Assembly (NCBI GenBank): GCA_030390025.1
Contig: CM059431.1
Span: forward strand, 136,526,001-136,590,000
Length of the DNA: 64,000 bases
Reading direction: 5' to 3'
From: Squalus acanthias
Taxonomy: Eukaryota
Shown here one piece after another: positions 1-64,000 of this stretch. Both the position numbers and the translations under genes were made by a program. The number at the start of each line of letters is the position of its first letter. The stretch's first letter is position 1. The notes beneath the pieces were generated by a model, which did no database searches, had not been told where the DNA came from, and saw only the letters and a program-made list of their open reading frames with translations.

Positions 1-3000
1 AAATGGTGGATGAACTGTCTCTAACCGGGGACTGAAGAGTGAGACATGGAGAATGAACTGTCTCTAACCGGGGGCTGAAGAGCGAGACATGGAGAATGAA
101 TTGCCTCTAACCGGGGACTGAAGAGCGAGACATGGAGAATGAAATCTCTCTATCCGGCGACTGAAGAGTGAGACATGGAGAATGAACTGCCTCTATCCGG
201 GGAATGACGAGTGAGACATGGAGAATGAACTGCCTCCATCCGAGGACTGAAGAGTGTGATATGGAAAATGAACTGCCTCTAATCGGGGACAGAAGAGCGA
301 GACATGGAGAATGAAGTGTCTTTAACCGGGAACTGAAGAGTGAGACATGGAGAATGAACTGTTCTAAACGGGGACTGAGAAGTGAGACATGGAGAATGAA
401 CTGTCTCTAACCGGGGAATGAAGAGCAAGACATGGAGAATGAACTGCCTGAATCCGGGGAAAGAAGAGCGAGACATGGAGAATAAATTGTCTCGAACTGG
501 GGACTGAAGAGTGAGACATGGTGAACGAATTGTCTCTAACCGGGGAATGAAGCGCGAGATATGGAGAATGAACTGCCTCAAACTGGGGACTGAAGAGTGA
601 GATATGGCGAAAGAACTGTCTATAAATGAGGAATGAAGAGCGAGACATGGAGAATGAACTGCCTCTAACCGGGGATTGAAGAGCGAGACATGAAGAATGA
701 ACTTCCTCTAACTGCGGACTGAAGAGCAAGACATGGAGACGGAACTGCCTCTAACGGGGGAATGAAGAGTGAGATATGGAGAATGAACTGCCTCAAACTG
801 GGGACTGAAGTGTGAGATATGGAGAATGAACTGTCTCTAACTGAGGAATGAAGAGCGAGACATGGAGAATGAACTGCCCCTAACCGGGGAGTGAAGAGCG
901 AGACATGAAGAATGAACTTCCTCTAACAGCGGACTGAAGAGCAAGACTTGGAGAATGAACTGCCTCTAACCGGGGAATGAAGAGTGAGACATAGAGAATG
1001 AACTGTCTCTAACCGTGGACGGAAGAGTGAAAAATGGAGAATGAACTGTCTCTAACCGGGGACTGAAGAGTGAGACATGGAGAATGAACTGCCTCTAACC
1101 GGGGAATGAAGAGTGAGACTTGGAGAATGAACTGCCTCTAACCGCGGACTGAAGAGCAAGACATGGAGAATGAACTGTCTCTAACCGTGGATGGATGAGT
1201 GAAACATGGAGAATGAACTGTCTCTAGCCGGGGACTGAAGAGTGAGACATGGAGAATGAACTGTCTCTAACCGGGGGCTGAAGAGCGAAACATGGCAAAT
1301 GAACTGCCTCTGAACGGCGACTGAAGAGTGAGACATGCAGAATGAACATCCTTCAGCAAGGGAATGAAGAACTAGACATGGAGAATGAAGTGCCTCTGAA
1401 CGGGGACTGAAGAGTGAGACATTCAGAATGAATAGCCTTTTGCCAGGGAATAAAGAAATAGACATGGAGAATGAACTGTCTCTAACCGGGGACTGAAGAG
1501 CGAGACATCCAGGTTAAATTGCCTCTAATTGCGGACAGAGGTGCGAGAAATGGAGTATTTTCTGTCTCCAACTGGTGTCTGAAGAGTGAAACATGGAGAA
1601 CGAACTTCCTCTATGTGGTGACCGGAGAGCGTGACAAGTGAAATCAACTGTCTATGCGGGGAATGAAGACAGTGACATGGAGAATGAACTGTCTCGAACC
1701 GCGGACGGAAGAGTGAAAAATGGAGAATGAACTGTCTCTAAGCGGGGACTGAAGAGTGAGACACGGAGAATGAACTGCCTCTAACCGGGGAATGAAGAGT
1801 GAGACTTGGAGAATGAACTGAATCTAACCGCGTACTGAAGAGCAATACATGGAGAATGAACATTCTCTAACCGTGGATGGATGAGTGAAAAATGGAGAAT
1901 GAACTGTCTCTAACCGGGGACTGAAGAGTGAGACATGGAGAATGAACTGTCTCTAACCGGGGGCTGAAGAGCGAGACATGGAGAATGAACAGCCTCTGAA
2001 CGGGGACTGAAGAGTGAGACATGCTGAATGAACATCCTTCAGCTAGGGAATGAAGAACTAGACATGGAGAATGAACTGTCTCTAACAGGGGGCTGAAGAG
2101 TGAGAAACGGAGAATGAACTGTCTCTAACCGGGAAATGAAGTGCGAGACCTGAATAATGAACTGTCCCTAACCGGGGACTGAAGAATGAGACATGGAGAA
2201 TGAATGGTCTCTAACCGGGGACTGATGAGAGAGACATGGAGAATGAACTGTCTCCAACTGGGGAATGAAATGCAAGATATGTAGAATGAACTGTCTTTAA
2301 CTGGGGATTGAAGAGCGAGACATGGAAAATGAACTGTCTCTAACTGGGGACTGATGAGCGAGACATGGAAAATGAACTTCCTCAATCCGGGGAATGAAGA
2401 GCGAGAAATTGAGAATGAACTGTCTCTAACCGGGCACTGAAGAGCGAGACATGGAGGATGAATTGTCTCTTACTGGTGACTGAAGAGTAGGACATGGAGA
2501 TTGATCTGCCTCAATCTGGGGAATGAAGAGTGAGACGTGGAGACTGAACTGTCTCTAACCAGAACTGAAGAGCGAGACATGGGGAATGAACTGCCTCTAA
2601 CCGTAAACTGAAGAGCGAGACATGGGGAATGAACTGCCTCTAACCGTAAACTGAAGAGCGAGACATGAAGAATGAACTGCCTCTAACCGTGGACTGAAGA
2701 GTGAGACATGGAGAATGAACTGCCTCTAAACGGGGGCTGAAGAGTGAGATATGGAGAATGAACTGTCTCTAATCGTGGACTGAAGAGTGAGTCATGGAGA
2801 ATGAACTGTCTCAAACCGGGGACTGAAGAGTGAGACATGGAGAATGAACTGCCTCTAACCAGAGACTGAAGAGCGAGACATGGAGAATGAACTGCCTCTA
2901 ACCGGGGACTGAAGGGTGTGACATGGAGAATGAACTGTCTGTAACCGGGGACTGAGGAGTGAGACATGGAGAATGAACTGCCTCTAACCGGGGACTGAAG

Positions 3001-6000
3001 AGTGTGACATGGAGAATGAACTGCCTCTAACCAGAGACTGAAGAGTGAGAGATGGAGAATGAACTGCCTCTAACTGTGGACTGAAGAGTCAGACGTGGAG
3101 AATTAAATACCTCTAATCGGGGACTGAAGAGTGAGACATGGAGAATGACCTAACTCGAACCGGGGACTGAAGAGAGAGACATGGAGAAAGAACTGTCTCT
3201 AACTGGGGACTGAAGAGTGAGTCATGGAGAATGAACTGTCTCTAATCGGGGGCTGAAGTGTGAGACATGGAGAATGAACTGTCTCTAAATAGGGACTGAC
3301 GTGTGAGACATGGAGAATGAACTGCCTCTAACCGGGGACTGAAGAGTGTGACATGGAGAATGAACTGCCTCTAACCAGAGACTGAAGAGTGATACATGGA
3401 GAATGAACTGCATCTAACTGTGGACTGAAGAGTCAGACGTGGAGAATTAAATATCTCTAATCGGGGACTGAAGAGTGAGACATGGAGAATGACCTAACTC
3501 GAACCGGGGACTGAAGAGAGAGACATGGAGAAAGAACTGTCTCTAACTGGGGACTGAAGAGTGAGTCATGGAGAATGAATTGTCTCCAATCGGAGGCTGA
3601 AGTGTGAGACATGGAGAATGAACTGTCTCTAAATAGGGACTGACGAGTGAGACATGGAGAATTTACTGTCTCTAACCGGGGACTGAAGAGCGAGACATGG
3701 AGAATGAACTGTCTCTAACTGGGGACTGAATAGTGAGACATGGAGAATGAACTGTCTCTAACCGGGGACTGAAGAGTCGAACATGGAGAATGAACTGCCT
3801 CTAACTGGGGACTGAAGAGCGAGACATGGAGAATGAACTGCCTCTAACCGGGGACTGAAGAGCGAGACATGGAGAATGAACAGTCTCTAACTGGCGACTG
3901 AAGAGTGAGACATGGAGAATGAACTGTCTCTAAACGGGGAACTGAAGAGTTGAACATGGAGAATGAACTGCCTCTAAACGGGGACTGAAGAGCGAGACAT
4001 GGAGAATGAACTATCTCTAACTGGGGACTGAAGAGTGAGACATGGAGAATGAACTGCCTTTAACCAGGAATGAAGAGCGAGAGATGGAGAATGAAAAGCC
4101 TCTAACCGGGGACTGAAGAGCGAGACATGGAGAATGAACTGACTCTAACCGGGGACTGAGGAGCGAGACATGGAGAATGAACTGTCTCTACCGGGGACTG
4201 AAGAGCGAAACACGGAGAATGAACTGCCTCTAACTGGGGAATGAAGAGCGAGACATGGAGAATGAAATGTTTCTAACCGGCGACTGAAGAGTGAGACATG
4301 GAGAATGAACTGCCTCTAACCGGGGACTGAAGAGCGAGACATGGAGAATGAACTGCCTCTATCCGGGTAATGACGAGCGAGACATGGAGAATGAACTGCC
4401 TCTATCCGGGGACTGAAGAGTGCGATATGGAAAATGAACTGACTCTAATCAGTGACAGAACAGCGAGACATGGCGAATGAACTATCTCTAACCGGGGACT
4501 GAAGAGTGAGACATGGAGAATGAACTGCCTCTAACCGGGGACTGAAGAGCGAGACATGGAGAATGAACTGCCTCTATCCGGGTAATGACGAGCGAGACAT
4601 GGAGAATGAACTGCCTCTATCCGGGGACTGAAGAGTGCGATATGGAAAATGAACTGACTCTAATCAGTGACAGAACAGCGAGACATGGAGAATGAACTGT
4701 CTCTAACCGGGGACTGAAGAGTGAGACATGGAGAATGAACTGTCTCTAACCGGGGAATGAAGAGCAAGACATGGAGAATGAACTGCCTGAATCTGGGGAA
4801 AGAAGAGCGAGACATGGACAATGAATTGTCTCTAACCGGGGAATGAAGCGCAAGATATGGAGTTTGAACTGCCTCAAACTGGGGACTGAAGAGTGAGATA
4901 TGGAGAATGAACTGTCTCTAAATGTGGAATGAAGAGCGAGACATGGAGAATGAACTGCCTCTAACCGGGGAGTGAAGAGCGAGACATGAAGAATGAACTG
5001 CCTCTAACAGCGGACTTATGAGCAAGACATGGAAAATGAACTGCCTCTAACCGGAGAATGAAGAGTGATACATGGAGAATGAACTGCCTCTAACCGGGGA
5101 ATGAAGAGCAAGACATGGAGAATGAACTGTCTCTAACCGTGGATGGATGAGTGAAAAATGGTGGATGAACTGTCTCTAACCGGGGACTGAAGAGTGAGAC
5201 ATGGAGAATGAACTGTCTCTAACCGGGGGCTGAAGAGCGAGACATGGAGAATGAACTGCCTCTAACCGGGGACTGAAGAGCGAGACATGGAGAATGAAAT
5301 CTCTCTATCCGGCGACTGAAGAGTGAGACATGGAGAATGAACTGCCTCTATCCGGGGAATGACGAGTGAGACATGGAGAATGAACTGCCTCCATCCGAGG
5401 ACTGAAGAGTGTGATATGGAAAATGAACTGCCTCTAATCGGGGACAGAAGAGCGAGACATGGAGAATGAAGTGTCTTTAACCGGGAACTGAAGAGTGAGA
5501 CATGGAGAATGAACTGTTCTAAACGGGGACTGAAAAGTGAGACATGGAGAATGAACTGTCTCGAACCGGGGAATGAAGAGCAAGACATGGAGAATGAACT
5601 GCCTGAATCCGGGGAAAGAAGAGCGAGACATGGAGAATGAATTGTCTCGAACTGGGGACTGAAGAGTGAGACATGGTGAACGAATTGTCTCTAACCGGGG
5701 AATGAAGCGCGAGATATGGAGAATGAACTGCCTCAAACTGGGGACTGAAGTGTGAGATATGGAGAATGAACTGTCTCTAACTGAGGAATGAAGAGCGAGA
5801 CATGGAGAATGAACTGCCCCTAACCGGGGAGTGAAGAGCGAGACATGAAGAATGAACTTCCTCTAACAGCGGACTGAAGAGCAAGACTTGGAGAATGAAC
5901 TGCCTCTAACCGGGGAATGAAGAGTGAGACATAGAGAATGAACTGTCTCTAACCGTGGACGGAAGAGTGAAAAATGGAGAATGAACTGTCTCTAACCGGG

Positions 6001-9000
6001 GACTGAAGAGTGAGACATGGAGAATGAACTGCCTCTAACCGGGGAATGAAGAGTGAGACTTGGAGAATGAACTGCCTCTAACTGCGGACTGAAGAGCAAG
6101 ACATGGAGAATGAACTGTCTCTAACCGTGGATGGATGAGTGAAACATGGAGAATGAACTGTCTCTAGCCGGGGACTGAAGAGTGAGACATGGAGAATGAA
6201 CTGTCTCTAACCGGGGGCTGAAGAGCGAAACATGGCAAATGAACTGCCTCTGAACGGCGACTGAAGAGTGAGACATGCAGAATGAACATCCTTCAGCAAG
6301 GGAATGAAGAACTAGACATGGAGAATGAAGTGCCTCTGAACGGGGACTGAAGAGTGAGACATTCAGAATGAATAGCCTTTTGCCAGGGAATGAAGAAATA
6401 GACATGGAGAATGAACTGTCTCTAACCGGGGACTGAAGAGCGAGACATCCAGGTTAAATTGCCTCTAATTGCGGACAGAGGTGCGAGAAATGGAGTATTT
6501 TCTGTCTCCAACTGGTGTCTGAAGAGTGAAACATGGAGAACGAACTTCCTCTATGTGGTGACCGGAGAGCGTGACAAGTGAAATCAACTGTCTATGCGGG
6601 GAATGAAGACAGTGACATGGAGAATGAACTGTCTCGAACCGCGGACGGAAGAGTGAAAAATGGAGAATGAACTGTCTCTAAGCGGGGACTGAAGAGTGAG
6701 ACACGGAGAATGAACTGCCTCTAACCGGGGAATGAAGAGTGAGACTTGGAGAATGAACTGAATCTAACCGCGTACTGAAGAGCAATACATGGAGAATGAA
6801 CATTCTCTAACCGTGGATGGATGAGTGAAAAATGGAGAATGAACTGTCTCTAACCGGGGACTGAAGAGTGAGACATGGAGAATGAACTGTCTCTAACCGG
6901 GGGCTGAAGAGCGAGACATGGAGAATGAACAGCCTCTGAACGGGGACTGAAGAGTGAGACATGCTGAATGAACATCCTTCAGCTAGGGAATGAAGAACTA
7001 GACATGGAGAATGAACTGTCTCTAACAGGGGGCTGAAGAGTGAGAAACGGAGAATGAACTGTCTCTAACCGGGAAATGAAGTGCGAGACCTGAATAATGA
7101 ACTGTCCCTAACCGGGGACTGAAGAATGAGACATGGAGAATGAATGGTCTCTAACCGGGGACTGATGAGAGAGACATGGAGAATGAACTGTCTCCAACTG
7201 GGGAATGAAATGCAAGATATGTAGAATGAACTGTCTTTAACTGGGGATTGAAGAGCGAGACATGGAAAATGAACTGTCTCTAACTGGGGACTGATGAGCG
7301 AGACATGGAAAATGAACTTCCTCAATCCGGGGAATGAAGAGCGAGAAATTGAGAATGAACTGTCTCTAACCGGGCACTGAAGAGCGAGACATGGAGGATG
7401 AATTGTCTCTTACTGGTGACTGAAGAGTAGGACATGGAGATTGATCTGCCTCAATCTGGGGAATGAAGAGTGAGACGTGGAGACTGAACTGTCTCTAACC
7501 AGAACTGAAGAGCGAGACATGGGGAATGAACTGCCTCTAACCGTAAACTGAAGAGCGAGACATGGGGAATGAACTGCCTCTAACCGTAAACTGAAGAGCG
7601 AGACATGAAGAATGAACTGCCTCTAACCGTGGACTGAAGAGTGAGACATGGAGAATGAACTGCCTCTAAACGGGGGCTGAAGAGTGAGATATGGAGAATG
7701 AACTGTCTCTAATCGTGGACTGAAGAGTGAGTCATGGAGAATGAACTGTCTCAAACCGGGGACTGAAGAGTGAGACATGGAGAATGAACTGCCTCTAACC
7801 AGAGACTGAAGAGCGAGACATGGAGAATGAACTGCCTCTAACCGGGGACTGAAGGGTGTGACATGGAGAATGAACTGTCTGTAACCGGGGACTGAGGAGT
7901 GAGACATGGAGAATGAACTGCCTCTAACCGGGGACTGAAGAGTGTGACATGGAGAATGAACTGCCTCTAACCAGAGACTGAAGAGTGAGAGATGGAGAAT
8001 GAACTGCCTCTAACTGTGGACTGAAGAGTCAGACGTGGAGAATTAAATACCTCTAATCGGGGACTGAAGAGTGAGACATGGAGAATGACCTAACTCGAAC
8101 CGGGGACTGAAGAGAGAGACATGGAGAAAGAACTGTCTCTAACTGGGGACTGAAGAGTGAGTCATGGAGAATGAACTGTCTCTAATCGGGGGCTGAAGTG
8201 TGAGACATGGAGAATGAACTGTCTCTAAATAGGGACTGACGTGTGAGACATGGAGAATGAACTGCCTCTAACCGGGGACTGAAGAGTGTGACATGGAGAA
8301 TGAACTGCCTCTAACCAGAGACTGAAGAGTGATACATGGAGAATGAACTGCATCTAACTGTGGACTGAAGAGTCAGACGTGGAGAATTAAATATCTCTAA
8401 TCGGGGACTGAAGAGTGAGACATGGAGAATGACCTAACTCGAACCGGGGACTGAAGAGAGAGACATGGAGAAAGAACTGTCTCTAACTGGGGACTGAAGA
8501 GTGAGTCATGGAGAATGAATTGTCTCCAATCGGAGGCTGAAGTGTGAGACATGGAGAATGAACTGTCTCTAAATAGGGACTGATGAGTGAGACATGGAGA
8601 ATTTACTGTCTCTAACCGGGGATAGAAGAGCGAGACATGGAGAATGAATTGCCTCTAACCGGGGACTGTAGAGTGAGACATGGAGAATGAACTGTCTCTA
8701 ACCGGGGACTGAAGAGTGAGTCATGGAGAATTACCTAACTCCAACCGGGGACTGAAGAGAGAGACATGGAGAATGAACTGTCTCTAACTGGGGACTGAAG
8801 AGTGAGACATGGAGAATGAACTGTCTCTAATCGGGGACTGAAGATTGAGACATGGAGAATGAACTGCCTCTCACCGGGGACTGAAGAATGAGTCATAGAG
8901 AATGAATTGCCTCAAACAGTAAACTGACGACCGAGACATGGAGAATGAACTGCCTCTAACAAGGGACTGAAGAGTGAGACATGGAGAATGAACTGCCTCT

Positions 9001-12000
9001 AACTGTGGAATGAAGAGCGAGACATTGAGAATGAAATGTCTCGATCCGGGGACTGAAGAGCGAGACATGGATAATTAAATGCCTCTAAATAGGGACTGAT
9101 GACTGAGACATGGAGAATGAACTGTCTCTAATCGGGACTGAATTGTGAAACATGGAGAATGAACTGTCTCTAAATAGGGACTGACGAGTGAGACATGGAG
9201 AATGAACTGTCTCTAACCGGGGATGAAAGAGTGAGAAATGGAGAATTAAATGTCTCTAACCGGGGATAGAAGAGTGAGACATGGAGAATTAAATGTCTCT
9301 AAATAGGGACTGACGAGTGAGACATGGAGAATGAACTGTCTCTAACCGGGGATAGAAGAGTGAGAAATGGAGAATTAAATGTCTCTAACCGGGGATAGAA
9401 GAGTGAGACATGGATAATTAAATGTCTCTAACCGGGGATAGAAGAGTGAGACATGGAGAATGAAATGTCTCTAATCGAGGGCTTTGCGAGTGAGACATGG
9501 AGAATGAACTGCCTCTAACTGGGGCTGAAGTGTCAGACATGGAGAATTAATTGTCTCGAACCGGGGAATGAAGAGTGAGACATGGAGAATGAACTGTCTC
9601 TAATCGGGGACTGCAGAGTGAGACATGGAGAATGACCTGTCTCGAACCGGTGACTGAAGAGAGAGACACGAAGAATGAACTGTCTGGAACTGGGGACTGA
9701 AGAGTGAGTCATGGAGAATGAACTGCCTCTATACCGGGGACTGAAGAGTGAGACATGGAGAATGACATGTCTCGAACCGGGGACTGAAGAGTGAGACATG
9801 GAGAATGAACTGCCTCTATACCGGGGACTGAAGAGTGAGACATGGAGAGTGAACTGTCTCGAACCGGGGACTGAAGAGTGAGACATGGAGAATGAACTGT
9901 CTCTAATCGGGGGCTGAAGAGCGAGACATGGAGAATGAACTGCCTCTAACCGGGGACTGAAGAGTGAGACATGGAGAATGAACTGTCTCTAATCGGGGGC
10001 TGAAGAGCGAGACATGGAGAATGAACTGCCTCCAACCGGGGACTGAAGAGTCAGACATGGAGAATTAAATGTCTCTAAATAGGGACTGACGAGTGAGACA
10101 TTGAGTATGAACTGTCTCTAATCGGGGGCTGAAGAGCGAGACATGGAGAATGAACTGTCTCTAATCGGGAACTGAAGAGTGAGACATGGTGAATGAACTG
10201 TCTCTAATCGGGGACTGAAGAGTGAGACATGGAGAATGAACTGTCTCTAATCGGGGACTGAAGAGTGAGACATGAAGATTGAACTGTCTCTAACTGGGGA
10301 CTGAAGATTGAGTCATGAAGAATGAACTGGCGCTAACCGTGGACAGAAGAGTGATACATGGAGAATGAACTGTCTCGAACCGGGGACTGAAGAGTGAGAC
10401 ATGGAGTATGAACTGTCTCTAACCGTGGACGGAGGAGCGAGAAATGGTGAATTAACAGGCTCCACCCAGGGATTAGAGAAAGAGACATGTTGAATGAACT
10501 GCCTTTAAACGAGGAGAATGATAAATGGAGAATGAACTGCCGCAAGCAGGGAAACAAAGAGAGAGACATGGAATATGAACTGTCAGTAACCAGGAACAGA
10601 AGAGCGAGGCATACAGTTTAAGCTCCCTCTAACCGGGGACTGAAGAGCGAGACATGGAGAATGAACTGTCTCTAACCGGGGACTGAAGAGTGAGACATGG
10701 AGAATGAACTGCCTCTAACTGGGGACTGAAGAGTCAGACATGGAGAATTAAATATCTCTAATCGGGGACTGAAGAGTGAGACATGGAGAATGACCTAACT
10801 CGAACCGGGGACTGAAGAGAGAGACATGGAGAAAGAACTGTCTCTAACTGGGGACAGAAGAGTGAGTCATGGAGTATGAACTGTCTCTAATCGGGGGCTG
10901 AAGTGTGAGACATGGAGAATGAACTGTCTCTAAATAGGGACTGACGAGTGAGACATGGAGAATGAACTGTCTCTAACCGGGGATAGAAGAGTGAGACATG
11001 GTGAATTAAATGTCTCTAAATAGGGACTGACGAGTGAGACATGGAGAATGAACTGTCTCTAACCGGGGAATGAAGAGTGAGACATGGAGAATGAACTGCC
11101 TCTAACCGGGGAATGAAGAGCAAGACATGGAGAATGAACTGTCTCTAACCGGGGATGGATGAGTGAAAAATGGTGGATGAACTGTCTCTAACCGGGGACT
11201 GAAGAGTGAGACATGGAGAATGAACTGTCTCTAACCGGGGGCTGAAGAGCGAGACATGGAGAATGAACTGCCTCTGAACGTGGACTGAAGAGTGAGACAT
11301 GCAGAATGAACATCCTTCAGCCAGGGAATGAAGAACTAGACATGAAGAATGAACTGCCTCTGAACGGGGACTGAAGAGTGAGACATTCAGAATGAATAGC
11401 CTTTAGCCAGGGAATGAAGAAATAGACATGGAGAATGGACTGCCTCTAACCGGGGACTGAAGAGCGAGACATGAAGATGAACTGCCTCTAACTGGGGACT
11501 GAAGAGCGAGACATGGAGAATGAACTGCCTCCAACCGGGGACTGAAGAGAGAGACATGGACAATGAACTGTGTCTAACCGGGGACTGAAGAGCGAGACAT
11601 GAAGAATGAACTGCCTCTAACCGGGGACTGAAGAGCGAGACATGGAGAATGAACTGCCTCTAACCGGGGAGTAAAGAGCGAGACATGAAGAATGAAGTGG
11701 CCGCTAACAGCGGACTTATGAGCAAGACATGGAGAATGAACTGCCTCTAACCGCGGACTGAAGAGCAAGGCATGGAGAATGAACTGTCTCTAACCGTGGA
11801 CGGATGAGTGAAAAATGGAGAATGAACTGTCTCTAACCGGCGACTGAAGAGTGAGACATGGAGAATGAACAGCCTCTGAACAGGGACTGAAGAGTGAGAC
11901 ATGCAGAATGAACATCCTTCAGCCAGGGACAGAAGAACTAGACATGGAGAATGAACTGCCTCTGAACGGGGACTGAAGAGTGAGACATTCAGAATGAATA

Positions 12001-15000
12001 GGCTTTAGCCAGGGAATGAAGAAATAGACATGGAGAATGAACTGTGTCTAACCAGGGACTGAAGAGCGAGATATGGAGAATGAACTGCCTCTAACCTGGG
12101 ACTGAAGAGCGAGACATGAAGAATGAACTGCCTCTAACCGGGGTCTGAAGAGTGAGACATGGAGAAAGAACTGTCTCTAACTGGGAATGAAGAGCGGGAC
12201 ATGGAGAATGAACTGTCTCTAACTGGGGAATGAAGAGTGAGACATGAATAATGAACTGCTTCTAACCGGAGACTGAAGAGCGCGACATGGAGAATGAACA
12301 GCCCCGAACTGGGGACTGAAGACCGAGACATGGAGAATGAACTGTCTCTAACTGTTGATTGAAGAGTGTGACATGGAGAATGAACTGCCACAAACCGGGG
12401 ACTGAAGAGCGAGACATGGAGAATGATGTGCCTCCAACCGGGGACTGAAGAGCGACACATGGAGAATGAACTGCCTCGAACCGGGGAATGAAGATCAAGA
12501 CATGGAGAATGAACTGCCTCTAACCGTGGACGAATGAGTGAAAGATGGAGAATGAACTCTCTCTAACATGGGACTGAAGAGTGAGACATGGAGAATGAAC
12601 TGTCTCTAACCGGGGGCTGAAGAGCGAGACATGGAGAATGAATTGACTCTTACTGGTGACTGAAGAGTAAGACATGGAGAATGATCTGCCTCAATCCCGG
12701 GAATGAAGAGTGAGACATGGAGACTGAACTGTCTCTAACCGGGAACTGAAGAGCGAGACATGGAGAACGAACTGCATCTAACCGTATACTGAAGAGCGAG
12801 ACATGGAGAATGAACTGCCTCTAACCGTATACTGAAGAGCGAGACATGGAGAATGAACTGCCTCTAACCATAAACAGATGAGCGAGACATGGAGAATGAA
12901 TTGTCTTTAACCGGTGGCTGAAGAGAGAGACATGGAGAATGAACTGCCTTTAACCAGGAATGAAGAGCGAGAGATGGAGAATGAAAAGCCTCTAACCGGG
13001 GACTGAAGAGCGAGACATGGAGAATGAACTGACTCTAACCGGGGACTGAGGAGCGAGACATGGAGAATGAACTGTCTCTACCGGGGACTGAAGAGCGAAA
13101 CACGGAGAATAAACTGCCTCTAACTGGGGAATGAAGAGCGAGACATGGAGAATGAAATGTTTCTAACCGGCGACTGAAGAGTGAGACATGGAGAATGAAC
13201 TGCCTCTAACCGGGGACTGAAGAGCGAGACATGGAGAATGAACTGCCTCTATCCGGGTAATGACGAGCGAGACATGGAGAATGAACTGCCTCTATCCGGG
13301 GACTGAAGAGTGCGATATGGAAAATGAACTGACTCTAATCAGTGACAGAACAGCGAGACATGGCGAATGAACTGTCTCTAACCGGGGACTGAAGAGTGAG
13401 ACATGGAGAATGAACTGCCTCTAACCGGGGACTGAAGAGCGAGACATGGAGAATGAACTGCCTCTATCCGGGTAATGACGAGCGAGACATGGAGAATGAA
13501 CTGCCTCTATCCGGGGACTGAAGAGTGCGATATGGAAAATGAACTGACTCTAATCAGTGACAGAACAGCGAGACATGGAGAATGAACTGTCTCTAACCGG
13601 GGACTGAAGAGTGAGACATGGAGAATGAACTGTCTCTAACCGGGGAATGAAGAACAAGACATGGAGAATGAACTGCCTGAATCCGGGGAAAGAAGAGCGA
13701 GACATGGACAATGAATTGTCTCTAACCGGGGAATGAAGCGCAAGATATGGAGAATGAACTGCCTCAAACTGGGGACTGAAGAGTGAGATATGGAGAATGA
13801 ACTGTCTCTAAATGTGGAATGAAGAGCGAGACATGGAGAATGAACTGCCTCTAACCGGGGAGTGAAGAGCGAGACATGAAGAATGAACTGCCTCTAACAG
13901 CGGACTTATGAGCAAGACATGGAAAATGAACTGCCTCTAACCGGAGAATGAAGAGTGATACATGGAGAATGAACTGCCTCTAACCGGGGAATGAAGAGCA
14001 AGACATGGAGAATGAACTGTCTCTAACCGTGGATGGATGAGTGAAAAATGGTGGATGAACTGTCTCTAACCGGGGACTGAAGAGTGAGACATGGAGAATG
14101 AACTGTCTCTAACCGGGGGCTGAAGAGCGAGACATGGAGAATGAATTGCCTCTAACCGGGGACTGAAGAGCGAGACATGGAGAATGAAATCTCTCTATCC
14201 GGCGACTGAAGAGTGAGACATGGAGAATGAACTGCCTCTATCCGGGGAATGACGAGTGAGACATGGAGAATGAACTGCCTCCATCCGAGGACTGAAGAGT
14301 GTGATATGGAAAATGAACTGCCTCTAATCGGGGACAGAAGAGCGAGACATGGAGAATGAAGTGTCTTTAACCGGGAACTGAAGAGTGAGACATGGAGAAT
14401 GAACTGTTCTAAACGGGGACTGAAAAGTGAGACATGGAGAATGAACTGTCTCTAACCGGGGAATGAAGAGCAAGACATGGAGAATGAACTGCCTGAATCC
14501 GGGGAAAGAAGAGCGAGACATGGAGAATGAATTGTCTCGAACTGGGGACTGAAGAGTGAGACATGGTGAACGAATTGTCTCTAACCGGGGAATGAAGCGC
14601 GAGATATGGAGAATGAACTGCCTCAAACTGGGGACTGAAGAGTGAGATATGGCGAAAGAACTGTCTATAAATGAGGAATGAAGAGCGAGACATGGAGAAT
14701 GAACTGCCTCTAACCGGGGATTGAAGAGCGAGACATGAAGAATGAACTTCCTCTAACTGCGGACTGAAGAGCAAGACATGGAGACGGAACTGCCTCTAAC
14801 GGGGGAATGAAGAGTGAGATATGGAGAATGAACTGCCTCAAACTGGGGACTGAAGTGTGAGATATGGAGAATGAACTGTCTCTAACTGAGGAATGAAGAG
14901 CGAGACATGGAGAATGAACTGCCCCTAACCGGGGAGTGAAGAGCGAGACATGAAGAATGAACTTCCTCTAACAGCGGACTGAAGAGCAAGACTTGGAGAA

Positions 15001-17240
15001 TGAACTGCCTCTAACCGGGGAATGAAGAGTGAGACATAGAGAATGAACTGTCTCTAACCGTGGACGGAAGAGTGAAAAATGGAGAATGAACTGTCTCTAA
15101 CCGGGGACTGAAGAGTGAGACATGGAGAATGAACTGCCTCTAACCGGGGAATGAAGAGTGAGACTTGGAGAATGAACTGCCTCTAACCGCGGACTGAAGA
15201 GCAAGACATGGAGAATGAACTGTCTCTAACCGTGGATGGATGAGTGAAACATGGAGAATGAACTGTCTCTAGCCGGGGACTGAAGAGTGAGACATGGAGA
15301 ATGAACTGTCTCTAACCGGGGGCTGAAGAGCGAAACATGGCAAATGAACTGCCTCTGAACGGCGACTGAAGAGTGAGACATGCAGAATGAACATCCTTCA
15401 GCAAGGGAATGAAGAACTAGACATGGAGAATGAAGTGCCTCTGAACGGGGACTGAAGAGTGAGACATTCAGAATGAATAGCCTTTTGCCAGGGAATGAAG
15501 AAATAGACATGGAGAATGAACTGTCTCTAACCGGGGACTGAAGAGCGAGACATCCAGGTTAAATTGCCTCTAATTGCGGACAGAGGTGCGAGAAATGGAG
15601 TATTTTCTGTCTCCAACTGGTGTCTGAAGAGTGAAACATGGAGAACGAACTTCCTCTATGTGGTGACCGGAGAGCGTGACAAGTGAAATCAACTGTCTAT
15701 GCGGGGAATGAAGACAGTGACATGGAGAATGAACTGTCTCGAACCGCGGACGGAAGAGTGAAAAATGGAGAATGAACTGTCTCTAAGCGGGGACTGAAGA
15801 GTGAGACACGGAGAATGAACTGCCTCTAACCGGGGAATGAAGAGTGAGACTTGGAGAATGAACTGAATCTAACCGCGTACTGAAGAGCAATACATGGAGA
15901 ATGAACATTCTCTAACCGTGGATGGATGAGTGAAAAATGGAGAATGAACTGTCTCTAACCGGGGACTGAAGAGTGAGACATGGAGAATGAACTGTCTCTA
16001 ACCGGGGGCTGAAGAGCGAGACATGGAGAATGAACAGCCTCTGAACGGGGACTGAAGAGTGAGACATGCTGAATGAACATCCTTCAGCTAGGGAATGAAG
16101 AACTAGACATGGAGAATGAACTGTCTCTAACAGGGGGCTGAAGAGTGAGAAACGGAGAATGAACTGTCTCTAACCGGGAAATGAAGTGCGAGACATGAAT
16201 AATGAACTGTCCCTAACCGGGGACTGAAGAATGAGACATGGAGAATGAATGGTCTCTAACCGGGGACTGATGAGAGAGACATGGAGAATGAACTGTCTCC
16301 AACTGGGGAATGAAATGCAAGATATGTAGAATGAACTGTCTTTAACTGGGGATTGAAGAGCGAGACATGGAAAATGAACTGTCTCTAACTGGGGACTGAT
16401 GAGCGAGACATGGAAAATGAACTTCCTCAATCCGGGGAATGAAGAGCGAGAAATTGAGAATGAACTGTCTCTAACCGGGCACTGAAGAGCGAGACATGGA
16501 GGATGAATTGTCTCTTACTGGTGACTGAAGAGTAGGACATGGAGATTGATCTGCCTCAATCTGGGGAATGAAGAGTGAGACGTGGAGACTGAACTGTCTC
16601 TAACCAGAACTGAAGAGCGAGACATGGGGAATGAACTGCCTCTAACCGTAAACTGAAGAGCGAGACATGGGGAATGAACTGCCTCTAACCGTAAACTGAA
16701 GAGCGAGACATGAAGAATGAACTGCCTCTAACCGTGGACTGAAGAGTGAGACATGGAGAATGAACTGCCTCTAAACGGGGGCTGAAGAGTGAGATATGGA
16801 GAATGAACTGTCTCTAATCGTGGACTGAAGAGTGAGTCATGGAGAATGAACTGCCTCTAACCAGAGACTGAAGAGCGAGACATGGAGAATGAACTGCCTC
16901 TAACCGGGGACTGAAGGGTGTGACATGGAGAATGAACTGTCTGTAACCGGGGACTGAGGAGTGAGACATGGAGAATGAACTGCCTCTAACCGGGGACTGA
17001 AGAGTGTGACATGGAGAATGAACTGCCTCTAACCAGAGACTGAAGAGTGAGAGATGGAGAATGAACTGCCTCTAACTGTGGACTGAAGAGTCAGACGTGG
17101 AGAATTAAATACCTCTAATCGGGGACTGAAGAGTGAGACATGGAGAATGACCTAACTCGAACCGGGGACTGAAGAGAGAGACATGGAGAAAGAACTGTCT
17201 CTAACTGGGGACTGAAGAGTGAGTCATGGAGAATGAACTG
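1..17240 (+). repeat. Multi-kb duplicated satellite blocks, family A: ~1-3680, ~5156-8620, ~14046-17240
   Basis: Near-identical variant order. ORF-track twins are offset by 4940 (1181/6121, 2125/7065, 2683/7623) and 14045 (279/14324, 1181/15226, 2125/16170). The offset of 5155 at the start (279/5434) implies a 215-bp (5-monomer) indel. Confidence 0.88.
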
Positions 17241-20200
17241 CCTCTAACCGTGGACTGAAGAGTGAGACATGGAGAATGAACTGCCAATAAACGGGGGCTG
17301 AAGAGTGAGATATGGAGAATGAACTGTCTCTAATCGTGGACTGAAGAGTGAGTCATGGAGAATGAACTGTCTCAAACCGGGGACTGAAGAGTGAGACATG
17401 GAGAATGAACTGCCTCTAACCGGGGACTGATGAGCGAGAAATGGAGAATGAACTGCCTCTAAACGGGGACTGAAGAGCGAGACATGGAGAATGAACTGTC
17501 TCTAACTGGGGACTGAAGAGTGAGACATGGAGAATGAACTGCCTTTAACCAGGAATGAAGAGTGAGAGATGGAGACTGAAAAGCCTCTAACCGGGGACTG
17601 AAGAGCGAGACATGGAGAATGAACTGACTCTAACCGGGGACTGAGGAGCGAGACATGGAGAATGAAGTGTCTCTACCGGGGACTGAAGAGCGAAACACGG
17701 AGAATGAACTGCCTCTAACTGGGGAATGAAGAGCGAGACATGGAGAATGAACTGCCTCTATCCGGGGACTGAAGAGTGCGATATGGAAAATGAACTGACT
17801 CTAATCAGTGACAGAACAGCGAGACATGGAGAATGAACTGTCTCTAACCGGGGACTGAAGAGTGAGACATGGAGAATGAACTGTCTCTAACCGGGGAATG
17901 AAGAGCAAGACATGGAGAATGAACTGCCTGAATCCGGGGAAAGAAGAGCGAGACATGGAGAATGAATTGTCTCTAACCGGGGAATGAAGCGCGAGATATG
18001 GAGAATGAACTGCCTCAAACTGGGGACTGAAGAGTGAGATATGGCGAATGAACTGTCTCTAAATGTGGAATGAAGAGCGAGACATGGAGAATGAACTGCC
18101 TCTAACCGGGGAGTGAAGAGCGAGACATGAAGAATGAACTGCCTCTAACAGCGGACTTATGAGCAAGACATGTAAAATGAACTGCCTCTAACCGGGGAAT
18201 GAAGAGCAAGACATGGAGAATGATCTGTCTCTAACCGTGGATGGATGAGTGAAAAATGGTGGATGAACTGTCTCTAACCGGGGACTGAAGAGTGAGACAT
18301 GGAGAATGAACTGTCTCTAACCGGGGGCTGAAGAGCGAGACATGGAGAATGAACTGCCTCTAACCGGGGACTGAAGAGCGAGACATGGAGAATGAACAGT
18401 CTCTAACTGGGGACTGAAGAGTGAGACACGGAGAATGAACTGCCTTTAACCAGGAATGAAGAGCGAGACATGGAGAATGAACTGCCTCTAACCGGGGACT
18501 GAGGAGCGAGACTTGGAGAATGAAATCTCTCTAACCGGCGACTGAAGAGTGAGAGATAGAGAATGAACTGTCTCTAACCGTGGACGGAAGAGTGAAAAAT
18601 GGAGAATGAACTGTCTCTAACCGGGGACTGAAGAGTGAGACATGGAGAATGAACTGCCTCTAACCGGGGAATGAAGAGTGAGACTTGGAGAATGAACTGC
18701 CTCTAACCGCGGACTGAAGAGCAAGACATGGAGAATGAACTGTCTCTAACCGTGGATGGATGAGTGAAAAATGGAGAATGAACTGTCTCTAACCGGGGAC
18801 TGAAGAGTGAGACATGGAGAATGAACTGTCTCTAACTGGGGGCTGAAGAGCGAGACATGGAGAATGAACTGCCTCTGAACGGGGACTGAAGAGTGAGACA
18901 TGCAGAATGAACATCCTTCAGCTAGGGAATGAAGAAATAGACATGGAGAATGAACTGCCTCTGAACGGGGACTGAAGAGTGAGACATTCAGAATGAATAG
19001 CCTTTTGCCAGGGAATGAAGAAATAGACATGGAGAATGAACTGCCTCAAACCGGGGACTGAAGAGTGAGACATGGAGAATGAACTGCCTCTAACCGGGGA
19101 CTGATGAGCGAGACATGGAGAATGAACTGCCTCTAACCGTAAACTGAAGAGCGAGACATGGAGAATGAACTGCCTCTAATCGAGGACTGAAGAGCGAGAT
19201 ATTGAGAATGAACTGCCTCTAACAGGGGAATTAAGACCGAGGCATGGAGAATGAACTGCCTCTAACCGGGGAAGGAAGAGTGAGACATGGAGAATGAACT
19301 GTATTTAACCGGGAACTGCGGGCCAAGACATGGAGAATGAACTGCCTCTAACCGTGGAATGAAGAGTGAGACATTGAGAAGGAACTGTCTCTAACCGGGG
19401 ACTGAAGAGCGAGACATGGAGAATGAACTGTCTCTAACTGGGGACTGAAGAGAGAGACATTGAGAATGAACTGTCTCTAAACGGGGACTGAAGAGTCGAA
19501 CATGGAGAAAGAACTGCCTCTAAACGGGGACTGATGAGCGAGACATGGAGAATGAACTGTCTCTAACTGGGGACTGAAGAGTGTGATATGGAGAATGAAC
19601 TATCTCTAATCGGGGACTGAAGAGTGAGTCATGGAGAATGAACTGCATCTAACCGTGGAATGAATAGTGAGACATTGAGAAGGAATTGTCTCTAACCGGG
19701 GACTGAAGAGCGAGACATGGAGAATGAACTGTCTCTAATCGGGGACTGAAGAGTGAGTCACGGAGAATGAACTGCCTCAAACCGGGGACTGAAGAGTGAG
19801 ACATGGAGAATGAACTGCCTCTAACCGGGGACTGATGAGCGAGACATGGAGAATGAACTGCCTCCAAGCGTAAACTGAAGAGCGAGACATGGAGAATGAA
19901 CTGCCTCTAACCGGTGGCTGAAGAGAGAGACATGGAGAATGAACTGCCTCTAATCGGGGACTGAAGAGCGAAATATTGAGAATGAACTGCCTCTAACTGG
20001 GCAATTAAGACCGAGACATGGAGAATGAATTGCCTCTAACCGGGGAAGGAAGAGTGAGACATGGAGAATGAACTGTATTTAAACGGGGACTGCGGGCCAG
20101 GACATGGAGAATGAACTGCCTCTAACCGTGGAATGAATAGTGAGACATTGAGAAGGAACTGTCTCTAACCGGGGACTGAAGTGTGAGACATGGAGAATGA

Positions 20201-21949
20201 ATTGCCTTTAACCAGGAATGAAGAGCGAGACATGGAGAATGATAAGCCTCTAACCGGGGACTGAAGATCGAGACATGGAGAATGAACTGACTCTAACCGG
20301 GAACTGAGGAGCGAGACATGGAGAATGAACTGTCTCTACCGGGGACTGAAGAGCGAAACACGGAGAATGAACTGCCTCTAACTGGGGAATGAAGAGCGAG
20401 ACATGAAGAAAGAAATGTCTCTAACCGGCGACAGAAGAGTGAGACATGGAGAATGAACTGCCTCTATCCGGGGAATGACGAGCGAGACTTGGTGAATGAA
20501 CTGCCTCTATCCGAGGACTGAAGAGTGCGATATGGAAAATGAACTGACTCTAATCAGTGACAGAACAGCGAGACATGGAGAATGAACTGTCTCTAACCGG
20601 GGACTGAAGAGTGAGACATGGAGAATGAACTGTCTCTAACCGGGGAATGAAGAGCAAGACATGGAGAATGAACTGCCTGAATCCGGGGAAAGAAGAGTGA
20701 GACATGGAGAATGAATTGTCTCTAACCGGGGAATGAAGCGCGAGATATGGAGAATGAACTCCCTCAAACTGGGGACTGAAGAGTGAGATATGGACAATGA
20801 ACTGTCTCTAACTGTGGAATGAAGAGCGAGAGATGGAGAATGAACTGCCTCTAACCGGGGAGTGAAGAGCGAGACATGAAGAATGAACTGCCTCTAACAG
20901 CGGACTTATGAGCAAGACATGGAAAATGAACTGCCTCTAACCGGGGAATGAAGAGTGAGACATGGAGAATGAACTGCCTCTAACCGGGGAATGAAGAGCA
21001 AGACATGGAGAATGAACTGTCTCTAACCGTGGATGGATGAGTGAAAAATGGTGGATGAGCTGTCTCTAACCGGGGACTGAAGAGTGAGACATGGAGAATG
21101 AACTGTCTCTAACCGGGGGCTGAAGAGTGAGACATGGAGAATGAACTGTCTCTGAACGGGGACTGAAGAGTGAGACATGCAGAATGAACATCCTTCAGCC
21201 AGGGAATGAAGAACTAGACATGAAGAATGAATTGCCTCTGAACGGGGACTGAAGAGTGAGACATTCAGAATGAATAGCCTTAAGCCAGGGAATGAAGAAA
21301 TAGACATGGATAATGAACTGCCTCTAACCGGGGACTGAAGAGCGAGACATGAAGATGAACTACCTCTAACAGTGGACTGAAGAGTGAGACAGGGAGAATG
21401 AACTGCCTCTAAACGGGGGCTGAAGAGTGAGATATGGAGAATGAACTGTCTCTAATCGGGGACTGAAGAGTGAGTCATGGAGAATGAACTGTCTCAAACC
21501 GGGGACTGAAGAGTGAGACATGGAGAATAAACTGCCTCTAACCGGGGACTGATGAGCGAGACATGGAGAATGAACTACCTCTAAACGGGGACTGAAGAGC
21601 GAGACATGGAGAATGAACTGTCTCTAACTGGGGACTGAAGAGTGAGACATGGAGAATGAACTGCCTTTATCCAGGAATGAAGAGCGAGAGATGGAGAATG
21701 AAAAGCCTCTAACCCGGGACTGAAGAGCGAGACATGGAGAATGAACGGACTCTAACCGGGGACTGAGGAGCGAGACATGGAGAATGAAGTGTCTCTACCG
21801 GGGACCGAAGAGCGAAACACGGAGAATGAACTGCCTCTAACTGGTGAAAGAAGAGCGAGACATGGAGAATGAACTGCCTCTATCCGGGGACTGAAGAGTG
21901 CGATATGGAAAATGAACTGACTCTAATCAGTGACAGAACAGCGAGACAT

Positions 21950-24900
21950 GGAGAATGAACTGTCTCTAACCGGGGACTGAAGAGTGAGACATGGAGAATG
22001 AACTGTCTCTAACCGGGGAATGAAGAGCAAGACATGGAGAATGAAATGCCTGAATCAGGGGAAAGAAGAGCGAGTTATGGAGAATGAATTGTCTCTAACC
22101 GAGGAATGAAGCGCAAGATATGGAGCATGAACTGCCTCAAACTGGGGACTGAAGAGTGAGATACGGCGAATGAACTGTCTCTAAATGTGGAATGAAGAGC
22201 GAGACATGGAGAATGAACTGCCTCTAACCGGGGAGTGAAGAGCGAGACATGAAGAATGAACTGCCTCTAACAGCGGACTTATGAGCAAGACATGGAAAAT
22301 GAACTGCCTCTAACCGGGGAATGAAGAGCAAGACATGGAGAATGAACTGTCTCTAACAGTGGATGGATGAGTGAAAAATGGTGGATGAACTGTCTCTAAC
22401 CGGGGACTGAAGAGTGAGACATGGAGAATGAACTGTCTCTAACCGGGGGCTGAAGAGCGAGACATGGAGAATGAACTGCCTCTAACCGGGGACTGAAGAG
22501 CGAGACATGGAGAATGAACAGTCTCTAACTGGGGACTGAAGAGTGAGACATGGAGAATGAACTGCCTTTAACCAGGAATGAAGAGTGAGACATGGAGAAT
22601 GAACTGCCTCTATCCGGGGAATGACGAGCGAGACATGGAGAATGAACTGCCTCTATCCGAGGACTGAAGAGTGCGATATGGAAAATGAACTGCCTCTAAT
22701 CGGGGACAGAAGAGCGAGACATGGAGAATGAACTGTCTGTAACTGGGAACTGAAGAGTGAGACATGGAGAATGAACTGTTCTAACCGGGGACTGAAAAGT
22801 GAGACATGGAGAATGAACTGTCTCTAACCGGGGAATTAAGAGCAAGACATGAAGAATGAACTGCCTCTAACAGCGGACTTATGAGCAAGACATGGAAAAT
22901 GAACTGCCTCTAACCGGGGACTGAAGAGTGAGACATGGAGAATGAACTGTCTCTAACCGGGGGCTGAAGAGCGAGACATGGAGAATGAACTGCCTCTAAC
23001 CGGGGACTGAAGAGCGAGACATGGAGAATGAACAGTCTCTAACTGGGGACTGAAGAGTGAGACATGGAGAATGAACTGCCTTTAACCAGGAATGAAGATC
23101 GAGACATGGAGAATGAACTGTCTCTATCCGGGGAATGACGAGCGAGACATGGAGAATGAACTGCCTCTATCCGAGGACAGAAGAGCGAGACATGGAGAAT
23201 GAACTGTCTGTAACTGGGAACTGAAGAGTGAGACATGGAGAATGAACTGTTCCAACCGGGGACTGAAAAGTGAGACATGGAGAATGAACTGTCTCTAACC
23301 GGGGAATGAAGAGCAAGACATGGAGAATGAACTGCCTGAATCCGGGGAAAGAAGAGCGAGACATGGAGAATGAATTGTCTCGAACTGGGGACTGAAGAGT
23401 GAGACATGGAGAACGAATTGTCTCTAACCGGGGAATGAAGAGTGAGATATGGAGAATGAACTGCCTCAAACTGGGGACTGAAGAGTGAGATATGGAGAAT
23501 GAACTGTCTCTAACTGAGGAATGAAGAGCGAGACATGGAGAATGAACTGCCCCTAACCGGGGAGTGAAGAGCGAGACATGAAGAATGACTTCCTCTAACA
23601 GCGGACTGAGGAGCAAGACATGGAGAATGAACTGCCTCTAACCGGGGAATGAAGAGTGAGACATGGAGAATGAACTGCCTCTAACCGGGGAATGAAGAGT
23701 GAGACATAGAGAATTAACTGTCTCTAACCGTGGACGGAAGATTGAAAAATGGAGAATGAACTGTCTCTAACCGGGGACTGAAGAGTGAGACATGGAGAAT
23801 GAACTGTCTCTAACCGGGGAATGAAGAGAAAGACATGGAGAATGAACTGTCTCTAAATGTGGAATGAAGAGCGAGACATGGAGAATGAACTGCCTCTAAC
23901 CGGGGAGTGAAGAGCAAGACATGAAGAATGAACTGCCTCTAACAGCGGACTTATGAGCAAGACATGGAAAATGAACTGCCTCTAACCGGGGAATGAAGAG
24001 TGAGACATGGAGAATGAACTGCCTCTAACCGGGGAATGAAGAGCAAGACATGGAGAATGAACTGTCTCTAACCGTGGATGGATGAGTGAAAAATGGTGGA
24101 TGAACTGTCTCTAACCGGGGACTGAAGAGTGAGACATGGAGAATGAACTGCCTTAACCGGGGACTGAAGAGTGAGACATGGAGAATGAACTGTCTCTAAC
24201 CGGGGGCTGAAGAGCGAGACCTGGAGAATGAACTGCCTCTAACCGGGGACTGAAGAGCGAGACATGGAGAATGAACTGTCTCTAACTGGGGACTGAAGAG
24301 TGAGACATGGAGAATTAACTGCCTTTAACCAGGAATGAAGAGCGAGACATGGAGAATGAACTGCCTCCATCCGGGGAATGACGAGCGAGACATGGAGAAT
24401 GAACTGCCTCTATCCGAGGACTGAAGAGTGCGATATGGAAAATGAACTGCCTCTAATCGGGGACAGAAGAGCGAGACATGGAGAATGAACTGTCTGTAAC
24501 CGGGAACTGAAGAGTGAGACATGGAGAATGAACTTTTCTAACCGGGGACTGAAAAGTGAGACATGGAGAATGAACTGTCTCTAACCGGGGAATGAAGAGC
24601 AAGACATGGAGAATGAACTGCCTGAATCCGGGGAAAGAAGAGCGAGACATGGAGAATGAATTGTCTCGAACTGGGTACTGAAGAGTGAGACATGGAGAAC
24701 GAATTGTCTCTAACCGGGGAATGAAGCGCGAGATATGGAGAATGAACTGCCTCAAACTGGGGACTGAAGAGTGAGATATGGAGAATGAACTGTCTCTAAC
24801 TGAGGAATGAAGAGCGAGACATGAAGAATGAACTTCCTCGAACAGCGGACTGAAGAGCAAGACATGGAGAATGAACTGCCTCTAACCGGGGAATGAAGAG

Positions 24901-27900
24901 TGAGACATGGAGAATGAACTGCCTCTAACCGGGGAATGAAGAGTGAGACTTGGAGAATGAACTGCCTCTAACCGCGGACTGAAGAGCAAGACATGGAGAT
25001 TGAACTGTCTCTAACCGTGGATGGATGAGTGAAAAATGGAGAATGAACTGTCTCTAACCGGGGAATGAAGAGTGAGACATGGAGAATGAACTGTCTCTAA
25101 CCGGGGGCTGAAGAGCGAGACATGGAGAATGAACTGCCTCTGAACGGGGACTGAAGAGTGAGACATGCAGAATGAACATCCTTCAGCTAGGGAATGAAGA
25201 ACTAGACATGGAGAATGAACTGCCTCTGAACGGGGACTGAAGAGTGAGACATTCAGAATGAATAGCCTTTTGCCAGGGAATGAAGAAATAGACATGGAGA
25301 ATGAACTGCCTCAAACCGGGGACTGAAGAGTGAGACATGGAGAATGAACTGCCTCTAACCGGCGACTGATGAACGAGACATGGAGAATGAACTGCCTCTA
25401 ACCGTAAACTGAAGAGCGAGACATGGAGAATGAACTGCCTCTAACCGTTGGCTGAAGACTGAGACATGGAGAATGAACTGCCTCTAATCGGGGACTGAAG
25501 AGCGAGATATTGAGAATGAACTGCCTCTAACAGGGGAATTAAGACCGAGGCATGGAGAATGAACTGCCTCTAACCGGGGAAGGAAGAGTGAGACATGGAG
25601 AATGAACTGTATTTAACCGGGGACTGCGGGCCAACACATGGAGAATGAACTGCCTCTAACCGTGGAATGAATAGTGAGACATTGAGAAGGAACTGTCTCT
25701 AACCGGGGACTGAAGAGCGAGACATGGAGAATGAACTGTCTCTAACTGGGGACTGAAGAGAGAGACATTGAGAATGAACTGTCTCTAAACGGGGACTGAA
25801 GAGTCGAACATGGAGAATGAACTGCCTCTAAACGGGGACTGATGAGCGAGACATGGAGAATGAACTGTCTCTAACTGGGGACTGAAGAGTGAGACATGGA
25901 GAATGAACTGCCTTTAACCAGGAATCAAGAGCGAGAAAAGCCTCTAACCGGGGACTGATGAGCGAGACATGGAGAATGAACTGCCCCTAACCGTAAACTG
26001 AAGAGCGAGACATGGAGAATGAACTGCCTCTAACCGGTGGCCGAAGAGAGAGACATGGAGAATGAACTGCCTCTAATCGGGGACTGAAGAGCGAGATATT
26101 GAGAATGAACTGTCTCTGACTGGGGAATTAAGACCGAGACATGGAGAATGAACTGCCTCTAATCGGGGACTGAAGAGCGAGATATTGAGAATGAACTGCC
26201 TGTAACTGGGGAATTAAGACCAAGACATGGAGAATGAACTGCCTCTAACTGGGGAAGGAAGAGTGAGACATGGAGAATGAAGTGTATTTAACCGGGGACT
26301 GCGGGCCAAGACATGGAGAATAAACTGCCTCTGAACGGGGACTGAAGAGTGAGACATTCAGAATGAATAGCCTTTTGCCAGCGAATGAAGAAATAGACAT
26401 GGAGAATGAACTGCCTCTAACTGGGGACTGAAGAGTGAGACATGGAGGTTAAATTGCCTCTAATTGCGGAGAGAGGTGCGAGAAATGGAGTATTATCTGT
26501 CTCCAACTTGTGTCTGAAGAGTGAAGCATGGAGAACGAACTTCCGCTAAGTGGAGACCGAAGAGCGTGACACGTGAAATCAACTGTCTATGCGGGGAATG
26601 AAGACAGTGACATGGAGAATGAACTGTCTCGAACCGTGGACGGAAGAGTGAAAAATGGAGAATGAACTGTCTATAACCGGGGACTGAAGAGTGAGACATG
26701 GAGAATGAACTGCCTCTAACCGGGGAATGAAGAGTGAGATTGGAGAATGAACTGCCTCTAACCGCGGACTGAAGAGCAAGACATGGAGAATGATCTGTCT
26801 CTAACCGGGAAATGAAGTGCGAGACATGAAGAATGAACTTCCCTAACCGGGGACTGATGAGCGAGACATGGAGAATGAACTGTCTCTAACTGGGGACTGA
26901 AGAGTGAGACATGGAGAATGAACTGCCTTTAACCAGGAATGAAGAGCGAGAAAAGCCTCTAACCGGGGACTGATGAGCGAGACATGGAGAATGAACTGCC
27001 CCTAACCGTAAACTGAAGAGCGAGACATAGAGAATGAACTGCCTCTAACCGGGGAATGAAGAGCAAGACATGGAGAATGAACTGTCTCTAACCGTGGATG
27101 GATGAGTGAAAAATGGTGGATGAACTGTCTCTAACCGGGGACTGAACAGTGAGACATGGAGAATGAACTGCCTTAACCGGGGACTGAAGAGTGAGACATG
27201 GAGAATGAACTGTCTCTAACCGGGGAATGAAGAGCAAGACATGGAGAATGAAATGCCTGAATCAGTGGAAAGAAGAGCGAGTTATGGAGAATGAATTGTC
27301 TCTAACCGAGGAATGAAGCGCAAGATATGGAGCATGAACTGCCTCAAACTGGGGACTGAAGAGTGAGATACGGCGAATGAACTGTCTCTAAATGTGGAAT
27401 GAAGAGCGAGACATGGAGAATGAACTGCCTCTAACCGGGGAGTGAAGAGCGAGACATGAAGAATGAACTGCCTCTAACAGCGGACTTATGAGCAAGACAT
27501 GGAAAATGAACTGCCTCTAACCGGGGAATGAAGAGCAAGACATGGAGAATGAACTGTCTCTAACAGTGGATGGATGAGTGAAAAATGGTGGATGAACTGT
27601 CTCTAACCGGGGACTGAAGAGTGAGACATGGAGAATGAACTGTCTCTAACCGGGGGCTGAAGAGCGAGACATGGAGAATGAACTGCCTCTAACCGGGGAC
27701 TGAAGAGCGAGACATGGAGAATGAACAGTCTCTAACTGGGGACTGAAGAGTGAGACATGGAGAATGAACTGCCTTTAACCAGGAATGAAGAGTGAGACAT
27801 GGAGAATGAACTGCCTCTATCCGGGGAATGACGAGCGAGACATGGAGAATGAACTGCCTCTATCCGAGGACTGAAGAGTGCGATATGGAAAATGAACTGC

Positions 27901-30900
27901 CTCTAATCGGGGACAGAAGAGCGAGACATGGAGAATGAACTGTCTGTAACTGGGAACTGAAGAGTGAGACATGGAGAATGAACTGTTCTAACCGGGGACT
28001 GAAAAGTGAGACATGGAGAATGAACTGTCTCTAACCGGGGAGTGAAGAGCAAGACATGAAGAATGAACTGCCTCTAACAGCGGACTTATGAGCAAGACAT
28101 GGAAAATGAACTGCCTCTAACCGGGGAATGAAGAGTGAGACATGGAGAATGAACTGCCTCTAACCGGGGAATGAAGAGCAAGACATGGAGAATGAACTGT
28201 CTCTAACCGTGGATGGATGAGTGAAAAATGGTGGATGAACTGTCTCTAACCGGGGACTGAAGAGTGAGACATGGAGAATGAACTGCCTTAACCGGGGACT
28301 GAAGAGTGAGACATGGAGAATGAACTGTGTCTAACCGGGGGCTGAAGAGCGAGACCTGGAGAATGAACTGCCTCTAACCGGGGACTGAAGAGCGAGACAT
28401 GGAGAATGAACTGTCTCTAACTGGGGACTGAAGAGTGAGACATGGAGAATTAACTGCCTTTAACCAGGAATGAAGAGCGAGACATGGAGAATGAACTGCC
28501 TCCATCCGGGGAATGACGAGCGAAACATGGAGAATGAACTGCCTCTATCCGAGGACTGAAGAGTGCGATATGGAAAATGAACTGCCTCTAATCGGGGACA
28601 GAAGAGCGAGACATGGAGAATGAACTGTCTGTAACCGGGAACTGAAGAGTGAGACATGGAGAATGAACTTTTCTAACCGGGGACTGAAAAGTGAGACATG
28701 GAGAATGAACTGTCTCTAACCGGGGAATGAAGAGCAAGACATGGAGAATGAACTGCCTGAATCCGGGGAAAGAAGAGCGAGACATGGAGAATGAATTGTC
28801 TCGAACTGGGTACTGAAGAGTGAGACATGGAGAACGAATTGTCTCTAACCGGGGAATGAAGCGCGAGATATGGAGAATGAACTGCCTCAAACTGGGGACT
28901 GAAGAGTGAGATATGGAGAATGAACTGTCTCTAACTGAGGAATGAAGAGCGAGACATGAAGAATGAACTTCCTCGAACAGCGGACTGAAGAGCAAGACAT
29001 GGAGAATGAACTGCCTCTAACCGGGGAATGAAGAGTGAGACATGGAGAATGAACTGCCTCTAACCGGGGAATGAAGAGTGAGACTTGGAGAATGAACTGC
29101 CTCTAACCGCGGACTGAAGAGCAAGACATGGAGATTGAACTGTCTCTAACCGTGGATGGATGAGTGAAAAATGGAGAATGAACTGTCTCTAACCGGGGAA
29201 TGAAGAGTGAGACATGGAGAATGAACTGTCTCTAACCGGGGGCTGAAGAGCGAGACATGGAGAATGAACTGCCTCTGAACGGGGACTGAAGAGTGAGACA
29301 TGCAGAATGAACATCCTTCAGCTAGGGAATGAAGAACTAGACATGGAGAATGAACTGCCTCTGAACGGGGACTGAAGAGTGAGACATTCAGAATGAATAG
29401 CCTTTTGCCAGGGAATGAAGAAATAGACATGGAGAATGAACTGCCTCAAACCGGGGACTGAAGAGTGAGACATGGAGAATGAACTGCCTCTAACCGGCGA
29501 CTGATGAACGAGACATGGAGAATGAACTGCCTCTAACCGTAAACTGAAGAGCGAGACATGGAGAATGAACTGCCTCTAACCGTTGGCTGAAGACTGAGAC
29601 ATGGAGAATGAACTGCCTCTAATCGGGGACTGAAGAGCGAGATATTGAGAATGAACTGCCTCTAACAGGGGAATTAAGACCGAGGCATGGAGAATGAACT
29701 GCCTCTAACCGGGGAAGGAAGAGTGAGACATGGAGAATGAACTGTATTTAACCGGGGACTGCGGGCCAACACATGGAGAATGAACTGCCTCTAACCGTGG
29801 AATGAATAGTGAGACATTGAGAAGGAACTGTCTCTAACCGGGGACTGAAGAGCGAGACATGGAGAATGAACTGTCTCTAACTGGGGACTGAAGAGAGAGA
29901 CATTGAGAATGAACTGTCTCTAAACGGGGACTGAAGAGTCGAACATGGAGAATGAACTGCCTCTAAACGGGGACTGATGAGCGAGACATGGAGAATGAAC
30001 TGTCTCTAACTGGGGACTGAAGAGTGAGACATGGAGAATGAACTGCCTTTAACCAGGAATCAAGAGCGAGAAAAGCCTCTAACCGGGGACTGATGAGCGA
30101 GACATGGAGAATGAACTGCCCCTAACCGTAAACTGAAGAGCGAGACATGGAGAATGAACTGCCTCTAACCGGTGGCCGAAGAGAGAGACATGGAGAATGA
30201 ACTGCCTCTAATCGGGGACTGAAGAGCGAGATATTGAGAATGAACTGTCTCTGACTGGGGAATTAAGACCGAGACATGGAGAATGAACTGCCTCTAATCG
30301 GGGACTGAAGAGCGAGATATTGAGAATGAACTGCCTGTAACTGGGGAATTAAGACCAAGACATGGAGAATGAACTGCCTCTAACTGGGGAAGGAAGAGTG
30401 AGACATGGAGAATGAAGTGTATTTAACCGGGGACTGCGGGCCAAGACATGGAGAATAAACTGCCTCTGAACGGGGACTGAAGAGTGAGACATTCAGAATG
30501 AATAGCCTTTTGCCAGCGAATGAAGAAATAGACATGGAGAATGAACTGCCTCTAACTGGGGACTGAAGAGTGAGACATGGAGGTTAAATTGCCTCTAATT
30601 GCGGAGAGAGGTGCGAGAAATGGAGTATTATCTGTCTCCAACTTGTGTCTGAAGAGTGAAGCATGGAGAACGAACTTCCGCTAAGTGGAGACCGAAGAGC
30701 GTGACACGTGAAATCAACTGTCTATGCGGGGAATGAAGACAGTGACATGGAGAATGAACTGTCTCGAACCGTGGACGGAAGAGTGAAAAATGGAGAATGA
30801 ACTGTCTATAACCGGGGACTGAAGAGTGAGACATGGAGAATGAACTGCCTCTAACCGGGGAATGAAGAGTGAGATTGGAGAATGAACTGCCTCTAACCGC

Positions 30901-33900
30901 GGACTGAAGAGCAAGACATGGAGAATGATCTGTCTCTAACCGGGAAATGAAGTGCGAGACATGAAGAATGAACTTCCCTAACCGGGGACTGATGAGCGAG
31001 ACATGGAGAATGAACTGTCTCTAACTGGGGACTGAAGAGTGAGACATGGAGAATGAACTGCCTTTAACCAGGAATGAAGAGCGAGAAAAGCCTCTAACCG
31101 GGGACTGATGAGCGAGACATGGAGAATGAACTGCCCCTAACCGTAAACTGAAGAGCGAGACATAGAGAATGAACTGCCTCTAACCGGGGAATGAAGAGCA
31201 AGACATGGAGAATGAACTGTCTCTAACCGTGGATGGATGAGTGAAAAATGGTGGATGAACTGTCTCTAACCGGGGACTGAACAGTGAGACATGGAGAATG
31301 AACTGCCTTAACCGGGGACTGAAGAGTGAGACATGGAGAATGAACTGTCTCTAACCGGGGAATGAAGAGCAAGACATGGAGAATGAAATGCCTGAATCAG
31401 GGGAAAGAAGAGCGAGTTATGGAGAATGAATTGTCTCTAACCGAGGAATGAAGCGCAAGATATGGAGCATGAACTGCCTCAAACTGGGGACTGAAGAGTG
31501 AGATACGGCGAATGAACTGTCTCTAAATGTGGAATGAAGAGCGAGACATGGAGAATGAACTGCCTCTAACCGGGGAGTGAAGAGCGAGACATGAAGAATG
31601 AACTGCCTCTAACAGCGGACTTATGAGCAAGACATGGAAAATGAACTGCCTCTAACCGGGGAATGAAGAGCAAGACATGGAGAATGAACTGTCTCTAACA
31701 GTGGATGGATGAGTGAAAAATGGTGGATGAACTGTCTCTAACCGGGGACTGAAGAGTGAGACATGGAGAATGAACTGTCTCTAACCGGGGGCTGAAGAGC
31801 GAGACATGGAGAATGAACTGCCTCTAACCGGGGACTGAAGAGCGAGACATGGAGAATGAACAGTCTCTAACTGGGGACTGAAGAGTGAGACATGGAGAAT
31901 GAACTGCCTTTAACCAGGAATGAAGAGTGAGACATGGAGAATGAACTGCCTCTATCCGGGGAATGACGAGCGAGACATGGAGAATGAACTGCCTCTATCC
32001 GAGGACTGAAGAGTGCGATATGGAAAATGAACTGCCTCTAATCGGGGACAGAAGAGCGAGACATGGAGAATGAACTGTCTGTAACTGGGAACTGAAGAGT
32101 GAGACATGGAGAATGAACTGTTCTAACCGGGGACTGAAAAGTGAGACATGGAGAATGAACTGTCTCTAACCGGGGAATTAAGAGCGAGACATGAAGAATG
32201 AACTGCCTCTAACAGCGGACTTATGAGCAAGACATGGAAAATGAACTGCCTCTAACCGGGGACTGAAGAGTGAGACATGGAGAATGAACTGTCTCTAACC
32301 GGGGGCTGAAGAGCGAGACATGGAGAATGAACTGCCTCTAACCGGGGACTGAAGAGCGAGACATGGAGAATGAACAGTCTCTAACTGGGGACTGAAGAGT
32401 GAGACATGGAGAATGAACTGCCTTTAACCAGGAATGAAGATCGAGACATGGAGAATGAACTGTCTCTATCCGGGGAATGACGAGCGAGACATGGAGAATG
32501 AACTGCCTCTATCCGAGGACAGAAGAGCGAGACATGGAGAATGAACTGTCTGTAACTGGGAACTGAAGAGTGAGACATGGAGAATGAACTGTTCCAACCG
32601 GGGACTGAAAAGTGAGACATGGAGAATGAACTGTCTCTAACCGGGGAATGAAGAGCAAGACATGGAGAATGAACTGCCTGAATCCGGGGAAAGAAGAGCG
32701 AGACATGGAGAATGAATTGTCTCGAACTGGGGACTGAAGAGTGAGACATGGAGAACGAATTGTCTCTAACCGGGGAATGAAGAGTGAGATATGGAGAATG
32801 AACTGCCTCAAACTGGGGACTGAAGAGTGAGATATGGAGAATGAACTGTCTCTAACTGAGGAATGAAGAGCGAGACATGGAGAATGAACTGCCCCTAACC
32901 GGGGAGTGAAGAGCGAGACATGAAGAATGACTTCCTCTAACAGCGGACTGAGGAGCAAGACATGGAGAATGAACTGCCTCTAACCGGGGAATGAAGAGTG
33001 AGACATGGAGAATGAACTGCCTCTAAGCGGGGAATGAAGAGTGAGACATAGAGAATTAACTGTCTCTAACCGTGGACGGAAGAGTGAAAAATGGAGAATG
33101 AACTGTCTCTAACCGGGAACTGAAGAGTGAGACATGGAGAATGAACTGTCTCTAACCGGGGAATGAAGAGAAAGACATGGAGAATGAACTGTCTCTAAAT
33201 GTGGAATGAAGAGCGAGACATGGAGAATGAACTGCCTCTAACCGGGGAGTGAAGAGCAAGACATGAAGAATGAACTGCCTCTAACAGCGGACTTATGAGC
33301 AAGACATGGAAAATGAACTGCCTCTAACCGGGGAATGAAGAGTGAGACATGGAGAATGAACTGCCTCTAACCGGGGAATGAAGAGCAAGACATGGAGAAT
33401 GAACTGTCTCTAACCGTGGATGGATGAGTGAAAAATGGTGGATGAACTGTCTCTAACCGGGGACTGAAGAGTGAGACATGGAGAATGAACTGCCTTAACC
33501 GGGGACTGAAGAGTGAGACATGGAGAATGAACTGTCTCTAACCGGGGGCTGAAGAGCGAGACCTGGAGAATGAACTGCCTCTAACCGGGGACTGAAGAGC
33601 GAGACATGGAGAATGAACTGTCTCTAACTGGGGACTGAAGAGTGAGACATGGAGAATTAACTGCCTTTAACCAGGAATGAAGAGCGAGACATGGAGAATG
33701 AACTGCCTCCATCCGGGGAATGACGAGCGAGACATGGAGAATGAACTGCCTCTATCCGAGGACTGAAGAGTGCGATATGGAAAATGAACTGCCTCTAATC
33801 GGGGACAGAAGAGCGAGACATGGAGAATGAACTGTCTGTAACCGGGAACTGAAGAGTGAGACATGGAGAATGAACTTTTCTAACCGGGGACTGAAAAGTG

Positions 33901-36900
33901 AGACATGGAGAATGAACTGTCTCTAACCGGGGAATGAAGAGCAAGACATGGAGAATGAACTGCCTGAATCCGGGGAAAGAAGAGCGAGACATGGAGAATG
34001 AATTGTCTCGAACTGGGTACTGAAGAGTGAGACATGGAGAACGAATTGTCTCTAACCGGGGAATGAAGCGCGAGATATGGAGAATGAACTGCCTCAAACT
34101 GGGGACTGAAGAGTGAGATATGGAGAATGAACTGTCTCTAACTGAGGAATGAAGAGCGAGACATGAAGAATGAACTTCCTCGAACAGCGGACTGAAGGGC
34201 AAGACATGGAGAATGAACTGCCTCTAACCGGGGAATGAAGAGTGAGACATGGAGAATGAACTGCCTCTAACCGGGGAATGTAGGGTGAGAGATAGAGAAT
34301 GAACTGTCTCTAACCGTGGACGGAAGAGTGAAAAATGGAGAATGAACTGTCTCTAACCGGGGACTGAAGAGTGAGACATGGAGAATGAACTGCCTCTAAC
34401 CGGGGAATGAAGAGTGAGACTTGGAGAATGAACTGCCTCTAACCGCGGACTGAAGAGCAAGACATGGAGATTGAACTGTCTCTAACCGTGGATGGATGAG
34501 TGAAAAATGGAGAATGAACTGTCTCTAACCGGGGAATGAAGAGTGAGACATGGAGAATGAACTGTCTCTAACCGGGGGCTGAAGAGCGAGACATGGAGAA
34601 TGAACTGCCTCTGAACGGGGACTGAAGAGTGAGACATGCAGAATGAACATCCTTCAGCTAGGGAATGAAGAACTAGACATGGAGAATGAACTGCCTCTGA
34701 ACGGGGACTGAAGAGTGAGACATTCAGAATGAATAGCCTTTTGCCAGGGAATGAAGAAATAGACATGGAGAATGAACTGCCTCAAACCGGGGACTGAAGA
34801 GTGAGACATGGAGAATGAACTGCCTCTAACCGGCGACTGATGAACGAGACATGGAGAATGAACTGCCTCTAACCGTAAACTGAAGAGCGAGACATGGAGA
34901 ATGAACTGCCTCTAACCGTTGGCTGAAGACTGAGACATGGAGAATGAACTGCCTCTAATCGGGGACTGAAGAGCGAGATATTGAGAATGAACTGCCTCTA
35001 ACAGGGGAATTAAGACCGAGGCATGGAGAATGAACTGCCTCTAACCGGGGAAGGAAGAGTGAGACATGGAGAATGAACTGTATTTAACCGGGGACTGCGG
35101 GCCAACACATGGAGAATGAACTGCCTCTAACCGTGGAATGAATCGTGAGACATTGAGAAGGAACTGTCTCTAACCGGGGACTGAAGAGCGAGACATGGAG
35201 AATGAACTGTCTCTAACTGGGGACTGAAGAGAGAGACATTGAGAATGAACTGTCTCTAAACGGGGACTGAAGAGTCGAACATGGAGAATGAACTGCCTCT
35301 AAACGGGGACTGATGAGCGAGACATGGAGAATGAACTGTCTCTAACTGGGGACTGAAGAGTGAGACATGGAGAATGAACTGCCTTTAACCAGGAATCAAG
35401 AGCGAGAAAAGCCTCTAACCGGGGACTGATGAGCGAGACATGGAGAATGAACTGCCCCTAACCGTAAACTGAAGAGCGAGACATGGAGAATGAACTGCCT
35501 CTAACCGGTGGCTGAAGAGAGAGACATGGATAATGAACTGCCTCTAATCGGGGACTGAAGAGCGAGATATTGAGAATGAACTGTCTCTGACTGGGGAATT
35601 AAGACCGAGACATGGAGAATGAACTGCCTCTAATCGGGGACTGAAGAGCGAGATATTGAGAATGAACTGCCTGTAACTGGGGAATTAAGACCAAGACATG
35701 GAGAATGAACTGCCTCTAACTGGGGAAGGAAGAGTGAGACATGGAGAATGAAGTGTATTTAACCGGGGACTGCGGGCCAAGACATGGAGAATAAACTGCC
35801 TCTGAACGGGGACTGAAGAGTGAGACATTCAGAATGAATAGCCTTTTGCCAGCGAATGAAGAAATAGACATGGAGAATGAACTGCCTCTAACTGGGGACT
35901 GAAGAGTGAGACATGGAGGTTAAATTGCCTCTAATTGCGGAGAGAGGTGCGAGAAATGGAGTATTATCTGTCTCCAACTTGTGTCTGAAGAGTGAAGCAT
36001 GGAGAACGAACTTCCGCTAAGTGGAGACCGAAGAGCGTGACACGTGAAATCAACTGTCTATGCGGGGAATGAAGACAGTGACATGGAGAATGAACTGTCT
36101 CGAACCGTGGACGGAAGAGTGAAAAATGGAGAATGAACTGTCTATAACCGGGGACTGAAGAGTGAGACATGGAGAATGAACTGCCTCTAACCGGGGAATG
36201 AAGAGTGAGATTGGAGAATGAACTGCCTCTAACCGCGGACTGAAGAGCAAGACATGGAGAATGATCTGTCTCTAACCGGGAAATGAAGTGCGAGACATGA
36301 AGAATGAACTTCCCTAACCGGGGACTGATGAGCGAGACATGGAGAATGAACTGTCTCTAACTGGGGACTGAAGAGTGAGACATGGAGAATGAACTGCCTT
36401 TAACCAGGAATGAAGAGCGAGAAAAGCCTCTAACCGGGGACTGATGAGCGAGACATGGAGAATGAACTGCCCCTAACCGTAAACTGAAGAGCGAGACATG
36501 GAGAATGAACTGCCTCTAACCGGGGAATGAAGAGCAAGACATGGAGAATGAACTGTCTCTAACCGTGGATGGATGAGTGAAAAATGGTGGATGAACTGTC
36601 TCTAACCGGGGACTGAAGAGTGAGACATGGAGAATGAACTGCCTTAACCGGGGACTGAAGAGTGAGACATGGAGAATGAACTGTCTCTAAGCGGGGGCTG
36701 AAGAGCGAGACCTGGAGAATGAACTGCCTCTAACCGGGGACTGAAGAGCGAGACATGGAGAATGAACTGTCTCTAACTGGGGACTGAAGAGTGAGACATG
36801 GAGAATTAACTGCCTTTAACCAGGAATGAAGAGCGAGACATGGAGAATGAACTGCCTCCATCCGGGGAATGACGAGCGAGACATGGAGAATGAACTGCCT

Positions 36901-38500
36901 CTATCCGAGGACTGAAGAGTGCGATATGGAAAATGAACTCCCTCTAATCGGGGACAGAAGAGCGAGACATGGAGAATGAACTGTCTGTAACCGGGAACTG
37001 AAGAGTGAGACATGGAGAATGAACTTTTCTAACCGGGGACTGAAAAGTGAGACATGGAGAATGAACTGTCTCTAACCGGGGAATGAAGAGCAAGACATGG
37101 AGAATGAACTGCCTGAATCCGGGGAAAGAAGAGCGAGACATGGAGAATTAATTGTCTCGAACTGGGTACTGAAGAGTGAGACATGGAGAACGAATTGTCT
37201 CTAACCGGGGAATGAAGCGCGAGATATGGAGAATGAACTGCCTCAAACTGGGGACTGAAGAGTGAGATATGGAGAATGAACTGTCTCTAACTGAGGAATG
37301 AAGAGCGAGACATGAAGAATGAACTTCCTCTAACAGCGGACTGAAGAGCAAGACATGGAGAATGAACTGCCTCTAACCGGGGAATGAAGAGTGAGACATG
37401 GAGAATGAACTGCCTCTAACCGGGGAATGTAGGGTGAGAGATAGAGAATGAACTGTCTATAACCGTGGACGGAAGAGTGAAAAATGGAGAATGAACTGTC
37501 TCTAACCGGGGACTGAAGAGTGAGACATGGAGAATGAACTGCCTCTAACCGGGGAATGAAGAGTGAGACTTGGAGAATGAACTGCCTCTAACCGCGGACT
37601 GAAGAGCAAGACATGGAGAATGAACTGTCTCTAACCGTGGATGGATGAGTGAAAAATGGAGAATGAACTGTCTCTAACCGGGGAATGAAGAGTGAGACAT
37701 GGAGAATGAACTGTCTCTAACCGGGGGCTGAAGAGCGAGACATGGAGAATGAACTGCCTCTGAACGGGGACTGAAGAGTGAGACATGCAGAATGAACATC
37801 CTTCAGCTAGGGAATGAAGAACTAGACATGGAGAATGAACTGCCTCTGAACGGGGACTGAAGAGTGAGACATTCAGAATGAATAGCCTTTTGCCAGGGAA
37901 TGAAGAAATAGACATGGAGAATGAACTGCCTCAAACCGGGGACTGAAGAGTGAGACATGGAGAATGAACTGCCTCTAACCGGCGACTGATGAACGAGACA
38001 TGGAGAATGAACTGCCTCTAACCGTAAACTGAAGAGCGAGACATGGAGAATGAACTGCCTCTAACCGTTGGCTGAAGACTGAGACATGGAGAATGAACTG
38101 CCTCTAATCGGGGACTGAAGAGCGAGATATTGAGAATGAACTGCCTCTAACAGGGGAATTAAGACCGAGGCATGGAGAATGAACTGCCTCTAACCGGGGA
38201 AGGAAGAGTGAGACATGGAGAATGAACTGTATTTAACCGGGGACTGCGGGCCAACACATGGAGAATGAACTGCCTCTAACCGTGGAATGAATAGTGAGAC
38301 ATTGAGAAGGAACTGTCTCTAACCGGGGACTGAAGAGCGAGACATGGAGAATGAACTGTCTCTAACTGGGGACTGAAGAGAGAGACATTGAGAATGAACT
38401 GTCTCTAAACGGGGACTGAAGAGTCGAACATGGAGAATGAACTGCCTCTAAACGGGGACTGATGAGCGAGACATGGAGAATGAACTGTCTCTAACTGGGG
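21950..38500 (+). repeat. Multi-kb duplicated satellite blocks, family B (units of ~3.1-5.3 kb)
   Basis: ORF-track twins are offset by 4135 (24325/28460, 25011/29146, 26493/30628), 9342 (23039/32381, 24325/33667) and 3149 (33667/36816, 34482/37631). Boundaries are approximate. Confidence 0.85.
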
Positions 38501-39830
38501 ACTGAAGAGCGAGACATGGAGGTTAAATTGCCTCTAATTGCGGAGAGAGGTGCGAGAAATGGAGTATTATCTGTCTCCAACTTGTGTCTGAAGAGTGAAG
38601 CATGGAGAACGAACTTCCGCTAAGTGGAGACCGAAGAGCGTGACACGTGAAATCAACTGTCTATGCGGGGAATGAAGACAGTGACATGGAGAATGAACTG
38701 TCTCGAACCGTGGACGGAAGAGTGAAAAATGGAGAATGAACTGTCTATAACCGGGGACTGAAGAGTGAGACATGGAGAATGAACTGCCTCTAACCGGGGA
38801 ATGAAGAGTGAGACTTGGAGAATGAACTGCCTCTAACCGCGGACTGAAGAGCAAGACATGGAGAATGATCTGTCTCTAACCGGGAAATGAAGTGCGAGAC
38901 ATGAAGAATGAACTTCCCTAACCGGGGACTGAAGAATGAGACATGGAGAAGGAATGGTCTCTAACCGGGGACTGGTGAGAGAGACATGGAGAATGAACTG
39001 TCTCCAACCGGGGAATGAAATGCAAGATATGTAGAATGAACTGTCTTTAACTGGGGATTGAACAGTGAGACATGGAAAATGAACTGTCTCAAACTTTGGA
39101 CAGAAGAGTGAGAAATGGAGAATGAACTGCCTCTAACCGGAGATTGAAGAGTGAGACATGGAGAATGAACTGTCTCTAACTGGGGACTGAAGAGAGAGAC
39201 ATTGAGAATGAACTGTCTCTAAACGGGGACTGAAGAGTCGAACATGGAGAATGAAATGCCTCTAAACGGGGACTGATGAGCGAGACATGGAGAATGAAAT
39301 GTCTCTAACTGGGGACTGAAGAGTGAGACATGGAGAATGAACTGCCTTTAACCAGGAATGAAGAGCGAGAAAAGCCTCTAACCGGGGACTGATGAGCGAG
39401 ACATGGAGAATGAACTGCCCCTAACCGTAAACTGAAGAGCGAGACATGGAGAATGAACTGCCTCTAACCGGTGGCTGAAGAGAGAGACATGGAGAATGAA
39501 CTGCCTCTAATCGGGGACTGAAGAGCGAGATATTGAGAATGAACTGCCTCTAACTGGGGAATTAAGACCGAGACATGGAGAATGAACTGCCTCTAATCGG
39601 GGACTGAAGAGCGAGATATTGAGAATGAACTGCCTGTAACTGGGGAATTAAGACCAAGACATGGAGAATGAACTGCCTCTAACTGGGGAAGGAAGAGTGA
39701 GACATGGAGAATGAAGTGTATTTAACCGGGGACTGCGGGCCAAGACATGGAGAATAAACTGCCTCTGAACGGGGACTGAAGAGTGAGACATTCAGAATGA
39801 ATAGCCTTTTGCCAGCGAATGAAGAAATAG

Positions 39831-39855
39831 ACATAAGAACATAAGAACGTAAGAA
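39831..39855 (-). repeat. CR1 3' terminal microsatellite tail, (TTCTTATG)x3 with one TTCTTACG variant
   Basis: The plus strand reads A CATAAGAA CATAAGAA CGTAAGAA. 8-bp tails are a hallmark of CR1. Confidence 0.92.
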
Positions 39856-40070
39856 ATAGGAGCAGGAGTAGGCCAATCGGCCCCTCGAGCCTGCTCCGCC
39901 ATTCAATAAGATCATGGCTGATCTGATCCTAACCGCCAATCTACTATCTATCACAGAACCATCTCCTGCATCTAACAGAATTGCACACATGAAATAGGAG
40001 CAGAATCAGGCTACACGGTCCCTGGGCCCGCTCCACTACCCACAGGGCCATGACCGATTCGAACCTAGAC
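39853..40070 (-). other. 3'UTR of the full-length CR1, containing two diverged copies of the ~80-nt 3' terminal module
   Basis: GAAATAGGAGCAG starts at both 39853 and 39991 (138 nt apart), and similarity continues for ~80 nt. Confidence 0.8.
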
Positions 40071-43022
40071 TCATGTCCAAATTCCTGCCCGCTCCCCGTA
40101 ACCCTTAATGCCCTTTACTTCTAGGAAACTGTCTATTTCTGTTTTAAATTTAATTAATGTTGTAGCTTCTACAGCTTTTTGTGGCAGCATATTCCATGGA
40201 CCTACCACCCTCTGAGTGAAGTAGTTCCTCCTCATCTCAGTTTTGAAAGAGCAGCCCCTTATTCTAAGACTATGTCCCCTAGTTCTAGTCTCACCCGTCA
40301 TCGGGAACATCCTCCCCGCATCCACCCGATCCAACCCCTTCACAATCTTATATGTTTCAATAAGATCGCCTCTCATTCTTCTGAACTCCAATGAGTAGAG
40401 TCCCAATCTACCCAACCTCTCCTCATATGACCACCCCCTCATCCCCGGGATTAACCGAGTTAACCTTTTTTGCACTGCCTCGAGAGCAAGGATGTCTTTC
40501 CTTAAGTAAGGACACCAAAACTGTATGCAGTATTCCAGGTGCGGTCTCACCAATACCTTGTACAACTGAAGCAATACCTCCCTATTTTTATATTCTATCC
40601 CCCTAGCAATGAAAGCCAACATTCCATTTGCCTTCTTAATCACTTGCTGCACCTGCATACTAACCTTTTGAGTTTCGTGCACCAGGACCTCCAGATCCCT
40701 TTGCACTTCAGTACTCTCCAGTTTCTTGCCATTAAGATAATAAATTGCTCTAGGATTTTTCCTGCCAAAGTGCATCACCTCACACTTTCCAGTGTTGTAT
40801 TCCATCTGTCAAATCTCTGCCCACTTACTTAGCCTGTCTATGTCCCCTTGCAGGCTTTTTATGTCCTCCTCACTCACTACTTTCCCTCCCATCTTTGTAT
40901 CATCTGCAAATTTTGACATGTTACACTTGGTCCCTTCCTCCAAATCGTTAATATAGGTTGTGAAGAGTTGGGGACCCAGCACTGACCCCTGTGGAACACC
41001 ACTAGTTACTGATTGCCAGTCTGAGAATGAACCATTTATCCCAACTCTTTGCTTTCTGTTAGATAGCCAATCCTCTATCCATGCCAGAATATTACCCCCA
41101 ATCCCGTGATTTTTTACCTTAAGCAATAATCTTTTGTGTGGCACCTTGTCAAATGCCTTTTGGAAGTCTAAATACACTACGTCCACTGGTTCCCCTTTAT
41201 CCACTCTATATGTTACTTCCTCAAAGAACTCCAGCAAATTTGTCAAACATGACTTCCCCTTCGTAAAACCATGCTGACTTTGTCCTATTAAATTATGATT
41301 ATCCAAATGTCCTGTTACTGTTTCCTTAATAATGGACTCCAAAGTTTTAGCTACCACAGATGTTAGGCTAACCGGTCTATAGTTACCAGCCTTCTGTCTG
41401 CTGCCCTTTTTAAATAAGGGTGTTACATTAGCAGTTTTCCAGTCTGCCGGGACCTTAGCGGAATCCAGGGAGTTTTGAAAAATTATTACCAATGCATCTA
41501 CAATCCCTACCGCCACTTCCTTCAAGACTCTAGGATGTAAGCCATCAGGTCCAGGTGATTTATCCGCCTTGAGTCCCATTATTTTACCGAGTACCACTTC
41601 CTTAGTGATTTTGATCGTGTTTAGCTCCTCTCCCCCTATAGCCCCCTGTTTGTCCAGTGTTGGGATATTCTTAGTGTCCTCTACTGTAAAGACTGATACA
41701 AAATATTCATTCAGTGTTTTTGCCATCTCCATATTTCCCACCATTAATTTCCCGGTCTCATCCTCTAAGGGACCAACATTTACTTTAGCCACCCTTTTTC
41801 TTTTTATATAACTATAAAAACTCTTACTATCTGTTTTTATATTTTTTGCTAATTTACTTTCATAATCTATCTTCCCTTTCTTAATCAATCTTTTTGTTAT
41901 TTTTTGCTGCCTTTTAAAGTTTTCCCAATCCTCTGTCCTCCCACTAGATTTCGCTACCTTATATGCCCTTGTTTTTAGTCGAATACTATCCTTAATTTCT
42001 TTACTTAGCCACGGATGACTGTCCTTTCTTTTACACCCTTTTCTTTTCAGTGGAATATATTTTTTTTGGATGTTGTAAAATAACTCCTTGAATGTACACC
42101 ACTGATCATGTGTCGTCTTACCCTTTAATCTATTTTCCCAATCCACTCTACTCAATTCCGCTCGCATACCTTCATAGTCTCCTTTATTCAAGCTTAGCAC
42201 GCTTGTTTGAGATCCAACCTTCTCACCCTCTAATTGAATATGGAATTCAACCATGTTATGGTCACTCATTCCAAGGGGATCCTTTACTAGGACATTTTTA
42301 ATTAATCCTGTCTCGTTACACAGGACCAGATCTAAGGTTGCTTGCCCCCTGGTCGGTTCAGTTACATACTGCTCAAGAAACCCATCCCTAATACACTCAA
42401 TGAACTCATCCTCAAGGCAGCCCTGCCCCATTTGATTTGTCCAATTAATATGATAGTTAAAATCCCCCATAATTATAGATGTTCCCTTATTACATGCCTC
42501 AACTATTTCCTGATTGATACTCCGTCCAACAGAGTTGCAACTGTTCGGAGGCCTATAGACTACGCCCACTAGTGTTTTTTTCCCCTTATTATTCCTTATC
42601 TCCACCCAAACTGTTTCATTATCATGATTTTTTGACCCAATATCATTACTCTGTATTACAGTGATTCCTTCCTTTATTAACATAGCCACCCCACCTCCCC
42701 TTCCTTCCTGCCTGTCCTTCCTGATCGTTAAATAACCTGGTATGTTTAATTCCCAGGCATTGTCACCCTGCAGCCATGTTTCTGTAATGGCCACAATATC
42801 ATAACCATATGTAGTTATTTGTGCCATTAACTCGTCTATTTTGTTACGAATGCTACGTGCATTCAGATAGAGAACTTTCAAATATGCTTTGTGGCACTTA
42901 GTTCCTGCTTTTTCACTTTTTACCACTTTACCTTTTACTCCACACACTCTGTCCCTTCCTGCCACGCTCTGATTTGTGATTCCCCTACTGCTACCTATGT
43001 CTATGACCCTCTCTGTTGTCAT
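40071..43022 (-). pseudogene. CR1 ORF2 (APE endonuclease + reverse transcriptase), 983 aa if repaired; split by one in-frame stop into 737 aa (40809-43022) and 244 aa (40071-40805) ORFs
   Basis: EN motifs YLNARS, ITETWL, VYRPP, MGDFN, LDLVL, SDH; RT motifs NYRPVSLTS, QHGF, DFQKAFD, GVPQGSVLGP, FADD. The junction reads ATT TGA CAG ATG in a single frame (WAEI*QMEYN), versus WANVWQMKYN in the second element. Confidence 0.95.
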
Positions 43023-43060
43023 TTTTATTTTTTGCTCTCTTGAAACCTCCCCCCCACTAA

Positions 43061-44017
43061 TTAGTTTAAAGCCCTCTCCACAGCCCTAGTTATTCGATTC
43101 GCCAGGACACTAGTCCCAGCACTGGCCAAGTGAAGTCCGTCCCAACGGAACAGCTCTCTCCTGCCCCAGTACTGGTGCCAGTGTCCCAAGAAGCAAAACC
43201 CATTTTTCCCACACCAGTCTTTGAGCCACGCATTCAACTCCCTGATTTTATTTACCCTAGCCAAATTTGCTCGTGGCTCAGGTAGTAATCCAGAGATTAT
43301 TACCCTCGAGGTTCTGCTTTTTAATTTGGCCCCTAGCTGCTCAAACTCCCTCAGCAGAACCTCTTTCCTTGTCCTATCTATGTCATTGGTACCAACATGG
43401 ACCACGACAACTGGATCCTCCCCCTCCCAGTCCAAGTTTCTCTCCAGCCCAGAGGAGATGTCCTTAACCCTGGCACCGGGCAGGCAACACAGCCTTCGGG
43501 ACTCTCGCTCTTGGCTGCAAAGAACCCTATCTATCCCCCTAATGATACTATCCCCTACCACTACAACATTTCTTTTTACTCCCCCCACTTGAATGGCCCC
43601 CCTTACCACGGTGCTGTGGCCAGGTTGCTCATCCTCCCTGCAGTCCCCGCTCCTATCCACACAGGGAGTAAGAGCCTCGAACCTGTTGGACAAGAGCAAG
43701 GGCTGCGGCTCCTCCAACACTACCTCCTGGATCCCTGTACCTGCCTCACTCGTAGTCACACCTTCCTGTCCCTGACCACGGGCTACTTCTGAATTAGTTA
43801 CTCTAATTGGTGTGACTACCTCCTGAAACACGGAGTCCAGGTAACTCTCCCCCTCCCTGATGTGTCGCAGTGTTTGAAGCTCGGACTCCAGCTCATCAAC
43901 ACGGAGCCGGAGTTCCTCGAGCAGCCAACACTTACTGCAAATGTGTTCACCGTGAACATCAATGGTGTCCACCAGCTCCCACATATTGCAGCAGTAACAC
44001 ATCACCTGCTCTCCCAT
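43061..44017 (-). CDS. CR1 ORF1 protein (318 aa): zinc finger/leucine zipper plus SGNH/GDSL-type esterase domain
   Basis: CYCC...CSKC followed by heptad LEELRLRVDELESELQTL; SNRFEAL motif; SGNH blocks VVVVGDS, LPGA, VHVGTND, DGLHL. It is the first ATG on the element sense strand and has a strong Kozak context (AGAATGG). No disruptions. Confidence 0.95.
   Translation of the reverse strand: MGEQVMCYCCNMWELVDTIDVHGEHICSKCWLLEELRLRVDELESELQTLRHIREGESYLDSVFQEVVTPIRVTNSEVARGQGQEGVTTSEAGTGIQEVVLEEPQPLLLSNRFEALTPCVDRSGDCREDEQPGHSTVVRGAIQVGGVKRNVVVVGDSIIRGIDRVLCSQERESRRLCCLPGARVKDISSGLERNLDWEGEDPVVVVHVGTNDIDRTRKEVLLREFEQLGAKLKSRTSRVIISGLLPEPRANLARVNKIRELNAWLKDWCGKNGFCFLGHWHQYWGRRELFRWDGLHLASAGTSVLANRITRAVERALN
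43064..43070 (-). promoter_or_regulatory. Candidate -1 ribosomal frameshift slippery heptamer T_TTA_AAC at the end of ORF1
   Basis: The sense strand reads GCT TTA AAC TAA. The heptamer is in X_XXY_YYZ phase with ORF1, and the -1 frame is open and in frame with the ORF2 ATG 48 nt downstream of the heptamer start. Confidence 0.55.
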
Positions 44018-44451
44018 TCTATGTAATTAATTAAAAATTTATTATTTACCCTTCAGTTAATTTATGCCCGCAGTCTCTGCTACACCACAGATACCCGAGA
44101 AACTATAAACTATGGAATTGAAGTTTTGTATCAAAAAAAAGAGAAATACTCACCAACCAATCACTTACCTGCTTTCTGGTGACGTCACACTTCGATTTTA
44201 TTTTACCTCTCTCCTGCTCTCGGCTTGGTGAAAGCCTACCTGGTCGCTGCCGCCTTTTACCGCCGCCGCCTCGCCGCTGTTGCTCCACCCAGGTCCGCCG
44301 CCTCTTGTAATAAAACCAACCAATCACTTAGCTGCTTTCTGATTACTTTTTACTTCTTTACACTCACCGGTCTGTTATAGCTCCCGCGCACTTTTTGAAT
44401 CTGCCAAGGTCTCGCGCTCTCCTGGGCTCTCGCTCACCTTTTGAATCTGCC
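44018..44451 (-). promoter_or_regulatory. CR1 5'UTR / putative internal promoter
   Basis: CpG-rich (GCC)n segment ~44244-44302, palindromic CRE GTGACGTCAC at 44179-44188, two AACCAATCA boxes (CCAAT at 44157-44161 and 44320-44324), two pairs of short direct repeats and no upstream ATG. Promoter function is inferred from LINE biology. Confidence 0.65.
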
Positions 44452-47400
44452 GGGGACTGAAGAGTGAGACATGGAGAATGAACTGCCTCTAACTGGGGAC
44501 TGAAGAGCGAGACATGCAGGTTAAATTGCCTCTAATTGCGGAGAGAGGTGCGAGAAATGGAGTATTATCTGTCTCCAACTTGTGTCTGAAGAGTGAAGCA
44601 TGGAGAACGAACTTCCGCTAAGTGGAGACCGAAGAGCGTGACACGTGAAATCAACTGTCTATGCGGGGAATGAAGACAGTGACATGGAGAATGAACTGTC
44701 TCGAACCGTGGACGGAAGAGTGAAAAATGGAGAATGAACTGTCTATAACCGGGGACTGAAGAGTGAGACATGGAGAATGAACTGCCTCTAACCGGGGAAT
44801 GAAGAGTGAGACTTGGAGAATGAACTGCCTCTAACCGCGGACTGAAGAGCAAGACATGGAGAATGATCTGTCTCTAACCGGGAAATGAAGTGCGAGACAT
44901 GAAGAATGAACTTCCCTAACCGGGGACTGAAGAATGAGACATGGAGAAGGAATGGTCTCTAACCGGGGACTGGTGAGAGAGACATGGAGAATGAACTGTC
45001 TCCAACCGGGGAATGAAATGCAAGATATGTAGAATGAACTGTCTTTAACTGGGGATTGAACAGTGAGACATGGAAAATGAACTGTCTCAAACTTTGGACA
45101 GAAGAGTGAGAATGGAGAATGAACTGCCTCTAACCGGAGATTGAAGAGTGAGACATGGAGAATGAACTGTCTCTAACTGGGGACTGAAGAGCGAGACATG
45201 GAAAATGAACTGCCTCAGTCCGGGGAATGAAGAGCCAGACATGGAGAATGAACTGTCTCTAACCGGGCACTGAAGAGTGAGACATGGAGGATGAATTGTC
45301 TCTTACTGGTGACTGAAGAGTAAGACATGGAGATTGATCTGCCTCAATCTGGGGAATGAAGAGTGAGACATGGAGACTGAACTGTCTCTAACCAGAACTG
45401 AAGAGCGAGACATGGAGAATAAACTGCCTCTAACCGTAAACTGAAGAGCGAGACATGGAGAATGAACTGCCTCTAACCGGGGGCTGAAGAGTGAGATATG
45501 GAGAATGAACTATCTCTAATCGGGGACTGAAGAGTGAGTCATGGAGAATGAACTGCATCTAACCGTGGAATGAATAGTGAGACATTGAGAAGGAATTGTC
45601 TCTAACCGGGGACTGAAGGGCGAGACATGGAGAATGAACTGTCTCTACCGCGGACTGAAGAGTGAGTCACGGAGAATGAACTGCCTCAAACCGGGGACTG
45701 AAGAGTGAGACATGGAGAATGAACTGCCTCTAACCGGGGACTGATGAGCGAGACATGGAGAATGAACTGCCTCCAACCGTAAACTGAAGAGCGAGACATG
45801 GAGAATGAACTGCCTCTAACCGGTGGCTGAAGAGAGAGACATGGAGAATGAACTGCCTCTAATCGGGGACTGAAGAGCGAGATATTGAGAATGAACTGCC
45901 TCTAACTGGGGAATTAAGACCGAGACATGGAGAATAAACTGCCTCTAACCGGGGAAGGAAGAGTGAGACATGGAGAATGAACTGTATTTAACCGGGGACT
46001 GCGGGCCAGGACATGGAGAATGAACTGCCTCTAACCGTGGAATGAATAGTGAGACATTGAGAAGGAACTGTCTCTAACCGGGGACTGAAGAGCGAGACAT
46101 GGAGAATGAACTGTCTCTAACTGGGGACTGAAGAGTGAGACATGGAGAATGAATTGCCTTTAACCAGGAATGAAGAGCGAGACATGGAGAATGATAAGCC
46201 TCTAACCGGGGACTGAAGATCGAGACATGGAGAATGAACTGACTCTAACCGGGAACTGAGGAGCGAGACATGGAGAATGAACTGTCTCTACCGGGGACTG
46301 AAGAGCGAAAGACGGAGAATGAACTGCCTCTAACTGGGGAATGAAGAGCGAGACATGAAGAAAGAAATGTCTCTAACCGGCGACAGAAGAGTGAGACATG
46401 GAGAATGAACTGCCTCTATCCGGGGAATGACGAGCGAGACATTGAGAATGAACTGCCTCTATCCGAGGACTGAAGAGTGCGATATGGAAAATGAACTGAC
46501 TCTAATCAGTGACAGAACAGCGAGACATGGAGAATGAACTGTCTCTAACCGGGGACTGAAGAGTGAGACATGGAGAATGAACTGTCTCTAACCGGGGAAT
46601 GAAGAGCAAGACATGGAGAATGAACTGCCTGAATCCGGGGAAAGAAGAGTGAGACATGGAGAATGAATTGTCTCTAACCGGGGAATGAAGCGCGAGATAT
46701 GGAGAATGAACTCCCTCAAACTGGGGACTGAAGAGTGTGATATGGACAATGAACTGTCTCTAACTGTGGAATGAAGAGCGAGAGATGGAGAATGAACTGC
46801 CTCTAACCGGGGAGTGAAGAGCGAGACATGAAGAATGAACTGCCTCTAACAGCGGACTTATGAGCAAGACATGGAAAATGAACTGCCTCTAACCGGGGAA
46901 TGAAGAGTGAGACATGGAGAATGAACTGTCTCTAACCGTGGATGGATGAGTGAAAAATGGTGGATGAACTGTCTCTAACCGGGGACTGAAGAGTGAGACA
47001 TGGAGAATGAACTGTCTCTGAACGGGGACTGAAGAGTGAGACATGCAGAATTAACATCCTTCAGCCAGGGAATGAAGAACTAGACATGAAGAATGAACTG
47101 CCTCTGAACGGGGACTGAAGAGTGAGACATTCAGAATGAATAGCCTTTAGCCAGGGAATGAAGAAATAGACATGGAGAATGAACGGCCTCTAACCGGGGA
47201 CTGAAGAGCGAGACATGAAGATGAACTACCTCTAACTGGGGACTGAAGAGCGAGACATGGAGAATGAACTGCCTCCAACCGGGGATTGAAGAGAGAGACA
47301 TGGAGAATGAACTGTGTCTAACCGGAGACTGAAGTGCGAGACATGAAGAATGAACTGCCTCTAACCGGGGACTGAAGAGCGAGACATGGGGAATGAACTG

Positions 47401-50400
47401 CCTCTAACCGGGGAGTAAAGAGCGAGACATGAAGAATGAACTGCCTCTAACAGCGGACTTATGAGTAAGACATGGAGAATGAACTGCCTCTAACCGTGGA
47501 CGGATGAGTGAAAAATGGAGAATGAACTGTCTCTAACCGGGGACTGAAGAGTGAGACATGGAGAATGAACTGTCTCTAACGGGGGCTGAAGAGCGAGACA
47601 TGGAGAATGAACAGCCTCTGAACGGGGACTGAAGAGTGAGACATTCAGAATGAATAGGATTCAGCCAGGGAATGAAGAAATAGACATGGAGAATGAACTG
47701 GCTCGAACCAGGGACTGAAGAGCGAGATATGGAGAATGAACTGCCTCTAACCGGGGAGTAAAGAGCGAGACATGAAGAATGAACTGCCTCTAACAGCGGA
47801 CTTATGAGCAAGACATGGAGAATGAACTGCCTCTAACCGCGGACTGAAGAGCAAGGCATGGAGAATGAACTGTCTCTAACCGTGGGCGGATGAGTGAAAA
47901 ATGGAGAATGAACTGTCTCTAACCGGGGACTGAAGAGTGAGACATGGAGAATGAACTGTCCCTAACGGGGGCTGAAGAGCGAGACATGGAGAATGAACAG
48001 CCCCTGAACGGGGACTGAAGAGTGAGACATTCAGAATGAATAGGATTTAGCCAGGGAATGAAGAAATAGACATGGAGAATGAACTGCGTCTAACCGGGGA
48101 CTGAAAAGCGAGACATGAAGAATGAACTGCCTCTAACCGGGGTCTGAAAAGTGAGACATGGAGAATGAACTGTCTCTAACTGGGGAATGAAGAGCGGGAC
48201 ATGGAGAATTAACTGTCACTAACTGCGGAATGAAGAGTGAGACATGGAGAATGAACTGCTTCTAACCGGAGGCTGAAGAGCGCGACATGGAGAATGAACA
48301 GCCTCGAACTGGGGACTGAAGAGTGAGATATTGAGAAGGAACTGTCTCTAACCGGGGACTGAAGAGCGAGACAGGGAGAAAGAAATGTCTCTAACCGGCG
48401 ACAGAAGAGTGAGACATGGAGAATGAACTGCCTCTATCCGGGGAATGACGAGCGAGACATGGAGAATGAACTGCCTCTATCCGGGGACTGAAGAGTGCGA
48501 TATGGAAAATGAACTGACTCTAATCAGTGACAGAACAGCGAGACATGGAGAATGAACTGCCTCAATCCGGGGAATGAAGAGTGAGACATGGAGAATGTAC
48601 AGCCTCGAACTGGGGACTGAAGACCGAGACATGGAGAATGAACTGTCTCTAACTGTGGATTGAAGAGTGTGACATGGAGAATGAACTGCCTCTAACCGTG
48701 GACGAATGAGTGAAAGATGGAGAATGAACTCTCTCTAACATGGGACTGAAGAGTGAGACATGGAGAATGAACTGTCTCTAACCGGGGGCTGAAGAGCGAG
48801 ACATGGAAAATGAATTGACTCTTACTGGTGACTGAAGAGTAAGACATGGAGAATGATCTGCCTCAATCCGGGGAATGAAGAGTGAGACATGGAGACTGAA
48901 CTGTCTCTAACAGGGAACTGAAGAGCGAGACATGGAGAATGAACTGCCTCTAACCGTATACTGAAGAACGAGACATGGAGAATGAACTGCCTCTAACCAT
49001 AAACAAATGAGCGAGACATGGAGAATGAATTGCCTTTAACCGTTGGCTGAAGAGAGAGGCATGGAGAATGAACTGCCTCTAATCGGGGACTGAAGACCGA
49101 GACATTGAGAATGAACTGCCTCTAACTGGGGAATTAAGACCGAGACACAGAGAATGAACTGCCTCTAACCGGGGAAGGAAAGTGAGACATGGAGAATGAA
49201 CTGCCTCGAACCGTGGAATGATTAGTGAGATATTGAGAAGGAACTGTCTCTAACCGGGGACTGAAGAGCGAGACAGGGAGAATGAACTGTCTCTAACTGG
49301 GGACTGAAGAGTGAGACATGGAGAATGAACTGTCTCTAACCGGGGACTGAAGAGTCGAACATGGAGAATGAACTGCCTCTAACCGGGGACAGAAGAGCGA
49401 GACATGGAGAATGAACTGCCTTTAACCAGGAATGAAGAGTGAGACATGGAGAATGAACTGCCTTTAACCAGGAATGAAGAGCGAGACATGGAGAATGAAC
49501 TGCCTCTATCCGGGTAATGACGAGAGAGACCTGGAAAATGAACTGCCTCTATCCGAGGACTGAAGAGTGCGATATTGAAAATGAACTGCCTCTAATCGGG
49601 GACAGAAGAGCGAGACATGGAGAATGAACTGTCTGTAACCGGGAACTGAAGAGTGAGACATGGAGAATGAACTGTTCTAACCGGGGACTGAAAAGTGAGA
49701 CATGGAGATTGAACTGTCTCAAACCGGGGAATGAAGAGCAAGACATGGAGAATGAACTGCCTGAATCCGGAGAAAGAAGAGCGAGACATGGAGAATGAAT
49801 TGTCTCGAACTGGGGACTGAAGAGTGAGACATGGAGAACGAATTGTCCCTAACCGGGGAATGAAGCGCGAGACATGGAGAATGAACTGCCTCAAACTGGG
49901 GACTGAAGAGTGAGATATGGAGAATGAACTGTCTCTAACTGAGGAATGAAGAGCGAGACATGGAGAATGAACTACCTCTAACCGGGGAGTGAAGAGCGAG
50001 ACATGAAGAATGAAGTTCCTCTAACAGCGGACTGAAGAGCAAGACATGGAGAATGAACTGCCTCTAACCGGGGAATGAAGAGTGAGACATGGAGAATGAA
50101 CTGCCTCTAACCGGGGAATGAAGAGTGAGACATGGAGAATGAACTGTCTTAACCGTGGACGGAAGAGTGAAAAATGGAGAATGTACTGTCTCTAACCGGG
50201 GACTGAAGAGTGAGACATGGAGAATGAACTGCCTCTAACCGGGGAATGAAGAATGAGACTTGGAGAATGAACTGCCTCTAACCGTGGATTGAAGAGCAAG
50301 ACATGGAGAATGAACTGTCTCTAACCATGGACGGATGAGTGAAAAATGGAGAATGAACTGTCTCTAAACGGGGACTGAAGAGTGAGACATGGAGAATGGA

Positions 50401-50842
50401 CTGTCTCTAAACGGAGGCTTAAGAGCGAGACATGGAGAATGAACTGCGTCTAAACGGGGACTGAAGAGCGAGACATGAAGAATGAACTGTGTCTAACCGG
50501 GGACTGAAGAATGAGACATGGAGAATGAACTGTGTCTAACCGGGGACTGAAGAGCGAGACATGGAGAATGAACTGCCTCAAACCGGGGACTGAAGAATGA
50601 GACATGGAGAATGAACTGCCACTATCCGGGGACTGATGAGAGAGACATGGAGAATGAACTGTCTCTAACCGGGGACTGAAGAGTGAGACATGAAGAATGA
50701 ACTGTCTCTAACCGGGGACTGAAGAGTGAGACATGGAGAATGAACTGACTCTAACTATGGAATGAAGAGCGAGACATGGAGAATGAACTGTGTCTAACCG
50801 GGGACTGAAGAGTGACACATGAAGAAAGAACTGCCTCTAACC
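44450..50842 (+). repeat. 43-bp tandem satellite array, middle segment between the two LINEs
   Basis: Same monomer and orientation. Resumes at CCGGGGACTGAAGAG (44450) and stops at CTGCCTCTAACC (50842). Confidence 0.97.
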
Positions 50843-52255
50843 ATTTTGCAACATTCCTTAGACTCTGGATCAGTTCCGATGGAGTGGAGGGTGGCCAATG
50901 TAACCCCTCTTTTTAAAAAAGGAGGGAGGGAGAAAGCAGGGAATTATAGACCGGTCAGCCTGACATCGGTCGTGGGTAAAATGATGGAAGCAATTATTAA
51001 AGATGTCATAACAGACCATTTGGAAAGTGGCGACATGATAGGTCCAAGTCAGCATGGATTTGTGAAAGGGAAATCATGCTTGACAAATCTTCTGGAAATT
51101 TTTGAGGATGTTTCCAATAGGGTGGACAGGGGGGAACCAGTAGATGTGGTGTATTTGGACTTTCAGAAGGCCTTCGACAAGGTCCCACACAAGAGTTTGG
51201 TGAGCAAAGTTAAAGCACATGGGATTGGGGGTAATGTGTTGACGTGGATTGAGAACTGGTTGGCACACAGGAAACAAAGAGTAGGAGTAAATGGGTATTT
51301 TTCAGAATGGCAGGCAGTGACCAGCGGGGTACCGCAGGGTTCGGTGCTGGGACCCCAGCTGTTTACATTATATATTAATGATTTGGACGAAGGGATTAAA
51401 TGTAATATCTCCAAATTTGCGGATGACACTAAATTGGGAGGCAGTGTGTACAATGAGGAGGATGCTAGGAGGCTACAGAGTGACTTGGACAGGTTGGGTG
51501 AATGGGCAAATGTATGGCAGATGAAGTACAATGTGGATAAATGTGAGGTTATCCACTTTGGTGGTAAAAATAGAGAGGCTGACTATTACCTGAATGGTGG
51601 CAGATTAGGGAAAGGGGAGTTGCAACGAGACCTGGGCGTCATGGTACATCACTCACTGAAGGTGGGAATGCAAGTGCAGCAGGCAGTCAAGAAAGCAAAC
51701 GGAATGATGGCCTTCATAGCAAGGGGATTTGAGTACAGGAGTAGGGAGGTGAAGCTGCAGTTGTACAGGGCCTTGGTGAGGCCACACCTGGAGTATTGTG
51801 CGCAGTTTTGGTCTCCTAACTTAAGGAAGGACATTCTTGCTATTGAGGGAGTGCAGCGAAGGTTCACTAGATTGATTCCTGGGATGGCCGGACTGACATA
51901 TCAAGAAAGATTGGGTCAACTGAACTTGTATCCTCTGGAGTTCAGAAGAATGAGGGGGGATCTAATAGAGACATTTAAAATCCTGACTGGTTTAGACAAA
52001 TTAGATGCGGGCAGAATGTTCCCAATGTTAGGGAAAACTAGAACCAGGGGTCACAGTCTAAGGATTAAGGGGAACCCATTTAAGACTGACCTGAGGAGGA
52101 ACTTCTTCACCCAGAGAGTGGTGAATCTATGGAATTCTCTTCCACAGAAGGTTGTTGAGGCCAGTTCGCTAAATATATTCAAAAGGGAGTTAGATATAAC
52201 ACTCACAACAAGGGGGATCAATGGGTATGGCGAGAAAGCAGGAATGGGGTACTGA
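50819..52255 (+). CDS. Truncated CR1 ORF2 reverse transcriptase ORF (478 aa), lacking the endonuclease; first 8 codons (MKKELPLT) are satellite-derived
   Basis: NYRPVSLTS, QHGFVKGKSC, DFQKAFDKVPH, GVPQGSVLGP, KFADDTK and the C-terminal TRGH/RNFFTQRVVNLWNSLP motifs, without stops or frameshifts. Expression is unknown. Confidence 0.8.
   Translation: MKKELPLTILQHSLDSGSVPMEWRVANVTPLFKKGGREKAGNYRPVSLTSVVGKMMEAIIKDVITDHLESGDMIGPSQHGFVKGKSCLTNLLEIFEDVSNRVDRGEPVDVVYLDFQKAFDKVPHKSLVSKVKAHGIGGNVLTWIENWLAHRKQRVGVNGYFSEWQAVTSGVPQGSVLGPQLFTLYINDLDEGIKCNISKFADDTKLGGSVYNEEDARRLQSDLDRLGEWANVWQMKYNVDKCEVIHFGGKNREADYYLNGGRLGKGELQRDLGVMVHHSLKVGMQVQQAVKKANGMMAFIARGFEYRSREVKLQLYRALVRPHLEYCAQFWSPNLRKDILAIEGVQRRFTRLIPGMAGLTYQERLGQLNLYPLEFRRMRGDLIETFKILTGLDKLDAGRMFPMLGKTRTRGHSLRIKGNPFKTDLRRNFFTQRVVNLWNSLPQKVVEASSLNIFKRELDITLTTRGINGYGEKAGMGY
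50838..50842 (+). other. Target-site duplication TAACC (left copy; right copy at 52351-52355)
   Basis: CTGCCTC-TAACC|LINE|TAACC-GGGGACTG. Removing the LINE and one TAACC restores a perfect monomer. Confidence 0.8.
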
Positions 52256-52350
52256 GGTAGCATGTTCAGAAATGAACGCATTGAATGGCGGTGCAGGCTC
52301 GAAGGACCAAATGGTCTACTCCTGTACCTATTTTCTATGTTTCTATGTTT
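50843..52350 (+). mobile_element. 5'-truncated CR1-clade LINE (1508 bp), different subfamily from the minus-strand element
   Basis: RT and C-terminal ORF2 sequence, 3'UTR with hairpins and (TTTCTATG)2 tail; flanked by TAACC direct repeats. Confidence 0.96.
52332..52350 (+). repeat. CR1 3' terminal microsatellite tail (TTTCTATG)x2 + TTT
   Basis: Read directly: TTTCTATG TTTCTATG TTT, then satellite TAACCGGGG. Confidence 0.9.
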
Positions 52351-55300
52351 TAACCGGGGACTGAAGAGTGAGACATGGAGAATGAACTGTCTCTAACCAG
52401 GGACTGAAGAGTGAGACATGAAGAATGAACTGTCTCTAACCGGGGACTGAAGAGCGAGACATGGAGAATGAACTGCCTCTAACCGGGGACTGAAGAGTGA
52501 GACATGGAGAATGAACTGTCTCTAACCGGGGACTGAAGAGTGAGACATGGAGAATGAACTGCCTCTAAGCGGAGACTGAAGAGCGCGACATGGAGAATGA
52601 ATTGTCTGTCACCGGGGAAAGATTAGCGAGACATGGAGAACGAACTGTCTCTCACCGGGGACTGAAGAGCGTGACATGGAGAATGAACTGTCTCGACCCG
52701 GGGACTGAAGAGCGAGATTTGGAGAATGAACTGTCTCTAACTGGGGACAGAAGAGTGAGAAATGGAGAATGAACTGTCCCTAACCGTGGACTGAAGAATG
52801 AGACATGGAGAATGAAAGGTCTCTAACCGGGGACTGATGAGAGAGACATGGAGAATGAACTGTCTCCAACCGGGGAATGAAATGCAAGATATGTAGAATG
52901 AACTGCCTTTAACTGGGGATTGGAGAGAGAGACATGGAAAATGAACTGTCTCTAACTGGGGACAGAAGAGTGAGAAATGGAGAATGAACTGCCTCTAAAC
53001 GGAGACTGAAGAGTGAGACATGGAGAATGAACTGTCTCTAACCGGGGACTCTTGGTCAAGACATGGAGAATGAAGTGCATCTAACCGTGGAATGAATAGT
53101 GAGACATTGAGAAGGAATTGTCTCTAACCGGGGACTGAAGAGCGAGACATGGAGAATGAACTGTCTCTAATCGGGGACTGAAGAGTGAGTCACGGAGAAT
53201 GAACTGCCTCAAACCGGGGACTGAAGAGTGAGTCACGGAGAATGAACTGCCTCAAACCGGGGACTGGAGAGTGAGACATGGAGAATGAACTGTCTCTCAA
53301 CGGGGACTGAAGAGCGAGACATGGAGAATGAACTGTCTCGAACCGGGGGCTGAAGAGAGGGAAACGGAGAATGAACTGTCTCTAACCGGGAAATGAAGTG
53401 CGAGACATGAAGAATGAACTGTCCCTAACCGTGGACTGAAGAATGAGACATGGAGAATGAATGGTCTCTAACCGGGGACTGATGAGAGAGACATGGAGAA
53501 TGAACTGTCTCGAACCGGGGAATGAAATGCAAGATATGTAGAATGAACTGTCTTTAACTGGGGATTGGAGAGTGAGACATGGAAAATGAACTGTCTCTAA
53601 CTGGGGACAGAAGAGTGAGAAATGGAGAATGAACTGCCTCTAACCGGAGATTGAAGAGTGAGACATGGAGAATGAACTGTCTCTAACTGGGGACTGAAGA
53701 GCGAGACATGGAAAATGAACTTCCTCAATCCGGGGAATGAAGAGCGAGACATGGAGAATGAACTGTCTCTAACCGGGCACTGAAGAGCGAGACATGGAGG
53801 ATGAATTGTCTCTTACTGGTGACTGAAGAGTAAGACATGGAGGTTGATCTGCCTCAATCTGGGGAATGAAGAGTGAGACATGGAGACTGAACTGTCACTA
53901 ACCAGAACTGAAGAGCGAGACATGGAGAATGAACTGCCTCTAACCATAAACTGATGAGCGAGACATGGAGAATGAATTGTCTTTAACCGGGGACTGAAGA
54001 GTGAGACATGGAGAATGAACTGCCTCTAAGCGGAGACTGAAGAGCGCGACATGGAGAATGAATTGTCTCTCACCGGGGAAAGATTAGCGAGACATGGAGA
54101 ACGAACTGTCTCTCACCGGGGACTGAAGAGCGTGACATGGAGAATGAACTGTCTCTACCCGGGGACTGCAGAGCGAGATTTGGAGAATGAACTGTCTCTA
54201 ACTGGGGACAGAAGAGTGAGAAATGGAGAATGAACTGCCTCTAACCGGAGATTGAAGAGTGAGACATGGAGAATGAACTGTCTCTAACCGGTCACTGAAG
54301 AGCGAGACATGGAGGATGAATTGTCTCTTACTGGTGACTGAAGAGTAAGACATGGAGATTGATCTGCCTCAATCTGGGGAATTAAGAGTGAGACATGGAG
54401 ACTGAACTGTCTCTAACCAGAACTGAAGAGCGAGACATGGAGAATGAACTGCCTCTAACCGTAAACTGAAGAGCGAGACATGAAGAATGAACTGCCTCTA
54501 ACCGTGGACTGAAGAGTGAGACATGGAGAATGAACTGCCTCTAACCGGGGGCTGAAGAGTGAGATCTGGAGAATGAACTGTCTCTAATCGGGGAATGCAG
54601 AGTGAGTCACGGAGAATGAACTGCCTCAAACCGGGGACTGAAGAGTGAGACATGGAGAATGAACTGTCTCTCAACGGGGACTGAAGAGCGAGACATGGAG
54701 AATGAACTGTCTCTAACCGGGGGCTGAAGAGAGAGAAACGGAGAATGAACTGTCTCTAACCGGGAAATGAAGTGCGAGACATGAAGAATGAACTGTCCCT
54801 AACCGTGGACTGAAGAATGAGACATGGAGAATGAATGGTCTCTAACCGGGGACTGATGAGAGAGACATGGAGAATGAACTGTCTCCAACCGGGGAATGAA
54901 ATGCAAGATATGTAGAATGAACTGTCTTTAACTGGGGATTGGAGAGTGAGACATGGAAAATGAACTGTCTCTAACTGGGGACAGAAGAGTGAGAAATGGA
55001 GAATGAACTGCCTCTAACCGGAGATTGAAGAGTGAGACATGGAGAATGAACTGTCTCTAACTGGGGACTGAAGAGCGAGACATGGAAAATGAACTTCCTC
55101 AATCCGGGGAATGAAGAGCGAGACATGGAGAATGAACTGTCTCTAACCGGGCACTGAAGAGCGAGACATGGAGGATGAATTGTCTCTTACTGGTGACTGA
55201 AGAGTAAGACATGGAGATTGATCTGCCTCAGTCTGGGGAATGAAGAGTGAGACATGGAGACTGAACTGTCACTAACCAGAACTGAAGAGCGAGACATGGA

Positions 55301-58300
55301 GAATGAACTGCCTCTAACCATAAACTGATGAGCGAGACATGGAGAATGAATTGTCTTTAACCGGGGACTGAAGAGTGAGACATGGAGAATGAACTGCCTC
55401 TAAGCGGAGACTGAAGAGCGCGACATGGAGAATGAATTGTCTCTCACCGGGGAAAGATTAGCGAGACATGGAGAACGAACTGTCTCTCACCGGGGACTGA
55501 AGAGCGTGACATGGAGAATGAACTGTCTCTACCCGGGGACTGAAGAGCGAGATTTGGAGAATGAACTGTCTCTAACTGGGGACAGAAGAGTGAGAAATGG
55601 AGAAAGAACTGCCTCTAACCGGAGATTGAAGAGTGAGACATGGAGAATGACCTGTCTCTAACCGGTCACTGAAGAGCGAGACATGGAGGATGAATTGTCT
55701 CTTACTGGTGACTGAAGAGTAAGACATGGAGATTGATCTGCCTCAATCTGGGGAATGAAGAGTGAGACATGGAGACTGAACTGTCTCTAACCAGAACTGA
55801 AGAGCGAGGCATGGAGAATGAACTGCCTCTAACCGTAAACTGAAGAGCGAGACATGAAGAATGAACTGCCTCTAACCGTGGACTGAAGAGTGAGACATGG
55901 AGAATGAACTGCCTCTAACCGGGGGCTGAAGAGTGAGATCTGGAGAATGAACTGTCTCTAATCGGGGACTGAAAAGTGAGTCATGGAGAATGAACTGCCT
56001 CAATCCGGGGAATGAAGAGTGAGACATGGAGACTGAACTGTCTCTAACCGGGGACTGAAGAGCGAGACATGGAGAATGAACTGCCTCTAACCGTAAACTG
56101 AAGAGCGAGACATGGAGAATGAACTGCCACTAACCATAAACTGATGAGCGAGACATGGAGAATGAATTGTCTCTAACCGGGGGCTGAAGAGAGAAGACAT
56201 GGAGAATGAACTGTCTCTAACCGTGGGCTGAAGAGTGAGACATTGAGAATGAACTGCCTCTAACTGGGGAATGAAGAGCGAGATATGGAGAATGAACTGT
56301 CTCAAACCGGGGACTGAAGAGTGAGACATGGAGAATGAACTGTCTGTAACCGGGGACTGAGGGCCAAGACATGGAGAATGAAGTGCATCTAACCGTGGAA
56401 TGAATAGTGAGACATTGAGAAGGAATTGTCTCTAACCGGGGACTGAAGAGCGAGACATGGAGAATGAACTGTCTCTAATCGGGGACTGAAGAGTGAGTCA
56501 CGGAGAATGAACTGCCTCAAACCGGGGACTGAAGAGTGAGACATGGAGAATGAACTGTTTCTCAACGGGGACTGAAGAGCGAGACATGGAGAATGAAGTG
56601 TCTCTAACCGGGGGCTGAAGAGAGAGAAACGGAGAATGAACTGTCTCTAACCGGGAAATGAAGTGCGAGACATGAAGAATGAACTGTCCCTAACCGTGGA
56701 CTGAAGAATGAGACATGGAGAATGAATGGTCTCTAACCGGGGACTGATGAGAGAGACATGGAGAATGAACTGTCTCCAACCGGGGAATGAAATGCAAGAT
56801 ATGTAGAATGAACTGTCTTTAACTGGGGATTGGAGAGTGAGACATGGAAAATGAATTGTCTCTAACTGGGGACAGAAGAGTGAGAAATGGAGAATGAACT
56901 GCCTCTAACCGGAGATTGAAGAGTGAGACATGGAGAATGAACTGTCTCTAACTGGGGACTGAAGAGCGAGACATGGAAAATGAACTTCCTCAATCCGGGG
57001 AATGAAGAGTGAGACATGGAGACTGAACTGTCTCTAACCAGAACTGAAGAGCGAGACATGGAGAATGAACTGCCTCTAACCGTAAACTGAAGAGCGAGAC
57101 ATGAAGAATGAACTGCCTCTAACCGTGGACTGAAGAGTGAGACATGGAGAATGAACTGCCTCTAACCGGGAGCTGAAGAGTGAGATCTGGAGAATGAAAT
57201 GTCTCTAATCGGGGACTGAAAAGTGAGTCATGGAGAATGAACTGCCTCAATCCGGGGAATGAAGAGTGAGACATGGAGACTGAACTGTCTCTAACCGGGG
57301 ACTGATGAGCGAGACATGGAGAATGAACTGCCTCTAACCGTAAACTGAAGAGCGAGACATGGAGAATGAACAGCCACTAACCATAAACTGATGAGCGAGA
57401 CATGGAGAATGAATTGTCTCTAACCGGGGGCTGAAGAGAGAAGACATGGAGAATGAACTGTCTCTAACCGTGGGCTGAAGAGTGAGACATTGAGAATGAA
57501 CTGCCTCTAACTGGGGAATGAAGAGCGAGATATGGAGAATGAACTGTCTCAAACCGGGGACTGAAGAGTGAGACATGGAGAATGAACTGTCTGTAACCGG
57601 GGACTGAGGGCCAAGACATGGAGAATGAAGTGCATCTAACCGTGGAATGAATAGTGAGACATTGAGAAGGAATTGTCTCTAACCGGGGACTGAAGAGCGA
57701 GACATGGAGAATGAACTGTCTCTAATCGGGGACTGAAGAGTGAGTCACGGAGAATGAACTGCCTCAAACCGGGGACTGAAGAGTGAGACATGGAGAATGA
57801 ACTGTCTCTCAACGGGGACTGAAGAGCGAGACATGGAGAATGAACTGTCTCTAACCGGGGGCTGAAGAGAGAGAAACGGAGAATGAACTGTCTCTAACCG
57901 GGAAATGAAGTGCTAGACATGAAGAATGAACTGTCCCTAACCGTGGACTGAAGAATGAGACATGGAGAATGAATGGTCTCTAACCGGGGACTGATGAGAG
58001 AGACATGGAGAATGAACTGTCTCCAACCGGGGAATGAAATGCAAGATATGTAGAATGAACTGTCTTTAACTGGGGATTGGAGAGTGAGACATGGAAAATG
58101 AATTGTCTCTAACTGGGGACAGAAGAGTGAGAAATGGAGAATGAACTGCCTCTAACCGGAGATTGAAGAGTGAGACATGGAGAATGAACTGTCTCTAACT
58201 GGGGACTGAAGAGCGAGACATGGAAAATGAACTTCCTCAATCCGGGGAATGAAGAGCGAGACATGGAGAATGAACTGTCTCTAACCGGGCACTGAAGAGC

Positions 58301-61300
58301 GAGACATGGAGGATGAATTGTCTCTTACTGGTGACTGAAGAGTAAGACATGGAGATTGATCTGCCTCAATCTGGGGAATGAAGAGTGAGACATGGAGACT
58401 GAACTGTCTCTAACCAGAACTGAAGAGCGAGACATGGAGAATGAACTGCCTCTAACCATAAACTGATGAGCGAGACATGGAGAATGAATTGTCTTTAACC
58501 GGGGACTGAAGAGTGAGACATGGAGAATGAACTGCCTCTAAGCGGAGACTGAAGAGCACGACATGGAGAATGAATTGTCTCTCACCGGGGAAAGATTAGC
58601 GAGACATGGAGAACGAACTGTCTCTCACCGGGGACTGAAGAGCGTGACATGGAGAATGAACTGTCTCTAACTGGGGACAGAAGAGTGAGAAATGGAGAAT
58701 GAACTGTCTCTAACCGGAGATTGAAGAGTGAGACATGGAGAATGAACTGTCTCTAACCGGTCACTGAAGAGCGAGACATGGAGGATGAATTGTCTCTTAC
58801 TGGTGACTGAAGAGTAAGACATGGAGATTAATCTGCCTCAATCTGGGGAATGAAGAGTGAGACATGGAGACTGAACTGTCTCTAACCAGAACTGAAGAGC
58901 GAGACATGGAGAATGAACTGCCTCTAACAATAAACTGATGAGCGAGACATGGAGAATGAATTGTCTTTAACCGGGGACTGAAGAGTGAGACATGGAGAAT
59001 GAACTGCCTCTAAGCGGAGACTGAAGAGCGCGACATGGAGAATGAATTGTCTCTCACCGGGGAAAGATTAGCGAGACATGGAGAACGAACTGTCTCTCAC
59101 CGGGGACTGAAGAGCGTGACATGGAGAATGAACTGTCTCTACCCGGGGACTGAAGAGCGAGATTTGGAGAATGAACTGTCTCTAACTGGGGACAGAAGAG
59201 TGAGAAATGGAGAAAGAACTGCCTCTAACCGGAGATTGAAGAGTGAGAAATGGAGAATGACCTGTCTCTAACCGGTCACTGAAGAGCGAGACATGGAGGA
59301 TGAATTGTCTCTTACTGGTGACTGAAGAGTAAGACATGGAGATTGATCTGCCTCAATCTGGGGAATGAAGAGTGAGACATGGAGACTGAACTGTCTCTAA
59401 CCAGAACTGAAGAGCGAGACATGGAGAATGAACTGCCTCTAACCGTAAACTGAAGAGCGAGACATGAAGAATGAACTGCCTCTAACCGTGGACTGAAGAG
59501 TGAGACATGGAGAATGAACTGCCTCTAACCGGGGGCTGAAGAGTGAGATCTGGAGAATGAACTGTCTCTAATCGGGGACTGAAAAGTGAGTCATGGAGAA
59601 TGAACTGCCTCAATCCGGGGAATGAAGAGTGAGACATGGAGACTGAACTGTCTCTAACCGGGGACTGATGAGCGAGACATGGAGAATGAACTGCCTCTAA
59701 CCGTAAACTGAAGAGCGAGACATGGAGAATGAACTGCCACTAACCATAAACTGATGAGCGAGACATGGAGAATGAATTGTCTCTAACCGGGGGCTGAAGA
59801 GAGAAGACATGGAGAATGAACTGTCTCTAACCGTGGGCTGAAGAGTGAGACATTGAGAATGAACTGCCTCTAACTGGGGATTGAAGAGCGAGATATGGAG
59901 AATGAACTGTCTCAAACCGGGGACTGAAGAGTGAGACATGGAGAATGAACTGTCTGTAACCGGGGACTGAGGGCCAAGACATGGAGAATGAAGTGCATCT
60001 AACCGTGGAATGAATAGTGAGACATTGAGAAGGAATTGTCTCTAACCGGGGACTGAAGAGCGAGACATGGAGAATGAACTGTCTCTAATCGGGGACTGAA
60101 GAGTGAGTCACGGAGAATGAACTGCCTCAAACCGGGGACTGAAGAGTGAGTCACGGAGAATGAACTGCCTCAAACCGGGGACTGAAGAGTGAGACATGGA
60201 GAATGAACTGTCTCTCAACGGGGACTGAAGAGCGAGACATGGAGAATGAACTGTCTCTAACCGGGGGCTGAAGAGAGAGAAACGGAGAATGAACTGTCTC
60301 TAACCGGGAAATGAAGTGCGAGACATGAAGAATGAACTGTCCCTAACCGTGGACTGAAGAATGAGACATGGAGAATGAATGGTCTCTAACCGGGGACTGA
60401 TGAGAGAGACATGGAGAATGAACTGTCTCCAACCGGGGAATGAAATGCAAGATATGTAGAATGAACTGTCTTTAACTGGGGATTGGAGAGTGAGACATGG
60501 AAAATGAATTGTCTCTAACTGGGGACAGAAGAGTGAGAAATGGAGAATGAACTGCCACTAACCGGAGATTGAAGAGTGAGACATGGAGAATGAACTGTCT
60601 CTAACTGGGGACTGAAGAGCGAGACATGGAAAATGAACTTCCTCAATCCGGGGAATGAAGAGCGAGACATGGAGAATGAACTGTCTCTAACCGGGCACTG
60701 AAGAGCGAGACATGGAGGATGAATTGTCTCTTACTGGTGACTGAAGAGTAAGACATGGAGATTGATCTGCCTCAATCTGGGGAATGAAGAGTGAGACATG
60801 GAGACTGAACTGTCTCTAACCAGAACTGAAGAGCGAGACATGGAGAATGAACTGCCTCTAACCATAAACTGATGAGCGAGACATGGAGAATGAATTGTCT
60901 TTAACCGGGGACTGAAGAGTGAGACATGGAGAATAAACTGCCTCTAAGCGGAGACTGAAGAGCACGACATGGAGAATGAATTGTCTCTCACCGGGGAAAG
61001 ATTAGCGAGACATGGAGAACGAACTGTCTCTCACCGGGGACTGAAGAGCGTGACATGGAGAATGAACTGTCTCTAACTGGGGACAGAAGAGTGAGGAATG
61101 GAGAATGAACTGTCTCTAACCGGAGATTGAAGAGTGAGACATGGAGAATGAACTGTCTCTAACCGGTCACTGAAGAGCGAGACATGGAGGATGAATTGTC
61201 TCTTACTGGTGACTGAAGAGTAAGACATGGAGATTAATCTGCCTCAATCTGGGGAATGAAGAGTGAGACATGGAGACTGAACTGTCTCTAACCAGAACTG

Positions 61301-64000
61301 AAGAGCGAGACATGGAGAATGAACTGCCTCTAACCGTAAACTGAAGAGCGAAACATGAAGAATGAACTGCCTCTAACCGTGGACTGAAGAGTGAGACATG
61401 GAGAATGAACTGCCTCTAACCGGGGGCTGAAGAGGGAGATCTGGAGAATGAACTGTCTCTAATCGGGGACTGAAAAGTGAGTCATGGAGAATGAACTGCC
61501 TCAATCCGGGGAATGAAGAGTGAGACATGGAGACTGAACTGTCTCTAACCGGGGACTGATGAGCGAGACATGGAGAATGAACTGCCTCTAACCGTAAACT
61601 GAAGAGCGAGACATGGAGAATGAACTGCCACTAACCATAAACTGATGAGCGAGACATGGAGAATGAATTGTCTCTAACCGGGGGCTGAAGAGAGAAGACA
61701 TGGAGAATGAACTGTCTCTAACCGTGGGCTGAAGAGTGAGACATTGAGAATGAACTGCCTCTAACTGGGGAATGAAGAGCGAGATATGGAGAATGAACTG
61801 TCTCAAACCGGGGACTGAAGAGTGAGACATGGAGAATGAACTGTCTGTAACCGGGGACTGAGGGCCAAGACATGGAGAATGAAGTGCATCTAACCGTGGA
61901 ATGAATAGTGAGACATTGAGAAGGAATTGTCTCTAACCGGGGACTGAAGAGCGAGACATGGAGAATGAACTGTCTCTAATCGGGGACTGAAGAGTGAGTC
62001 ACGGAGAATGAACTGCCTCAAACCGGGGACTGAAGAGTGAGACATGGAGAATGAACTGTCTCTCAACGGGGACTGAAGAGCGAGACATGGAGAATGAACT
62101 GTCTCTAACCGGGGGCTGAAGAGAGAGAAACGGAGAATGAACTGTCTCTAACCGGGAAATGAAGTGCGAGACATGAAGAATGAACTGTCCCTAACCGTGG
62201 ACTGAAGAATGAGACATGGAGAATGAATGGTCTCTAACCGGGGACTGATGAGAGAGACATGGAGAATGAACTGTCTCCAACCGGGGAATGAAATGCAAGA
62301 TATGTAGAATGAACTGTCTTTAACTGGGGATTGGAGAGTGAGACATGGAAAATGAACTGTCTCTAACTGGGGACAGAAGAGTGAGAAATGGAGAATGAAC
62401 TGCCTCTAACCGGAGATTGAAGAGTGAGACATGGAGAATGAACTGTCTCTAACCGGGCACTGAAGAGCGAGACATGGAGGATGAATTGTCTCTTACTGGT
62501 GACTGAAGAGTAAGACATGGAGATTGATCTGCCTCAATCTGGGGAATGAAGAGTGAGACATGGAGACTGAACTGTCTCTAACCAGAACTGAAGAGCGAGA
62601 CATGGAGAATGAACTGCCTCTAACCATAAACTGATCAGCGAGACATGGAGAATGAATTGTCTTTAACCGGGGACTGAAGAGTGAGACATGGAGAATGAAC
62701 TGCCTCTAAGCGGAGACTGAAGAGCGCGACATGGAGAATGAATTGTCTCTCACCGGGGAAAGATTAGCGAGACATGGAGAACGAACTGTCTCTCACCGGA
62801 GACTGAAGAGCGTGACATGGAGAATGAACTGTCTCTAACTGGGGACAGAAGAGTGAGAAATGGAGAATGAACTGCCTCTAACCGGAGATTGAAGAGTGAG
62901 ACATGGAGAATGAACTGTCTCTAACCGGTCACTGAAGAGCGAGACATGGAGGATGAATTGTCTCTTACTGGTGACTGAAGAGTAAGACATGGAGATTGAT
63001 CTGCCTCAATCTGGGGAATGAAGAGTGAGACATGGAGACTGAACTGTCTCTAACCAGAACTGAAGAGCGAGACATGGAGAATGAACTGCCTCTAACCGTA
63101 AACTGAAGAGCGAGACATGAAGAATGAACTGCCTCTAACCGTGGACTGAAGAGTGAGACATGGAGAATGAACTGCCTCTAACCGGGGGCTGAAGAGTGCG
63201 ATATTGAGAATGAACTGTCTCTAATCGGGGACTGAAGAGTGAGTCATGGAGAATGAACTGTCCCAAACCGGGGACTGAAGAGTGATACATGGAGAATGAA
63301 CTGCCTCTAACCGGGGACTGATGAGCGAGACATGGAGAATGAACTGCCTCTAACCGTAAACTGAAGAGCGATACATGGATAATGAACTGCCACTTACCAT
63401 AAACTGATGAGCGAGACATGGAGAATTAATTGTCTCTAACCGGGGGCTGAAGAGAGAGACATAGAGAATGAACTGTCTCTAACCGTGGGCTGAAGAGTGA
63501 GACATTGAGAATGAACTGCCTCTAACTGGGGAATGAATAGCGAGACATGGAGAATGAACTGTCTCAAACTGGGGACTGAAGAGTGAGACATGGAGAATTA
63601 ATTGTCTCTAAGCGGGGACTGAGGGCCAAGACATGGAGAATGAACTGCCTCTAACCGTAGAATGAATAGTGAGACATTGAGAAGATATTGTCTCTAACCG
63701 GGGACTGAAGAGCGAGACATGGAGAATGAACTGTCTCTAATCGGGGACTGAAGAGTGAGTCATGGAGAATGAACTGCCTCAAACCGGGGACTGAAGAGTG
63801 AGACATGGAGAATGAACTGTCTCTCAATGGGAACTGAAGAGCGAGACATGGAGAATGAACTGCCTCTAACCGTAGAATGAATAGTGAGACATTGAGAAGG
63901 AATTGTCTCTAACCGGGGACTGAAGAGCGAGACATGGAGAATGAACTGTCTCTAATCGGGGACTGAAGAGTGAGTCATGGAGAATGAACTGCCTCAAACC
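52351..64000 (+). repeat. 43-bp tandem satellite array, right segment (continues beyond the window end)
   Basis: Same monomer and orientation from TAACCGGGGACTG (52351) to the end. Carries its own set of variant monomers. Confidence 0.98.
52550..63400 (+). repeat. Shorter-period duplicated satellite blocks, family C (~1.2-1.9 kb units)
   Basis: ORF twins are offset by 1461, 1374, 1247, 3610 and 1891. The marker monomer GGGGAAAGATTAGCGAG recurs near 52615, 54075, 55450, 58588, 59060, 60993 and 62755. Confidence 0.82.

Follow-up and report, generated by a model that had tools for sequence, protein, structure and literature searches.

The ORF1 of a CR1-clade LINE in Squalus acanthias ends in a U_UUA_AAC heptamer followed directly by a stop codon, and this junction is most probably (at roughly 0.87) a -1 programmed frameshift signal through which ORF1p would be joined to the endonuclease and reverse transcriptase (RT) encoded by ORF2. 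The element lies in a window of 64,000 nt, the whole stretch of DNA that was analysed (positions 136,526,001 to 136,590,000 of contig CM059431.1, assembly GCA_030390025.1). Its parts, in window coordinates, are as follows.

39830..44449, minus strand: full-length CR1-clade LINE inside a 43-bp satellite array; ends approximate
44018..44449, minus strand: 5' UTR; the satellite starts again at 44450
43061..44017, minus strand: ORF1, 318 aa, with a Cys-rich N-terminus and an SGNH esterase, ending Ala-Leu-Asn-stop
43064..43070, minus strand: slippery heptamer U_UUA_AAC in ORF1 phase
43061..43063, minus strand: ORF1 stop immediately 3' of the heptamer (TAA; TAG in relatives)
43049..43055, minus strand: G7 run 8 nt past the heptamer, a candidate stimulator, read as Gly-Gly in the -1 frame
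42864..43064, minus strand: open -1-frame linker from slip site to first endonuclease Asn, 67 codons (33-42 in relatives)
43020..43022, minus strand: in-frame ATG of ORF2, 38 nt past the ORF1 stop
40812..43085, minus strand: ORF2, in the -1 frame with respect to ORF1, encoding APE endonuclease and RT
40809..40811, minus strand: premature TGA in ORF2, where the relative P0059 has Trp
40071..40808, minus strand: C-terminal 245 codons of ORF2, severed by the premature TGA
39830..40070, minus strand: 3' end made of a tandem pair of related 3' UTR tails, short repeats last

The class label CR1, as against L2 or RTEX, is provisional and is drawn from the overall layout and the repeat-type 3' end. 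No clean target-site duplication was seen at the element ends. Domain searches matched Lipase_GDSL_2 to ORF1 residues 154-301 (E 2.9e-10) and found Exo_endo_phos followed by RVT_1 in ORF2. An alignment-based search of the ORF2 endonuclease matched L1 endonuclease structures, and the Asn encoded at 42863-42861 lines up with position 14 of the human L1 endonuclease; a PDB search with the single L003 endonuclease protein gave no match.

The original prediction had the last two ORF1 codons forming T_TTA_AAC in X_XXY_YYZ phase, and reading of the minus strand bears this out, with the heptamer at 43070-43064 and the 3' end of ORF1 being GCT TTA AAC TAA. The -1 frame also opens where it was said to, after a TAG at 43088-43086, and runs stop-free into ORF2 from 43085 to 40812. 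The junction signal is confirmed in the window, and its interpretation as a frameshift site is supported by comparison of related sequences. T_TTA_AAC is the sole canonical in-phase heptamer of ORF1, the ORF2 frame holding five in 758 codons, and is kept in distant families, hence its presence exceeds chance. The expected fusion of ~1315 aa does not apply to this copy, as the in-frame TGA at 40811-40809 gives 318 + 751 = 1069 aa; a product of 1315 aa would require its absence.

Frame and linker in related elements

Relatives were drawn from 43 metagenome loci selected on the esterase motif VHVGTND without regard to the junction. Ten are CR1-type with a readable junction and enter the heptamer count, while 33 stand outside it, namely two CR1-type loci cut by a contig end and 31 further sequences with an esterase. 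T_TTA_AAC is intact in seven of the ten (L001-L005, L007, L009); the other three (L006, L025, L028) are one change off the heptamer and all are also broken elsewhere. The heptamer and following stop are common to four distant families with 28-45% ORF1 identity. Four viral-contig scans contained no CR1 junction, with one distant locus in one scan.

Five DNA-backed families (the window element, L001, L002, L003 and L005) were compared more closely, counting as three independent lineages because L002, L003 and L005 are 60-71% alike. ORF2 lies in the -1 frame in all five, as anticipated, with a linker that is open but variable in length. It reaches the endonuclease Asn over 33-67 codons, and the other two frames hold stops. 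Indels or stops disrupt the -1 linker in L004, L006, L007, L009 and L025, which is read as decay.

These linkers bear on a different route to ORF2, in which termination-reinitiation or initiation independent of AUG would yield it, as in L1 and SART1, with the heptamer acting as, for example, a termination context or RNA-binding site. L1 ORF2 initiation has been described as AUG-independent (PMC5009743), and coupled translation has been described for SART1 (PMC2881922) and L1 (PMC3894237). In the window family, an in-frame ATG does lie 38 nt past the stop, as the original prediction cautioned, but this does not extend to L001, L002, L003 and L005, four of the five families, all of which reach the endonuclease Asn without an ATG. 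L001 and L005 also lack the common near-cognate starts CTG, GTG, TTG and ACG. TURBS termination-reinitiation involves a UGGGA motif between 40 and 90 nt ahead of the stop (PMC3542737), and the window family carries such motifs 55 and 81 nt upstream. UGGGA is missing in six of eight sequences (L002-L005, L007, L009), being present in the window and L001. TURBS would also place a start codon near the stop, whereas the ATG of the window lies 38 nt from it and the four relatives have none. Reinitiation, which is considered unlikely, also gives no account of the constant -1 phase, a linker free of stops from the heptamer on, the locked TTA AAC codons and the apparent swap of shifty heptamers described below.

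Codon constraint at the proposed slip site

The original prediction called for synonymous invariance of the heptamer, and this was found over the last 150 ORF1 residues of the same five families (28-71% identity), where all five encode the terminal Leu as TTA and the Asn as AAC. Among 26 otherwise invariant control residues, only one uses a single codon and 25 vary. The codon before TTA AAC encodes Ala, His, Tyr, His or Cys and ends in T in all five. The synonymous test separates constraint on the protein from constraint on the RNA.

A second possibility is that the esterase fold requires Leu-Asn, with the codons and -1 phase reflecting shared descent or codon bias. The compared rows are related by descent, and TTA makes up ~34% of Leu codons and AAC ~42% of Asn codons in these elements, so a single copy would be unremarkable. 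However, the joint chance of TTA AAC in five families, given X-L-N, is ~2e-6 if these are independent, which is only partly so. The saturation of other synonymous sites, with 1/26 fixed, largely refutes this explanation. Furthermore, the residue before Leu-Asn varies freely in chemistry, whereas the third base of its codon is restricted, and the terminal Leu-Asn lies anywhere from 25 to 39 residues from the start of the catalytic DGLHL motif. This varying distance indicates that the dipeptide tracks the stop and not the fold. Retention for the fold or by descent is very improbable.

The wider set of ORF1 proteins is consistent with this. Leu-Asn is the C-terminus in 82 of 146 homologues, found with queries that themselves contained terminal Leu-Asn and after 54 of 200 proteins were left out for being shorter than 140 aa or for lacking an esterase end motif at 15-40 residues from the C-terminus. 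Named hosts of Leu-Asn-ending ORF1 include sharks, rays, sturgeon, eel, turtles and a swallow. In other clades the C-terminus is Gly-Asn (n=11) or has Lys-Asn at or close to it (n=10), which fits the putative heptamers G_GGA_AAC and A_AAA_AAC, although these are inferred from protein and the classes were grouped post hoc. Two-codon residues before Leu-Asn are pyrimidine-ending in 22 cases and purine-ending in one, versus none and ten, respectively, before Gly-Asn or Lys-Asn. This switch matches what each heptamer would need and is counted in favour of frameshifting. A prokaryote genome scan returned one distant match and yielded no DNA for the Gly-Asn and Lys-Asn clades. One 12-row esterase clade in a quick tree has none of the three endings.

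A search for longer proteins gave four matches. P0059, an in-frame esterase-endonuclease-RT protein, comes from one contig, may reflect a one-base mutation or assembly error, and is not taken as support. P0060, with its esterase C-terminal to the endonuclease-RT, resembles an insertion chimera and was likewise set aside.

Contigs of public runs, which tell neither strand nor expression level, place none of the 40 difference rows listed, beside which there are 46 others, within 43044-43075, and the third positions 43076 and 43079 are strongly variable. Through the heptamer and stop, 54 contigs in run X1 and four in X17 match and then diverge; one run contig reads TTA AGC TAA. Seven reads aligned from the raw-read run X21. 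A hairpin is present upstream of the junction at 43120-43101, and other subfamilies diverge beside it. Least probable of all is production of ORF2 from spliced or processed RNA with TAG as splice acceptor, or through transcriptional slippage within the G-run. In favour of this, the junction of relatives contains CTAG and has a homopolymer run close by. Against it, the window stop is TAA, and the sequence ahead of it is rich in purines and lacks a pyrimidine tract. Any indel within the G-run falls behind the ORF1 stop and so cannot join the frames, and no joint at the junction occurs among the run-contig matches listed, albeit contigs cannot prove absence.

Candidate stimulator, proposed mechanism and known systems

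The original prediction noted the lack of a clear downstream pseudoknot, and this caveat stands. Downstream of the heptamer, no stable hairpin, pseudoknot or intramolecular quadruplex was found (single-fold z-scores -1.4 to +1.8), and the alignment consensus fold reaches only -2 kcal/mol. One of four window folds has a z of -2.0, yet only -9.5 kcal/mol. The best long-range duplexes fall inside the shuffled range, and an Rfam search gave 0 matches. A 3' pseudoknot or hairpin is usual but not universal at -1 frameshift sites (PMC5009743, PMC3919603); the spot 5-9 nt downstream, where one would be expected, is occupied here by a G5-7 run 8-10 nt downstream that is conserved in relatives. As no pseudoknot is present, this run is proposed as the stimulator. 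A lone G6-7 run cannot make a standard intramolecular quadruplex and none is predicted. Four G-tracts are present only in some shark subfamilies.

In the proposed frameshift, a minority of ribosomes would slip back one base at U_UUA_AAC, with tRNA-Leu and tRNA-Asn presumably re-pairing from UUA/AAC to UUU/AAA, such that an ORF1 ending in RALN continues as LISGG. Most ribosomes would terminate and release free ORF1p, giving a high ORF1p:ORF2p ratio like that of Gag to Gag-Pol. Through its ORF1p part, the fused enzyme may be held within ORF1p multimers on the RNA that encodes it. The weakest step is the stimulation itself: the odds are about even that the G-run acts as a block, either G-quadruplex-like or bound by protein, with slow termination at the neighbouring stop contributing. 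The extension to esterase-bearing CR1-type LINEs across animals, all making RT as a Gag-Pol-like ORF1p fusion by recoding, is tentative and rated slightly below an even chance.

If true, the slip would answer how CR1 elements make their RT. No repeats are more abundant than CR1 in the chicken genome (PMC11835228), and there are relatives in sharks, fish and turtles. With such a slip, the working ORF2 product would be a fusion of ~1300 aa, and 'ORF2' annotations starting at the first Met would clip the endonuclease in many families. It would also weaken the contrast between non-LTR elements and retroviruses in pol expression, and provide a natural frameshift stimulator without a pseudoknot for study. 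The signal is seven bases and directly mutable.

The junction shares its heptamer and phase with coronavirus ORF1a/1b and resembles retroviral gag-pol, with a downstream ORF in the -1 frame, a structural-type ORF1 and a polymerase in ORF2 (PMC5009743). Relatives also seem to use the other heptamers named in that review as most shifty. Unlike in the viral systems, the signal sits in a non-LTR retrotransposon, its heptamer is directly followed by the 0-frame stop, and the G-run at 8-10 nt stands without a detected pseudoknot or hairpin. As a short motif at spacer distance, this run resembles G-quadruplex and arterivirus PCBP/nsp1beta stimulators (PMC3919603, PMC5009743); a G-quadruplex behind UUUAAAC has a stimulation peak near 7% at a 6-8 nt spacer (PMC3919603). 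It differs in being a lone run not predicted as a quadruplex, with a binding protein that is hypothetical.

Esterase-ORF1p CR1-clade LINEs have the same esterase ORF1, APE-RT ORF2 and repeat-type 3' end as found here, and the excerpts of PMC3905857 and PMC11835228 describe two separate ORFs, with frameshifting or fusion unmentioned. A literature search, which did not extend to the original CR1 papers, found no proposal of -1 frameshifting for CR1. The original prediction contrasted frameshifting with reinitiation as the LINE strategy, which holds for L1 and SART1 but has an exception in Dictyostelium TRE5-A and TRE3-A, whose ORF2 is stated in a review to require a -1 frameshift (PMC5911963). 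These are two-ORF APE-type LINEs like CR1, although they belong to a different element family in an amoeba host. L1 and SART1 share with CR1 the need for little ORF2p from a bicistronic RNA, but yield free ORF2p, whereas the CR1 signal predicts a covalent ORF1p-ORF2p fusion (PMC3894237, PMC2881922).

A full-length LINE in a satellite array

A 43-bp satellite array makes up the window and is broken once, at ~39830-44449, where the strand bias reverses; this stretch is a full-length minus-strand LINE. Composition suggests that the satellite fills the entire window. The LINE has the following parts:

~39830-44449, minus strand: 5' UTR, ORF1 and ORF2 frame
Minus strand: ORF1, 318 aa, a Cys-rich N-terminus followed by an SGNH esterase
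Minus strand: ORF2 frame, an APE endonuclease and RT

The closest named ORF1 relatives are from stingray (77%) and catshark (67%), which points to a cartilaginous fish as the probable host. Assignment to CR1 is based on the esterase-ORF1/APE-RT architecture and is provisional.

Where the satellite was scanned (30075-39801 and 44450-55000), the 43-bp unit has an internal sub-period of 21-22 bp. Spacings of ~5.3 kb and ~3.1 kb recur between sub-arrays, a sign of higher-order repeats, and a 102-codon stretch at 38567-38875 reappears, identical in translation, beyond the LINE at 44565-44873. At the LINE 5' end (44389-44449, minus strand) a short GGCAGATTCAAAAAG-like direct repeat occurs in two copies ~46 nt apart. 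At 39830-40070 on the minus strand the element has a tandem pair of related 3' UTR tails, ~70% alike over 78 nt, the second resembling the tail common to shark LINEs and SINEs (HER1/HE1). This arrangement suggests that another element's 3' end was captured, or that the LINE inserted beside one.

ORF1 ends in GCT TTA AAC TAA, so that T_TTA_AAC occupies 43070-43064 and is in X_XXY_YYZ phase. From 43085 the -1 frame is open. A G7 run begins 8 nt past the heptamer, and an ATG follows the ORF1 stop by 38 nt, all in agreement with the original observation. ORF1 has no other canonical heptamer in phase; the ORF2 frame has five in 758 codons. The majority of ribosomes would stop here to give ORF1p, while a few would slip by -1 and produce an ORF1p-linker-endonuclease-RT fusion. 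From sequence comparison, we give such programmed frameshifting a probability of about 0.87. The predicted fusion of 1315 aa is recovered only without a premature TGA (40811-40809, minus strand), which truncates ORF2 just past the RT core; the window copy as it stands would therefore encode 1069 aa and is probably unable to move autonomously.

Conservation of the putative slip site

Scanning metagenomes for [VI][VL]VH[VI]G[TA]N[DN], an esterase motif blind to the junction, returned 43 loci, 12 of the window element's type and ten of these with a readable junction. T_TTA_AAC is intact in seven (L001-L005, L007, L009), followed by TAG in six and in one by TAT, which looks like a lost stop. In the other three (L006, L025, L028) the heptamer is off by one change and each carries further breaks. 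The window element and loci L001, L002, L003 and L005 represent three independent lineages with 28-71% identity across the last 150 ORF1 residues. All five spell the terminal Leu-Asn as TTA AAC, and the codon before it ends in T despite differing residues. A single codon is kept at just one of the 26 other residues invariant in these sequences, which indicates that the constraint at the terminal Leu-Asn is on the RNA.

Within the family, four public runs were aligned to 42860-43300 at 80% likeness. No difference falls in 43044-43075 among 40 of the 86 difference rows. Upstream third positions vary strongly in run X1, at 43079 (934,561 of 1,305,365 depth) and likewise at 43076 (311,832 of 1,270,750). 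A single contig from run X8 reads TTA AGC TAA.

A usable C-terminus was available for 146 of 200 ORF1 homologues, from named hosts that include sharks, rays, sturgeon, eel, mormyrid fish, turtles and swallow. Leu-Asn ends 82 of them, a count slightly favoured by queries that themselves carried a terminal Leu-Asn, followed by Gly-Asn (11), Lys-Asn shortly before the end (8), Gly/Phe-Phe-X (4), Lys-Asn (2) and others (39). In a quick tree, Leu-Asn ends 54 of 61 rows in the clade with named vertebrate proteins and is also the ending in two further clades; another clade, of 12 rows, shows none of the endings listed here. Counted from the first residue of the catalytic DGLHL motif, the C-terminus is 25 to 39 residues away. 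Distinct Leu-Asn tails number 58; the preceding residue has pyrimidine-only codons in 22 of them and purine-only codons in one, against 0 and 10 of 20 distinct Gly-Asn/Lys-Asn tails (Fisher p 1.2e-7, which overstates the contrast, since rows share descent and the classes were defined once the tails had been seen). The residue in front of the dipeptide matches the slip-site prediction, and at the protein level the non-Leu-Asn classes may have swapped heptamers.

The linker and other routes to ORF2

ORF2 lies in the -1 frame in the window element, L001, L002, L003 and L005. Between the heptamer and the first Asn of the endonuclease, the -1 linker runs for 33, 37, 42, 42 and 67 codons without stops, whereas the two other frames contain 1-9. 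ATG is absent from four of the five linkers, and CTG, GTG, TTG and ACG likewise from two. In alignment, this Asn corresponds to N14 of human L1 endonuclease, a residue required for activity, and an ORF2 begun at the first Met would lose the first strand of the domain. L003 keeps its ORF2 frame open over 961 codons, through the RT. Indels or stops disrupt the linker in L004, L006, L007, L009 and L025, which we read as decayed copies, and L028 stops short of the endonuclease.

Production of ORF2 by reinitiation is unlikely. The window family does have an ATG and upstream UGGGA motifs, and there reinitiation could act in parallel with frameshifting, but it leaves the AUG-less relatives, the codon lock and the fixed phase unexplained; UGGGA, the motif of TURBS reinitiation (PMC3542737), is missing from six of eight sequences. 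That the protein itself constrains Leu-Asn is very improbable given the fixed codons, and splicing or transcriptional slippage is more improbable still. The candidate frameshift site is a real feature, with strong support from comparison across relatives.

Two protein rows differ in layout and may be mutated or chimeric copies. P0059, from a single contig, joins esterase, endonuclease and RT in one frame, and the stretch linking its esterase to its endonuclease lacks Met; in P0060 the esterase lies C-terminal to a different endonuclease-RT.

Three further esterase-ORF1 lineages (L011, L026, L041/L042) keep ORF1 and endonuclease in one frame, separated by a single UGA-C, in the contexts UGA-CUU, UGA-CUA (L026) and UGA-CCA:

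L011: stop at 1273
L026: stop at 1326
L041: stop at 2053
L042: stop at 2106

L011 has one more stop ahead of the endonuclease. PMC3542737 lists UGA-CUA as a readthrough context. This looks like stop-codon readthrough giving a fusion of like kind, a lead noticed after the fact that points the same way as frameshifting.

Candidate stimulator and comparison with known systems

The caveat of a missing pseudoknot stands, as no hairpin or pseudoknot arm was found downstream; nor did searches around the junction find a predicted quadruplex, long-range partner or Rfam family. A G5-7 run starts 8-10 nt past the heptamer in all eight sequences examined, against a background of 0.7-3 such runs per kb overall. 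In the -1 frame it encodes Gly-Gly, and may serve the linker as such. An adjacent stop can help slippage, as in Rous sarcoma virus. Our preferred candidate for the stimulator is the G-run together with the adjacent stop, with roughly even odds.

After matching through the heptamer and stop, 54 X1 contigs and four from run X17 continue into different G-rich sequence, with four G-tracts in the X17 consensus. Loose ends at 43060 (X1, X17) and 43068 (X1) mark other subfamilies with several G-tracts after the heptamer and stop. These tracts could form a G-quadruplex, and the subfamilies are the best natural test cases for the stimulator. Quadruplexes behind UUUAAAC raise -1 shifting, most strongly (near 7%) with a spacer of 6-8 nt (PMC3919603).

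Frameshifting by -1 at U_UUA_AAC is textbook in viruses. Among retroelements, a review legend states that Dictyostelium TRE5-A and TRE3-A need a -1 frameshift (PMC5911963), and PMC5009743 mentions HeT-A gag frameshifting and AUG-independent L1 initiation. ORF2 translation is treated as open in PMC3894237 and PMC2881922, which discuss reinitiation, IRES and 2A. The portions covered of PMC3905857, PMC11835228, PMC5006619 and PMC4837594 propose no CR1 frameshift, and in the literature covered by the searches no such proposal was found; an earlier one is possible. Frameshifting at this junction would be a known mechanism in a LINE clade for which these searches returned no report of it, with only a candidate stimulator.
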